Of a stretch of DNA of 64,000 nucleotides, positions 1-64,000 are shown one piece after another. Where the stretch lies: contig NIVC01000277.1 in NCBI GenBank assembly GCA_002269645.1, positions 1 through 64,000 on the forward strand, written 5' to 3'. Under the pieces are notes generated by a model that saw only the letters and a list, made by a program, of their open reading frames with translations, had not been told where the DNA came from and did no database searches. Position 1 is the first letter of the stretch. Each line of letters begins with the position of its first letter. The translations under genes were made by a program, and so were the position numbers. Source of the stretch: Macrostomum lignano. Lineage: Eukaryota.

Positions 1-2946
1 CCATCATCAGACTGTCGTGTCGCCTGCCAGAACGCGTGCACATGAAAGCGAATGATGAGCCTGAACATGGTTGTAATAAAAATTGTAAACCATAGTTTTG
101 GCAATGTCCAGAATTGACGCGCCAATGATAATTGGCTTGTTAAGCAAAACTTGACGAGGAGATAGACTAACTCCGCCAAATTCTCGTTGTAAATGATAAC
201 ATCTAGGAAGCTTTCCATGCTGACATAGGACTCCAGCTTTGCAGCGTCGGTGCACATCTTGAAGCACAATCGGTCACGAACACGTTGCAGAAACTTGCCA
301 AACAAAGCATTGTTGAGTAGCTTGAACAGATCACGTTCAAATTCCGTCTTGGCTTCTATTCGTCGGCTAATGTTGCGCTCAATGTAAGAGCGTAATATTG
401 GCTTCTCGGTGAAACAGATGACGCGATAGACCCTTGTGACTCGCATCCCCAACTCGAGGTAAAGTCGCAATGCACGTGGTGCAACACATATTCGCGCTTG
501 TGCTCGACAGAACCGATGAGCTTGCGCGCAGGGCTCTTGAATGCCTTCACGTCTTGGTAACAGCTGGCAGAGGCATATCGCTCGGGTTCAGTTGTCGTTG
601 AAGTGCTGTCCAATCTTGCCGCATTTGATCCGTCAGCCGATCTTCTCTCACAATCTCGTGCCCAATCGCCAGGGAGGTCAGCAGTGCTATCGTGTAGAAA
701 CTCGGGATAATGCAGATCGACTGTGAAATAAGCTCCTCGCTCCTCAGAACAAAACTTCGTCAGCCAGTCTAGCATTTGACTCTTCACTTGCGGATTTTCG
801 AGGTAATAGCCTGCGCCGGGGGTGTTATCGCATGGTATGCGATTCACATCTCGAGCAGAAAGCCAACGAAAGTTCTTGTATGGTAGAGGTTGTACCATGC
901 AACTAGAATAGAGCGAGTTTGCATCCAAGTAAACCAAAAAGGTGTTTTCTGGTGCATTTGCCCTCAGGCTCGCAAAGTTGCCCTCGTCCCTGTCCAAATC
1001 TTGACGAATGAGCGAAACCAACGAGTTATTTGCTGTGGTTACGTGACGTGTCCCAAAGCTGAAACCGCCGCGCACAGAGCTCTCAATTTCAGCATACATG
1101 GCTGTATCAGTGAAGAGTTGAATTGGCTCTGCAAGTTGAAGCAAGCACGCCGCCAGGCTGTACATTGGAGAGCCAAGAAAATGAGCGGGATCAATTTGAT
1201 ACTCTTTGATTGCATTATTTCTGAAATTTTCAAACACGTCGCAGAGCAAAAGCACATCCAATCGCAGGTAGGCAGTAGTGTAGTCACGCAGAGTGTGGCA
1301 GCCGAATTCCTCCCAGCTGGCCTTGGCTCGAGCGTAGTCGGCGTCAGAGCAATGCTGCATTGTTAGTCTATTGAAAAACCTCTCCTTTGCTGGCAGAGAT
1401 TTTACGCTGTCCAATTTGTCCATTCGATCAAGGAACGAATAGGGAAAAACTCCCTTCTGCTGCAACGTCTCCGGTCGTAGTCTCGGGTATTGCTCCAATA
1501 GTTTGCTTGTGTGCACCAGCTGAGAAGGGAGCAGGCGTTCAGCTAGACTTGCTAGGCTAGTTGGTAAATACGCAAAAGTGTCCTTGAAGCAGATTTCAAA
1601 CCAAACGTGGTGCTGCCCATCAGCAGCAGGCAGCTTGAACTTGATAGAGAACGTTTTGAATCGCTCGCGATTTTCAGGCAAAACATAAAGTTTAACTTCT
1701 TCACCGGAAAAGGTTTCGTAAACTTGGCGAACAATAAACTTGCCATCATATGCCGACAGGTTGTGAAAATAGACCAACAGCCGGTGGCGATTCAAGCTCA
1801 ATTTGCGATTGCAGCTGACACACAAAACTCCCCTAGGCAGGCCAGTAAGATGATCGTGATCCAGGACTTGGCGTTCATCAAGCTCAAAAACGCGATTACA
1901 TAGCTGACAATGCTTGTGGCGCCGCTTCTCGACACGGTCCGTCAGATGAAGATATTTTTTAAGCAAAGGAACATATGTTTCATCCTTGGCGTGTCGGTAG
2001 ATCTCGCTTGCTAGCTGGCGGAGCTTGATCAAAAACAGCCCAATGCAATCATCTCCACCGTTGGGCCGCGAATAGATAACCGAACAGGCGGACCTTTCGC
2101 CATATAGTGAAGGCAGCCGGCTTTCAACTCCGGGACAGGCCACCACCCGATAACCGATGCAAAGCGGTTTGTGGATCTCGCGAATCTTTTGAGAGGCTCC
2201 CACATGTGGAGCGCTGGCGTCCGGCGGTGCACATAGGCATTCCATGTCGGCATAAACTACGTACAGCGCCGGCAGCCTTGCAGCATGTTCGGTAAACTCA
2301 AGACTAGCATTCTCCGGCAGAGGCATCTTCTCAATTGGCGGCCTGCGCACCTCCCGTATTTGTGGCAGCGGCTCGGACATCCAGCGGAGCGAGGACTGGC
2401 TCTCGCACCCTCCGATGCATTGGTGCTCGTTCAGAATGAAGTCCCATGATATTTTTTCCGAAAACGGAGCCAGGCAAGTTGGGCAGACACGCCGTCGTTT
2501 GCCTCGGCAGCTTAGAAGTGAGTTCAAATTACGAACAGGCATGTAGTGGCCCAGCTTGAATTTGCCATATGGTGGGATGAACAAACAGTTTGCCATGAAG
2601 CGGGCTGTCTCCGGGGAACAGTGGCGCGAAAAGTAATGCACGGCAGTCTTTGCTTCGTAATCCAAACGAATACACGCAAACTTAACCCTGGATTTTTGTT
2701 CAAAAATTTAATATATGAGCATTTGGCATGTCTCGCTGGTCCGACTTGTAATTTAGTTCCAAAATCCAATTCTCGCAAATGTTCTGTATAGCTGCTCTTC
2801 AAATGAGGACGCTTCACTTGGGCATAAAAGATGCTTGCTACGATTGCATACTTGAAGCAGTTAGGCTGCCGATTATTGTTTGGCTTCAAAAATATTACGG
2901 CTCCTCTCTTGCATCCAACCGACAACGGGACTTTAAATGTTCTGGC

Positions 2947-2981
<35 letters not shown>

Positions 2982-3750
2982 TACCACCGCCCAGCTGTTG
3001 CTCTGCCGCTGTGGAATTCCTACTGCCCGGGTTGTAGCTTGGCCGAGAACGAGACTTCCTATAGGGGCATAGCATCAGGTCAAGCTGTTCAATGCTGTCA
3101 TACTTCCAACCACTGCCACGTTTCTGGAAGCTGTCAATTTTGCTTGTCACTTCGGTGATTGCACGCATAAACCAGTCGTTGAAACTCTCCTCAGACAGTT
3201 CGCCAGTACCGGTGCCCTCTTTATCCAGTGAAATTGTAACCATGTGACTGTTGAAATATGCAGAGATTATTTCAGTTGCTGGTGAATTTAAAGCGCCTGT
3301 TGAGAGATCGGGGTGTTGCCGCAAATCCGCCAGCATCCGAAACAGCTTCACCTTGACATGCAGACATGTTCTCAACATCAGTCCTTTTTGTAAAGTCATA
3401 TTGAAAAGCCAATAGATTGGGGCGCGCAGCTGGTTCAGCTTGTCGGCAGGTAGAAGGTCGTCGGTGGTGGCGGATGTTTGCGATGGAGATTCAGCGGAAT
3501 TAGGAACAAACTGCAGAAAGTTGGCTCGCCCCTGATGCGCACTTTCTTCCAGGTGAACAGACCAACCGTCTGGTGGGTGCGCCTGAAGCTCCTCGAATGG
3601 CCCCTCCAACAGTCGATCTGGCGCAAAGCATTCTCCATGCGAGTGAGCATGCAGCGCAGCCACATTGCGGAAGGTCTTTCGACAAACCAGGCAGCGAGCT
3701 CTTGGCTGGAATAACAATTTTTTTTTCTTTAAAAAACGTGCTTTTATCAT
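1..3750 (-). CDS. Protein-primed family B DNA polymerase (pPolB), Polinton type, about 6 single-base frameshifts, C-terminus beyond window
   Basis: Reassembled from ORFs 2524-3891, 356-2665, 7-267 and intervening frames; first ATG at 3750. Motifs: N-terminal C2H2 finger (CLVC..HAH), GSGW, OTU-like NCFKYAI...GHY, endonuclease VII-like DHDHLTGLPRGVLCVSCN, ExoII FHNLSAYD, KGVFPYSF, ExoIII YLRLDVLLLCDVFENFR, motif A YLDANSLY, motif B KLLNNALFGK (in a frame not shown in the track, about 290-325), motif C GDTDS (frameshifted, about 1-25). Confidence 0.95.
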
Positions 3751-3985
3751 GGTTAATATTAAACAAATAATGCAAGAATTTTGATGATTTTTAGGACTAA
3801 AATGCAGTATGGAATTAAAAAAGAACGAACGCGCTTTGATGGCATGGCCAACAAGTAGGGAATTCCCAACTTGTTCCTTGATGCTGGTCAAGGAATAATC
3901 GAATAATCAAGGGCCAACTGTTTTATTAAATCACATTTCAGATTGTCTTCATGTAGCAATTAAGGCGAGTCAAAACGCGAGTCAC

Positions 3986-4665
3986 TCAGCCAGAAGGATT
4001 AATAATCTTGCAAACTGTGTCCACAACATCCTCAAGAGTAGTCTCTGGCAGCACTCGGATCTTGTGCACAGTTTTGAAAAGAGCAAACTGTGCATGCAGC
4101 TCCTCCCGTAGTTGTTCAAGATAACTCAGTGTAATGTGCTGCTCCCCACCTCGGTTTCGCTGTTGAATGCGCTCCAGTGCAAGCTCGGGTGTGATGTCCA
4201 GATAGATTAGTGTGGCATCAGATTGAAAGCAGTTGGTAAACATTTCATACAACCGAATCATCAGATTCAGTTCAAAGTTAGTCAACCGATCCTGTTTGTA
4301 CAACAGATTTGAAAAGGCAATTCCGGATCGTAGGTGTCGGTCCATCACTATCAGATCAATCGGCTGGCGGCCCTCCTTCACCTCGTTTGTCGCAAATTGA
4401 ACTGCGGCCATGTCGCGTCCCATCAGCTCTTGGTACACCAACGTTTGAAAAGCAAATGCTGACAGTTCACCAGAATAAAACTTCTCCAGGGCGCCGCAAA
4501 AAGGACCCTCGCTGCGGCAAAAATTTGCACCGGCAGAAAATGAGCACGCTTCCTCCAGTTGTCTAGTCTTGATCGTAGTGCCAAATTATGCAGTACGGTG
4601 GATTTGCCCGCTCCCAACAGTCCTTCAAGGATGAAGACGCTCGGTGCAAAAACGATATTTGCCAT
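3986..4665 (-). CDS. Deoxynucleoside (thymidine) kinase, dNK family; one frameshift near 4515
   Basis: P-loop ILEGLLGAGKST; LEKFYSGELSAFAFQTLVY after the frame change; MDRH (ERS-equivalent); IYLDITPELALERIQQRNRGGE lid motif; YLEQL. Confidence 0.9.
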
Positions 4666-4674
4666 TTCAGATTA

Positions 4675-5283
4675 CTAGTTGTTGGATATAGGATCGATTG
4701 ACTGCAAGATATTATGCGTTGAATTAGGAATCGAAAGCTTTAAGTATGTTTCAATACATGATAAAATAGAGGAGAGTTCTTGGGCATTTGCTGGGCCCAT
4801 TATGACCAGCTTTTTTGAACAAAACAAATTTGCAAACAAACGTTTATTCCAGCTGCAGCGCAATCGCACGGCTTGAGGAAAAGTTTCTGCATCGTAGCTC
4901 ACAGTGAAACCAATGAAACATCCAATTCTTAATTTTAGCATAAAAAATCTGTCTGTTGCGCTATAAAATTCATATTCACCAACATATGTTGAGGTTTGAA
5001 TACGTATTGAATTAAAATCCAGCTTAAAAACAGAATTGTGAATTGCCAGGAGTGTGGATATTAATTTGAGATTTGATGCACATCGAAAAATTGTAATTTT
5101 TCCACCAGGATAGATTTGCATAGTATAGCCAGCACTCGTAGCAACTCTCAGCATAGAGGGTCGTCCAAAATAGAGTTTGCAATTGAATCCGCTTTTTAGC
5201 AGTTTTAGCTGAAGCTGAAATAAATCTAGTCCATCGGAACCGCTCAAATCCAGTTGTGCGCTCCCGACACTCTGAACAATTCT
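4675..5283 (-). CDS. Divergent TATA-box-binding-protein (TBP)-fold protein, both saddle repeats; no in-frame ATG at the N-terminus
   Basis: Repeat 1: RIVQSVGSAQL..LDL...TMQIYPGGKITI, compared with TBP IQNIVGS..LDL..TALIFASGKMVV. Repeat 2: FNSIRIQT...VSYDAETFPQAVRL...LFANLFCSKKLVIMGPANAQELSSILSCIETYL, compared with TBP FTDFKIQN..SYEPELFPGLIYRM..VLLIFVSGKIVLTGAK.REEIYQAFEAIYPVL. Confidence 0.8.
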   Translation of the reverse strand, partial: RIVQSVGSAQLDLSGSDGLDLFQLQLKLLKSGFNCKLYFGRPSMLRVATSAGYTMQIYPGGKITIFRCASNLKLISTLLAIHNSVFKLDFNSIRIQTSTYVGEYEFYSATDRFFMLKLRIGCFIGFTVSYDAETFPQAVRLRCSWNKRLFANLFCSKKLVIMGPANAQELSSILSCIETYLKLSIPNSTHNILQSIDPISNN

Positions 5284-5397
5284 CTGAAAATTTCAAACCA
5301 GAAATAAGTCTGAATAAGTCGTGGTAAGACAAAGAACTTGGTCATCAGTTTATTATAATAATAATAAGTCGGGTAGTTAGCAAAAGCGCTATTGCAG

Positions 5398-5733
5398 TCA
5401 GGCTAAATGTCTCGCGGATAGCAGTAGGTAGGCAGGCGAATTGCTAAAGATAAGCACTAAGGCGAGTAAACCAGCCTTGCAGTCTAAAAGCCAAGCAGCA
5501 GATTGACGAGAAGAAAAGCGATGTAAACGACGTAGAGCATCTAATGAAAATAACAATTTGCGTTTAAAAGGATAGGCTAGAAAACCCGAGCTATATGCTT
5601 TAAAACATGTGAGGAAGTTGAATCCAAGGCGAGCCGATCTATTTAAATGTTTACGAATATTCAGGTGCTCGTCCTTGCTACTAAAAATTTGCCAGAAATA
5701 GTTAAAGTTTATGATAGTGCGAGACGTCAGACA
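5398..5733 (-). CDS. Uncharacterised ORF of about 110 aa, absent from the ORF track
   Basis: The frame is open from 5772 to a TGA at 5398 (about 125 codons). TTTTCAG is followed by CATG near 5733 in an adjacent frame, so one frameshift is needed. It fills the gap between neighbouring genes of the compact element. Confidence 0.4.
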   Translation of the reverse strand, partial: CLTSRTIINFNYFWQIFSSKDEHLNIRKHLNRSARLGFNFLTCFKAYSSGFLAYPFKRKLLFSLDALRRLHRFSSRQSAAWLLDCKAGLLALVLIFSNSPAYLLLSARHLA

Positions 5734-5772
5734 TGCTGAAAAAGTCCTCGCAGCAATGACACCAGTTGGAGC

Positions 5773-6951
5773 TTAAGCGAACAGACTGCAATCCGAATCG
5801 GATGATCTGTTGCTCGAGGCTTCAGCTCCAGCTAGCTGCTTGGCGTACGAGAGATCCTTAGAGGCGACTCGCTTTCCCGGCTGAACCGTAGGCGAACTTA
5901 CGAGCTTCTTGACTGCCGGTACTTCAGCCCAGTCGGGATCGCTTGCTGGTCCACCTTTGCAAGCAGGCTGGTTCTTAGGAGCGCTCGCGGCAGGCCTTGG
6001 ACGTTTCGAATTCTTGCTTGGTGGCGGCGGTGGTGATGAGGTTCTCCTCTTCTTCTTCGGCGTGGTGCTGCTCTCACTTCGATTCTTGCCGGTGGCAGTG
6101 AGAAGACTTGGAGTAGGCAAACTTGAAATTTTCTCCTCGTTGCTATGTTCATGCACAATCCGATACTCGGACAGAGGTCCCTGCAGGTTCCCTATCAGGC
6201 CGGTAGTGTTTCCATCAGACAGCCACACCAGAGATCGGATGCAGGCGGCAAGTCGCCAGGCTGGCGCCCCCTTCGGAAGGTAGAGCGAAGTGATTTGCAC
6301 CGTGATCTGGTAGAGTCCGCTTCGCGCTGAAGTCTCGGGGCGAAACCTCTTGGATTGTGCGGCTGCCCTCGTTGGTGGAGAATGTTGTGCATGGATAGTT
6401 GGGCTTGATGCCGATCCAGGTAATTGGGTTGGCACCGCTCGCGTCAGGACTCTTAGTGAGTCTAATGAGCCCCATTCGGTCAGATTGCTGGTGAAGTGCC
6501 TTCTCGATCGACTTCTCGATCGCTCTGGAAAGAATATGACAGATAGCAACGTAAGAAAATTGCAGTAAACTTTAATTTCTAACCTGGGATGCGGTTCACA
6601 AACCAAAGAATAGGATTGTATTTACCTCAAAGTTGAAACCAGCTGAGGGCAAATGCCCTTGGCTTGAAAACCAAGTGCGATAGCTTCTCGTCCTTCGTTG
6701 ACCGAGTGTTCTGTGCCCGCACCGCTGTCTGTTCGGTGCAAACCGCGAAAGAGTAGAATCGGCTGTTGAGACTGCAGTAGAATCGGTAGTTTCTCGTGCT
6801 TGTCGCCCACCGGAGTCCAAGAGAGAGCGCGGAACTGACAGTTGTTGGCAAACTTGGGCGAAGAAGCTGGCTCGACATGGATTGTAGGCCGCGTCTCGGG
6901 TGAAACAAACTGCTGTGCGCTTAAGACTTCTTCTTTAGCGAAAAACGCCAT
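5773..6951 (-). CDS. Spliced gene; probable OB-fold single-stranded DNA-binding protein with a basic, NLS-bearing tail
   Basis: ORF 6622-6951 joins ORF 6215-6475 in frame across a GT-AG intron; one frameshift then leads into the 5773-6606 frame. Pattern ILLQSQQPILLFRG...IALGF...LRAIEKSI...GLYQITVQITSLYL...WRLAACIRSL resembles T7 gp2.5/large-DNA-virus SSBs. The tail contains PKKKRR. The product call is tentative. Confidence 0.5.
6525..6625 (-). other. 101-nt GT-AG spliceosomal intron
   Basis: Donor AG|GTAAAT at 6625, acceptor TTCTTTCCAG| at 6525. Removal gives the continuous frame STLR-AIEKSIEKALH. Confidence 0.7.
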
Positions 6952-7005
6952 GATGGTCGGTTAGTCTCCCTCGGTCTGCTCCGGAAGATTCTAAAACACC
7001 ACTTC

Positions 7006-7013
7006 CTTATATA
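7006..7013 (-). promoter_or_regulatory. TATA box (TATATAAG) about 55 nt upstream of the first gene of the Polinton-like train
   Basis: Reverse complement of cttatata; ATG at 6951. Confidence 0.6.
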
Positions 7014-7114
7014 CTGTTTTTTGAAAAGGTTTCCGGATAGTTCACCCAAATCGTCTGAATTCTTTACTTCTCCCGAAACGCTTTTAAGCCATATCAAGCT
7101 GTAAGTTCAAACAT

Positions 7115-7297
7115 CCTGACCTTTTGATTGAACATTGCGTTCTGGGGCTTGCTTTCCCTGACATTTCGATCTGGAGCGATTTGGGGCCAGCTGTTTCACT
7201 TAAAAGTTGTCAGTTTTATCTTCCTGACCTTTTGATTGGACATTGTGTTCTGTGGCATGCTTTACCTGGAATTTCGATTTGGAACGATTTGGAGGCA
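7115..7297. repeat. Imperfect direct duplication, about 75 bp, 108-bp period
   Basis: cctgaccttttgattg(a/g)acattg... at 7115 and 7223. Confidence 0.7.
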
Positions 7298-10200
7298 ATT
7301 TATCTTTACGAACAGTTGTTTTAGAAATTTAACAACTAGCGTCGGCGGCGAGGGAAAGAGAAACTGGAGGTCTGCGCTTTGTGGAAGAGAGGAAAATTGC
7401 GCCCCAGTTGCTATCGGGAGAGGGTTGAAAATTTGTCCGAAGTTTCGGCTATCTCCCATGTATATTGCCCATGTACCAACCATACATTTTTCGTATTTAA
7501 AAAAACCCTCCGTGTCCGATTTTTATCTACTACTGTTATACGCCAAGCATATTTTCAGGTCTACTATACGCCGGAATTTTCTGGTGTATATGTAAGATTC
7601 GGGAGTGGGGCATTATCCCAGTTAATATTGAAGCAGCGTGCGTACGCACCCCCCTCACCTTCGAAAAAGAAGACCCAACTCATTTCACCTAAGTATTTAC
7701 AACACGGAGGTCTTGCATTACGAAAGTAAGAGACCTTTATATTAAACTTATCTGCATAAGAAATTAAGAAATTATCTGCATAATTTCCAACATGGCCATG
7801 GCTGAAATGTGTTTGAACAAAACAGTTTAGAATGTTGTTTCTGTTGAATTTCTAGACCACAATAGATTGCTTTTCTTCCATATCCCCTACTTTCGTTTTG
7901 AAGCCCTTTAATGGATGCTTAACATTGTCGGTCTTTTAAAACGAAACTGTATATATCAGACATTCATAGAAAATGTACCCAAGGCAGGAAACAGGATGAA
8001 ACAGATGACAGGAAAACAAATCATCTAAACCCTACGTTTCTGCAGTTTTTGTTGCTGCCACCCCTACTACCTTCGTTTTGGAAGACCTTCAATGAAATAA
8101 TAGCTTGACGGTCTTCTAAAATGAAACTGTAAAATAAACTAATAAAGGACATACAAAGCCATTAAGAATAAACAAACAAAATAATAGACAACAATATGTG
8201 AGCAGCTTCCTATGTTTAAGGTGGGTCTTCTTTTTCAAAACCGCCAGCTTCCTATTTGATACATAGAGGGTCTTCTAAAATGAAAGAATGCCGCCAATAC
8301 AATCCCAGGATTTCAATTAGGCCTAGGCCTAAATCCCAGAATTAGAAGTGTCTGGGATTCAAAAATACTGGGATTGGCCATCAGGATCCTTGCCATAGAA
8401 AATTCTGTTGCACATAAAAGTATAATACAAGATAGGAATGTCAATTCCCTAAGGAAATTTCTTATTGGAGACCTTGGGGAATTCATTGTCATTCCCCAGG
8501 GACCCTAGGGACCCTTAGGAAAAGAAAAAAATAATCAAAAATAGTGGATAACTTAGATCTTAAGTGGCATTTTTTACTTTGATTTAAGCTTTGGACTATA
8601 TGTTTAAGGTGCAAAGGCAAAAAATTTCAACAATGTTCATTTAAAACTGTATTTGACAATGTAGTAAGGTGGGGGTGGAGAAAAGAATATTAGTGTGGTT
8701 GGGCAGTTTCTAGAACTTTGAATTCCTGCCTTTGTTATCTAGCACTTGTAAAGTGGAAAGTTTCACTGAATGGTTTAAAATGCTTTTCTCCTTTGATACT
8801 CTGGTTGCCAGGTCCTCATTTCCCGGGAGAGGGTAGTTGTAATTGCAGTCAAGTGGTCTTAAGCAGGCATGGTCATTTAGATAGTTGACACAGTAGTCTT
8901 GACACTATAAATTTCACTGTTTGCTGATTTGCTTAACTGATTACTAAAAGTAGTAGATAGTAGAGTGGCACTGCTACCACTGTAATTTTGTATTATAGAA
9001 CATTGAGATCTAAGAGCTCATTCAGAGTTGAGATTAATTCAGTTATTTTAGGCCCCATGGGCAAATAACTCAAGATAACCTATTAAGGGCTTCAATTAGT
9101 TAATGAAAATAATTAATGAGCAGGCATTTATTATTTGTTTATTAATTTATATTAATAACTTTATTTATAACAATTATTTAAACCAATAATTTATTAATTA
9201 TTGATTTTCGACCAACTAAAAGATTATTATTGCTAATGAGCAAGACTGCTGGCAGAGAAGGGGTGTTTAGTAAATATAGGAGCTAGTAACTTAACTATTA
9301 ACTTGCAAACAAGGAGCTTAGTAAAGAAATGTGCTAAATGAAATCAACAGTGTACACAAGGATTATTAGGAAAATGAAAGAAGAAAACAAATAGGGTTAA
9401 CAAAGTTAAGCATGAGATGCAGCCCAAGCTGGCCCTATAAATATTAAATGAAGCTACATTGCATTGAGTGGGGCAATGGATGGGGCAAGGGATAGGGCAA
9501 GGGTTGGAAAAGGATAAGGCAAGGGATAGGGCAGCGGACAGAGCTACCAGAAAACACAAAGAAAAAAAACAAAAGATTCTTACTCTAAATGATGGGGCAA
9601 GGGATGGGGCAGGGGATGGGGCAGCAGATGATGGGAAAGGGCCATCAGTGGGTCACATTAAATTGAGTCATTCGTCAAACAGTGGTAGTTTTGCCCTACT
9701 ACAATAGCATCACCAAATCTTGCACTTACCTTTGTCAAAAAGAGTAGACTGGAGACAGAAAATATATGCTCAGCAGCTACGCTTGTGACTTGTGAGAGGA
9801 TAATTAGTGAATGAGACTTTTTAAGTATTTTTATTATTGCAATTTTTTTCTTGCAGATAAATCACCATTTTGTCCTTGTTTAATAGGGAATATTTTGTTA
9901 TTGTATGAAACCCCCTATGTATCAGTGAATGATGCAGGATGCAGTGCTGCATCTGCATCAAATGATTCAAGCCATCAATGCAGACCAACACAGTAGTCAG
10001 TAAGGCTTCTTTTTCCTAACAGTTTTCTATATGCAATTTGCTTGATTGAAAGACTACTAGTGAAAAAACATTCAAATGTGTGTTGTGTTTGAAATAATAC
10101 ATTAAAATAAGCTGTTATGCAGTAAAAAGCATAGACAGAGTTTCAACCATGAACGGTGAATCATTTTCTTATTTAAATGGCAAAACCATTATTAGGCATA

Positions 10201-11689
10201 GTCTGACCTTTTTGGCCACTTTAATTAGCCATTTATTGGCCAATTTTAGTGGCTGAATACAAGACATTTCTGGCCCTTCACTGGCTATTTATAACTACTC
10301 GTAGCAAACTCTTGACCAATTTTTTGACCACATTTAGCAGTAGAACTTAGAAAATTTCTACAATTTACCACCCAATGGAAAATCTTAACTTGCCCCTATT
10401 ATTGGGTAATATGCGCTTGGTAGCTATTTGGTAATTTGATGTCAGCAAGACATATAGCTTATTAATTGTATAGTTGCCCTAATATTGAGTGACATTTGCC
10501 TTCAATTTTAAAAATAGCAATCATCACACTACTGAAAATAGTATAATTGTTTATTAATGACTAAAAATTGACATGATAGCTTTATGCAAAAGGCATCCCA
10601 AAAGTACTTGATATAATGATTTCCTAATAGATATTGTTCTAGGGGAACTTTTGCCATTTGCAAATTCTCACTGTGCCACCAAGTTGTACTGGGTTTCTTT
10701 GTATTTCTCTAACCAAATTCTAGTCTAGGACTCCTTATATTATTGTAAAGCAGTCCTGGTAGCAGTGTCAAGGGGCAAACACTGATCTAATAAATTCTTT
10801 TAACTACTAAATTTCTACTTTTATCCAGTCCTAAATTAGGCTACCTTGGAATGAAGTTGCCCAACTAGGTGACTGCTTTCTCCCTTTACTGTCCTCTTAG
10901 TTTCTCTTCTCTCTTTTCTGTCAGTTTACTAATTTAAAATGCCTTGCTTTTAGACTGAATCAAAGAAATGGCAGGCGAAAACTAAAAGGCCTAAAAATGT
11001 TTGTGTTTATAATATTCAAAGGGAGGTTGGGGTGTGTGAGTCAGTTAAGTCAAGTTAAGTCAAGTCAGTCAAGTTAAGTTTAAACAAAAATATTAGCAGT
11101 TTAAAAAAAATCTTCAAAAATAAATTCTTTGATTATAACAAAAGGAAATTCCCCAATTATAGCAAATAATTTTCTCCTATCTATAACAAAAATTATTCCA
11201 CTTTATTTAAACAAAAAATAAGTAACTAGGCAGAGTTTGGCAGAAATTCAAAATAATGTCTTTATGAACATTAAAAAATATAGGGCTGCCTCAACTGGCT
11301 TCTCTTATACATATTTATGAATAAACTAGTGAGTAAATATGTCAAGAAAGTGTAGGCAAAAGTGCAAAATAACTAATACATGGTGAAATCAATATAGGCA
11401 CAAAACATAGATAAAAATTTGGCAATAGTGCAGGCAAATGTGGTTTGAGTATATAGAACATGTACAGCACACTATGATAATTGCAAACAAGAGGTAATAT
11501 GGTACTGTAAGTAGTGCAAACAAATATAGCAGAATGAGTATTAGACAGATTATGATTCCAAACAAGATATAGTAAGTAATGCAAACAAGGTAATTGTAAT
11601 ATAGCAAAATGAATATTAAACACACTATGATACATTGCAAGCAATGTACACTTAGCAGCATTGAAAAGTTTCTACCCTAGCACGCGAAG

Positions 11690-12230
11690 TGTCAACGTTT
11701 TGGTGGGTGGAGATATTCGTGGTTTGAGCCATAGACAAATAGAATTGCTTAAAACAGGGTCAATAACGCGTATAGCAGCCACGTGCGTGCAGCAGAGTGC
11801 TTACTCTCTGGGACATCCGCTGCTTGATGCGGTGGGACATTGTCGTCTTGGAGCATCAATGAAGGGCAGCAGGCGCGTCTGTAGAAGGTTGGCGTACGAC
11901 TCGGTAGGCACAGTCGCATCCAGGAACACGAGCTCCGTCTTCGTGTGCATTGTGATGCTTGCCCACACGTGAAGAGAAGCTGACTGGCTCAGAGTTTTGC
12001 ACGTGCTTTGGCAGCTGGCGCGACACACAAATGCGGCCGTTGGCACAGAACAATCGAAAGTGGCTCTCATCTGTGAAAATCACTCGCCGCCACTGCTGCT
12101 GCCTCCAGTGAACCCTTTGCCACATGCCAAAACTTTCCAAAACTTTCTACTAGTCTTTCCTTAAACTCTTCGTAGGAGAGATCTTTAGGGAGATTGAGGC
12201 ATTGAACTGCCGCAAACACAGTGGTTAGGT
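11690..12230 (-). mobile_element. Decayed Tc1/mariner transposase
   Basis: WRRVIFTDESHFRLFCANGRICV (first D), LHVWASITMHTKTELVFLD, LQDDNVPPH (second D) in shifting frames. Confidence 0.85.
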
Positions 12231-13598
12231 CTAGATTGGTGAGCAATTCTTGCTTTCGGTGATCTTCATCAATGCCTTCATTCTCGCATCGCTGATCAAA
12301 TGTGGTGAGCTAGACTCTAATATCTTGGCTGGGGACATCTGGATCTTCTGGATCTTAATATGTCTGAGGGGGACTAATTCTAAACGGTTACGGAGCTCTT
12401 TGGCTAGGAGTCCTAGGGCACCATTAATTCCTGCTGCGGCTATTGTACTTTGGGGATAGGGATGGGGATTTAAAGCTTGGGGTTTGATTGCGCATTTCAC
12501 CAGATTCTGATCCTTTACCGGTTGCTACCAATTTGTGTTAGGCATTCTGGGTCTGAGGATAACTTATGCGCCTCATCAAATATTAGTTTTGGGTGAGCAC
12601 TGCTTAATCCATGATGAGAGACTAGGTACCTGAAGCGATTTTCTTCTGCCACTGTTATTTGTCAGAATGATGGCAACTTAGCAATTTTGTGGCAAAATAG
12701 TCCCTCTCCTTTTACACCCCACTTCTATAAATGACTACTCTGAGGTGGACTTTTCATGATGAAACTATAGGTTTCTACCACAAGCCTCGTTTTTATAGGA
12801 TGCCCTGACAGTCCAGAAATTACTATTACATTTTGTTAACAATCGTGGCATTTTGTGATTGTAGCCCCTCATTCGTAGGTAGCAGGATGAGAGCTTGTGC
12901 AGGGATAAATATAATGCCTCATTGAGAGCAGCCTTAAGTACTACTGATTGTCTTAAGTACTACCCTTGGTGCGCTAGGCGTCTGATAATTGTCAATTCTA
13001 ACCCTTTCCTCAGTTATTAAGCATTATAGTCGATTGTTCAGATGGTACTTGTGACGGTTTGAGCTTTTGTAGATCGTTTCGTGTGCCGTCGTGAAAGTCT
13101 TCACAAAGTAATTATTGGTATTTGATTATTTTATTTAATTGTATATCTGCACGTATTGTTTGACACGTTAAGTAGATTAAGTTTACACTCTTTTGTTTAA
13201 ATCTTTATACTCCAATTTCAAATAGCTATAAAAACGTACTGAATTTCGTTCCAAGCTGGTTGTCTGGTTGTCTGGTTGGTCGCTCGGTCGTCGCTCTTGA
13301 GTCTTGGCTTTGTACTGGCTCTAATACTTTTAACAGATTAAATACATTGAATAGTTCGACAGTATTTCGACAGTATTTCGACAGCTCCTTGTAATTCGCC
13401 TAGTTCACTACTACTTATTCACTACTTGTAAATCCCGATAGACCGCTACACAACTCATCAACGTCAGCAAAAGAAAAGTAGGCCTACAACTTCGTCACAT
13501 ACTCTTCAGTGGAGTGTTTCCTGAGCCAGTTAGAATTTTCATTCGATTGTTTAAATGAATGCATGAGGGGGCTTTTGGGACAATTTTTTAACGTCCTC

Positions 13599-13798
13599 CA
13601 TAATCCTAAATCCATCCATATTATCCCCGACAAAATCAGAAAAAAGGGGACGCACTTGCTCCGAAAACTTCGAACATAATCCCATTAAATCCATCCATAT
13701 TATGTCTGACAGAATCAGAAGAAAGGGGACGCACTTGCTCCGAAAACTTCGAACATAATCCTCCTAAATCCATCCATATTATCCCTGACAGAATCAGA
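13599..13798. repeat. Tandem repeat, 76-79 bp unit, about 2.5 copies
   Basis: cataatcc..taaatccatccatattat...ggggacgcacttgctccgaaaacttcgaa repeated at 13599, 13675 and 13754. Confidence 0.85.
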
Positions 13799-14319
13799 GC
13801 ATAACAGGTGTCCACTGTCACCTGGACTAATCTACTGTCATCCACCCATAGCATCTTCGAAACAATCAGAAAATAACCTGCATTCTTCTCCCCATATTCA
13901 ATTCGCAACGCGAAACCAGATCCCTAAGACTTTAAATCATCAATGCAGGGTTCTATCAATATCTAGATGTAACACAAGTAGGCACACAGGAGTATGTCAA
14001 GCAAGCAAAGCAAGAATAGATGGCTTATAAACTGTATTGAGAAACTGTAACAAAGAGCAAACAAAAAGAAACGAAAACTGTGAGCACAATTCAGAAATGT
14101 CTGGCAAGAAAAGAAAGAATAAAGCCATAAAACTAAATGAATCTCACTTTTGGCAGGCCAAGTTACGTTAGTCTGGCTATACGCAAAATTGTTAGTGGGC
14201 ACCACGCATCAAAATCAATGCTTCCATCAATGCTTTAATGTTTTGTTTGTCTCAGCTTGATTGATCTGGTTTGTTAGCATCTTGGACATTCAATTGAAAA
14301 ACCTGTTGATCTCGCGGAC

Positions 14320-14400
14320 CAGATCATGGCCAGCGGTGCAGTGTGTCCTACCAAATAAAAAGCCACGATGATCTGTCAGCACGAGTTCGATCACGAGATA
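14320..14400 (+). mobile_element. Possible tRNA-derived SINE head
   Basis: A-box-like TGGCCAGCGG near 14327 and B-box-like GAGTTCGATC near 14382; no tRNA cloverleaf. Confidence 0.3.
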
Positions 14401-15238
14401 AAATTTCTCTCTGATGTAACCACGCTCTGGTCGCGGGATAGGGCAGGGGAACTTTTTTCAAAAGTACTTCCCATCACCGTGCACTTCCTGAGCAAGGCCG
14501 TCGAGACTGGGCCAGGTCTCTGACCAGGCCTGCTGACTCCCGCTCTGCCACACCTACTGCTGCCTTGGTTCTGTCTCCCACGCCGCCGCACATGCCTTTC
14601 CGAAGCTCCCTGTCTCCCTCAGAACCTCCCCCGCTACTCTATTCCCTATGCGCTCTACCCTATTCGTTATGTTCTTTTCCCAATCCCCCTATGCACTTTT
14701 TTCCTGCGCTGTCCCCCCTCTTTTGGTGCCTACTTACAGTACTTTGTGCGCTCACCGTCACCCCATTCCTACTAAAACTCCCAAACGGTGACGCAAGTCT
14801 TTTGACCCCTCTTTTCCCTCGATGACTCATCGATGACTCACCACCCCCTCTTGCGCAACCTTTTCTCATGCCATTGTTCTTCCCAAATTTCTCATGCGAC
14901 ACCCACCCCCACCGCTTCTATTGGTCTCGTTTTTTATTCTTTTGTTCTCCTTTTCGCACCCAATTATCACGTTTTCTCCGATTTTCTCTTTCTTTTGTTC
15001 TTGTTTTTGCACCTAGTTAGCACCTTTTCTCCAATGTTTGCTTTTCTATTGTTCTCGATTTTCCCCAATCATCCCCGATTTCCATTTCCTATGTTCTCGA
15101 CCCCCGCCCTATTGTTCTCAATGTTTGCTTGCGCAACACTTGCGACCTCCCGCTGCGCCAATTATCCCCCCACCCCATCTCCGGATTGCGCAATTTTCCC
15201 ATTTCCATGTTGCTATGCCGTTCTCATGCTTCTCATCA

Positions 15239-15329
15239 TGACTCATTTTGACGTCATTCTGCTGGCAGCCAATCAGAGAGAGGGAGTCATGGAAACGACC
15301 TAGGAGCGGCGACTGGGAAGGCTATATAA
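15239..15329 (+). promoter_or_regulatory. Pol II promoter cluster (AP-1, CRE, CCAAT, TATA), probably a retroelement terminal repeat
   Basis: TGACTCA at 15239, TGACGTCA at 15249, CCAAT at 15269, TATATAA at 15323, in canonical order. Confidence 0.5.
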
Positions 15330-15623
15330 GGAAGCGGTTTTCGGCATGAGAATCCTCAGAAGGCTTTTGTCTTGTCCCTATTGTGGACTTGCTGTCAGAC
15401 CTCGATCTGACCCATTCGTTTATAGGACGAACTTCTGCCGGTCCGCGGTCTGTTACCGCCAAGTTATCTTCAGCTCCCCAAGTGAGCTCATATGCCGGTC
15501 CGCGGCCTGTTACCGCCAAGCATCATCAGCATCGCCTGATCTACACCAGCGCCTCGTCGCTTCAGCGCATCGCCGCTTCACCGTCTGCCTGCCTGCAGCC
15601 AACAGCCGCCCTCGGTCACTCCA

Positions 15624-15724
<101 letters not shown>

Positions 15725-16534
15725 ATATATGCATATCAAGGGAAGCAGTAGTCATGGCCTTGGAAACATTGGGGGATATCAAAGTCTCGCAGGAAAGGGA
15801 ATAGCGGTGTGATTTTATCTCTGTAGGGTATCAGTGTGACTCAAAAATCTTGGGCTAAAAAAAGTGTCACCTCCTATGGAATACCTGCGATCAGCCCGGA
15901 CCTGAATTCTGCGGTAACCCCTGGTGTCTCCCTGGCTGGGATTCGATCCCAACGTGTCTTTTGACTCTCCCCACTGCATTGTAGACCCGGTAGTAACTGC
16001 TTTGGTTGCATTTGGGCTGGTGTAGTGGCTTGAAATAGTAGATCCCATCGTTTTTCTATTGATAGTGGAGTTCAGTGAGTATTGGAATGGTGTATTGGAA
16101 GTTTGGTGGTCCCCAGTGAACTCGTCATTTTTCCTGCTGCATTCTCCTCCTTTAGTAATTTCTCCCCCCTGACGCCAGTCTGACAGGGGAGGTGAGTGTG
16201 CCAATCAGCCCGACCCGGTAGAACGGTGCTCCTGCCCGACCTGTCAGCCTGCCCCAGGAAGGCGCTATTGCGCAACTCTTTTCACCTCTGGCCACTGCAG
16301 CCCATTAAGTGCTCAGACGCAGTGCTGCATGCACTCCCCTAATGTAAGGCCCCGGTACATAAAGTGCCACCCCAGTGCCCCGCAAGGTCAATAAGACGGG
16401 TTGACTCTCTGGCTGCTTGGAATAACCTAGATGGAGCTACCGCTGTCCTCTGGTAGAACCGGGCGTTCAAGTACAGTAAAGTGGAGAGGCTGACAACAGC
16501 GACTAAAATTCGACTACAAACAGCGACTACAATA

Positions 16535-17312
16535 GAACTAGTTGAACTAGTGGGACATCGCAGAAGTGCCCCAAAGAAAGAACTAGTTGAACTAGTGGGA
16601 CATCGCAGAAGTGCGCCAAAGAAAGAACTAGTTGAACTAGTGGGACATCGCAGAAGTGCGCCAAAGAAAGAGCTAGTTGAACTAGTGGGACATCGCAGAA
16701 GTGCGCCAAAGAATATATCAATTACTTAAACTGGTGGGACGTCGCAGAAGTGCGCCAAAAAAACAATTACCTTGAACTAGTGGGACATCGCAGACGTGCG
16801 CCAAAGAAAGAGCTAGTTGAACTAGTGGGACATCGCAGAAGTGCGCCAAAGAAAGAGCTAGTTGAACTAGTGGGACATCGCAGAAGTGCGCCAAAGAATA
16901 TATCAATTACTTAAACTGGTGGGACGTCGCAGAAGTGCGCCAAAAAAACAATTACCTTGAACTAGTGGGACATCGCAGACGTGCGCCAAAGAAAGAGCTA
17001 GTTGAACTAGTGGGACATCGCAGAAGTGCGCCAAAGAAAGAGCTAGTTGAACTAGTGGGACATCGCAGAAGTGCGCCAAAGAATATATCAATTACTTAAA
17101 CTGGTGGGACGTCGCAGAAGTGCGCCAAAAAAACAATTACCTTGAACTAGTGGGACATCGCAGACGTGCGCCAAAGAAAGAGCTAGTTGAACTAGTGGGA
17201 CATCGCAGAAGTGCGCCAAAGAATATATCAATTACTTAAACTGGTGGGACGTCGCAGAAGTGCGCCAAAAAAACAATTACCTTGAACTAGTGGGACATCG
17301 CAGACGTGTGCG
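16535..17312. repeat. Higher-order tandem array: 17 monomers of 45-49 bp organised in 185-bp units
   Basis: Core gtgggac(a/g)tcgcaga(a/c)gtgcgccaaa at spacings 45,45,45,49,46,45,45,49,46,45,45,49,46,45,49,46. Confidence 0.95.
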
Positions 17313-18340
17313 ACCAAAAGTTAAGCAGTTTAGAAACCAATTGTACTTGGTACACGGCGTCCTGCAATTGTACGCGGCGTCCTGCAACGACGTAGCATAT
17401 TTGCCGAGAACACCGGCTGTTTCAGCAGAACTTGAAGGCTTAGCACCGACCTGTGCGTACTCGAGTTGGCACTCCAACTCGCGTGTTCTATTGACTGCAC
17501 TTTCCCATTTCTCTTTGTACGAATTGCGCTCAAATTCAGCGTCTTCAAGTCTGTGGGCCAGGTCTTCGATCTGCCGTTGCAGGCTTTCCCTGTAGCCGTC
17601 GGCAGTCTGCTGCGCCAACTCGGCGGATGTCCGGAGGTTTTAAAACCTCATGCCTGAGCGCCTGGCAGGTGGCGCAACCGTAAGGTATGTTAATGCCACC
17701 CGGCCTCTGTACCGCTTGACAGGCACTGGCACCGGCTTCTGCAGCCGCCTTTGTGCGGTATGGCCCTTTACATACTCGCACGCGGTAGGCTTTACTATTG
17801 GAGGTCTTTCCCGGTCTAATGGTGACCTCATCGTCAATTGACAGTTGGCTCGGGTCTACTGAGCCGTCAGTAAGAACACACTTGTCGGCATAGACTCCAA
17901 GCCGACCGCCGTCTTCCGGCGCATATTCGAATACCCAGTAGCGGTATGCTGCTGGGCCACCGGAAACTAGCTTTTTACCGGCGCCAGTCGCAAAGGTGCT
18001 AGAAGCGCCAGCGGCGGTAAAAGCGCCAGCGGCGGTAGAAGCGCCAGCGGCAGTAGAAGCGCCAGCGGCGGTAGAAGCGACAGCGGCGGTAGAAGCGCCA
18101 GCGGGGGTAGAAGCGACAGCGGGGGTAGAAGCGCCAGCGGCGGTAAAAGCGCCAGCGGCGGCAGTAGCGCTAGCAGCGGCGGAGGCTAAGTTGGACTTGC
18201 TGTTGCGCTTTTTTACCGCTTTTTCTTTGTTTTGCTCCGTCTCGATCGGCCTCTTGTGCGCCCCTTTTGCTGCCTTTCTCTTTTGGCTTTGTACTAGCGT
18301 CTTTTGGTTTGGGCATTTTAGTTTGTAGTATTGTGCTGCA
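17277..18340 (-). CDS. Transposon-accessory-like protein (basic N-terminus, AAGAST repeats, coiled coil), frameshifted
   Basis: Open frame from about 18340 to 17545 lacking an early start codon (acceptor-like TTTGCAG at about 18336), containing YWVFEYAPEDGGRLGVYADKCV and CATC; continues in ORF 17277-17618 (coiled coil). Style resembles the accessory ORFs at 47805 and 54923. Confidence 0.5.
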
Positions 18341-18693
18341 AATATAATGAGGATTTAGTTTAATCTGGTTGTTACATAAAGTACAGACATCAGTATAAAA
18401 AGCGTGCAGGTGCTAGTTTAGTGTTTGTCAGTCTTTTAGTTAGTGTATTAGAAGTGCTAAGATTAAAGGTGAATGGTACATTTGAAATGAATAGAAAACG
18501 GTTTGACAGATGTATGTGTATACATCTGATATGCATATTGCAGACGTGCGGTTTAAAATACGGTTAGTTAGTTATTTCATTATGATGAAATAGCGCAGTC
18601 GTGTGCGACAAAAAAATGACAAAACACAGCAGATGTGCGGTTTAAAATACGGTTAGTAATTTAATGATATAGCGCAGTCGTTCATCACTTTGT

Positions 18694-19440
18694 CTAATAA
18701 TTGCGAGGTTCCGGACCTCTTAGTTGTAGAAGTATGCGACGACGCCTACCAACTTTCATCGCATCGATTGGCGCCTCCAGGGGTGTGTCCGGCATTTCTA
18801 TGCGGAAAAAAATTGGGGTCGTAGTTGGGCCTCGGTTGGTTGGACCGATGACGGCCAGCCGCCTGCAGGCGTTTCCTCTTTGTCTCCGGCGATAGGTTGG
18901 CAAACCAACCCTCGCATTGAACGCAGCAGTGCGCTTCGAGCTGCATGCGCTCATCCCGCTTTCGAGCCTTAAAAACACAGTTTTGCGGAATCCTCGCCTC
19001 AGGCAGTCGGTTATAGTCTGCTATGAAACTGTCCGACAACACCATTTGAGCCGGTCCGGTTCGAGTGGCTTCAGTAGACATTGCCAAAGGCCCGTCACGC
19101 GACTGCTGCTCATCCTCGCTGTCCAGCTGCGTGGTCGGCTGATTCAGCTGACGTCGACTCGCCTGGTTGTCGGCGTACCAGTTATGCAGACTGTCGGGGC
19201 CCATAGTCTCCGATTCGCAGACCTGCGCACAGTCACGGACTTCGTCACTTGAGTGCTGGGCACTACATCCGAACGAATGATAGCCCGATGGAAGCGCACA
19301 TTGCGGCTGGTATCAAAGACCGGTGAACCCGGTCGTCCGCTACGCAAGCGCTCCACCTCCGCTCTTAAGGCCCAGTTCTCGTGAACCAGTGCTTTGCAGA
19401 TTTCGCATGTTGCGGTGTGAGACCAGTGATCATCCGACAT
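18694..19440 (-). CDS. Compact CtIP/Sae2/Ctp1/COM1-like protein (about 240 aa), intronless, two frameshifts
   Basis: C-terminal VFKARKRDERMQLEAHCCVQCEGWFANLSPETKRKRLQAAGRHRSNQPRPNYDPNFF-RIEMPDTP matches the Sae2/CtIP signature (RKKEER..L.G..C..C..YY.....SRHR...PPNTPENFWEVGFPST). N-terminal CEIC plus coiled coil. Confidence 0.85.
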
Positions 19441-19914
19441 AGAAGATACAGAAACTTAGACAGGTACGGAGCTGCAAGGCGTTAAGTTTAAACTAACGGT
19501 CAGAATGAAAGCAACAGCTGCGTACGCAAATGGGCTAAAGGGAAGAAGAACACGTGAAGGACGTATGGGGACCATTTTTCGAACTTCGATTTAGTGCAGG
19601 GGTTGTAAACGAATATCGATTCGGCCTACTAGTCTGCATATTTCCTGTACACTTATATTATTTACTCTAAAAGAAAGCAACACACACTGTAGCTGTGACC
19701 AAAGTAAAAGTAAAAAGTAAAAAGTGACTAAACTAGGCGCCGCATAACTTGCCGCAACCTTGCGCCCACCGGGCTGTATATTATTATTATTATTATTATT
19801 TTAATTGGCTGGCCGTTGGACTACGAGATGTGACCAAAAATGTAACGTGAATGTCTTCTTAAAGCTCAGCTTACTATTTTTCATTATAGAGGTCATATTG
19901 CGAAGTGCTAAATT

Positions 19915-20880
19915 CTAAATTCTCGTTAACTTTTGGTCACACCTTGTATGCTTTGATCTAGTAACTTTCGTATCAAATTCACCTACGCATGTCCCAGTAT
20001 AGCAGTAAAATCGCCAAATTGGCGTCCGCCATGCCGAAAGCGCAGTCCGGTCGGCGGTGCAGGAGTGCAGCCATGGTGGTGAACAGTCGCCGCAGGCGTG
20101 TAGATCGACCACCACGCGGCCTATCACGGTGAGCGCTCAGCGGCTCGGGCTCCGGCAGGACGCCAGCGGTGTAGGCGGCCTTCCAAAAGCTGGCCTCCGC
20201 CCGCGACATTTCCCGATACCACGCCGCTTTGCCGTCACACACACTACGGCGACCGGCGGCCCGTTGGCGGACCGTTGCACCGCTTCGCCGGACTCCAGTA
20301 GAGTCCGACAATACCGGTCGCACATGTTGTGTAGGCATTGGCTCATCGCCTTTTGCGCCTCAGCGGGCCTGTCGCCATGACTGACTCTTTTTGACCTCTC
20401 TTGCGCAACGTACGCTATCATTGTCGTGAACACAATGCGGCAGCTGTGTATCTTAGTGGGCTCCTCGGCCCGTGCCGGTAGTCCCTTGGACACTCTTTGC
20501 AGCATGTCAATCACCGACGCAGCTTTGTCTTCCGCATTTTTGGACGCCATGGCGATCCAGTCTGCTGGCCAGTCATAGCCATTGGCGCACAATGGTGCGC
20601 ACGATGCGCAAACAGTGGCTACCGTACTCACTGCTGCGCCGGCTGGCGGTTGCGCAGGTGCACAGCTAACGGCCGGTTGTTTACCCGCGGGCGACTGGGC
20701 TGCCGCACTCGCTGCTGCGCCGGCTGGCGGTTGCGCAGGTGCACAGCTAACGGCTGGTTGTTTACCCGCGGCGGCTGGGCTGCCGCACTCGCTGCTGCGC
20801 CGGCTGGCGGTTGCGCAGGTGCACAGCTAACGGCCGGTTGTTTACCCGCAGGCGGCTGGGCTGCCGTACTCCCTGCAACT
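19915..20880 (-). CDS. Uncharacterised frameshifted gene with 27-aa repeats and a possibly BEN-like helical domain
   Basis: Overlapping ORFs 20137-20631, 19979-20338 and 19915-20127; three 80-81 bp repeats at 20631-20870. Confidence 0.4.
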
Positions 20881-21299
20881 CACTCTGAGAAAACTCACTG
20901 TGGCTGCAGAGCAGCCATCAAAGAAATAGCACTCATTTTTACACAGCTCAGTAGTGAGTCTATGGCTACTCTGCAGCCAGCGGGTTTTCAAAGGATGAAT
21001 GCACAGGCTTGAGGTGCAGAAGTGGTTTTAACCGCCTTTAATAATTTAGCTATAATTCACTGTCAATGTCACTGTTTTCTCGAGACCTCTTCCTGGCACC
21101 TGGTGCTTTAGTTAAAAAACCTGAGGCGGATGCCAGTCGGAGTCCGAGTTAGAAGTCAAAATCTTACTCGGCAGACTCGCTGTCTGCCCACATCAAGACT
21201 GACTGCGCCTGCGGCGCCCGCCCACCTGGTCTTTGTCGCTCAGCGCTGCGTGACGGCGCTGTCGGTGGAGCGGCTGTGGCAGGTCGTCCGCTACCCAAG

Positions 21300-22884
21300 G
21301 GCGTTGTAAGCTGCGCAGCAGCAGGTGCTGTATTCGTGGCTTACCGGCGCACTGACGTCGCAGAAGCAGCTGATAGTGTTGTTGGTGCAGTGGCTGAGGG
21401 AGGTCTCGAGCTAGCCGTCAGTGCAGCTGCTGGCATTGTTTCCTTCGGCGCCACCTTCCGTCCTTCGCCGATGGACCCGACGAACGGGTCTGTTGCCGCC
21501 ACGCTTAATTTGGTCGACATTCGTGTTCTTTACCTCATCTCGAGTAGGCCTTTAGTTGTCGCCATAAATTGTAGAAATCACGTCTGTCAGTTAGGAGAAA
21601 GAAATGATCATATTCTCGAGCCCTGATTAATTCTTCCCACTCCTGACTCTTCAGTCGTACTGTTTACTTCCTATACTAGTGAAATTTATGATGCATATGC
21701 TTTCACTATACCTTAGTATCTTTCCAAAAAGCGTCCTAAATGCGAGCTGCGCATCCCCTAGCAGTGTTTCCACGCCTGCAGCTCGAGCTCTGTCCCGCAT
21801 GCCGGTGCCAATAAAGCTCACGGCGGCTTGAAGTTTGGGCATCAGTGTGAGGACCAACATTGCACGTAGTGAGTCTTGCCAACGCGGCCGCCGACAAAGA
21901 TGCAATTGACGCCTCTGAATGAGATAAGGCGGTGGATGACTATTTGATTTTTCTATCTAAATCCCTAAGTATTTCTGAGCAGCGCAAAAGTCGTAAAAGA
22001 AAATTGAATGAGAGGGCGGAGGAGAGGCCGGAAAAGAGGAGAGAGTGGAGGAGCAAGCGGCGGAAGTCTAAATGCATGATTAGTTTTGACTAAATCACCC
22101 AGGCATTTCGGCTATCTATATCTAAGCCAGGTGCTTCGACGGCAAAGCGATAGAAAAATCGACGTACTCATTCCAGAAGCTGATTGGCCAGAACGTCGAG
22201 TTTAGTTCAGCCATTTCAGGACTGAGCAGTGCTGTTAAGCGCTCGATTTCTGCCCGACACCATGCAGTTCCTGCGACATCTGGGCTTGATGCTGCTGCAA
22301 TCGCGTTTTGCGCACGGAGAGCTCCCGAAGCGTCGTCAGCATGAGTCCTTGCGTGTTACAAACCGGGCAACCAGCGGCTTCTTACAGTTGGTGCTCCAGG
22401 CTTTTAATACTGTCCGGCCATTGATTGCTTGCTTCTGCTGACCCCTTCGGAATTGTTGAAAGCGCTTCCATGGCTGCACACGGCATGTTGCTTCCCGCTC
22501 TTGTCGCATCCCGCGACTTCAAGACCGTCCCCAGCGCCTCTAGTGCCGTATTGCTCTGACAATACCTCACATGCCGCATCTGACGAATCCGACACCTCAC
22601 GTACCGCATCTGACGAATCCGACACCTCAGATGCCGCCTTTGGCGCTACATCAAATGTCACATAGAATCGGTTTTGGACTGCTAAAAACATGCCAATCAG
22701 AATTGGCAACTAGGTGGATATCGAAGGGACTTGAAAATTCGAGCACACTGTCAGTTAGTACATCTCTGTGCCCTCGCAGCTTTTTTTGAAATGGGTAGTG
22801 ATGTCGTCGTAACAGTCCAATAGAAGACGAACTTGCTTTAAAATATCGATCTGATAGTGCACGCCGATATTTTGCTCTTCGCAT
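21300..22884 (-). pseudogene. DUF4806-like EnSpm/CACTA accessory gene, copy 1 (multi-exon, decayed)
   Basis: Exon LCRRPRWQDSLRAML..FIG (21651-21905) and next exon VISTIYGDN*RPTRDEVKNTNVDQIKRG are homologous to exons at 45710-46036 and 45400-45580, with the same intron position. Upstream ORFs 22229-22884 are assigned tentatively. Confidence 0.65.
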
Positions 22885-23339
22885 TGACAGTCAGATTCAA
22901 ATTCGGAAAAATTTGACAGGTTGTAAACAGTTATCCAATTTGTCGAATCCTCTAATTAAGTCATCACAATTCCTTTTAAAGTTCGAATGGTCAGAGGATC
23001 ATTGGTTCCGTTGTGCTTCGTTCGTATTAGCATGTCTTCAAGTGCCACATCCCTTATTTTGTTAGTTAGCTCGCAATTTAAATAATTGCATGCCATCTCT
23101 AGTTGTGGGACGATGAGCCAGTAAGTAGTATAGAAAAAAAGGCGAGCGAAGCGAGAATTTTTTTCTATGGTGCTTACTTTTGCGAAATCGTCCCTGATAA
23201 GATGTAACGTGGTTGCACACACTAAAAATGACGTTTTTCAACTTTTAAACGCTGCCAATAAAAAACGGTACGACCAATTTACAAACGGTTTTTGCCAAAA
23301 TGTGTCAAAGACCTAGCGCTATCGGATGCACAATAGTTG

Positions 23340-23376
23340 GTTGCTATGGCAACGCATTTTGGTTGCCATGGCAACC
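23340..23376. promoter_or_regulatory. Two RFX X-box-type palindromes
   Basis: GTTGCTATGGCAAC at 23340-23353 and the perfect GGTTGCCATGGCAACC at 23361-23376. Confidence 0.5.
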
Positions 23377-23569
23377 AAAAACTGCGTTTTTTCGACTTTG
23401 TCAAAAACTTTGATCTCAAAAAATAAGGATTGAGAATATGGCAGCGCTTAGCGAGTGGGCTCAGTAAACGCGGGCATTTAAACGCTACAATGATCAGAAA
23501 TGGATTTTTTGATTGTACTTTAACGTCTAGGCTAAAAGTACAAAAAACGTGTTTTTTGAGGTTGAAAAA

Positions 23570-25290
23570 TTGGCATTTTTTTCAACTTTGCCTTACCGCA
23601 GCGAAAAGGACGCGCTTTCGCGCGGCCTTTGAGCTGCCTCCTAGCCTTAAAAACACTTAAGGCTGTTTGATGCGCTAAATTTTTTTCGGCTAAAATGTAC
23701 TTTTCACATGGCTGCCTATCTGCTGTTTAAAAGTACAAATTTTTAGTGCACTTTTGTGAGGCCTATGGCGTCGAGATGGAAAACTTTATTTTTGCTGTTT
23801 TGCATACCAAATAACTCAAATAGATGTCTTTTAATCGGAAACATCGAGATTTGGCCGATTGGGCCATCAATAACCTGCCCAGGTGCCAAAGAGTGCCTAA
23901 AAACGACATTTTCGAAAAATTGGGTCACGTTTTTAAAAAGTAGTTCCAAAAAATAAGAAAGCGTTTTATGCTACGGTGTTGAGACTTTAACACAACGTGT
24001 CAAACATATGGAAATTTGTTTTCCTGAATTTTCTAAGCATTTGGACCTACCTGTGCGGAGCAGTGACCCGGAAACCAGGGAAAAAAGAGGCCGGGGGCTC
24101 TGCAGAAAATCAGACGTTGTTAAGAAAAATTTTTTAAAATGGGGCGAATTTTTTCGAGTGTAGTGTCAAATTGTAGCCCATCGGATGCCCTTTTGAATGA
24201 CATAAGACACTGTGGAAAAACCCCCTGTTAACAGGTACTTTTTACCTGTTAAGTGAAAAACGGCCCATTTGGGGGTACAAACTTTGGAGTGGAAAAATAA
24301 GAAATTTTGCGCACCGATTTTTCTGCATTTTCAATATTGTTTAGTCGAATAGCTAAAGTTTCACCGGTCATACGCCAATATGGCTGGAAAATTCGTATTT
24401 TTGAGCAAACTGCATCTGATTTTTAAAAATGCAATTTTTCGGCCAATTTTTTGTACATGTTTTTCAACCTTGCCCGTACTGCAGCGAAAAGGACGCGCAA
24501 TAGCGCGGCTTTTGAGCTGCTGCCTAATGTCAACAACACCTGGGGCTTTTAGATGCGCTATAATTTTTTGGGCTAAAATGTACTTTTGACATGGCTGCCT
24601 ATCTGCACTTTAAAAGTACAAACCGTTTGTGCACTTTAAAGAGGCTTATCCTATACAGATGCAAAACTTGATTTTTTCAATTTTTCAACCCAAATCACTC
24701 AAATGGATGTCTTTTATTCGGAAATGCTGAGATCTGCTTGATTGGGCCATTCATTGCTGCTCTATATGGCTACAAGGGTCAAAAACAGTGTTTTTGAAAA
24801 TTTGGGTCACGTTTTCAAAAAGTAGTCTCCAAAAATAAGAAAGTGTTTTAAGCTACGGTGTTGAGACTTTAACAAAACGTGTCAAACATATGGAAATTTG
24901 TTTTCCTAAATTTTCTAAGCATTTGGACCTACCTGTGCGGAGCAGTGACCCGGAAACCGGGGAAAAAAGAGGCCGGGGGACTCGACCAAAAAACCATATG
25001 TTGTTGAAGAAAAATTTTTATTACTGGGCGAATTTTTTCGAGTGTAGTGTCAAATTATAGCCCATCGGATGCTCTTTTGAATGACATAAGACACTCTGGA
25101 AAAAACCCCTGTTAACAGGTACTTTTTACCTGTTAAGTGAAAAACGGCCCTTTGGGGGTACAAACTTTGAAGTAAAAAAATAAGAAATTTTGCGCACCGA
25201 TTTTTCTGCATTTTCAATATTGTTTAGCCGAATAGCTGAAGTTTAATAGGTCATACGCCAATATGGCTGGAAAATTCGTATTTTTGAGAA
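23570..25290. repeat. Tandem duplication of an 882-884 bp non-coding unit (probable DNA-transposon terminal region)
   Basis: Matched anchors gcagcgaaaaggacgcgc (23599/24481), ggctgcctatctgc (23710/24593) and gtcatacgccaatatggctgg (about 24368/25250). Confidence 0.9.
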
Positions 25291-25739
25291 AGTTGGCTCC
25301 GAATTTTGAGTAGGCCATTTTTAGGCAAATTTTGAGCACATTTTTGCCAATAACTCTGCATTGGAGAGACCTAGAGACTCAAGTTTGGTGTCTAAAAATA
25401 GCACTACGAATGTACTGTGCAAAAAAATCAGTGTTGAATATTGACTCGTTGGTTAAAAGGTGGTAATATTTGTTTGATTACCTGTCTGAAAAGGTGAAAA
25501 TGCATAATGTGGCGTCTAGCAGCCGTAAAAATTTGTTGACATAGTTTGAAAATGCATTAGATAGATGCGCCTTGATGTTATCTCTGCAACGACGTGCTAC
25601 TCGTGTTTTTAGGTAAAGGCGTTGCGATGCAGTGAGCAGAAATGTTTATGAAAAAGCAGCAAAAATCGTAAAAGTGGCTACCATAGGGAATATTCGATAT
25701 AAAGCGCGTGCACTGTAGAGCTTCGCTTAAGCGAGAGAT

Positions 25740-25814
25740 GGATCGGGGGCGAAGGCGGTTGCATTGTAAAGTACATGTACCCGGGTTCGAATCCCAAGTG
25801 GACCAGGTTTTTTT
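25740..25814 (+). other. tRNA-derived remnant: B box plus Pol III T-run
   Basis: GGGTTCGAATCCC at 25783-25795, then CCA and T7; no acceptor stem. Confidence 0.45.
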
Positions 25815-26094
25815 CTATATTTAATTTTTTAGCAGGAACGGATTTATTAGTATTTTTAATTCTCTTTCACTTGAATATAATTTAATTTTAATTGTTTAAT
25901 TTTCCTTTCCTTCTATACCTTATTAAAGAGTAAGAGTGAAGCTGAAAGTGCGGCACAGATGATTTGTTAGTGCAGAAAGAATATTACGATACATATCGGC
26001 AAGTATGTGTTGCGTGGTCGCCAGAAGGCTTACAAGCAGTTTTAGCGTGCTAAAAAGATGTGTTAGAGGTGGGAAAAGTTGCGGAGGGGTTAGG

Positions 26095-26515
26095 TGGGGG
26101 AGCGGGGGTGTGGGGGCGGCAGCCCCCACGTTACGCAAACCCCACAACAACAACCACCCTCCCCAACAACAACGCGCGGGAGGGGTGGGGGAGCGGGGGT
26201 GTGGGGGCGGCAGCCCCCACGTTACGCAAACCCCACAACAACAACCACCCTCCTTAACAACAACGCGCGGGAGGGGTGGGGAGCGGGGGTGTGGGGGCGG
26301 CAGCCCCCACGTTACGCAAACCCCCAACAACAACCACCCTCCCCAACAACAACGCGCGGGAGGGGTGGGGGAGCGGGGGTGTGGGGGCGGCAGCCCCCAC
26401 GTTACGCAAACCCCCCAACAACAACCACCCCCCAACAACAACAACAACAACCCCAACAACAACAAAAACCCCAACAACAACAACCCCTTTTACAACCAAC
26501 AAACAACAACAACCG
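26095..26515. repeat. G-rich 90-bp tandem repeat (4 copies) grading into (CAA)n
   Basis: Each unit has G-runs and the hairpin GTGGGGG-CGGCAG-CCCCCAC; cccccac at 26123, 26214, 26304 and 26394. Confidence 0.95.
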
Positions 26516-27845
26516 CCTTAACAACCCTTTCTACACAACAGCAGAGTGGATATTCTTTTAATCTAATAAAATATTTATTATTATTATATTTCTACAGTTA
26601 TGTATAAACTTTGTTTAAATCAAATTGAAAATGTAGCCCATTAAGCTTCTTAGTTCTTTATACGGTATAGCCGTAAAATATAAAAACACAATATAGCGTT
26701 TTAATTATTTCTTAATTTGGGTTAAATAAATAGGTCATAGCCATAAACAATAATGGACGTAATAAATCATCACAAGTATTTAATTAATTAATTTAAACAG
26801 TTATGCTTAAACTTTGTTTAAATTAAATTATAATCAACTAAGCTTCTTAGTTTTTTTTAAATTTAAAATTAGGCCATAAAAGTTACAAACAATATATAAA
26901 CCATCGTCCCACCTTTGAAGACGACAGCGTCTTCATTCACTAGTCTTCTATTTGGACCATACGAGTCGTAGCTGTCAGTAGTAGGCTCCATTGACGCAAT
27001 TGCATGCGTCTGAAGAGCTAGAGCAGGCGTCTGAATAGTTTATGTGGTTTTGTAGTCTGCTGTGCTTGGCATTTTGAAGCTGAATTCTTCGTTCTCTTGC
27101 AGAGCATTTTTCTTTTAAATTTGTGCCGCAGCATCTGAAAAAGGAAACAAGGAATGGTTCCAGAACTGTAGGAGTATTAACTAAGGCAGATTATATAGAT
27201 ATTAGAAAGTAGTTTTTATTTGATTTAATTAATATTAAGAAAAAGTATATTTTTGATTCTTCATTATTTTAACTAAAATATTAAATTGAAATTTCTAAAA
27301 CCTAAAAAAGACTTTATTTAATGTAAGCAAGAAAAACAGCAAGAACAATTATTTTCATTTTTGGTTTTAAAATAAACGGAGCAGACCTAACACAGAAAAT
27401 GAAAAAAATGTATGAGTTAAAATTTTAATTCCTTAATTATGTTGTACAAGGGGAGCCTTTCTAAAATCACACATTTTTAAATTTGGATACGCGGATATGA
27501 AAAATGAAAAAATTAAGCATGAAACATGAAACATGAAAACGGTTTTTACTCATTGAATGAAATTATGAAAGCAGTCAACTGTGGCGGACATGTGCAAGTG
27601 CACCTTGGAGGCGACCGTTTAGTTGCCCTCGCGCCCACCTGCTCATCACGCCGCGTCTGTGCGCGGGGGGGGGAGGGGTCGCCCACCCAGCCTGAGCTAC
27701 ACGTGGGGGTTGGGGTTGACTGACCAACTATCGCGTTGGCCTATTTAAATTGATTGTGCGCACACGCCTGTAAGATCTTTTTGCTCTCCGCAAATGCAAA
27801 TTCAATCTGCACGCAGTAGCTACTGCCCGCTTCACAACTTTATTA

Positions 27846-28400
27846 TTAATTATTTATATAAAGTATTCGTAATTCGTCTACGGGACCATACGTATACCAT
27901 CGACAATTGGGACATCTTTTCGCGTTAGTTTCTTCATTATGCACACGTACAAAACATTTTAAACAAAATATTTGTCCACATTTCAAGTTACGTGGACCTC
28001 TAAGTTGATCCAAACAGACATCACATCTGAGGCCCGTTGAAGAGGTTGTCTGTTCCAACTCTTCTTGAGTACGAATCTCGTCTTCTTTTTTCTGTATCTT
28101 CTCTTTCAGCTTGAGATAGACCTTCAAGTTTTAAGAAATGACAACGATAATAAAAAAGTAGACAAAAATAAAACAAAACGAATTTCGAGCCTTACCTGTA
28201 TGGACTTGAAAACATCCGTGTTCCTTTTAAATGATTGTTCCATATCATAATTATTTATGATATCGTTGACATCCCAGTTCTTTAGATCACTTTTTCAATG
28301 TAATATTCTAGTTTTTTCGAAACGGCTTCTGTTGTGCCCGAGTATATTTGCACCGATAAGCACTCTCACTCTCGGTCAATGTGCCAGGCACTGCACTCCT
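27846..28400 (-). CDS. C-terminal RING finger protein, spliced, one frameshift
   Basis: CDVC..LKCGQIFCLKC..CPNCR (C3HC4 spacing with His replaced by Gln). Intron 28122-28195 (CAG|GTAAG..TTGAAG|) joins KSIQ-VYLKL in frame. Confidence 0.8.
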
Positions 28401-28535
28401 ATCCCTCCCGGCCTCGTGCCTGCGTCAACCCTCCCATTCTGTCTGCGTCAGACCCCCCCCCCAGCTGCGTCCACCCCACTGTCTGTATGAGTCTACCGGT
28501 TTTGGTTGGCTGCGCCCCTGCGATTGGCTGGCGGT

Positions 28536-28569
28536 CCAATGACGCAAAAGTAGAGCCCAATGACGCAAA
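28536..28569 (+). promoter_or_regulatory. Duplicated CCAAT/TGACGCAA motif
   Basis: ccaatgacgcaaa twice, 21-bp period, between the RING gene and the transposase. Confidence 0.4.
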
Positions 28570-28799
28570 GTGCCTCCTCGCATAGAAGCTCCGCCCTGCG
28601 CAGTAACGGAAATGCTTCGAATTGCTCGACTAGAGTCATGCGCTGGGGCCTGTGCACACGTTCATCAGACGTTGCTCGAAGGTGCTCTGAGGGTCACAGA
28701 AACAGTAATTTCGCCATTACTGCCGATCATGCCGACCGACGTGTCGGCGGACGCTGCGACTTCTCTTCCGAGTGATCACTATCATAGCCTTAATGTTGG

Positions 28800-30547
28800 T
28801 CACGAGGATCATTAGCGTCGCCGCAGGAATCCGGAGACGCTTTTGCTTAAGATTTACGACTTCGTTGGGTAGCTGTGCAGCTTTTTTTCTGTGCCACAAG
28901 AGGCAGCACGAGCCCTGTTGCTGAACTTCTGCCGTATTGCCAATATTTTTTTGAAATTCGCTGCTTAAGACGAACGACTTTTCGTGCCGATTTTAAGCGT
29001 ACGTTGAATTCTTAACCGCCAAAAACTGGCCAAGTGGTATATCAAAGTCGACCAGATTTGGAAATTATCCGATGAAAGCAGAAAATAACTGCATTTCTGC
29101 GTTGGTCAAATGCGGTTTACTGCTGTTGACATATTTGGCCGTAATTTCAGCCATAGTAGGCCTTAAAATTGCATTAACAATGGATTGGTCCAACTTCAAG
29201 TCAGAGGCAGCCTCCTTTGCGTTGGCCAATTTAATCCTCGCACTGTAAGTGTAGATAGTTATCATTAAACCTCATCAACAGGTTGAGTGGCCTTGAAATC
29301 AGGTGGAGCTGGATGAAGAGGATCCTGCACTTGGTAGGGTGGTTGAGGTGGTTTGATATCTTCTGCAGATTATCCACTATCATTGCCTGATATTCTTGTT
29401 TTAATTTCATTCCGTTATCGATTTTCAGCAATATCGCGAACTGCACGAGGGTCGGCAAATGTTTATTCAGTTGACACAGAAGTTAACTTCCATACATGCA
29501 TGCACATTCAAATGGGCGTGGCTTAGAAGAATGAAACCCCTCCACTGGAATGATATATGCTGTAGAGATCGGATTATCTTTTGTGATTTATTGCGCAATC
29601 CCAAGCTCACACGCGGGGTCAGTAACCCCTGCAAATGCAGATCCCTTGCAAGAGATGATAATGATGAAAATAGCTTTGAATAAAGATAGGTTAACAGATG
29701 CCAGGTGCAAGGCTTCTTTGCACCAAGAAAGATAGCAAAAATTAAGAAGTTTTCTGGCTGAAAACGCAAAAACGGTGGAAGATTCAAAATTTGAGCTTGA
29801 ACAGGCCACAAAGAAGAGGGAGAATTAGAGTACAAGCTACAGCCATCAGTGGAGAGATGCAAAAAGATTGTAATAACTTGGGCGGTATCATAAATTATCG
29901 GACAATTTTTAAGTACGTCTGTCTTGATTGCTTGGCTTTGGCAAAAATCAACCATGTACTGAAATAGAGACTCGATGATAATTTGAAGCTGGAAGCCTAC
30001 ATCAGAGTGTGCAGTATAATTTAAAGGAGCAGCGCAACACCTTTGACTAGCATGAGAAGAACGACGCTGACATGTAGAAATGGAACATGTTTCAAGTAGG
30101 GAGAAATGGCTGCAAGCCATCACAAGACGATCCATGACTCTTTTCACCATTCTCATGGACAGCGAACAAGCAACAAAGTTGGAAGCGAAGAAAGATTTCA
30201 ATATTATGTCCATAGTAGCGAGAGGAATGTCCCTATTAACTATCAGGAACACGAAAAAACACGCACAAAAACTCTTTGCGTGCTAAGTCTTTCAAACAGT
30301 CGATAGAGAGAATAGCGTCGGACTCTAGGCTTCCCTCTTCACCATGAAAAAGCCCAGATTCATCTAGTTCATCGCATTGCGAGTCCAGAACTAGGACGCT
30401 CGGATCTGGCTGCTCATTGTGGCGAGCCTCTCCAGAGTTAGACGCCGTACTAGAGCAGGCGGCCTCAGCAGGTTCCTCATCAAAGTGCTCCAGCTCGAAA
30501 TCATCATAAAGGCACATGAATGCAACCGCTTCAAAGAACTCAGCCAT
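28800..30547 (-). mobile_element. EnSpm/CACTA (tnp2-type) transposase, degraded
   Basis: LHLSTDGCSLYSNSPSSLWPVQAQILNLPPFLRFQPENFLIFAIFLGAKKP; TDPA; acidic N-terminus; multiple frameshifts and an internal deletion. Confidence 0.85.
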
Positions 30548-31137
30548 TGAGGGTTGAAGTGCTGCAAATGGTGTTTAAAACAGATTTTACTATTAACAGG
30601 TAGAACAGATATTTTCAGAGAGAATAAAAATTAGAGCACCATAAAAATGCACGATAGAATATTAAATTATTTTGTTATTTTAGCATCACAAAACCTATAG
30701 GTCTTAACATATTTTTAACGGACAAAGAGAAACAAATGAATCAATGTGATTGAGCATATAATGAAAAATGTGCACATGATGAATGCCTCTAACGTTTATT
30801 GATTATTGAGCTAATGTCATCAAAGTAATAAATAATGCCATTAACCAAACAAGAAAAAATAATGTGAATAACCAAACAAGAATAAATAATGTTATTAACC
30901 AAACAAGAATAAATAATGTAATTAACAAAACAAGGACAAAAATGCTATTAATGGTTATCTAAGGACACATTTGGCTAGTAATAGGCTATAGGAAATCGTG
31001 GACCTATTCAGCTTGCCCTAGTATCACTCTTGAACTGTGATGACTTGTGGCTTATTATAGTTTTAATAATTTTTTTCATCATCACTCACTGCTATTGATA
31101 TACAATACCAAGCAAAAGTCTGTTCTTTTGAAACATA

Positions 31138-31916
31138 TCAATACACTTTACTGTCAAAGCTATCACTAGGGCTTGGCATAACTAGCATTTGGGGGGGGGG
31201 TGTAGTCCAAAGGAAAATCATCCTGGACAGGTGCAGATATGGTTCAAGGGCAGGGCTCCTTTGGTGAGAAATCTGCTTTGTCCCCTCTAAAAATATTTTG
31301 GTCCTCCTGCAGAAAGGAGTCAACCCCAGACTCCAACTCCTTGGTTGCACTAGCATAAACAAAAAAGAATGAAAACATTAGCAAAAATTATAATAGAGCT
31401 ACTTGGTCTCATACATTGAGCTAGGGCAACATCCTGTGGTTTTCTAGGTGGCGTAGATGAGTACAAAGGTGCACAGGCACCACTCTTAGCATTAGCAATA
31501 AGGTCACAACTTGCACTCTTAGCTTTCTTAAGTGGTGGCTCCACAATCACATTGCCATAAGACTTGAACAAATCCGCTTCCTTCTGCCTTTCCAAAGACA
31601 TAGTCTGGCTAGTAATTGTCAAAGGAATGGCATTGAAAAGATGCGCCACAAAGAGCAACTAAAAGATCCCGTCAATTCTACAGAGTCTGCCACATCAGAG
31701 CTGCCTGAAGAACCACGAGACGAATCTGTGAAAAAATTTAACGATTTGCTGATGCAGCCCAATTGCCGAGTCCAATGAACGTGGTTTATTACCAGAGTAA
31801 AGCTCAAGCAGACATCCCGGATCGGCCAAAGAGAATTCGCCAACCTCGCCAGAGACTTGGGTACAGGACCTTGTGAAGTCCAAGTTAGCCTGGGCGAGTG
31901 TTGTGGCTTTTTGCAC
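31138..31916 (-). pseudogene. Probable decayed exons of a transposon accessory gene
   Basis: Short ORFs with coding-like composition upstream of the transposase on the same strand; no diagnostic motif. Confidence 0.3.
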
Positions 31917-32345
31917 TATTAAAATGAGCTGTACTGTCTACGTAGGGTTAAACATAAACAAATATTCGCAGTCAGCGCTGATTCTGAGCCCATGGCTCGA
32001 ATGAATTATTTTATATAAAAATATATGAGAACAAAGCGAAGAGCTTTAGGAGCTAAATAAAAAGCTCAACAATATTTAACAAACAACAAAGACCGCATCC
32101 TTTATCGATCACAACATCTCCCTCATGAAGAGTTCAGAGAGACTAGTAGAGAGGTCCATTTTCATCATAAAAAATCCCAAAGTTTTTTAACTCTCGCTGG
32201 ATAAATTTATTTTTACTGGATAAATACAGTATGTAATGGACGAGTAAATTTTTAAACCAAGTAAGCCGCGTAAATAGACAATGCTAAGACCGCCACCAAC
32301 ACAAAAAATACGAGCAATTACTGTCAAATAGTTTTTTTGTAGTTT

Positions 32346-33026
32346 TTACTCCTCATCAGAGTCCAGCTTCGGCAACTGCACTGCATCCTGCCGGTGCAGA
32401 GGCCAAGGAAGCTTCTGCTTGCTGCCACGACCGCTGTTGTCGCTTCCAGTACCCTGTAGACCGGTAGCCGCACGGATCTGATACCAAATCGGATCCTGCC
32501 TCAGGTCGCTATCTTGCGGAGGAATGCGCCCGATAGATGATGATGCCGCAGGTAAAGACCTCTCACTTGTAGCAATGAGTAGTGTCTCCCTTTCATCAGC
32601 ATCCTCCCCACTTGGTTGACGCTCTGCATGTCGCCCGCTTCCAGCTGATACTCTTCTTCTGATTTGCCCTTCAGCTAGTCTTCAATCCAGCTGCCCTTTT
32701 TCCAAAGTTCGAGCCACAGTGCAGGAGTTGCGTCTCAGCAAGTCTTCTGTGCAGTACTCGGGCATTCTCTTGAGCCAAAATTTTCCGCCGGTCACAATAA
32801 CTAGCTTATCGAATCCAAGCTTCACCGTTACGTTGTGCCGATGGACAGCAGAATGTACGAGATGTCGTTTGAGCTGCTTCAGTTTTTCCCATTTGTAGAG
32901 ATTCAAGTTGAAGCCAGGGATGCAGGGCTTCAAGCCTCCTTCAACGGGATAAAAACGCCGAATAGCGAGGAAGCGATGCCCTTCGTAGTCCTGAACTATG
33001 ATTTTATATCCGTCGCACAAATCCAT
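32346..33026 (-). CDS. PC4/Sub1-domain protein (ssDNA-binding fold), intronless, one frameshift
   Basis: DLCDGYKIIVQDYEGHRFLAIRRFYPVEGGLKPCIPGFNLNLYKWEKLKQ matches PC4 ([38 protein letters not shown]). A partial second repeat follows, then a low-complexity tail ending at TAA 32346 in another frame. TATATAAG at 33098-33105. Confidence 0.85.
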
Positions 33027-33329
33027 GTCTTTAGAGTTATTTAGATATTGATCAGAATAGCTGAAGTCGTTTAGCTATGCATTAGAAAAACTGGCCTCTT
33101 ATATATTATCGGAGAGGAGTGAGTGGCTGTTTGATACAGCTGCTTGTGGGAGCTACGTTGTTGGAATAATATAGAACCCTGATCATTTTATTCTTTTCAA
33201 TCCAAACACGTGCAACGTGTAAGTTAATGCAATTATCCCAATACTCCGCTTATAATAATATTCTTTATCAATCGAAAAAAACAGACACAAGTTCTGGTTT
33301 TGGGCTCATTAATTATGTCAGATATGCAT

Positions 33330-34060
33330 GGTAAATAGTTAACTACCAACAAACCAGCAAATTCAGCAGGGTGCTGCTAATCTTCAACCTGACCAACACC
33401 CTCGCACAGTACATTTGCGCGCTGGGCCTCTCCAATTTCTCCAGTTCAACCAACCCCACGCTCTGCCTTGCACCCCTGCTGTCTGGGATTTTGATGAGGA
33501 TTACCGCAAGCTCATGCACGATTCCACAGGGAGCCAGTGGGGATGCGAGCCACCTCAGCTCTATCACAAGCATTTGCACGCATCAACTAGTGTGCGCTTA
33601 CCCCAAGGCAGAGACCAGCCTGCTGGCCCGCGGCCCGTGTGCCTCAGCTACAACGCCATTGCTGGTTGCCAGAGAGCCTCCTGCTCTTACCGCCACATCT
33701 GCAAAGTGAAAGGCTGTGGGCGGCAGCATCGTGCCTATCAGCACCAGCATCCTGCTCAACTGCTCCGCGCTGATGACTCGCGGCCAATGCAGGAGCAAAA
33801 AAACTGAAAGAATCTTATAGTGCTTTTAATCATTCGCGTGAACAAAATTTTAACTCCTCTGCTGGTGATTTGAAGGCTTCCGCTTAGGAGAAGCTGTTGC
33901 ATAACGACCCGACAAGCAGTATTTGATGAATGGTATTGTTCACGGCTTTTGTCTGGTTAATAGTAAACAACCTAATATTACTACTCTGAGAGATAATTAC
34001 GCATCCGCTAGCCAGAATTCCGTCAAGGTGGAAGCTCAGCTTCTGGATGATCCCTGACTT
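33330..34060 (+). mobile_element. DIRS/Ngaro-type tyrosine-recombinase retrotransposon fragment (gag-like CCCH region plus RT N-terminus)
   Basis: WDFDEDYRKLM..W; CLSYNAIAGCQRASCSYRHICKVKGCGRQH; then PDKQYLMNGIVHGF...NYASASQNSVKVEAQL. Confidence 0.8.
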
Positions 34061-34109
34061 TGGTCAGGCTTGATCCCTGACTTTGGTGTACCCTGCTGGT
34101 GTACCCTTT

Positions 34110-34851
34110 AGTGCACCAACTTTACTGGCTCAGCTTTCAAGAAGTTCTGTAACCTGTTTGGCATCCGGCATACAACGACAACACCCTACAATCCGGCTTC
34201 TAACGGGCAAGTCGAGAACCTCAACAAGCGGTTAAAGAGTGTCCTCACCTGCCTCCTTGAGCGCAACCATAACGACTGGGACACCTTTCTCCCAGCCTGT
34301 CTGATGGCTCTCCGGTGACAGTTTTCACGCCTCACTACTTGGTGTTTGGTCTTGACTTCCGACTTCCAATCGACAACGCGATCAAGAAGCTGCCCGAGTA
34401 TCCCGATCTGCCGGAGTATGTCAATGACTTCCAGCGCTGTTTAGACGAAGCGACTGAGCTAGCCAAAGAACGCCTGCATCTGCATCTGCAGCTGCGCGAC
34501 GAGCACTATTCGAACCTGCCCGCCGCCAAGAAGCTCAAACCTGGTGACCTGGTTTTTCTCAACAACCCGGTGCTCGAACCGTACGAGGCGGCGAAGTTTC
34601 ATCGACCTCGCAAAGCGCTGTACGAGGTAGTCGAACCCAAGGGCGAGGTCGTCTACAAGATTCGCCGTAGATTGCTAAATCCGCGGGCCAGGCGCGACGA
34701 GCTAGTGGTCCATCGCCGGAATCTGCTGCTCGTACCTGATGCCGACTACCAGCTGACTTCAGACCCGGAGGTCGACAAGGCCAAGAAGCGCCGCAGGTCG
34801 ACTGAGGACCCGGATGGTGCAGAACCCGTGACCCTGACACCGAATTTCTGA
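34110..34851 (+). mobile_element. Gypsy integrase, C-terminal half
   Basis: TNFTGSAFKKFCNLFGIRHTTTTPYNPASNGQVENLNKRLK..WDTFLP..TPHYLVFG..KPGDLV..YKI..VVHRRNL. Confidence 0.9.
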
Positions 34852-34938
34852 CCAAGGATTTCATCGCTTCCTTTCCCATGTGTCCATTGTGCAACTCCAT
34901 GATAACATTTTTTATGTTATAATATAATTTTTTTTATG

Positions 34939-35330
34939 TTATAATACATATTTTTTATGATAACGTCCATAGAACTCGAGCATTCTCAAGAAACTTCTTA
35001 GCTCATTCGGATTTTGTGGTCTTTGGAATCCTTTTATCGCTCGAAGCTTCTGTGGATCAGGTCGAATTCCGTGGGTACTAACAATGAGTCCGAGGATCTT
35101 TACCTCTTTGCAGTAAGAGCATTTGCTTTCATTGAGCTGCAGTCCGTTCTGATGAAGCCTTGACTTCACTGATTATACTGCTGCGTCATGGTCAGTCAGC
35201 TCTTGATGCCGTGTGCACGATAACACCGTCTTGATAACTCTGAACACCTTCAAGCACATGCAGAATCAAGCCCATCGGAGTTGTTTTGTCTCGCATAGAG
35301 GCGCCTAACCGCAGTACCCCTGTGAAACTT
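34939..35330 (-). mobile_element. Gypsy reverse transcriptase fragment
   Basis: PMGL..VLEGVQSYQDGVIV (degenerate YxDD); LNESKC..VKILGLIVSTHGIRPDPQKLRAI..ELRSFL. Confidence 0.85.
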
Positions 35331-37011
35331 GTCTCTGCCTGGCCGAAAGCTTGTAATGAGTTAGTAGGCTGGGTTGGAGGGTAATAGTGGATCAGGAAGG
35401 GCTGTGGGTAGCTGTATAGGAAGGCAGGCCTATACCTGTTCCACTTGGTGCTCTGACGGTCTCCCTCGGAGTGCCCTCTGAGCGAACAGCCAGCGACCCT
35501 ATTAAAGCTGGAGTGTGCCAGAACCAGGACTGAGTCTGACAGGACGGGACCGTTGGCACGGTCACTATAGAAATGGTGGGTTGGCGAAGCAAAGGGTGAA
35601 ATAGTCCCGACGATTAGCCCTCCTGCCGCTTCAAAGATAAGAGAATGTCTTGGCAAGAGTACCCGGGGTTTGGTAGGTGGGGAGGCTCCTCCGGGTGGCC
35701 ACGGCCGTGGGGAGGTCTTCGGACCACTTTTTCGGCATATTCTAACCCAGGAGAAGGCACGGGCTGCCCCCGAGGTTCACTTAACCCCTGCCAGCCCCGG
35801 GGAGGTTTAGATAAGCCGATTGGGTTTGGGGTAGGCGTACGCTCTGAGGGTCGGGGGTAGGGCCCGCTCTCGGCCTGACTGGCGCCGCTTGCCCGGCTCG
35901 ATGTACAGTCATCTTAGCTCTAATTAGGATCTTAGTGTACATTAGTACACTCCCAACATGGAACCTATTTCTCTCTAGTGGCGTAAGAGCCTGTTCAATG
36001 GCTGAGGCGCCGGATTTACTTATTTAGTTAGTTAGTTAGGGCTGCGCGGCGGACCAGAGTTGCCTGGGAAACGGGGCGCACTAATGGGGGGAATTCAATA
36101 GCTAACGATGAATGATTGTATAGAGGGCGAGGCCTTTAAATGGTGAATTGGGATGGAGGGCAGGGCACCAAATAATTGGGGAAGAGTTAGGAGGTCTATG
36201 GGGTAGAGAGGCGGGATGCCTAATACCAAAGGAAGGTTTAGGGACAGGCAAGGACCTGGGCAGACACTAAGTCTAGATGAGGGAATCGGCAGAACGCCAG
36301 GTTAAATTGGGGATCTCGGGTTAGGGGAAAGGCAGCACGCCTGTTCAACTTGGAGGGGATGAGGTAATCACTTCTGAAGAGACTGTACGTTCTCTTTGGG
36401 AGAAGAGTAAAGGCTGTACGTTTATAGCTGAACAAGGCCTTCTAGGAAAAGGGGAGGCTGGGCGCCTTCAAATGAGGAAAATTGAGTCAAAATCTATTTT
36501 TAGAACAAGTGTTTTAAGTGTAAACATTAAAACCTTGGGCTAAGTCTGCTAGCTGAAAGCCAAAGCAAAGAGCGCTGGGCAAGGAGTATGCTTCTCCCGA
36601 GAGTTATTTCGCTTGTATTTATAGGATTCTTGACAAAAATGGCTAACAAATATTAACAAACTTTTATTATGAATGAGTCTGTACAAGTACCAAACGAATA
36701 ATATATCATCAAAGTTTTATAAAAATAGCGTTTAATATTTTCAAGTTCAGATTTAGTAAGAATAAAAAATATGCGTAATAAGGCATAGCGGATTGAGGCA
36801 TAAACGAGTTACATATGATAAACATTTGCTAATAAACAGATTATTGAAGTGTGCAGAAAAACGAGTTATTTAACACCTGCCACAATTGGCTTTCCTGAAA
36901 GAAATTTTTAAACGAGTTTATTGAGTGCAAAAATTTATACTAATAAAAAACTACGAGTATAGTGCAAAAGGTGAAACACGTTTATTGTTCAGTTACACGC
37001 ATTACAGTCAC

Positions 37012-39040
37012 ATGAAGCGGAAGTCTTCAGGCAGCCGGTCCGGGTACGGCCAGCGGCACTTGTAGCCGAGCCAAGGAACCTCAGTGACGAGATTATCCGT
37101 GTTGTACTGCCGCTGTCCTCGGTTCAAGTCGTTGAGGGCGTACACTGTGGCGCGTTGCCAGGCGGCGATGGCCTGGTTAGGCTGCATCAGCCGCAGCCCT
37201 CTCAGGACGGGCCGGCCGCACGTCTTCTCGCTGGGGAACTCCCGGCCGTCTAGTTAAAAATGGGCCACGCGGATCAAGTACAACTTAAGGTTGTTACATA
37301 ATGCTAATACTCTGACCGTCGATATTCGGGCAGTCTAGCGGCGACGAAATGAAAATTCTCGTCTAAATCACGAGGGTGCTGATGCTGAGCCCGTGGGGCT
37401 GTCTCGGCCATTAGGGGTGGAATGTCGACCCTAAGGCTAAGCGGTTCGACTTTGACGGTTGGATCAGCTGCGAATCTAGGCCTAGTCTGGTGCTGAGGCC
37501 TCATACTGTAGCTAGCTGGAGACTTTACAAGCGGCGACTTCTGCGGCGAACGGGAACGCTCTTGGGGGTCGGGGGGAGGCGTAGACGATGCAGGCACTTA
37601 AGGGCCAAGGCGGCTAAGTTTGCCGGGCTGAGGGGCCTCTCGTAGCGATATGACTCTAGAGCGCTTGCCGCCGGGGGTTGGCGTTGAACGGCTTCAGGGT
37701 TTATGAGTTTATGGGTTTATGGAGCCTCTGATTGGCGTTGCAACAGTTGCGTACGTCCTTTGGGTGTGATACTGGCTGCTTGGGCTCTGGCCGGCTTGGT
37801 GGCGACAGAGGCCAGTTTCGGGTTTGGTCCAGGGAGGCTAGGTCTCGTTCTTTGCCGTTCGGGTGCTGGGAGCTCATTCTCGTCGTTAAACTCGCTGTCT
37901 TCACTGTCGCCTAAAGACAGTTCGTCTTGCAGGCGCTGGAGTTTATCGGCTTCGAAACTCTTAGAGATAGTCTTGCAGGGATTAAAAATCGATTCGATAG
38001 TTTAGGGAAGAGTTAAAATTGAAGTTGACAGTTATTGTTGTGGAATCGAAAAAAGGCTCTTGAACTTAAAAACAGGACAACTATTACCTCCTTTCGGATC
38101 GATAAATTAGAGGGTTCTTTGTAAAATTCACAGTTTTCTAGTCGAGGGTATCTTTCAAATTTCGGGGTCTATTGTGCAATCGGGGACGGCGAAGGAAGGG
38201 TGAGAAGGCCAAAATTGTAGGTTACGCAATAGATTGAGGGCTGTTAGTAGTCTGTCAAGGTGGCATCCACATCTCTGTTTGGTCTGGGGTTGGCGTCTTA
38301 AATTGTAGGGGTGAGGGTGTGCGGGCTCTTGATCTCGCGGGACAGGAGAGGGGGGTAGAGGTTAAGGGGTCTCTTCGTTCGGGGCTTCATTCTCTGACTC
38401 ATCGTTTCCCTCATTCTCTTCCTCTGTCTCGGCTTCATTCCATTCTTCTTCTGTCTCTTCATTGTTCTTTTCTCTTAATTGGCATCGCCAATTATTTTTT
38501 TCCTTACCGGATGACTTCGGTTTCGGGAGATTCGGCTGGTTCTGGTAAAATAGGCTTTGGGATTTTCTGACGGAGTCGTTTCTTGGGCTTGGTTGAAGCG
38601 GAAGCGGGAACTGGAGTGGAAACGGGAGTGGGGATGGAAGCGGGAACGGAAGCGGGAGCGGAAGCGGAAGCGCCTCCCTGGCTTTCTTTAGGGAAAAGTT
38701 CTGCGGTGGAATTGGGTACGGGAGTTAAATTATCTCGGTGCACGAGCATTTTTTTCCGACTAATTCTTTGTCCAATTGTCCTCTTTCTGGACGTTAAAAA
38801 CTACATCCGATAGTTGCGCTAAAACTCTGAAGGCATATCTTTTCTTTCGATGGAACTTATGAAATTCTTCATTATCTAATTGAGGATAGTTAAGGCAAGG
38901 CAGCCTATGGGAACTCTCGGGGGAAGTTTGTTAGTCTCGGCGGCAGTCTGTCTCTTCTCTACTACCTTTTCTAATTTCTTCTTAATTATTTTGTGTGCTT
39001 CCTCCAGTCTCTCGGCGTGTTTAGAAATGTAGGCGGGGTA
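37012..39040 (-). mobile_element. Second Gypsy element: integrase tail plus a downstream extra ORF
   Basis: YISKHAERLEEAH..FHKFHRKK..VLAQLSDVVF..LVHRDNL (38500-39040) is homologous to the 34315 integrase tail. Further Pro/Ser-rich coding sequence at 37012-37900. Confidence 0.7.
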
Positions 39041-39049
39041 ATCAGCATG

Positions 39050-39360
39050 TTCTGCTGAATGTCGCCTTGCTGCTAAATTCCGTCTTGTTGCTGAATGCCG
39101 CCTTGCTGCTGAATGCTGCCTTGCTGCTGAATGCCGCCTTGCTGCTGAATGCCGCCTTGCTGCTGAATGCCGCCTTGCTGCTGAATGCCGCCTTGCTGCT
39201 GAATGCCGTCTTGCTGCTGAATGCCGCCTTGCTGCTGAATGCTGCCTTGCTGGTGAATGCCCGCAGGCAGTGCCAACTGCTGAATGTCGGCAGGCGGTGG
39301 CAGCTGCTGGATGTCGGCAGGCGGTGGCAGCTGCTGAATGTCCGCAGGCAGAGGCAGCTG
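39050..39360 (-). repeat. Coding-type minisatellites: 18-bp (IQQQGG) x about 11 and 24-bp (PADIQQLP) x3
   Basis: gccgccttgctgctgaat repeats, within ORF 39073-39618. Confidence 0.9.
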
Positions 39361-42300
39361 CTGCGCACTGCCGCCTTGCTGTTGAGTTGGTGGCCGATGT
39401 TCACCGACGATAATCAATTCTTCTTCTCCCTCCTCGCTGGCAGCATCCAGATCAATATTACCATCAGAATCATTACTTTTTGGAGACTGCCTTTGCCGAC
39501 ATATGGAGAGACATATGGAGAATGTCTTTGCCTTTTTCTTCAATGCGACGTCGCTCACCAACTGGTTGCAGTGCAACAAAGTCGTTGTCGCTGTTTTGAC
39601 CTTCATTGATGCCCGCAATTACCTGGCTTAGCGACTCACGAGAAGCCTGTTCGTCGGCTGCCAGTTTCTGAGCCTTCTGCATCACCATTCGCCTCAGGTT
39701 GCGCATGCCATTATCGCCACTGGGCAGCTGTAGATGACCACAGTGGGTCCTGACTCCTTTTACCACATGGCCACATTCTTCTTGATCATCCCGCATTGAC
39801 AGCAGACCAGCCATGAGCTTCTTTCACTGCAGCTATCATGCCGGGCCGTTAGCTCACCCAAAACAACTTTGTTGCAGGTCAGACAAACGTTTAATTGAGC
39901 AGAGCTGCTGCTTTTTGTTTTGTTTTGTTTTGTTTTTGGAAAAAATTAAATGGGCCTTGAATACTCTTTGAGGCTTCGAAGACGCAGGGAGGGGTGGAGC
40001 CTTGCTATTTATGTTTTTTTAAAAGAATGAGATGGCGTCGATTGGGGAAGATATCTTTTTATAATATTTAATTGTATTTTTTAATAGTTTTATTAGTATA
40101 CATTGACAATATCCCCCATTGCGAACCCCACACACCCAAACCCAAACCATCATATGCCCGCCACCCCAGCTCAACCCCTCTTTACGATTGGCGATCTTAG
40201 TAATGCTCTTTGTAAAACATTGTGGTTGTAAACATGTTTGTGGGAACTAAAAACTGAATTCGGTGCTGCTACACCAAGTGTTCGCAGAACTTTATGGCTT
40301 GTTTTTGTTTTCGCCCTCCTGCAAGCTCCACCCATCCCGCACTAACGGGTTCTGTTATCTATACCCAACAAACCCCCCTAATATTTAAACACTCTCCTGG
40401 ACTCTAGGCTCCAAGAAATTAGACTTCGTTCTTCTTTTAAAGTTCATAGTTATTACTATTAAGCAAGAACTCTCATGGAATTATTTCTAGATAAATACGA
40501 GCGTAGATACAAACTATTAGTATAGTGCATTATTCAAAAGCGATTGCTCATACAGTCATGGCCACGGGAAAATTCCCACGGATCATTCCCGCAGGAAACA
40601 AATTTCTCCACCCACCCCCACCGAGACGCGACCCTCTGTTGTGTCACCCTATTACCTCTCATTATCGTCTCTACTGTGCTCAGATTTAAAACTTAAACGA
40701 GAAAGCACTACTGTAAGTAGTAACATAAAAATGCAAAAACTTGAAAGCTAGAAATTCCAAATCGTCAAACTATTTTTAAGACCACGAAAGCAACAAATGA
40801 TCATCTTTTGCAACATTCAAATTTAGAACTCTGAATATGGGATTCGATGCTCAAATTTATTGTATTCTATAAGGGTCAAATTTCAAAAACGCAAAACGTT
40901 CAAGTACTAAAAATAATCAGTTTTTCGCAAGATTTTCCTATAAATATAAGCCAAAATCCGAGCAAAAACTCTCAGACTCGGAGCAGCCTCTAAAGATCTT
41001 TGAGCTTGCTGGAACAGCTAAGCGAGGCTACATCTCTGAGGAAATAAATACCGTTCGGTTAGACTTTGTTCGAGCCTTTGTTATTGAATTCATTTTGAGA
41101 GCGATTTATTGCCGGCCGTTACTGTTCAGTTCATTTTACTGAGACTAATGAATTTGAGGCCTCCATTCCCGTATAACATTTAGACGTTACCCTAAGGTCC
41201 CAAATACGTCCCCAAATATCGTCTAATTAAAATGGCCTTTTTCACACACAATTGCCATCTATATTATGTAGGCAATAATAGAAAAGAATAAAAAGCAAGT
41301 AAGAAAATTTCCGTGCACCACAAAAACTCTTTTAAAAAATGCGTTATATTAGAACGTTACTGATACGCAATTTAAACGACACAATGATACGTAAAAATAA
41401 AAGTTTAATTTCTTTTTAAATCGAGTTTTTGTTGTTTTCAGAAATTCGATCCTGTACTACAAAAGAATTTACACATATGTCACTGTTGTATTTCGACACT
41501 ATTTTGTGTCTTTAAGCTTCAAATCGCGCGCCCAAAAGCAAATTACTCTTTGTTTAGTTGCTTGTTACGTGTTCCTCTTAGAAATTTGAATGAAGTGTTT
41601 CTAGCTGACGCAGACTCCATGTGTGAGAGCAAGATGTGCATTTTTCTGCTGGATAGTGAATTATTATCGTTTTTTACTTCTTAAGTAGCTTATATTGGTT
41701 GTGAAACTAAACTTTGTATCTGGTTTCGATGTAATTGTCGTGCATATATAACTCATAAATTGACTGTTAGCTAAGTTAGTTTTCCAATTTCGGAAGCTCA
41801 GTAGGGTAGGTAGGCCTTTATCTCTTATCTACGCTCTATATATATATTATTTTTTTGATCTAGCTATGCTTATTTTCTTATAATTGTATATTTCTAATCT
41901 CAATTAGGCTCTCGTATGTTATGCAGCAATGATCAATTATATTCATTCCCATTGGAACATTAAAAATTTACTATTATGATTCTTAAAAGTTGAGCCTAGC
42001 TATAAGTATAAGTTAATTCAACTCCTAATCAACAATTCAAAATTAAATGGCATCTAATAGACATAAAAAGGCTGCAAATCAGTTAATGCAATTAAGTGCA
42101 CACTTAGTTACATCTTCTAGTGAATCTGATTCTACTGACAGTATTAATAATGACAATTCAACTGCTAATGATTCTCAACTCCAAGACCAAAATATCATTT
42201 CAAAGTCTAGTAATTTCTCAGGTGTAATATCTGATTCTAATAATAGTTCTAGTGAAGATGCTTTGGAAGAAGTTGAAGTTGCTATTAGTAATAATGATGT

Positions 42301-44900
42301 TAGTAGCAGTGGTAGTGGTAATGAAAGTTTTGGTAGTTCTATAGACCAAGAGTCTAATAATGAAGATTTTAGTGAGAAATTTAACCAGGTCTGTATTGAT
42401 CATAATTTTTCACATGTGGCAATCAAAGATCTTCTTAAACTATTAAAGCCAAGCTATCCAGAGCTTCCAATTGATCCTCGTACATTTCTTAGGTCTTCGG
42501 GGACAATTGAGCTAATTGATGTTCCTCCTGGTAAATACTATCATTTTGGAATTGCTTCTGGCATCAAGTATATATTTGATTCTCTGAATGTAGTGCATCT
42601 ATTGCCACAATCAGGCAAAATCCATCTTAATGTTTGTATTGATAGGTTGCCCATTTTTAATAGCTCCGTGTCTGGTTTTTGGACCATTGTTGCATCTATC
42701 CAAGGCATTAAATCATCAGAATTTCTTGTTGGAATTTATTATGGGCCTTCAAAGCCATCAAGTTCTAACATTTTTTGGCTCCATTTATAGGTGAAATGCG
42801 CATATTACAAGATGGATTTTATGTATATGGAATTGAATATAAGATATATCTAAAGTATGTTTTTTGTGACACACCAGCACGGTATTTTATTAAGAATATC
42901 AAAAGTTATAATGGATACTATGGATGCGATCGTTGTCATCAGAAAGGAACAACAAACTATGAACAAACTCGCAACAAAGGCAGGACTGTTGTTTTTCTTG
43001 ATTTGAATGCTGAGCGTCGAACAGACAAATCATTTCGAGACCAGCTCCAACCAGCTCATCATCATGCCCACTCAGCTTTTGAAGATCTTCCTATTGATAT
43101 GATCTCTGGCTTCCCAGCTGACTCCATGCATTTGCTCTATAAAGGTATTGGGCTCATGGCCTTAAAGATACTCAAAGAAGGTAAACTGCCATTTCGCCTT
43201 TCTCAGTTGCTTCAAGGACAAGTTAATGCATACCTTATGCATGCAAGGAAGTATTTACCAACAGATTTTCTCGTAGGCCAGAACTGTTGCAGCATCTTTC
43301 TTTGTGGAAAGCAACAGTAGTACGTCTATTTTTCTTGTATTTAGCACCTTTTGTTCTCATTCCGCATGTTGGCAATGATGATTTTCTTAACTGGTTACTT
43401 TCATTTCATGTCATCATTAATTTGTTTAACTCTCCAAGTTTGAGCAATGAATATCTAGATTTTTTGCAGCAACTTTGTACTACATTTGTTACACAAACAA
43501 GAAATTTACTTGGAAGCCAGTTTGTTGTATACAATGTCCATTCTCTTTTGCACATCTTTGAGGACTTTCTTGCTCATAGAAATATTAATGAAGTGAGTTG
43601 CTTTCCATTTGAGAATTTTTTAAGATTTGTAAAGAGGCTTGTTCGTTCACCAACTATGCCTTTACAACAGGCTGTCAAAAGAGTAAAGGAAAACAATCAG
43701 TGCCTAGGGCAGTTTAATCCATGTGTTAGAGAGTCAGAAATCAAACTACACAAAGAGCACACAAGTAATATTCTACCACCTGGAGTGATTCCAATGAATG
43801 TTACACAGTATAAAATATTTAAACTGCCATCAACTCAAATTGTTACTAATGAGCGAGATGGATTCATTCTCTCTAACTCTGGAACCATCCTCCAAGTCAG
43901 AAACATTGTTCATGACAGCAAGGGTCATATTAGCTTTGTTGGCCAACAATTCATGCGTAAGGAACCCTTTCATAGCAGAATAATTCAATCAGATACCCAG
44001 TGGGGAATTTCAGTACGCCCAACCGTGCGCTGACGGCGGCGCCCCTTTTTGAGCGCCCGTGCGCCGACGCGTACGGTATAGGACTACGCCGCGCGGTTGC
44101 CCCGAACGGTGCGGGGCGCACGGTTGGATATATATCGAATATACCAGGGTACTACCTTTTAATAGTAGTATACTTAGCGCATGTAAGAAGAACTAGTTTA
44201 AATTTTTGCATTTGCAGGCATATTGTACGTACCGCTTATTGCACGAATTTCCCAAGGAATAACTATAAGAGTGTTTGCAATTACTTTAACTAATGAACTA
44301 CTCGTAGCGCTGACTTTCATTTTATTTGTGTATTTACAGAACAACTTATAAATGAGAAGAAAAACTTACACTAACGAAATTTTAAGAATACGTAAGATTT
44401 CTACATGTAAGCATATTTTTAAAAATTATACATGAACTTTAAAAATTGTAATAATGAAATAAAAGCAACATTAAATTTGATGTTAGCAACGGTATAGTGT
44501 CCGTAAAAAACTAAAAAGTACCAGGTAAGACGTATAACGGAATAAATAAGAATTAGAATAGAACAGACAAAAAATAATTTACGCAAAAGTAAGTTCATTT
44601 CAAGCATTATAGATATGGGAAACAAGCCTGTAAACTGTCTCCTACATTTATAAATTTATTCGACGAGTTGTGACGAGTGTAAGCTAGGATTTATACCCAT
44701 AAGGCTTGTTTCTTACCTCTCCTATGGTTTCTGCCCTTTCTGGCACCATCTCCCAAAAATTTCTGACCCCTCCAACAAAGCGTTAGCGCCTTCTGTGACA
44801 AAGTTTCTGAAGCCCTTTGAAAGTAACCCATTCTACTGTATCAGTGTTCAGCAGTCGCAACTGTCGATACTTATTGATTTACATGCAAAAAATCCAGTCA

Positions 44901-47805
44901 TTAATAGTGGTCAGTGTCCCTCTGATCATCTTCAGACTCTGACGACGACACAAATTTTTGAAATGGCACCGGCCGCTGCACTAATTTGCGGCTCTTACGG
45001 CCCCGGCCCTGGCGCTTGCTTTGTGGCGCTTGGCGCTTTTTATGAGTTGACGGCGGTGCAGCTGAGGCAGCAGAGGCGGACAACCTTCTGTCGTTAGAAG
45101 GCGTCGATGCCGGATCTGCTGAGGCAGCAGAGGCGGACAACCTTCTGTCGTTAGAAGGCGTCGATGCCGGATCTGCTGAGGCAGCAGAGGCTGACAACCT
45201 TCTGTCGTTAGAAGGTGTCGATGCCAGATCTGCTGAGGCAGCAGAGGCTGACAACCTTCTGTCGTTAGAAGGCGTGGATGCCGGATCTGCTGAGGCAGCA
45301 GAGGCTGACAACCTTCTGTCGTTAGAAGGCGTGGATGCCGGATCTGCTGAGGCAGCAGACGACCCCCTAGGGCCCCTATTATTGGTCGGCGTTGATGCAG
45401 GGGCAGCGGGCCGATTGGCTGCTCCAAGTACAGGCTGTCGCCGATGTATTCTCCCAGCAATTCTGTCGTTGCCGCGTTTGAGTTGATCCACAACGACAGT
45501 TTTTACATTGTCTCGGGAGGGACGCCCAAGCTCTTCAGACGGGCCATAGATGGTGGTGATGGCATCTGTGGGTTCAAAAGTTGACCGGTATATATTGTTG
45601 AGCGAAATTACGAAGCGCTAAGTTAGATTTCCTTAGTTTGGTATGTTAAATAAAGAATTGTTTTTAGATTTTGCTAATACTTGTACGCCTATGTTACCCA
45701 TCTCCCCATTTAAAAGTAAAAAGGAATAAGTACGGATTTATTTTGTGTAATAGACAGAAATTCCATACCTTGAAATCTCTCAATGAATACGGCACTAAAA
45801 GCCAATTCGCCATCTGATAGGATAGTCTCAATCCCAGCGTTATGGGCTCTCGCCTGCAGGTCATTGCCCTTAAAGTTTATGACCGCCTGCATATTCGCCG
45901 ACAGAGTGCAGTCCAGCATAGCCCGGATAGAATCCTGCCATCTCTGTCTCCGACACAGACGCAGTAGAAGCCTCTGGAAATAGTTATGGTAATGATATAC
46001 ATTCTGTATTTTCAATGCTAATTTTGTATTATACACGTATGTAAAGAGCTTTAAAGTTGATTTTCTGTCATACTACTCACTAGGTATAATCAGTAGAGTA
46101 ACTAGAAAATTTTGCTTAGTTTAAGTTTGGAATTTAATTTATCGAAAATTTAGCTTAAAAAATCTGAGTTTCTAATTCTAACACATTTTGCATGGCCAGA
46201 GGCTAAATATATATTTGTTGGCGAAATATAAATATAATTTACCAAGGATGCTAAATGCTCCACTGGCCGCTCGTCAGCAAACTGAACGTACTGCTCCCAG
46301 CTTCTGATAGGCCAAAAGGTGGTCTCCGGTGCAGCGTCTGGGTCCAGCGAAGCTGAGATCCGCGTCAGCTCAGCACGCATTCCCGACACCTCGTTGACAA
46401 CTCTGTTGAGATGCTCCACGAGCTGAATATGCCGTACCTCGGACTCCCGAAGGTGAGTTAGCTGCACAAATAGCAGCCCAAGAACACTGTCCAACGGGCC
46501 CGTGTGGCGTCTTTCAAATTGGTCCTGTAAGGACCGAATGCCTTGCGGCCACTGTTGCTGTTGCGATGTTGCTGCAACTGGCTGAGCTGAATTTTCTGAA
46601 AACATCCCACTTGATGCCGCAGTTTCACCTGACGGACTCTTTGGCACGGTAGAGTCATTCGGGACTCGGCGCCTCGGTTTTGGTGTTGGCGGCGGGCCTG
46701 TTGCTGATGGCGTCGGCACCGGGGCAGCGTCCTCTACGGCTGACTCAGTCTCGAGTGGCAGAGACTGCACCGACTGTGGCGGTTGCATAGTCGTATCGTT
46801 GCCCCCAGCTTCTGGCGACACAAGCGATGTTGGTGGTTGAGACTCCTCGGCCGCGTTTCTGTCATCCGAACTAGGTGACATGGGCAGAAGCTGAGCTGCC
46901 GTCTCTACCACTTCTGCTGCTCCAAGCCGATAACAAACCGCCTCACTTCGCTGCTCATCATCTGCATCCCGAGTCTCGAAGAAGGTGTCTGTATCAGACG
47001 CGGAGCCTATTGCAACATCCTGTGTGATTTAAATAAAAATTCTGCATTTAGAGTTGATTAGTGGATGGAATCTAATTCCACTGAGATAATGCTATGCTAG
47101 CTAGATCTGCTTATTTCGAAGAGAAAACCTCCGACTTTGAATTGGATGGACAGACGAGAGTCTTTGAGTTTATTTACGGATAATTTACGGATATGGCTCG
47201 GTTAATGCATATAGCATATATGAGAAAGTGTTGTGGTTATTGTTGATAATTTCAAAGTTGTTCGTGATGTGCTTAACGACTTATTGGTAGAGCTCATGAC
47301 CCATGATACCAAAGCTCATAATTTCTATATTGCTGGCGCGATACACAAGGAACTCACACGACTTTGGTAACGACGACGGGCTTCCTTGGCGTCATCTTCA
47401 GTAAACACACGAGGCTGCACCTTAGCCAAAACATCACAAAGCCGAACCTTCTTGGCTACTAATTCCCGGATGAACCGGATACTACTAGTAGGCTGCAACT
47501 CCTTGGACAGAATTACCTATAAGAAAAAAAAGCAACGAGACGATTGTCAGCCTGGGAAGTCTTCGATGCATGAAATTCACAGCAAACAATGAATGAAATA
47601 CACAACTTACTTGGAGAATGACAGCCTCGTAATATTCCCCTTCGTATTCTACCGAGCAATTCCAGATGTCAGTTGACTCTCGGTACTTCAGCCATTCTGA
47701 TTCCGTTAATACTGCTAGATGCGGAGGCAGTCTAACATATTCTGTTTCAGTCTCAATGACTTGTCTATCAACTTTAAAAACAATTACGAATTTCATTATT
47801 TGCAA
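44901..47805 (-). CDS. DUF4806-like EnSpm accessory gene, copy 2 (multi-exon)
   Basis: Exons near 47805-47611, 47020-46225, 45980-45780 and 45580-44901 with GT/AG boundaries; DSIRAMLDCTLSANMQAVINFKG..VDQLKRGNDRIAGR. Divergent from the transposase. Confidence 0.7.
45058..45360. repeat. 54-bp tandem repeat x about 5, coding for 18-aa Ser/Ala-rich units on the minus strand
   Basis: acaaccttctgtcgttagaaggcgt.gatgccggatctgctgaggcagcagagg repeated. Confidence 0.95.
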
Positions 47806-48183
47806 AAATGCTAAGATAGATCGGGGTACGAACCTTGAATGGGGTTGTTGGAGTGCTAGGAAAATAGATACGAGCTGGAGAGAACAGAACTAAACAGCTT
47901 GTAGTGGCTTTTCAGTCCCCGCCATGGTTTTCGGGGGACGAACTCCGGGACCAATGCCATTTCTTCAGGGCGGCCGCGGTAGGTTGGTAGTAAGTTCTAG
48001 CCGACAGCCGGCAGCCAATTAGCTTAAAGCAAAGTTAAAGCTTTGAAAGCTTTGAATTAGAAAATTTGCTTTTTAATTGATTTTTATAGTACGAGCATAC
48101 GAGCTTGATTTGTCTAGAAAACTTTCAATTTTCGAATTATCACCTAACTTCTATTTTTTACGGCATTTAATGTTCACAAAATA

Positions 48184-50376
48184 ATGAGAGTCTATAAGAC
48201 CAAGAATTCCCGACACAAGGCTGACAAGCATTTAAGAAAGTTATTCGATGGCGCACATAGCCGAAGTAGCTTACTATCATGTTCTAATGCCACTACCACT
48301 TCAGCAAGTTCATCAATCTGCATCACACAAGAAGATTCTTTACCGACTGTTCCAGCGGCAAGAGCTGCCGAAAAAGTTGCTTTATCTGAAGATTCTTTTT
48401 CAAACAGTAAGTCGCTTATCTCAAGTTTAGAAACGCGCTCAATAAGCTATATAGCTTCTTACATGATTTTATCCTCTACTCTGCCACAATGTGTTACTCT
48501 CACTTAAGGTTAATGCTATTATTGATATTTCATTTCCTGGCAGGTGGACTTTCTGATGACGTCGAAATACTTGGGGATCTTGAGTCCCTTTGTAGTGAGT
48601 CCAGTGATGAAGCTGAGGAAGACGATAATTCGAGGGATGCTTGCGTAGAGACGGACGATCGCCCACTGGAAGTGCAATTGGAAGACGTATTCGTTTCATT
48701 GCGGACCGTGCACGGGGTTTCTCGAAGAGCGGTTGAATTTTTGATTGGAGAATTGCACCGACTAGGATTGCCTGTGCCTAGGTCGGCCAGCCGCATTGAA
48801 ACCATCATTAAATCGACGGAACCCCCACTAAGCTGCTGTCAATGGGTGCAGGGAAGTTTCGCTACGTGTCAATTCTGAACAATCTGCAGGAACTGCATAA
48901 AAAAGATTTGCTGAAGCTGAAGCCTGAAAGTATTGGACTTGAAGGAGACAGTAGAGTTTACAATCTCATTGGCGTCGTAAATTGCGATGGTCTTCCGCTC
49001 TACAACTCTAGCTCCTTCGGAATGTGGCCAATTCTCATGATGATTCCACAGGCTTTTCCCAAACCTTTTCCGGTGGCGATTTGGTTGGTGAAGGCAAACC
49101 TCCTCTGGAGGATTTCCTGGAAGAATTCTGTATCGAAGTGAAACAGTTTCTTTCCGGGCCCATCGAAATTGCAAACGCAGTCAGTGTAACGCTTTCCGAG
49201 CTACTTTTTGTTTGTGACACCCCAGCGCGATCATTTTTAATGCGGACATTAGGACACACTTCTTACCACGGTTGCACTTACTGCAGAGCGACGGGTCCGC
49301 GCGTGGACAATAGGGTGACCTACTCAACTACAATAGGGGAGAAGAGGTGCGGAGAAATGTACCGGGCGAAGCAAGAGAGCTGTATGGATTACGAACGAAC
49401 ACACAAGGTGTCACCCCTTCTATATCTACCTCGCGTGGACTTCGTTACGTCGTTCCCTATTGACTATCAGCACGCTGTCTGTCTCGGGGTAGTCCGGAAG
49501 CTGATGCACTTTTATTTTCCGGTTTCTGCACGGCACCGACTCAACCATCCTCAGAGACAGCTTTCTGACTGGATTGCTGAAATTTCCTGCTGGACACCTT
49601 CAAATTTCCAGAGGAGACCTCGGCGAATCGACAAAAACCTGAGCCATTTTAAGGCTACTGAATTCAGACAGTTCGTGCTGTATATCGGACCCATCCTGTT
49701 CAGAAAGTATTTACCTACTAAGCTGTACAAACACTTTCTGCTGCTGCACTTTGCTATCTACACCTACTCGACGACCAAACTTTCTCATCGATGGAAGCAT
49801 GCTCAGAGCTGCATCGAGGTTTTTGTTCAGCAGTTGGCCGTGTATTTTGGCCAGAAGTCAGTATCATTCAACGTGCACGCCCTACTGCACATGTATGACT
49901 TTGTCAAGCATCTGGGTAGCCTGAACAGCTTCTCAACATTTCCATTTGAGAATTACCTCGGCATTGTAAAGCGTAAAGTGAGAGTGACTCGCTATGTCGC
50001 TTCTCACGCCGTCAAGCAGGTTCTACAGGTGCGGCACGTTCAGATGATGCGAGGACCAGCAATTATTTCTCCGTCGCTAAAATTTTCCACTACGAGAGGC
50101 GACAACTGCTGCATTCTGGGACGATCTTGCATGATGATCGAAGCAACATCCGACAATGGCACTGTGACGGGAAAGATACTACGCCCAGTTGAAGAATTGT
50201 ACTCATATCCATACAGTTCTTTAAAATTGGAGATCGGAGTGTACCGCCTAACCTCAGAAGTAATTTCTGGCAAGCCGGAAAGGAAGTGCTGGTGCATTCC
50301 GAAGCAGCCGAACGCTGAAGGCACCTGCGAGTTATTCTATGTCGTACCACTGACGGGCGAGGACAACAGTAATTAA
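48184..50376 (+). CDS. EnSpm/CACTA transposase of the inner element, about 3 frameshifts, catalytic motifs retained
   Basis: NCDGLPLYNSS..MWPI, VCDTPAR, GHTSYHGCTYC, IDYQHAVCLGVVRK, FKATEFRQFVLY, FNVHALLH, FPFENYLG. Confidence 0.92.
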
Positions 50377-51639
50377 GTATTTGCAAGAACAAACTTTTAA
50401 ACTTCGAGCGAAGATAGAGTTTTTTAATTCGTTTTTCATCATTTTCTATCGCCAAGTTTATTCCCAATCCCAACCCAGCATACGGTTAAACATAATGCCA
50501 AGAGTTCAAACCAGCTAGCATAGAATTGTTAATTTGACACACCAGGCAGCCTAGGCTGTGGGGGTTGCCCCATAAATTCCCTGGCCGGAGCCCCAAGTTT
50601 TGCATTAGAATTTTTCGGTGTCTGCCACAGTTATTTAGTCTAGATTTTTGTATATAGGAAGGATTCTTTTATCTCTGTAAAATATATCTTTAGTAACCCG
50701 CTCGTAAAACACACCTGGAGAGAGCAATGCTTTCCTGTTCTTTGTTCAATATCGCGTATATGGTATTGGGGCCTTACTCTTTGTTAGAGCCCCTTTACTT
50801 TTCGTCTCTTTCTTCCCTCGTAGAAGGAAGAATCCAAAGAGGGGGAGCCTTAAAAACTAATTTTTTTCTTCTAGATTGGTAAAGTGAGTGGAAGAAAATA
50901 CAGAATCGTTCAGTTTAAGCCAGGTGTCCGTTTGTACAATCCAGGGACTTCTCTGTATAGATGCTATGTAGAGAACTCCCTGGTAAAATCGCAAGCTTTT
51001 TCGAAGAGCCATGTGAAAAAAGAATTTATGAGAAAAAGAGAAAGAAAATATTTAGATAGCATAAAAATTCTAGCTAGAAACACAGACCTGCATAAAAATT
51101 TATGGGAGTCACAATGGGTGCTGTCTAAACAGACTAGCCGTATAACTTCTTTTTTGGTCTGCAGCTAGTTTCCTCCTAACACTAAATTATATGATTTTTC
51201 TGCGATTTCCTTCTCGTGTCACTGTTGCATACTTGCTGTCAAATATTTCCATAACTAAGAACAAAGAACAAAGAAGCACAGAAAATTTTCGTTGAATTTT
51301 TATCAACGCCAAACATATGCCCATGCAGTGTGAGCACTGAGCACTATAGGGATCTCAGTCCTGGTAGCCCGGGATTGGGATTGGGACTAATCCCAAGATT
51401 TTTTACAAATCCAGGATAGGATGAGTTAGTTTTTGTCAGAAAAATGCGACATGCAACATGAAAATACGATGAATACTCTCGTATATTCTATTCTTCCATC
51501 TTCCATGCAATACTGTATGCTTCTATATTAACTCAGTTTTTAGCTCATATAACGTATTATAATTTTTTTGTAATCTAGAATCTAGTTTGCAAAAACTGTA
51601 ATCAATTTTGTCTGTGGAAACTCATGTTAATCACTGTCC

Positions 51640-52200
51640 TTTTATGACCCCAGCTTGAGCCATAGAGTCATAGACAAATACATGTATCCTAAAGCTGTAT
51701 TCAATTTTGACAAAACTGCGACCTTAGGGAGCCAAAGAATATATTTAGAATCAATTTTAGTATACTTGAATTCAGAAGTGAATGAACGAAACAGTAGAAG
51801 TGAACATTGAATTAAACACATGAATGTGTACGCGCATACATTAGCCACTGAAATGAAGGGAGGCTAATGTTAGTCGTCATTGTCATTCAGTCAAAGATTT
51901 CGACCAGCTCTAAACATCTGTATTTAGTTTGTAGAGTGTGATTTACCCATGCACTGAAACATGATTCTTTGTGCGATGCCCAGCAGCCTATCGAAACCAG
52001 TTCTCTCCATTTTGAAATGATTGAGTCAAACCGCGCTGCCGGTGTTTTATATGGAAATCTTGCTGTAAGATCCACACTGGGCCATTCTTGTTCCTGTCTG
52101 TCGAAAACCATATACGCAATCGATCATTATGATTCCAACATGAGCAAACTAGGTTGCAGTTTTGGCAAATTTGAATGCAGTTTTGGCTAACTAGATTGCA
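51640..52200 (-). mobile_element. Possible decayed hAT transposase
   Basis: VSIGCWASHKESCFSAWVNH resembles hAT SLTTDxWTS..Y.avT.H; VCAYTFMCL resembles CxxH. TAGGGAT/GGGATT motifs at 51346-51420. Confidence 0.35.
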
Positions 52201-53241
52201 AAAATCTAGTTATTACCATGTAAATATTATAATAAATAGTTTTATACTGTATAAAATAAGTACATTGTCTCTTTGTAAGCTTTTACTCTCGCGTCTAATC
52301 TTTTTCTGCAAAAAGTAGATCACAACTCACAAGCAATTATGTTGACTTTTTCCAAAAAGTTTTTTAAAACAATTACTTACTAGGTAAATGAGTAAATTTT
52401 TAAAGCGTTTAACACCAGCAGAAATAAATTGCGTTCATACAATTTACAGTAAATACAGCGTTATAAGCTAATTCACCCTTAAACCCGACTCAAATCCAGC
52501 ACAAAAGTACTCTGTTTCTTTCAATATCATTTTGCTTGGTAGAATGAGCATCAGTATGAGGGATTAAGGGTGCTCATACCGGTAGTATGTGTGAGTCATG
52601 TGACCCCATTCTCCGCCTTGATACAAACCGAGTCTTTATTCTTAATAGACCCTTTATTCGCCTACCCTCCCATTTTATGTCTATTCGATCATTCAAACAT
52701 ATTCTCATGGCCTATATTTTGGTGCTGTGGCAATGAGTTCTAAATCTAGAATCTTGGTTCTGGCAAAGAAATCTAGAACAACTTACAACCTGCTAAAAAT
52801 AGACGGACGCTACTATATCTAGATTTCCTTGCAACCCCCACCAATCCGCCTCAAAGTAAACAAAGACCACAGACAGCTGTGTAACAGGATATGCACATCC
52901 AGAATGTCTGAAGTTAGAAATCGGTTTGTTTGAGAGGGAAGATTTTTTTGTGCTTTTCTCAATTGCGTTATGAGTATACTTTGAGTAGGGACCCCCTATT
53001 AGTTCCCTTGTTCCCTAGTCCATATCCTTTATTTTATGTGAATTGAAAAGGCCCGGAATCAAAATTGGCTAAATGAGAGGAAGAAAAAAGCTGTGCTATT
53101 TGCTAATTTTAAGATCCCGTGCCTTTGTCCAGGGAATATGTAAAGTATTCCCTGCTTTACCGCACACAAAAATAAGATATATAGTTCGAGGGGGTTTCAC
53201 AAATTCGAAATTTCACGTCGAAAGCACCTTCTTTCACAAGA

Positions 53242-53684
53242 TCATAGATGTATCAGTGTGGTCTAGTAGCCTGTAGAAATTTAGCCGCTAATCTGCTGAT
53301 CCGGCCTGGCAAATTCGGGTTGAATTTATTGACTTTCTCCTATCTAAATACACTACAAATTGGCCATTTCTCCGCCTTTGCATATCTTGGGAGCTGATTG
53401 ACTTACTCAAACAATTCTTTCTGCATCATACATGTATCAGTGTGGTCTAGTAGCCTGTAGAAATTTAGCCGCTAATCTGCTGATCCGGCCTGGCAAATTC
53501 GGGTTGAATTTATTGACTTTCTCCTATCTAAATACACTACAAATTGGCCATTTCTCCGCCTTTGCATATCTTGGGAGCTGATTGACTTACTCAAACAATT
53601 CTTTCTGCATCATACATGTATCAGTGTGGTCTAGTAGCCTGTAGAAATTTAGCCGCTAATCTGCTGATCCGGCCTGGCAAATTC
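53242..53684. repeat. Near-perfect 184-bp tandem repeat, 2.4 copies
   Basis: tatcagtgtggtctagtagcctgtag at 53251, 53435 and 53619. Confidence 0.97.
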
Positions 53685-54922
53685 ATTGACTTCATTGACT
53701 TGGAAAATGACGGTACTATGGTAAAAATGACGGTATTTTACGCTACTCGCAGTTCGATCTAGCTTAGGCAGCTGTACACTCCTGTGTGAGTATGTGCCTG
53801 CGTACGTATCCGCGCGCTTGTGTGCCTGGCCCTGCTCAGGGGAGTCGGTGGAAAGGGCAGAATGCCTCTCGCCGGTTGTGTGCGTGCCTGTGTCGTTTAA
53901 AGTGCGCCAGGGTGCACACAACCCCCTGCCTAAAAAAATAGGCCTTTCTTCTTTCTCTCTTTAGCCTGTACAAAAAGAGGTTCAAGAAAGAAACCATGGG
54001 ATAAAGCGAATCTTACCCACTTAAACGTATTTCATGCATATCTACAGTTTGTGATCTGTGAGCTAACGTAACAAATTAAAATTCCAGTGCAGATTGAGTA
54101 CGCACCATTAAAGGAATAAAACTATTTTACTAAAGTTTTATCTCTTAAAAGCAATTATGCTTTTTAGCTACTGTAAGTAGCTAGCTAAGAACATTAATTT
54201 TTGCAGTTGAAAAAAAAACTGTCTTAGCACTCCATCTTTTGTATAGCGTGCAAATACAGCGGTCTGCCTTTTTCAGCTTTTCGTCGAAAGTATTAAGGGC
54301 AAAAACCTACTTTGGATAGCAAAAGGGCAACGGAAAATAATTTTCTAAGGAGAAACTAATCTAAAAAACTATGCTAGCAAATGCGGGCGCCCTTGGACAA
54401 CAGGGCGCAGAGTAGGGCGTACTGTGTTTTCTAAAAAAATATGGATTGAATAAAACGGTAATTTTAGGGCGAAATTGTATGTTGTTTGTGTGTTTTAATA
54501 TCAATAACACCGAAATAAATCAAAAAGAAGAAAACTTTTTTTTGTGAAAATTCTGGGGGCGCCTTGTGGGCGTAGGTTGCCCACCGGCGCCTGACATATT
54601 CTCTCCACTGGGTAAGCTACATTTTTACAAGCTTGAAAGACTGTCCATTCCAGTCTGCTGCATTCAGTTAAAGGATGTGTTGTGCAAGCTTATGGTTATT
54701 CCATTGCCAGATTCTCAGGGGCAGTGGTTTGCTTGCCCACTTCACCATACATACAATTGCTTTTGACCCGTCACTCTAAAATAATTTGGTCAACAACAAA
54801 CAAACAATTAGAAACAACCAAAATTAGAAATAACAACAAACAATTAGAACTAGATTTGTATTCATTTCTCACTATCTACATATCTAAATTTTCATATTTC
54901 TGATCTGCTGTCCTGATTACTG

Positions 54923-56184
54923 ATGACAAAGAAATATTGCTTTGTGAACTTCGCTGATGGAAACATGATTGTTTCAATGAATTGGTTCACAAGTGATGGT
55001 ACAGCAGTTAGGCTGCCAAATGACTACTCAAGTGCTACTGACCCCAGGCTTGTGAGACGTCTGCGTCAGCAAGAGAACCCAGGAAGCAGCTGGGAAACCC
55101 ACAGGATTGTCAAGTGTCACATTTGGAATGGTAAGCACTGTGTATCCCATGTACAAATTTTGTGTACATATCCGCACTATGTAGTTAATCTTTTTTTCAG
55201 ACGATCTGGACTACTTGCTCTATCGTCTGACACGCTTTGATAAGACGGGCACTCTTTCGGACACCGATGTTGATGGGAAGCGGAAGCGTAAGCAAGTCGA
55301 GCACTTCAAAGACTGGCAGGATGAATCTGTAACCCCACGGCGTCGTCGTCCTCGACATACAAAATCTCCACTGGCCGCAGTTGAGAATATTAGCCCATCA
55401 GTGTCTTTTCCAGTTGCGCCAAGTATGCCAGTTTTTCAGTCCACTATTGAGACTCAACCAGCGAAACCAATTTCAACCAATTACAAACCAATATGCGCCC
55501 CATGGCTGTACCTCTAAGTTGTAGGAAAATCATTTTGTCAAATTCAAAGTCATTCCTGTACAAACATAGTTCCAGTAGCTTTATTAACTCAGCATCGGGT
55601 CTAATGGGATCCGGGTATCGGTTAAAGAATTCCTGGATCGCTGCAATGCCCTTGTCTATAGGGATCATTGAGTACAGACTCTGGACATCACAAGTTGCCA
55701 GAGTCGAACCTTCCGTGCAGCATTTATCCATAAGGTGTGCCTTGAATTCATACGAGTCCTTAACGAAAGTGGGTTGCACTTGGGCAATCGGTTTTAAAAA
55801 GAAGTCTATGTACTTTTCTGCCATAATTGCTTAAGAACACCTGATCTGCATGCTGTGAAAGTTAAATCTGACTCCGCTAGGTCGTTTGCAGCTCAACTGT
55901 CACGATTAGCAATTCCTGGTTACGAAAGGTACAAACTGACAGTTGGACAGTCTCGGCTTCAAGGAAAGAAAAAAAGTTACCCAATCTTCATTCTGAAGCA
56001 GATAACGGCCATCACTCTGCAGCACTTTCCAACTGCGCGGAAGGATGAAATCAGTGCAGCGATTAATCAAGAGGCGAGAGATCTCTTGGAGAAGGCCAAG
56101 AATTGCAACTGGGCAGGACTCAAAGAAGCGAGCAACATGTATTTAAATGACCTATTGATTGAAAATGTTCTTCAATCTCACTGA
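54923..56184 (+). CDS. BEN-domain accessory gene of the outer EnSpm element, spliced, interrupted by a Penelope fragment
   Basis: Exon 1 MTKKYCFVNFADG..WF; intron about 55131-55200; C-terminal SARSFAAQLSRLAI..ERYKLTVG..KKSYPIFILKQI..FPTA..ISAAINQEARD fits a BEN pattern. Confidence 0.7.
55486..55830 (-). mobile_element. Penelope-like retroelement RT fragment
   Basis: YIDFFLKPI..FVKDSYEF..CDVQSLYSMIP..LLELCLYRNDFEFD..FLQLRGTAMG. Confidence 0.9.
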
Positions 56185-57800
56185 CCATGCATACAAAAGG
56201 CAGTAATATACGGTATAGGTCCTCTTCTTAGTGGTTGTACAGGTACATGTATGCAATTGATACGCACTACATTTTTAACGCATTGACTGTCACTTAAAGC
56301 TCTTTTTATATTAAGCAATGGAAGCGTAGTCCTAAATAAATGACGAATACAACTTTTTATGCGTTCTAATTTTGCTGCGCTTGCAACTGATTTTATTTGA
56401 GTAGCACGAACTATACAAGACAGATAAAATCAAAAGCCAAAGAGCTAATACTCGTAATTGGGAAGAAAATCATTCTATGCAGTGATATTAGGAAGCCAAC
56501 ATTCGCATAATAAAATTTAGTAGGCCTTCGCTTATGCAAGACATACCGATTTGTATCGCAACACAAAGAGAACAGTTTGATACTAGCTCTATGTATGTAC
56601 ATGTAAGAGAAGCATAATACTGGGTTATAAAACGGGTAAGTCGGGCGGGCGGGCGGCGGCCTTCATGGCGATGCAGCTGGCAACGCGGTGGCGGCCTCCG
56701 CAGAAGAAACAAACGACTGGCAATTGAAAGAGGGGGAAGTTTTCGCAAATTTATCAGTAATAAAATAGCATGGAAGTCTGTAACAGGTTACAATTAGGTA
56801 AAATTTAAGACTACTTTTAAGACTACTCGAATGTACTCAAAGCTCAAGATTTACAGTGTCTTGGGATGGTACTCACTGCTTTTCCACGTGGGCCGCCCCT
56901 GCCGCGCTGACCGCCGCCGCGCCTACCGCCGCCGCCGCGCCTACCGCCGCCGCCGCGCCGACCGCCACCGAATATTTGAGTTATATGCATATAGCTCGTA
57001 CTTACTTAGAAATTAGCAGTCTTCTAAATTAGCAGTCTAAATATATCTTATATACTTAATGAGCGTATTTTTTGTATATATAGGCACTGAAACTGAGGTG
57101 TAGGGGCGAATAAAATAGGGGTTATGGGTTGTGAGTCGTCGCTTCAGCAGTTGTCGTATCAGTTTGCTGCGGTCCTATTGGTCGGTTGTGCAGGCGAGGG
57201 TGTGCAGTTCTGGGGCTTTAGATCGGCGATTTGGTCTACAAATTGTCTAGCGTACTGGTGGCCATGCAGCCTGACTTGAGGAGGGTCGCCTGTTTTTCTT
57301 TCCCGGCTTAGAAGGTGCGAAAATGGCTCAACCAGTCAGCCGCGCCATACAAGTTTTGTTTGTGCAGTGAAGTACACGCGGCCGCGAACTCTTAAAGTAT
57401 TGCCTACACTTGCTGAGTCAGTCGGTGAGAATTGTGTCACCATAAAACGAGATAGCAAACAAACAAAAGGATTAGGTGAGAAAAGTGAGGAGACCTTAGC
57501 GTACAGCAGAGGGTGCAGTGTGTGCTTTTATGCTGGGCACTGGAGTGATTGGGGTGGGTTGTGTCCAGCCAATTAGATTGTGTAATAAAGTAAAAATGAA
57601 TGCAAAATTGAGTACAATGTGCTGGGCTGGAGGGAAGGTGGTGTTTTTTTTCGTGGCTACTTTTATTTCTACATATATAGTTTGTGATTTGTTGAGCCAA
57701 TTTTGTTTTCTTACAGTTATAGCTTATCATTGCTTAGAAAAAGTTTGATTGATACTTTTTATCAGTTCTTTTTTCAATTGTTGAATATTTTTTGTGCAAA

Positions 57801-59350
57801 ATGGCCTCTTATTCAAAGTCACCTTTGAAAAAGAAGTCGAAGAAGGATGGGATTGCCGGTCTGACAGTTGGTCAAATGCCTACGCCTGTCACTGGCCTTG
57901 TGACGAATCTGAAAGACGTTCACACGTATAATAACAACAAAGGTCAGGGCCAAGTGTTTTAGTTCATCTTGGTGGACGACTCATCTGAGATGCGAGTCAG
58001 CGTCTTCGGTGAGGATTTGCAAGCTGTCTGGGAAGTATGCAACGATGGTGAAGCCGTTCTCATATCCGGCGGGATGGTGAAGACTGCCAAGCCGGAGTAC
58101 AAGTGTACGGACAATCCACTTGAGATTACCGTTTCCGTGGATTCCAAGGGCTTCATCTATAGAAGCAACGAAGTGCCGGTTGCTCGAGATCCAGTAATTA
58201 ATTACACTAGCATTAATCAACTGCAACAGACTGAATTGGACAGGTGAGTGACTGATTGATTTAGTAGTTTTCCTCATGTATTAGTGCTCAAATATCGCGA
58301 AGTGAAAGTACATGTAATCGTGTTTTTGGGTGACAGTTAGTTTGTCTTGTGTTTGAAAATATTTATCATCGCAACACTGTACGAAGCTTGGGTTATTAGC
58401 TTCATGATGCTCCTGTAAGTGTACATAGAAATCTAATGTGATGCTTAAGTTAGTGTGCAAATAGTTAAAAAAAGTATTGCTCCCTTTCACTATCAGAATC
58501 GTCGATGTGCTTGGAGTGATCGACGCCAGGCAACCGTCTGAAGAAAACGCGTGCTGGGAAAAAGGTTAACGTAGCCAAAGTGACTTTGGTTGACCGAACC
58601 TTCGGCTCTGTAAGCTGCACGTTTTGGGGTTCGTCCTCAGCTCAAGTGGACAGGTGGAACATCGGCGATGTTTTGTCCATAAGAAGAGCAAAGGTGCAGT
58701 ATTCGGGCTCCGTCACGTTGGGATGCTCGAACTCTGACGTAAAATGCAACAGTGACGATGGTGAAGCTAGAGTCTTGGCTGACTGGTATAGGAATGCAAA
58801 GGAAGGCGGTACCCGGTTTGAACCTGTGCCCGCTCGAGTGCCTACTCCAGGACTTGGTGCTGATGAGATTGGAGACGAAAGTGTGACCCATTCGGGAGCC
58901 TGCTGCCTTGTTTGAATTTTATGACAAACACTCGAAGGAAATTGTGAGGGACTTCGGAAATAGCAAAAAGGTGAGTGATTTTCTACAAATTTAGTTGATT
59001 ATTAAATATAATAAAGTTTGTTAGGTTACCAGGTTAGACAGGTGTTCAGTTAAGCTAATTATTTTGAAAATCGCAAATTGAATAGCAAAGAGAACAGTAC
59101 TTATTGTGTTGCTTTTATGTATTCATGCTTAATAGGTCTTTCTTGTTACACATATTTTATATCCTTATAAATTTTTTCTTCTCGCAGATTCGATACAGAC
59201 GAGTGTCGACGGGTGATGACCGGAGTCAGTTTCACCGTAGTGGAGGTGTCGACGGTCAGGATGAGTCGAGCAGAATGTCGTTCGATGATCACAGCGTACA
59301 GAACAGCACTTCGTATTAGTAAGTTGCCACAGTTGGCGCGTGCCACTTTT
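57801..59350 (+). pseudogene. RPA70 (RPA1)-like gene with OB folds DBD-A and DBD-B; one in-frame stop and frameshifts
   Basis: VTNLKDVHTYNNNKGQGQVF*FILVDDSSEMRVSVFGE..GGMVKTAKPEY; intron 58244-58496; RIVDVLGVI..KTRAGKKV..VTLVD..CTFWG..LSIRRAKV..EARVLADWY. TAG at 57960. Second intron 58971-59187. No N-terminal DBD-F; zinc-finger DBD-C not recognised. Confidence 0.88.
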
Positions 59351-59534
59351 TTGACCCGAGCGTCTGATGGCTGAGAGTGAAATCAAAGTCGCGTAGAGTC
59401 TCAATGAACTGATAGCCCTGAGAGAGTACATTGAGTAAATCCTATTTACGAGGGATGTTTCATAAGTTCCTCCTTATACTCATAGGACATAAATATAACA
59501 GTACTTAAAGTAGAAATTACACAATAAATACAGT

Positions 59535-59930
59535 CTTTTAACAGACAATGATGCAAGCCCTAAACAGGCAATACAGCCTCTAAACAGACAATACAGCCTC
59601 TAAACAGACAATAGTCTCTACTAAACAGACAATGCAGTCTCTAAACAGCCAATACGGTCTCTAGTCTAAACAGACAATACAGTCTCTAAACAGACAATGC
59701 AGTCTCTAAACAGACCATACAATGTCTAAACAGACAATGCAGTCTCTAAACAGGCAATACAGCCTCTAAACAGACAATACAGTCGTTTAACAGACAATAG
59801 AGCCTCTAAACAGACAATACAGCCTCTAAACAGACAATAAAGCCTCTAAACAGACAATACAGTCTCTAAACAGACAATAATACAGTCACTAATACAGTCA
59901 CTGAACAGACCATAAAATACAGTCAGTAAA
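59535..59930. repeat. About 20-bp minisatellite (taaacagacaatacagcctc), about 18 copies
   Basis: Directly visible. Confidence 0.95.
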
Positions 59931-60799
59931 CAGAAATAGTACAGGTATAAGCAGGTGAAACATGTATGTATAATTGGAATTTATGAAGCAGCCCTCATTG
60001 AGAGTAGGTTGACTGCATCTTAACTGGGCTAAAAGAGTTTGTGAATGGTGTATAGGAGCTGCTCTATATACCATGTGGTTCCAGACTCTAAAAGGAGCAT
60101 TTGCAGTCAAGCTCTGTAGCAGCCTTAAGCAGAGCGGAGCGACTTAATGTTTGGTTTGAGAATGAATGTCTCTACATTTGCTTACACCCAATGCATGCAA
60201 TTGAGCAGTGACGCGAGTCGGCAGGTAGTCAGGATGGCATATACATGTACATTTTTGCACCGCTAAAGCTATACTGGCTGCTTGTCGATGGTACCATCTG
60301 CTGAAGCGACAGTCGATCCTTTTTTTAGAAATTATTACATTATTGAAAATTTTCACCTGCTACGCTCGTATTAGCAGCAGAAGATCATATCATATCATTT
60401 GAATAAATACATGTGTTGGTTTAAATATTGTTTTAACTGCTGAACGTCAATTTTCGGTTGTTTAAAATTTAATTAAAAGCACGTACCGTTTGTTGTTTTT
60501 TGTTTGTTGTAGCTCGTAACAGATCAGTTGAACAGTACTGCTACTTTGTACATGTACTGTGTATAATAATCGTGTAACTAACAGAAATGTTTAATAGTTC
60601 GGCCAATTTATTCACGCAGTTTCGTATCATCCTACACTTAAGTATGCAAGTATTAAATGGTACGCGTACATGCACGTTCTTTGTAGTGATGTGCTATGGC
60701 GGAAATAAATAAAGCTTCAAATATTTCATGTCACTGAGAATATTCTGTTCACAAAAATTTGGTTGCATAAGAGCTTCACAAACTTATGCAAATGTCAGG

Positions 60800-61075
60800 C
60801 TGTAGGGTTAGTGTTAGGGTTGGTGTTAGGGTTTCAAAGTTTAGAGTTAGGTTCAGGGTATAGCGTTAAGATTTGGCTTAGGGCTAGGGTTAGGGTAGCT
60901 TATAACTTAGCTCATGTAGCCTATTAAAAATGTTTATGGAAGCGTCATGCAAAAAATAATGCAAGCATCATGCAAAAACTCGTGAACAAAATATTAAATT
61001 TAGGGTTATGGTTAGGGTTGGTGTTATGGTTAGAAGTTTGACAGGAGATTTTTTAAGATTTCAAGGTTTAGCTAC
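60800..61075 (+). repeat. Degenerate TTAGGG-like repeats in two patches
   Basis: ttagggttagggt, gttagggttgg and variants at 60800-60900 and 61000-61025. Confidence 0.7.
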
Positions 61076-61833
61076 ATGTTGCTTATTAAAAAACCTGTAT
61101 TGCATTTCTTTTGCTCCCCAACGGGGGGCATTGATTGCTAGTTCTATCTAACTTATGTTACGTATAATGAACTGTACGTAATTTTCAGGCTCTCGAACAA
61201 TTAACACACTAAAGGCAGTGATGAGTATAGCAGTAACAAAAATACGAGCATGTCTGATTGCATATCTGATTGATTGCACAAATCGAACGCGTACAGTTTA
61301 TAGTGCGTGCGCAACTCCTAAAAATATATAAATATGGAAATTGATTGACATTTGCAAATCTCTTAATTTTTTAGAGTTTTATGCGCACACCATCGACTGT
61401 ACTAATAATTATATTGCAATACTATAACTGAAAACTATGTTAACAATTAGTACATGCAGAGTCTGTAGCGGTACATAGATAAAAGCACTGCCAAATAAAT
61501 TAATCAAGTTATTGAGAACTTAGCATTTAACGCTTCCCGCGCATCACCTTAGCCCGCTGCTGCTGCTGCTGCTGCTGCGAGAATTCAGCTGCAACAGCCC
61601 TTCTCCTCCGCCGCTGACGAATTCCGTGCAATATAGAATCAGCAAGCTGGGTCGGCCGAATCGCAGCGGAATAGTCTTCGCCACAGCTGCCATTACTGCC
61701 AGCGAACATTGCTGCTCGTCGGACAACAAGAGCGGAGGATATTGCCGCAGCAGCGCCGCCGTAGACGACTGCTGGAGCAGATACTAGGGCGGCAGACGAC
61801 GATGTTGACGACGACAAAGATGACATTCCCATC

Positions 61834-61910
61834 GCTTGCCGATTGTGTCTCACCTTCCCGAGGTGGCAAGCGGACAGGATGTGGTCACGCATCCTGGCAA
61901 AGAAGACGCA
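61834..61910 (+). ncRNA. HDV-like self-cleaving ribozyme
   Basis: P1 GCUUGCC/GGCAAGC; P3 ACC/GGU; L3 UUCCCGA; GG after P1; P4 CAGGAUG/CAUCCUG; J4/2 GCAAA (catalytic C at 61898); P2 UGUGUCUC/GAAGACGCA with one bulge. Confidence 0.85.
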
Positions 61911-62092
61911 GAGGGAATCCGGCACGGAGCCCAGCCCACGACGCAAGTCGGAACTGTGCAACCGGCCCTTTTCAGCAACGGCAGGTAGCCATGGCCGACC
62001 TAGCTGCCGCACAACACCAGGCCAACCACAGTCGAGACGGGGATGAGAAGAGAAAGAGAACAAGCAGGACCAACATCAAGAAGAAGAAGAGA

Positions 62093-62149
62093 CACCTTGC
62101 AGAAATAATAAGAATGAGACTAAGAACTATTGAAAAGAATCCGGGACCG
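62093..62149 (+). other. 2A-like ribosome-skipping motif (LRTIEKNPG/P)
   Basis: IEKNPGP at 62129-62149, upstream of the APE domain; D of the D(V/I)ExNPGP consensus is replaced by T. Confidence 0.65.
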
Positions 62150-63572
62150 AGAGCACAGGAAGCACCTAAAAAACAAACAAAAACGAATAAAAACGAGCGC
62201 AAACCAAAAAAAGACAAGTGAATGGAAGAAGAGGAGAAATGAAAGACGGAAAGAAAGAAGGACAAGAAGGAAGCAAAACGAGAAGAACCGCAGACAGAAG
62301 AGACTGAAAGAGGAGACTCGAATCACAACATGGAACGTGCAGAGAGCTAACATCCTGGACAGACGCTTCGGAGAAATAACGAAGAAAATAATGACAGAGA
62401 ACTGGCAAATCACTCTAATCTCAGAACTCAGAGCACCAGACGATGGAATAAGAAGCTACCACCAAAAAGGAAAGAATGTCCACCTGATTTACAGCAGGAA
62501 AGCGGGAATTGTACTCAATGATGAATGGTACACCATCTGGAGAGACAGCGGAGCAAAGGTAACGAGGTGCGAGAGAGCGGTTATGCTTGAAATCTACGAG
62601 TTATCAATCATCAGCATCTATAGTCCGGTCAGGGGCAGTCAACAATACGAAACAGAGCTGGCTGCACTCCGACATGAGATAGAACGGTACATCCATGCGG
62701 ATAAGACACCAAGACCACTGATTATAGGAGGAGATTTCAATGCTCAGATTGGCAAAAACTCGGAAAGACCAACACCAAACAGAGGGAAATTTGGCTTGGA
62801 GACAACAAATAAGCAGGGAGAAGACCTAGTGAACTGGTTGACATCCAACGACCTCGCATGGGTAAACTCGTTCTACCACCAAAAACGACGAGGGACATGG
62901 CAGAACCCAAGTAACAGAAGATGGTACGAAATTGATGGATTCGCGACAAGAGCAGAGGACCGTAATAAAATCATAAAATCAATTAAAAATCACAACGGCT
63001 GTGCACTGTCCGACCACATCCCAAAGACATTAATAATCAGGAGCGTTGCCGACACAGGAAAAAGACCGAACGCAAAAAGACTGTACAGGAGAAGTAATCA
63101 AGGCATCAACTGGAAGAAGCTCTATGATGAAGAGAACGCAACGAAATTCAAAAAAGAGTTGGAAAGAAGAATGCAAACGTGGAAGGAGAACAAGGAGGAA
63201 AGAGAACAACCACCATGGACAGAAGTGCAAAGAATAATCGTGGAGAGTGCAAAGTCGATTTGCGGACCAGCGAACCGACAAACAAATCCGTGGATGTCAT
63301 CCCACGAAAACGACCTAAAGAGGTTGCACGAAGAATTGGCTGTAAGACTCCAACAGAGGAACAGGGCCAGGGAAACCCACGGCCCGAGAAGCGAGCAGAC
63401 GAAGAGAGCAGAAGAGGCGCTGAGAAAAACACGAAAAACCCAAAAAAACACGGTGCGTGAATGGGAAGAACAGTGGTGGGATCAACTGGCCGACGAATGT
63501 AGAAACGCAGCAGACAAAGGACAAATAGCGGTGGTATACGACAAACTCCGACTCCTAGACAAAAGAGGCACG

Positions 63573-64000
63573 CCCGCTGGAAAATGGTGCCTCAGCGCAA
63601 GCGTGATTTTGGCGTTTTTTAAGCAGAGAAGGCGAGTTTTGGGTGTGCAGAGCGTGCTTTGGGCTGGCTGAGTGTCAGTTAGGCGTAAAATTGGGGTGGT
63701 TGGTGGGGGGAGAGAAAAACGCCAAACCCGCTTAACCAGCTAATAAACGCCTGGGCAACTTAGGCAGCTAATTTTACGCGCAACCAGCTGGAAAGACGCC
63801 TAGGCAGCTAAGTTTACGGCCATGTAGGAAAGTACGCTTGGGCCGCCGAAATTACGCTCTGCCCGCCCAAATGACGCTTTGGCTGCTCTGACAGCCAATT
63901 TTACGCTCAACCTACTGAAGTGACGCTTAGACAGCTAAGCTTACGCCCAACCAGTTGGAATGACGCCTAGCCAGCTAAGTTTACGCCAACGGGATCATGC
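63573..64000. mobile_element. Terminus and subterminal repeats of another probable EnSpm/CACTA element
   Basis: Begins CCCGCTGG where RTE homology stops; repeated gacgcctag.cagctaagtttacg units; TACGCCCAACC is shared with 44014. Confidence 0.55.

Follow-up and report, generated by a model that had tools for sequence, protein, structure and literature searches.

A TBP-like exon in Maverick elements of Macrostomum lignano as a candidate selector of late promoters

Closest to the system reported here is the vTBP of beta- and gamma-herpesviruses (ORF24 in KSHV), a viral TBP-fold domain within a larger protein that brings host Pol II to variant TATA boxes on late genes (PMC12529657). ORF24 keeps the four Phe and both Asn residues of TBP, reads TATT and acts in a six-protein complex; Table 1 of that paper lists polar residues (Ser, Asn, Asn and Ser) at positions L114, V122, V161 and L205, and one of its section titles calls the ORF24 model incompatible with TFIIB. 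The TBP-like proteins of NCLDV, which also turned up as BFVD matches, are divergent viral TBPs that have lost the regulatory patch of the N-lobe. The NCLDV mostly have their own TFIIB and polymerase, and the TFIIB-contact residues have diverged, as the consulted sections of PMC7221094 describe. In yeast, the changes of TBPm3 (I194F, V203T, L205V) lie on the same face as those described below and shift the box that is read, relaxing position 2 through repeat 2 (PMC1636458). Finally, a TBP-like gene has been annotated in at least one element of the same class (Mavericks, Polintons and adintoviruses), a MELD virus; the consulted text of that report gives no residues, promoter motif, splicing or function for it (PMC8502044). 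Mavericks/Polintons have no RNA polymerase, and the question that we address is how their early and late expression is ordered.

Our window, a stretch of 64,000 nucleotides of the M. lignano genome, holds the left arm of a Maverick/Polinton (7534 to 1, minus strand), and the contig stops within its polymerase gene (Table 1). The element shows the TIRs starting with AGT and the 6-bp target duplication of this class, together with its pPolB, rve integrase and A32-like ATPase: the polymerase matches PF03175 at E 2.5e-25, while rve (E 2.5e-4) and Pox_A32 (E 3.4e-3) were found in a near-identical copy, both below their cut-offs. At the far end of other copies, the DNA search gave an inverted match of ~190 bp to the left TIR. 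All five copies compared are 99.3–99.8% identical over 2.5–2.9 kb, and the near-identical copies have four distinct left and five distinct right flanks. Because these copies differ in their flanks and four left/right flank pairs agree by 6-bp duplications, we conclude that the subfamily of the window element was mobile recently. One copy on C4619 (loci L098 and L100) has left and right flanks with different 6-bp duplications, each matching other contigs, which suggests that the assembly mixed near-identical copies there.

Table 1. Features of the element in the window (positions of the whole stretch; a dot marks features given without a strand).
Feature	Position	Strand	Evidence
TBP-like exon, 202 codons, two TBP repeats, without own start codon	4675..5283	-	family profile, model, residue alignment
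Pyrimidine tract and phase-0 acceptor TTTCAG before the TBP-like exon	5284..5310	-	13/20 loci, one pattern; also sixth subfamily
Exon 2 of gene X: folded part, basic linker, acidic tail; one frame break here	5773..6524	-	
Phase-0 donor GTAAGT at L/VS in the tail of gene X	5896..5901	-	GT(A/G)AG in 12/12 copies; also sixth subfamily
GT-AG intron of gene X, 101 nt	6525..6625	-	joint in contigs of 2/4 runs
Exon 1 of gene X (putative ssDNA-binding protein)	6626..6951	-	ORF; conserved in 7 aligned copies
Canonical TATA box TATATAAG of the leading promoter (putatively early)	7006..7013	-	
Two 94-nt direct repeats, 82% alike, between TIR and promoter; no assigned role	7096..7297	.	
Left TIR of the Maverick	7344..7534	-	starts AGTAGTAG at 7534; copy boundary by DNA search
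6-bp target-site duplication	7535..7540	.	same hexamer beside right ends on two other contigs
Deoxynucleoside kinase gene, one frame break here	3986..4665	-	PF01712 E 9.4e-16
DNA polymerase of family B, protein-primed, with endonuclease VII domain; frame broken several times; extends past contig end	1..3750	-	PF03175, PF02945

The window gives the gene order gene X, TBP-like frame, deoxynucleoside kinase and pPolB. Other copies continue with dUTPase, a phospholipase-like gene, ATPase, a putative minor capsid gene, a protein-X-like core gene, integrase, a putative major capsid gene and a putative protease gene. For the capsid and protease labels we rely on motifs and gene order and take them as assumptions; a Pfam search of the major capsid, minor capsid and cysteine protease frames gave no match for any of the three. 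An unbroken polymerase frame is present in other copies and contigs from sequencing runs deviate from the window by small indels near several frame breaks, so that some of these breaks are probably assembly errors. One subfamily with more than 20 near-identical copies (loci L007–L020 and L109–L110) has lost most of the polymerase gene and kept X, the TBP exon and the late module; it is probably non-autonomous and mobilised in trans. In another copy (L025:7730–8518, L024) the X gene is rearranged and duplicated, with RING-like genes nearby.

The initial annotation had proposed a TBP-fold protein with altered DNA-contacting residues. Taken alone, the window protein matches neither Pfam nor the PDB. 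The two tandem TBP repeats are established by its family: PF00352 is matched by 14 of 16 aligned members (the window protein is not among the 14), and the family profile finds 35 PDB sequences, all TBP chains or TBP fusions, with a best E of 7.8e-10 and most matches spanning both repeats. In the Atlas, 30/30 matches are PF00352 clusters (score 0.95). AlphaFold2, run with 16 sequences, returned the TBP strand/helix pattern twice (pLDDT 79, pTM 0.60). Foldseek of this model puts TBPs on top (E 1.4e-7), and the top 38 entries in VIA are TBP with Z 9.4–11.6 over about 167 residues, at an rmsd of 7.4–8.9 Å. Superposed on TBP, the model gives TM 0.36–0.41 and an rmsd of 7.4–9.7 Å with its two halves not placed as a saddle, which is likely due to the shallow alignment.

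Searching the genome with the TBP-like family gave 73 matches (79 candidates scored), which form at least six subfamilies that are about 35% alike. Between two subfamilies dN/dS is about 0.17 (dN 0.22, dS 1.33), the synonymous sites of other pairs being near saturation; this ratio indicates that the domain is under purifying selection. Outside the M. lignano genome we found only four related proteins (P0001–P0004), and the viral and metagenome contigs searched held no TBP-like locus. A further candidate, P0005, was set aside, since the match covers 41 residues within a 2373-aa repeat protein. In one subfamily (L048:940–2319 and L049:872–2251, minus strand) the TBP-like frame continues in frame into the deoxynucleoside kinase (460 codons). 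A longer TBP-kinase fusion is possible there; the kinase retains its own ATG.

Residues were compared over eight rows of family A, the Maverick family of the window, and the yeast numbers were checked for part of the positions in Table 1 of PMC12529657. In repeat 2, F190, P191, F207, R196, K211 and G216 are kept in 8/8 rows, as in cellular TBP/TRF2 (PF00352), and position 209 is S or T. The proposal that both intercalating Phe of this repeat are retained thus holds (F190=F135 and F207=F154, yeast=window). For the positions beyond those checked the yeast numbers are presumptive. The acidic TFIIB stirrup of the C-lobe is kept in sequence, with E188 (window E133) in 8/8 rows and D or N at 186 (window D131), the positions E186/E188 being those with which TBP binds TFIIB (PMC7221094). 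K120 is present in 7/8 rows.

Unlike cellular TBP, the element protein is changed at F99, N69, N159, T124 and T215, and the canonical set of four aromatics, the Asn pair N69/N159 and the Thr pair T124/T215 is not found. No row has an aromatic counterpart of F99, so three of the four intercalating aromatics remain. Tyr stands at F116 (window Y58), and T124 is Phe or Tyr. Since the repeat-1 loop is about three residues shorter, the residue replacing F99 depends on the alignment. Of the reading that RFA had become RPS and IFA had become IYP, the Tyr and the missing aromatic stand, and RPS is only one of several registers. The two conserved Asn had been read correctly as Gln and Thr (N69=Q4 and N159=T97); across the rows N69 is Gln, Leu or unaligned and N159 is Thr or Ser. 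The Thr pair is F66 and M162 in the window protein. Four aliphatic base contacts have become polar in 8/8 rows (L114Q, V122T, V161T, L205N), which are the same four positions that are polar in ORF24, and L205 is also one of the residues altered in TBPm3. By eye, the host K/R cluster of helix 2, the basic N-lobe patch for TFIIA, Mot1, TAF1 and Brf1, is absent from the window helix. The TFIIB contacts set the element protein apart from its NCLDV counterparts: E188 is invariant, and a TFIIB family search of the genome returned 15 matches at 7 contigs with no high-copy set that would point to an element gene. In a host TRF2-like protein (L066:736–1926, minus strand), three of the four intercalating Phe are absent (Tyr, Arg, His, Phe) and a long basic/acidic tail is present.

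The canonical TATA box of the leading promoter lies 62 nt upstream of the first ATG of the element. By itself TATATAAG is within chance for 64 kb (4 found, 1.78 expected, 4 reached in 13/100 shuffles). A TATA box of this type precedes the leading gene in all six subfamilies viewed, five with a perfect TATAWAWR and one with a mismatch at position 8, and the canonical leading promoter of the initial annotation is thereby confirmed. A different box marks the other half of the element. Among strand-biased 7-mers counted de novo, TATAAGC came out on top (28 versus 0), and TATAAG(C/T) occurs 35 times in sense and 4 times in antisense in 76.6 kb from five subfamilies, with 6.6 expected. All 35 sites lie downstream of the polymerase gene: 0 fall into 35.4 kb of early and 35 into 41.3 kb of late module, at similar A+T. 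The binomial p of 4e-10 for this split is overstated because the sites are homologous across subfamilies; with four of them also belonging to a single tandem duplication, the number of independent sites is closer to 7 positions in each of 5 lineages. Most sites (26/35) fall outside any ATG-started frame of at least 100 codons, 21/35 have an ATG-started frame at most 140 nt away, mostly at 43–54 nt, and one lies 124–165 nt above the putative major capsid gene in 5/5 subfamilies.

The differences between TATAAG(C/T) and TATAWAWR fall on positions 6 and 7, within the 3′ half. This half is contacted by the N-proximal repeat of TBP, and the selections with wild-type TBP reported in the consulted part of the same study contain no G at the positions after TATAA (PMC1636458). 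The lobe that faces the deviant half of the box is repeat 1, which is remodelled more than repeat 2, whereas TBPm3 relaxes position 2 via repeat 2. Beyond this lobe assignment, we treat the base-by-base contacts between TBP and DNA as general background.

Two other Maverick families of the same genome, B and C, were recovered by a TBP family search (330 candidates, 150 scored, 20 loci fetched from these). Their TBP genes start with their own ATG. In family B, N69, V71 and L114 are kept and it is repeat 2 that is altered, at P191, R196 and K211; the top 7-mer is TTAAGAA (15 versus 0), no family-A box occurs in 16.4 kb, and the family box (C/T)TTAAGAA differs in its 5′ half. Families A and B fit a lobe-by-lobe match of TBP changes to box changes, across two or three lineages only. 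The TAAG core is common to all three families, and the family-B TBP gene itself stands behind a family-B box. For family C, no clear motif emerged de novo from 5.3 kb. All three Maverick families met in the M. lignano genome have a TBP gene, and five further element loci, four of family C and one of family B, gave no TBP-less Maverick as a control. In families B (well over 100 matches) and C (loci L075–L094 and L115–L124) the TBP variants follow an exonuclease-like gene, and the boxes seen there read (C/T)TTAAGAA or TATAAGAA. Instead of X, family B has a PC4/p15-family gene close to the beginning of the cluster (L075:8758–9489, minus strand; PF02229 E 4.7e-7), the PC4/p15 fold being that of a ssDNA-binding coactivator.

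We put the probability at roughly 60% that the element-encoded TBP variant selects the late promoters of the Maverick and brings host TFIIB and Pol II to them, as judged from sequence. Host TBP would start transcription at the canonical TATA box by the left TIR. The leading transcript would yield protein X and, via an alternative donor, the TBP domain as its last exon, as the conserved splice sites suggest. The TBP domain would then bind TATAAG(C/T)A in the minor groove, with its C-terminal repeat reading TATA and its remodelled N-terminal repeat tolerating or reading G-C at positions 6–7, so that it would prefer TATAAGCA over TATAAAAG. The kept acidic stirrup would recruit host TFIIB and Pol II, and the dUTPase, packaging, integrase and capsid genes would be switched on. 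Observed in support of this scheme are the TBP ancestry, the selection, the residue pattern, the motif with its distribution and the conservation of the splice sites. The element TBP most likely works like the herpesvirus vTBP, by analogy, outside that system: no herpesvirus-type partner genes were recognised among the element frames, the box is TATAAG(C/T) and not TATT, and in contrast to ORF24, whose model conflicts with TFIIB, the element protein keeps the stirrup.

Several observations speak against this selection of late promoters. Because all families share the TAAG core, host factors or a different protein of the element could recognise the boxes. Nor is TATAAG closed to host TBP, since TBP has been crystallised on the single G(-26) and C(-25) variants, as the titles of PDB entries 1qn5 and 1qn3 state. 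A family-B TBP gene behind its own family box does not fit a clean early-to-late order. The AlphaFold2 model is not saddle-shaped and the alignment of the repeat-1 loop is uncertain, and the change of T124 to F/Y with the loss of both Asn could abolish DNA binding. The same features, the lost intercalating Phe, the lost Asn pair and the bulky residue at T124, next to a kept TFIIB stirrup, would suit a TFIIB sink, that is, a decoy or repressor that binds TFIIB or sits on TATA boxes without activating and so damps host or early transcription. We consider this improbable. The phosphate contacts R196, S/T209 and K211 (8/8 rows each) and K120 are kept, and the newly polar positions do not vary, which would be expected if this surface still reads DNA. 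The basic patch of the N-lobe, to which regulators bind, has been lost, and a decoy leaves the confinement of family-specific boxes to the late module unexplained. The initial annotation had offered a non-canonical promoter or a decoy as alternatives; TATAAG(C/T), found only in the late/structural module and deviating in the half that faces the N-repeat, favours the former, and the decoy is the weaker part.

It is just as doubtful that host TBP/TRF2 or a different element protein recognises the late boxes while the TBP-like domain works off-promoter, for example at the termini in protein-primed replication. The coding sequence of the domain sits in the replication module between X, kinase and polymerase, its predicted fusion partner is a putative ssDNA-binding domain, and the common TAAG core would agree with this reading. 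Against it, two families in one nucleus pair different boxes with different TBP variants (albeit in two or three lineages), and the Glu that binds TFIIB does not vary. That the gene is a host TRF/TLF paralogue or a captured pseudogene in decay, to which the broken copies and the missing Pfam match of the single sequence could point, is extremely improbable and already largely refuted. Host TBP and TRF2 are separate loci, and the window protein is about 20% identical to host TBP. In a tree of 17 rows, drawn without outside TRF and viral rows, family A stands alone on one side of a 100/100 branch with host TBP, TRF2 and families B/C on the other. The placement with host TRF/TLF in host synteny that had been named as a refutation of the initial annotation thus did not appear; the gene lies inside a TIR-bounded element with its 73 genome matches, and the purifying selection argues against decay.

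How the TBP-like exon is expressed may depend on gene X. The UniRef models of relatives of X splice at the site equivalent to its 101-nt intron; the closest are labelled Macrostomum lignano, and one is 100% identical to a genome copy. Atlas matches of gene X are NCLDV clusters (0.90–0.94), some with DUF2738/DUF5871 on 10–29% of members, which we treat as a lead only; DUF2738 itself is found on 10–15% of members in such clusters and is, we presume, an SSB. Profile searches of gene X against Pfam, PHROGs and the PDB were all blank. The DUF2738 profile matched nothing anywhere, its controls being likewise blank, and the exon 2 model has a pLDDT of 41, at which a fold search is meaningless. Judged by its Atlas neighbours and acidic tail, the product may bind ssDNA.

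In the TBP-like frame the first ATG is codon 44. Initiation at the internal Met44 was dismissed as the principal route: the 43 residues upstream of it are conserved, and one subfamily has a stop codon directly before these residues. In that subfamily the acceptor TAG is the in-frame stop, so that the conserved residues can be reached only by splicing. In the acceptor test the 7 of 20 loci without a match are partial, broken or of this TAG-acceptor subfamily. An in-frame ATG stands 10 codons upstream of the acceptor in 2/12 copies; a third copy of the same subfamily lacks it. As both donor and acceptor are in phase 0, splicing would yield X, the basic linker and the TBP domain in about 520 residues. 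The spliced X-TBP fusion, alone or alongside a leader route, is the form that we would favour on the splice sites, with some reservation.

The other route, distinctly less probable in our view, is that trans-splicing adds an AUG-ended spliced leader of the host at the phase-0 acceptor, so that the TBP variant is made on its own, without X. The M. lignano leader ends in ATG and is joined at acceptors of the form (T/C)TNCAG, and trans-splicing predominates where there is no donor upstream in cis (PMC8629364). The 3′ 18 nt of the leader occur 71 times in the genome (control 0), and the TBP acceptor stands in phase 0 directly at strand 1. One UniRef gene model (P0010) joins the L/VS donor to an acceptor before the kinase instead, so this donor may serve another exon. 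Against the leader route stands the donor itself. The LVS tripeptide is conserved in the disordered tail of X, 259–618 nt above the TBP acceptor, and the donor is retained in 6/6 subfamilies, while V-S pairs elsewhere in the element are encoded by GT(A/G)AG in 25/100 cases (about 2e-4 for six independent lineages). In addition, the acceptor of one subfamily is TAG and not CAG, and the 3 of 71 leader matches viewed have no GT after them and hence are not the leader genes themselves.

Against the fusion, the contigs of four runs, at a depth near 10, gave no junction between the donor and the TBP exon, and those of two runs cross the interval unspliced; the runs were only guessed to be RNA, and contigs drop rare forms. 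A longer fused X-TBP form was absent from the protein collection, also without a length limit, which is weak evidence, and none of the five UniRef models of X has a TBP domain. AATAAA at 5354–5349 (minus strand), between the X stop and the TBP acceptor, could terminate a short X transcript and so compete with the alternative splice. For the polymerase, a start at an in-frame acceptor was not upheld; an ATG precedes the zinc finger in 2/4 copies.

A bolder version, which we put forward tentatively and think rather unlikely, joins these parts: a ssDNA-binding domain spliced to an altered-specificity TBP would nucleate late transcription only on replicating, strand-displaced genomes, each co-resident family with its private pair (TATAAGCA versus CTTAAGAA) in one nucleus. 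This would give a mid-size DNA virus a late switch of a single protein, coupled to replication. In the openly accessible literature consulted on Polinton TBPs, late-promoter motifs and Macrostomum Mavericks, we found no such motif or fusion. TBP in Polinton-class elements is already in print; new against that literature are the family-specific boxes matched to lobe-specific TBP changes and the proposed splice-fusion design. The answer offered to the question of early and late order specifies one protein, one 8-bp box and, lobe by lobe, which residues should read which bases; another family of the nucleus serves as specificity control, and the host appears to be a laboratory flatworm amenable to RNAi. 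If late-promoter selection by the TBP variant is correct, it would add a third independent case in which a TBP mimic serves late genes, here with polar substitutions at the herpesvirus positions, and a natural source of orthogonal TBP-promoter pairs.

Leader-headed sequences without a following GT (L136–L138) are probably retrocopies of trans-spliced mRNAs, and other leader matches recur on several contigs at a spacing of about 11 kb. The remainder of the window holds pieces of other mobile elements. A decayed CACTA/EnSpm-like transposase piece lies at 29467–30282 (minus strand, weak match to PF02992), and we take 42047–44033 and 49012–50376 (both plus strand) to be further such pieces by their motif. 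A LTR-type integrase tail is found at 34273–34848 (plus strand; PF22938, weak), and a LINE-type endonuclease frame with PF14529 at 62124–63671 (plus strand).

Follow-up and report, generated by a model that had tools for sequence, protein, structure and literature searches.

A compact, frame-broken CtIP/Sae2-like sequence in mobile-element-rich macrostomid DNA

INTRODUCTION

CtIP, usually encoded by one essential gene, regulates whether end-joining or homologous recombination is chosen. The 64-kb stretch of DNA analyzed here (the window) carries a short CtIP-like sequence on its minus strand, at 18694-19440, and this raises the question as to whether the sequence is the host CtIP gene, a second copy of it, a pseudogene, or, as a first-pass annotation of the locus proposed, a minimal resection activator captured by a CACTA-type transposon. 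To answer it, we examined the reading frames of the sequence, its relationship to known CtIP proteins, its position relative to the CtIP loci of Macrostomum lignano, and the mobile-element content of the DNA around it.

RESULTS

The CtIP-like sequence is split between two reading frames

The first-pass annotation had described an intronless open reading frame (ORF) of about 240 amino acids. What we find instead is three pieces in two frames, spanning 19440-19147, 19312-18749, and 19020-18697 on the minus strand and ending in stops at 19146-19144, 18748-18746, and 18696-18694, with two breaks between the frames. The features of the sequence are as follows.

19147-19440, minus strand: piece 1, frame A; 98 codons, opened by an ATG at 19440-19438 and closed by a stop at 19146-19144
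19147-19312, minus strand: interval of the first frame switch (A to B), where the two frames overlap
18749-19312, minus strand: piece 2, frame B, 188 codons from stop to stop; Sae2/CtIP C-terminal core
18914-18925, minus strand: CVQC, the CxxC motif within the Sae2-like domain, with C172 and C175 in invariant columns
18845-18853, minus strand: RHR motif; H197 and R198 are invariant, R196 nearly invariant
18806-18812, minus strand: T7 run and second frame break (B back to A), with a surplus T relative to the conserved protein
18694-18805, minus strand: piece 3, frame A; conserved tail RIEMPDTPLEAPIDAMKVGRRRRILLQLRGPEPRNY and stop codon

Piece 1 encodes the pattern H-x2-H-x3-CEIC (CEIC at 19407-19396), after which a short helix is predicted; at most about its first 70 codons can be part of the CtIP-like product. 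Piece 2 carries the landmarks ADYNRLP...CCVQCEGWF...GRHR...PNFF, and its CVQC (18925-18914) and RHR (18853-18845) motifs lie on the minus strand exactly where the first-pass annotation had placed them. A frame-corrected product of 247 amino acids (aa) needs a switch within 19312-19147 and a switch back at the T7 run, and no in-frame stop interrupts its approximately 247 codons. As assembled, the gene is unable to give a full-length protein.

The C-terminal domain is that of the CtIP/Sae2 family

To keep frame repair from biasing the result, we used the uncorrected 188-codon frame (window:18749-19312, minus strand) as the query for phmmer and hhalign. Among 1.84 billion representative proteins, phmmer identified 15 matches. 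The top match was the M. lignano protein BOX15_Mlig004387 (E 4.9e-17, 47% identity), and the remaining ones were CtIP/RBBP8 proteins from wasps, beetles, nemerteans, nematodes, and vertebrates. The Pfam SAE2 domain (PF08573) was present in 8 of the 10 best matches scanned, 3 of which also had CtIP_N. A profile built from 14 non-Macrostomum CtIPs matched the same uncorrected frame with 98.3% probability (hhalign, E 2.1e-14), and tblastn placed 19024-18806 at 56.6% identity to M. lignano CtIP. When 10 sequences were aligned, the frame-corrected product among them, the CtIP-like sequence kept the family residue at all eight invariant columns and had CxxC and RHR in conserved spacing. The Sae2/CtIP C-terminal domain claimed for this sequence is thus borne out by phmmer, by hhalign, and by the invariant residues: judged by sequence comparison, it is homologous to CtIP/Sae2 far above chance.

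The SAE2 HMM, which the first-pass annotation had suggested as a check, scored the frame-corrected product at 18.4 bits (E 0.0046), just below the gathering cut-off of 19.8 bits; family homology comes from phmmer and hhalign. A Pfam scan of M. lignano CtIP itself gave no match at E <= 0.01, which indicates that the SAE2 model is weak for the macrostomid lineage. The CtIP-like sequence appears from these comparisons to be an additional member of the known CtIP/Sae2 family.

Other searches were less informative. A word-indexed homologue search with the corrected product returned no match because the product has no 5-mers in common with even M. lignano CtIP; the same search with the 10-sequence alignment returned beetle CtIPs only and was dominated by low-complexity words. 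No near-identical protein to the product was present among 5.8 billion clusters, neither ATG ORF of the CtIP-like sequence was on record in an exact-sequence look-up in the contig collection, and a PDB sequence search gave nothing relevant to it. Weak tblastn matches to CtIP at 50.2-50.65 kb of the window were set aside as chance occurrences of CGRHR only.

The N-terminus has no detectable relationship to that of CtIP

The sequence had also been credited with an N-terminal CxxC coiled coil. The CEIC motif is present at 19407-19396, and this part of the description stands; a tie to the CtIP N-terminus finds no support in homology. The CtIP-like product has no Pfam match to CtIP_N (PF10482), and its N-terminus gives a BLASTP E of 6.6 against M. 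lignano CtIP and an hhalign probability of 0.2% for CtIP N-termini. AlphaFold2 predicted a helix at residues 13-33, at a mean pLDDT of 39. At the level of sequence, then, there is no detectable N-terminal CtIP homology.

The copy lies away from the gene order of the M. lignano CtIP loci

The CtIP gene of M. lignano (BOX15_Mlig004387g1/g2; PAA88737.1, PAA54340.1) is found in two homeologous loci, both with acetyl-CoA synthetase upstream and EMP24/GP25L downstream, and in both it has 3 exons with introns of about 1.07 and 0.75 kb. We searched the window with translated fragments of both loci. These fragments matched only the CtIP core within the 64 kb and revealed no homologue of acetyl-CoA synthetase or EMP24; synteny with the M. 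lignano CtIP loci is absent on both sides of the copy, over 18 and 45 kb. The window copy is compact, with its coding pieces contiguous within 747 nucleotides (nt), and it has neither of the two roughly 1-kb M. lignano introns. Gene order and structure indicate that the window copy is probably not the syntenic host CtIP gene.

Over the C-terminal approximately 100 aa, the window copy and M. lignano CtIP are mutually nearest (55% identity), with the next values at 36% and 42%, and they have several states in common: G before RHR, NFF in place of FW, IEMPxTP, and MKxG+RR. Mutual proximity together with these shared derived states indicates that the window copy came from the macrostomid CtIP lineage and not from an outside source.

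The two sequences are nevertheless far apart in their DNA. Across 103 aligned codons, pS is 0.71 (saturated) and pN is 0.31, giving a dN/dS of about 0.19, a value that depends on this short alignment and on a saturated dS; as DNA, the CtIP cores align over 75 nt only, at 74.7%. The low dN/dS, the lack of nonsense codons, and the retention of the invariant residues show purifying selection on the domain for most of its history. We then compared the window with five M. lignano loci totaling 105 kb. Two non-coding interspersed repeats in the window match M. lignano DNA in short, sharply bounded stretches (89% identity at 13557-13923 and 82% at 40709-40877), a range also seen among interspersed repeat copies within M. 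lignano (83-86%). For synonymous sites to be saturated beside neutral repeats of 82-89% identity, old paralogy is a better fit than orthology.

The surrounding window is a mosaic of mobile-element remains

The window is a mosaic of mobile-element remains. The features that bear on the CtIP copy are as follows.

1-6.6 kb: PolB/dNK block
359-2707: large ORF, DNA polymerase B of the protein-primed type with an Endonuclease VII domain
17280-18315, minus strand: gene 2, the downstream same-strand neighbor, without family assignment
18540-18681, plus strand: two copies of an approximately 89-nt unit in the 3' flank of the CtIP copy
19982-22355, minus strand: gene X copy A, the upstream same-strand neighbor, without family assignment
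29470-30282: weak Transposase_21 signal, 21 bits against a cut-off of 28.6, 10 kb from the CtIP copy
42-44 and 49-50.4 kb, other strand: two related, decayed transposase-like ORFs with no Pfam match even at E <= 10

The only close relatives of the polymerase at 359-2707 are three M. lignano proteins (53-57% identity). The PolB of the window is no further from each M. lignano PolB subfamily than these subfamilies are among themselves (64-65% at the nucleotide level). M. lignano PolB elements swap nucleotide-metabolism cargo, carrying either dNK or dUTPase. Collinearity of the window with three such elements ends near 6.6 kb, and for this reason we rejected the possibility that the CtIP copy is part of the PolB/dNK element at 1-6.6 kb. 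The dNK ORF was not on record in the exact-sequence look-up in the contig collection. A motif in the ORFs at 42-44 and 49-50.4 kb is one that we take to be tnp2-like. Further ORFs in the window include an integrase fragment, an AP-endonuclease of retroelement type, and RPA OB-like and PC4-like ORFs; an Rfam scan of the 64 kb found nothing.

The immediate neighbors of the CtIP copy had been described as CACTA-type accessory genes on the same strand, an assignment that our analysis does not sustain, as gene X and gene 2 have neither a Pfam match nor a transposon signature. Gene 2 begins with a Lys-rich stretch and an Ala-rich 18-nt repeat, followed by CATCQALRHE and a coiled coil; its coding sequence is split over at least 3 frames, and no CtIP_N domain was detected in its N-terminus. 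Gene X copy A has several exons and contains both an in-frame stop and an internal repeat of 81 nt. A second copy of gene X (copy B, at 47028-44904) is 41-49% identical to copy A and sits between two Transposase_21-like remnants, with no CtIP beside it.

The 3' flank of the CtIP copy contains CGCAGTCGTGTGCGACAAAAA (18594-18614), which recurs 3' of gene 2 at 17299-17319 and whose core is also found in a 45-nt tandem array at 16534-17308. The 21-nt motif CGCAG(A/T)CGTGTGCGAC(C/A)AAAA, present 3' of the CtIP copy and 3' of gene 2 (2 matches, 0 expected), is related to this array and has an inverted partial copy upstream of the CtIP copy at 19926-19942. Its role may be that of a 3' element common to both genes or that of a subterminal repeat. 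No poly(A) remnant, A-rich tract, or target-site duplication is recognizable at the CtIP copy.

Capture by a transposon is unsupported

DNA transposons capture host genes, as seen in Pack-MULEs, in CACTA and Helitron captures, and in Helitron-borne RPA. The CtIP copy resembles these cases in being a repair-gene copy off its home locus in transposon-rich DNA, with RPA OB-like and PC4-like ORFs nearby, but it differs from them in having no visible element boundaries and no linked transposase. To look for such boundaries, we searched the 64-kb window for inverted repeats of at least 30 nt and found none. Pairs of CACT...AGTG ends with at least 13/16 matching positions span the CtIP copy four times, as compared with 0-7 times (about 3 on average) in 20 shuffles, and none of the four is accompanied by a target-site duplication. 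Thus, the proposed CACTA capture comes without a terminal inverted repeat (TIR) pair above chance, without a linked transposase, and with neighbors that have no transposon domain.

We consider it improbable that a DNA transposon of the CACTA/CMC type, or some other mobile or virus-like element, captured a minimal CtIP whose product influences repair where the element excises or integrates. A candidate cargo unit would be bounded by CGCAGNCGTGYGCGAC-type repeats at 16.5-19.95 kb, together with gene X and gene 2. A cargo origin would agree with a copy that is off the host locus, intron-poor, compact, and fast-evolving, in a window made up of mobile-element pieces; the family of gene X is a repeated one, with its other member between two Transposase_21-like remnants, the 21-nt motif with its inverted copy at 19926-19942 is loosely like subterminal repeats, and M. 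lignano PolB elements, in swapping dNK or dUTPase, provide a precedent for exchangeable cargo. These points are countered by the missing TIR pair and target-site duplication around the copy and by neighbors devoid of transposon domains, and the nearest transposase-like ORF is 10 kb off, under the Pfam threshold, and decayed. Moreover, copy B of gene X has no adjoining CtIP, what the window has in common with M. lignano PolB elements extends no further than about 6.6 kb, and the CtIP copy is not an intact ORF. It is also alone: there is no second CtIP copy within the 64-kb window, and an IMG/VR scan found no CtIP relative. More specifically, we regard it as about equally improbable that the copy is cargo of a macrostomid mobile or virus-like element selected to bias MRN-dependent processing of the element's own ends. 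If it were element-borne, it would tie transposon or virus biology directly to MRN activation and would be the first transposon-borne resection activator. We found no paper on a transposon-borne CtIP, an absence that is not proof. On sequence grounds, transposon capture of the CtIP copy is unsupported, and what suggests it is proximity only. A single match among JGI metagenome contigs proved spurious (a 73%-GC bacterial contig, matched in an unrelated frame), and no other relative was found there.

The two frame breaks may be assembly indels

The second frame break is a surplus T in the T7 run. Removing one T yields a gapless alignment to M. lignano CtIP, which reads NFFRIEMPDTP in the window copy and NFFAIEMPPTP in M. 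lignano across the break and needs no gap further on, up to the C-terminal end (NFFRIEMPDTPLEAPIDAMKVGRRRR in the window copy, NFFAIEMPPTPEPAPTQCMKFGKRRH in M. lignano); the break is thereby pinned to a single base. At the first break, the assembly is either 1 nt short or 2 nt in surplus, or the sequence holds a short intron of length 3n+2. Microintrons have been reported in flatworms, including M. lignano (PMC6530080). One GT..AG pair that would restore the frame is the 32-nt interval 19222-19191, yet this is one of 61 frame-restoring GT..AG pairs of 20-120 nt, none with a strong donor, so that no particular intron is supported and we dropped the microintron as evidence for the first break. 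Programmed frameshifting was likewise dropped, since it would take a -1 shift followed by a +1 shift within one short gene.

Single-base frameshifts are also found in the PolB/dNK block. Relative to intact M. lignano homologues, the PolB gene has three single-base frame switches, and the dNK gene has one frameshift. Two of the PolB switches trace to a short run of G or C that lacks a base; the third has no assigned site. Taken together, PolB, dNK, and the CtIP copy contain 6 single-base frameshifts and 0 nonsense codons, counted over about 1,345 codons. If decay were neutral, the probability of finding no stops would be 0.006-0.28, depending on the indel:substitution ratio that is assumed. This pattern of frameshifts without nonsense codons tends to favor assembly indels; for the CtIP copy, the choice is between such indels and a very recent inactivation. 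Genuine stops do occur elsewhere in the window: one lies in frame in gene X copy A, and many interrupt the transposase-like ORFs.

The copy as a proposed old, divergent paralogue

The best explanation in our view, to which we assign about an even chance, is that the CtIP copy is an old, selectively maintained, compact, and divergent paralogue of macrostomid CtIP in a transposon-rich region. It would have arisen by an old duplication, most simply the retroposition of a spliced CtIP mRNA, and retroposition is its probable origin. As in retrogenes, the copy lacks the parental introns and has a new location and a new upstream region, and the window contains an AP-endonuclease ORF of retroelement type; unlike retrogenes, it shows no recognizable poly(A) tract or target-site duplication, and one short intron is possible. 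The missing poly(A) remnant and target-site duplication, which would mark retroposition, count against the paralogue.

Once formed, such a copy may have been retained for function as a minimal cofactor of the size of Ctp1 or Sae2, whose CxxC-RHR domain would contact DNA ends and MRN. It might act as an alternative activator, for example one specific to the germline or to stem cells, or as a competitor of full-length CtIP, and its regulation would be held in common with the rewired sites of the host gene. If true, a second, minimal, long-kept CtIP would offer a useful, if modest, lead in a flatworm that is highly regenerative and has hidden polyploidy, and it could point to tissue-specific control of resection in stem cells or the germline.

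Two other explanations must be weighed against this paralogue. The copy might be the host CtIP orthologue of a macrostomid distant from M. lignano, compacted, intron-less, and relocated, with the breaks due to a microintron and a homopolymer error. We consider this unlikely. Compact CtIPs of 210-370 aa are common (210 aa in Trichuris, 367 aa in a ladybird, 315 aa in a metagenome protein), the window contains a single CtIP-like locus, and a top match to M. lignano CtIP at 55% in the core could suit a deep congeneric split. Flatworms do have microintrons (PMC6530080), and the second break does fall inside the T7 run. On the other hand, synteny with either M. lignano CtIP locus is absent and both introns are missing, and the 61 alternative GT..AG pairs empty the intron argument. 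From the non-coding repeats of 82-89% identity, their match to the range within M. lignano, and the PolB comparison, we consider it more likely than not that the window derives from M. lignano itself or from a near relative; the divergence expected of an orthologue there is far lower than a pS of 0.71. Conserved SINE cores, however, are able to outlast deep species splits, and this would permit a more distant macrostomid source, for which the copy could be the orthologue.

Alternatively, the sequence might be a dead pseudogene, that is, a processed or segmental CtIP copy with two genuine frameshifts, functionless and decaying, a fate that we likewise hold to be unlikely. It would account for two frame breaks within 750 nt and for the lack of any recorded matching protein or called ORF, and gene 2 and gene X copy A are broken as well, the latter by a real in-frame stop. 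However, synonymous sites are saturated while nonsense codons are absent and all 8 invariant residues are kept, which argues for a mostly constrained history, and PolB and dNK are similarly frameshifted without stops, suggesting assembly indels. At present, what can be read from the copy is that it is an ordinary-looking divergent paralogue or a possible pseudogene.

The copy compared with full-length and compact CtIPs

The window copy resembles M. lignano CtIP in its C-terminal domain (55-57% identity), with GRHR, NFF, IEMPxTP, MKxG+RR, and TP at the position of the second conserved site. It differs in its overall organization: M. lignano CtIP is at least 481 aa long and encoded by 3 exons, whereas the window copy is about 247 aa, has no long intron, has other neighbors, and lacks an alignable N-terminal or central region. 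S. pombe Ctp1 and S. cerevisiae Sae2 are small proteins with a short N-terminal helical region, a disordered linker, and a CxxC...RHR domain, and compact members of this type are the sole, essential resection cofactors of their genomes. The window copy shares its small size and C-terminal CxxC...RHR domain with Ctp1, Sae2, and the CtIPs of Trichuris suis (210 aa) and Harmonia axyridis (367 aa). Unlike these compact members, it is probably a second copy, its N-terminal oligomerization region is putative, and it is without the canonical CDK TP.

Both Macrostomum sequences appear to depart from the canonical phosphorylation sites

The C-terminal domain of CtIP/Ctp1/Sae2 promotes clipping by MRN/MRX after phosphorylation of a CDK site, through Nbs1 binding, and a second site in the same domain is phosphorylated by ATM/ATR (PMC10706839). 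The conserved CDK site, human T847 and yeast S267, is an S/T-P just before FW (PMC10706839). In our alignment, we infer that the STP column corresponds to T847 and the second-site column to T859. The CDK-site column reads S-T-P in vertebrates, Y-D in the window copy, and Q-A in M. lignano CtIP. The second site is a PI3KK site (human T859; S/T-Q after FP), and its Thr is kept in the window copy only in the frame-corrected tail; the residue that follows is P and not Q, both in the window copy (MPDTP) and in M. lignano (MPPTP). With no TP at the vertebrate CDK-site position, and with TP in place of TQ at the second site, regulation would depart from the textbook scheme. As neither Macrostomum sequence has the canonical TP, it appears that the Sae2-like domain can have its CDK and ATM/ATR switches rewired.

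A virus-like block at the left end of the window

The left end of the window is occupied by a tightly packed, virus-like block of five genes that continues past the window boundary. Its last gene encodes a protein-primed-type DNA polymerase (PolB) fused to Endonuclease VII. Three M. lignano loci (L003, L004 and L005) are collinear with this block at 30-57% amino acid identity, and the nucleotide-metabolism cargo differs among them: dNK is present in the window and in L005, dUTPase is present in L003, and L004 has no such cargo in the part common to the collinear blocks. The portion of the block that lies within the window showed neither an integrase nor a capsid gene.

1-6621 (-), five-gene block, including PolB and dNK
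2662-2689, 476-500 and 174-180, single-base frameshifts in PolB
about 4500, single-base frameshift in dNK

PolB and dNK are otherwise well conserved and contain no nonsense codons, and at two of the three PolB breaks a short run of G or C lacks one base. Such a pattern suggests leftover indel errors in the assembly, with consequences for all ORF calls in the window.

Neighboring genes of the CtIP copy, and repeats in the window

The compact, frame-broken CtIP/Sae2-like gene (here the CtIP copy) lies on the same strand as both of its neighbors, gene 2 downstream and copy A of gene X upstream, and is surrounded by a local repeat system based on CGCAGNCGTGYGC(GAC)CAAAA. This system includes a 45-nt array of 16.8 copies and a further copy 3' of gene 2; next to the CtIP copy it forms two 89-nt units on the 3' side and an inverted, hairpin-like pair on the 5' side.

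17280-18315 (-), gene 2, broken across at least three frames
19982-22355 (-), gene X copy A, multi-exon
44904-47028 (-), gene X copy B, multi-exon
16534-17319, 18540-18681 and 19822-19948, local repeat system
13557-13923 and 40709-40877, short, non-coding interspersed repeats with sharp boundaries

Gene 2 opens with a Lys-rich stretch, followed in order by an Ala-rich 18-nt repeat, a small domain with no family assignment (YRYWVFEYAPEDGG...), the motif CATCQALRHE and a coiled coil of ~60 amino acids. Its CxxCxALxHE pattern resembles CEICKALVHE in the N terminus of the CtIP copy, a likeness (6 of 10 residues identical) that is not significant. The two copies of gene X, which likewise has no family assignment, share 41-49% amino acid identity and have separate internal tandem repeats, with units of 81 nt in copy A and 57 nt in copy B; copy A has an in-frame stop, and copy B is flanked on both sides by decayed transposase-like ORFs.

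The interspersed repeats have M. lignano counterparts at L003 11104-11387 and 12824-12981. Identity to M. lignano DNA is 89% for the repeat at 13557-13923, which holds internal tandem units of 79 nt, and 82% for that at 40709-40877.

Transposase-like and retroelement remains

Three decayed ORFs with the motifs DG..L(Y/F).SS....WP and CDTPA...H..GC..C are probably remnants of CMC/tnp2-type transposases. Among them, only the first listed matches Pfam Transposase_21/DUF1258, below threshold; the other two share 24-37% identity. Retroelement remains are also present; one of them is an ORF that resembles part of a reverse transcriptase and has no Pfam match.

29470-30574 (-), 42047-44030 (+) and 49012-50373 (+), decayed transposase-like ORFs
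62124-63668 (+), AP-endonuclease ORF of non-LTR type
34273-34848 (+), integrase C-terminal fragment
55447-55830 (-), reverse-transcriptase-like ORF

Other DNA-metabolism domains

Three isolated ORFs carry further domains of this kind.

32685-33074 (-), PC4-like single-stranded DNA-binding domain (22.1 bits; cutoff, 25)
58520-58912 (+), RPA OB-fold (26.7 bits; cutoff, 27)
27849-28130 (-), C3HC4 RING finger

Together with the CtIP copy, PolB and dNK, these ORFs make DNA-metabolism domains unusually dense for 64 kb of transposon-rich DNA.
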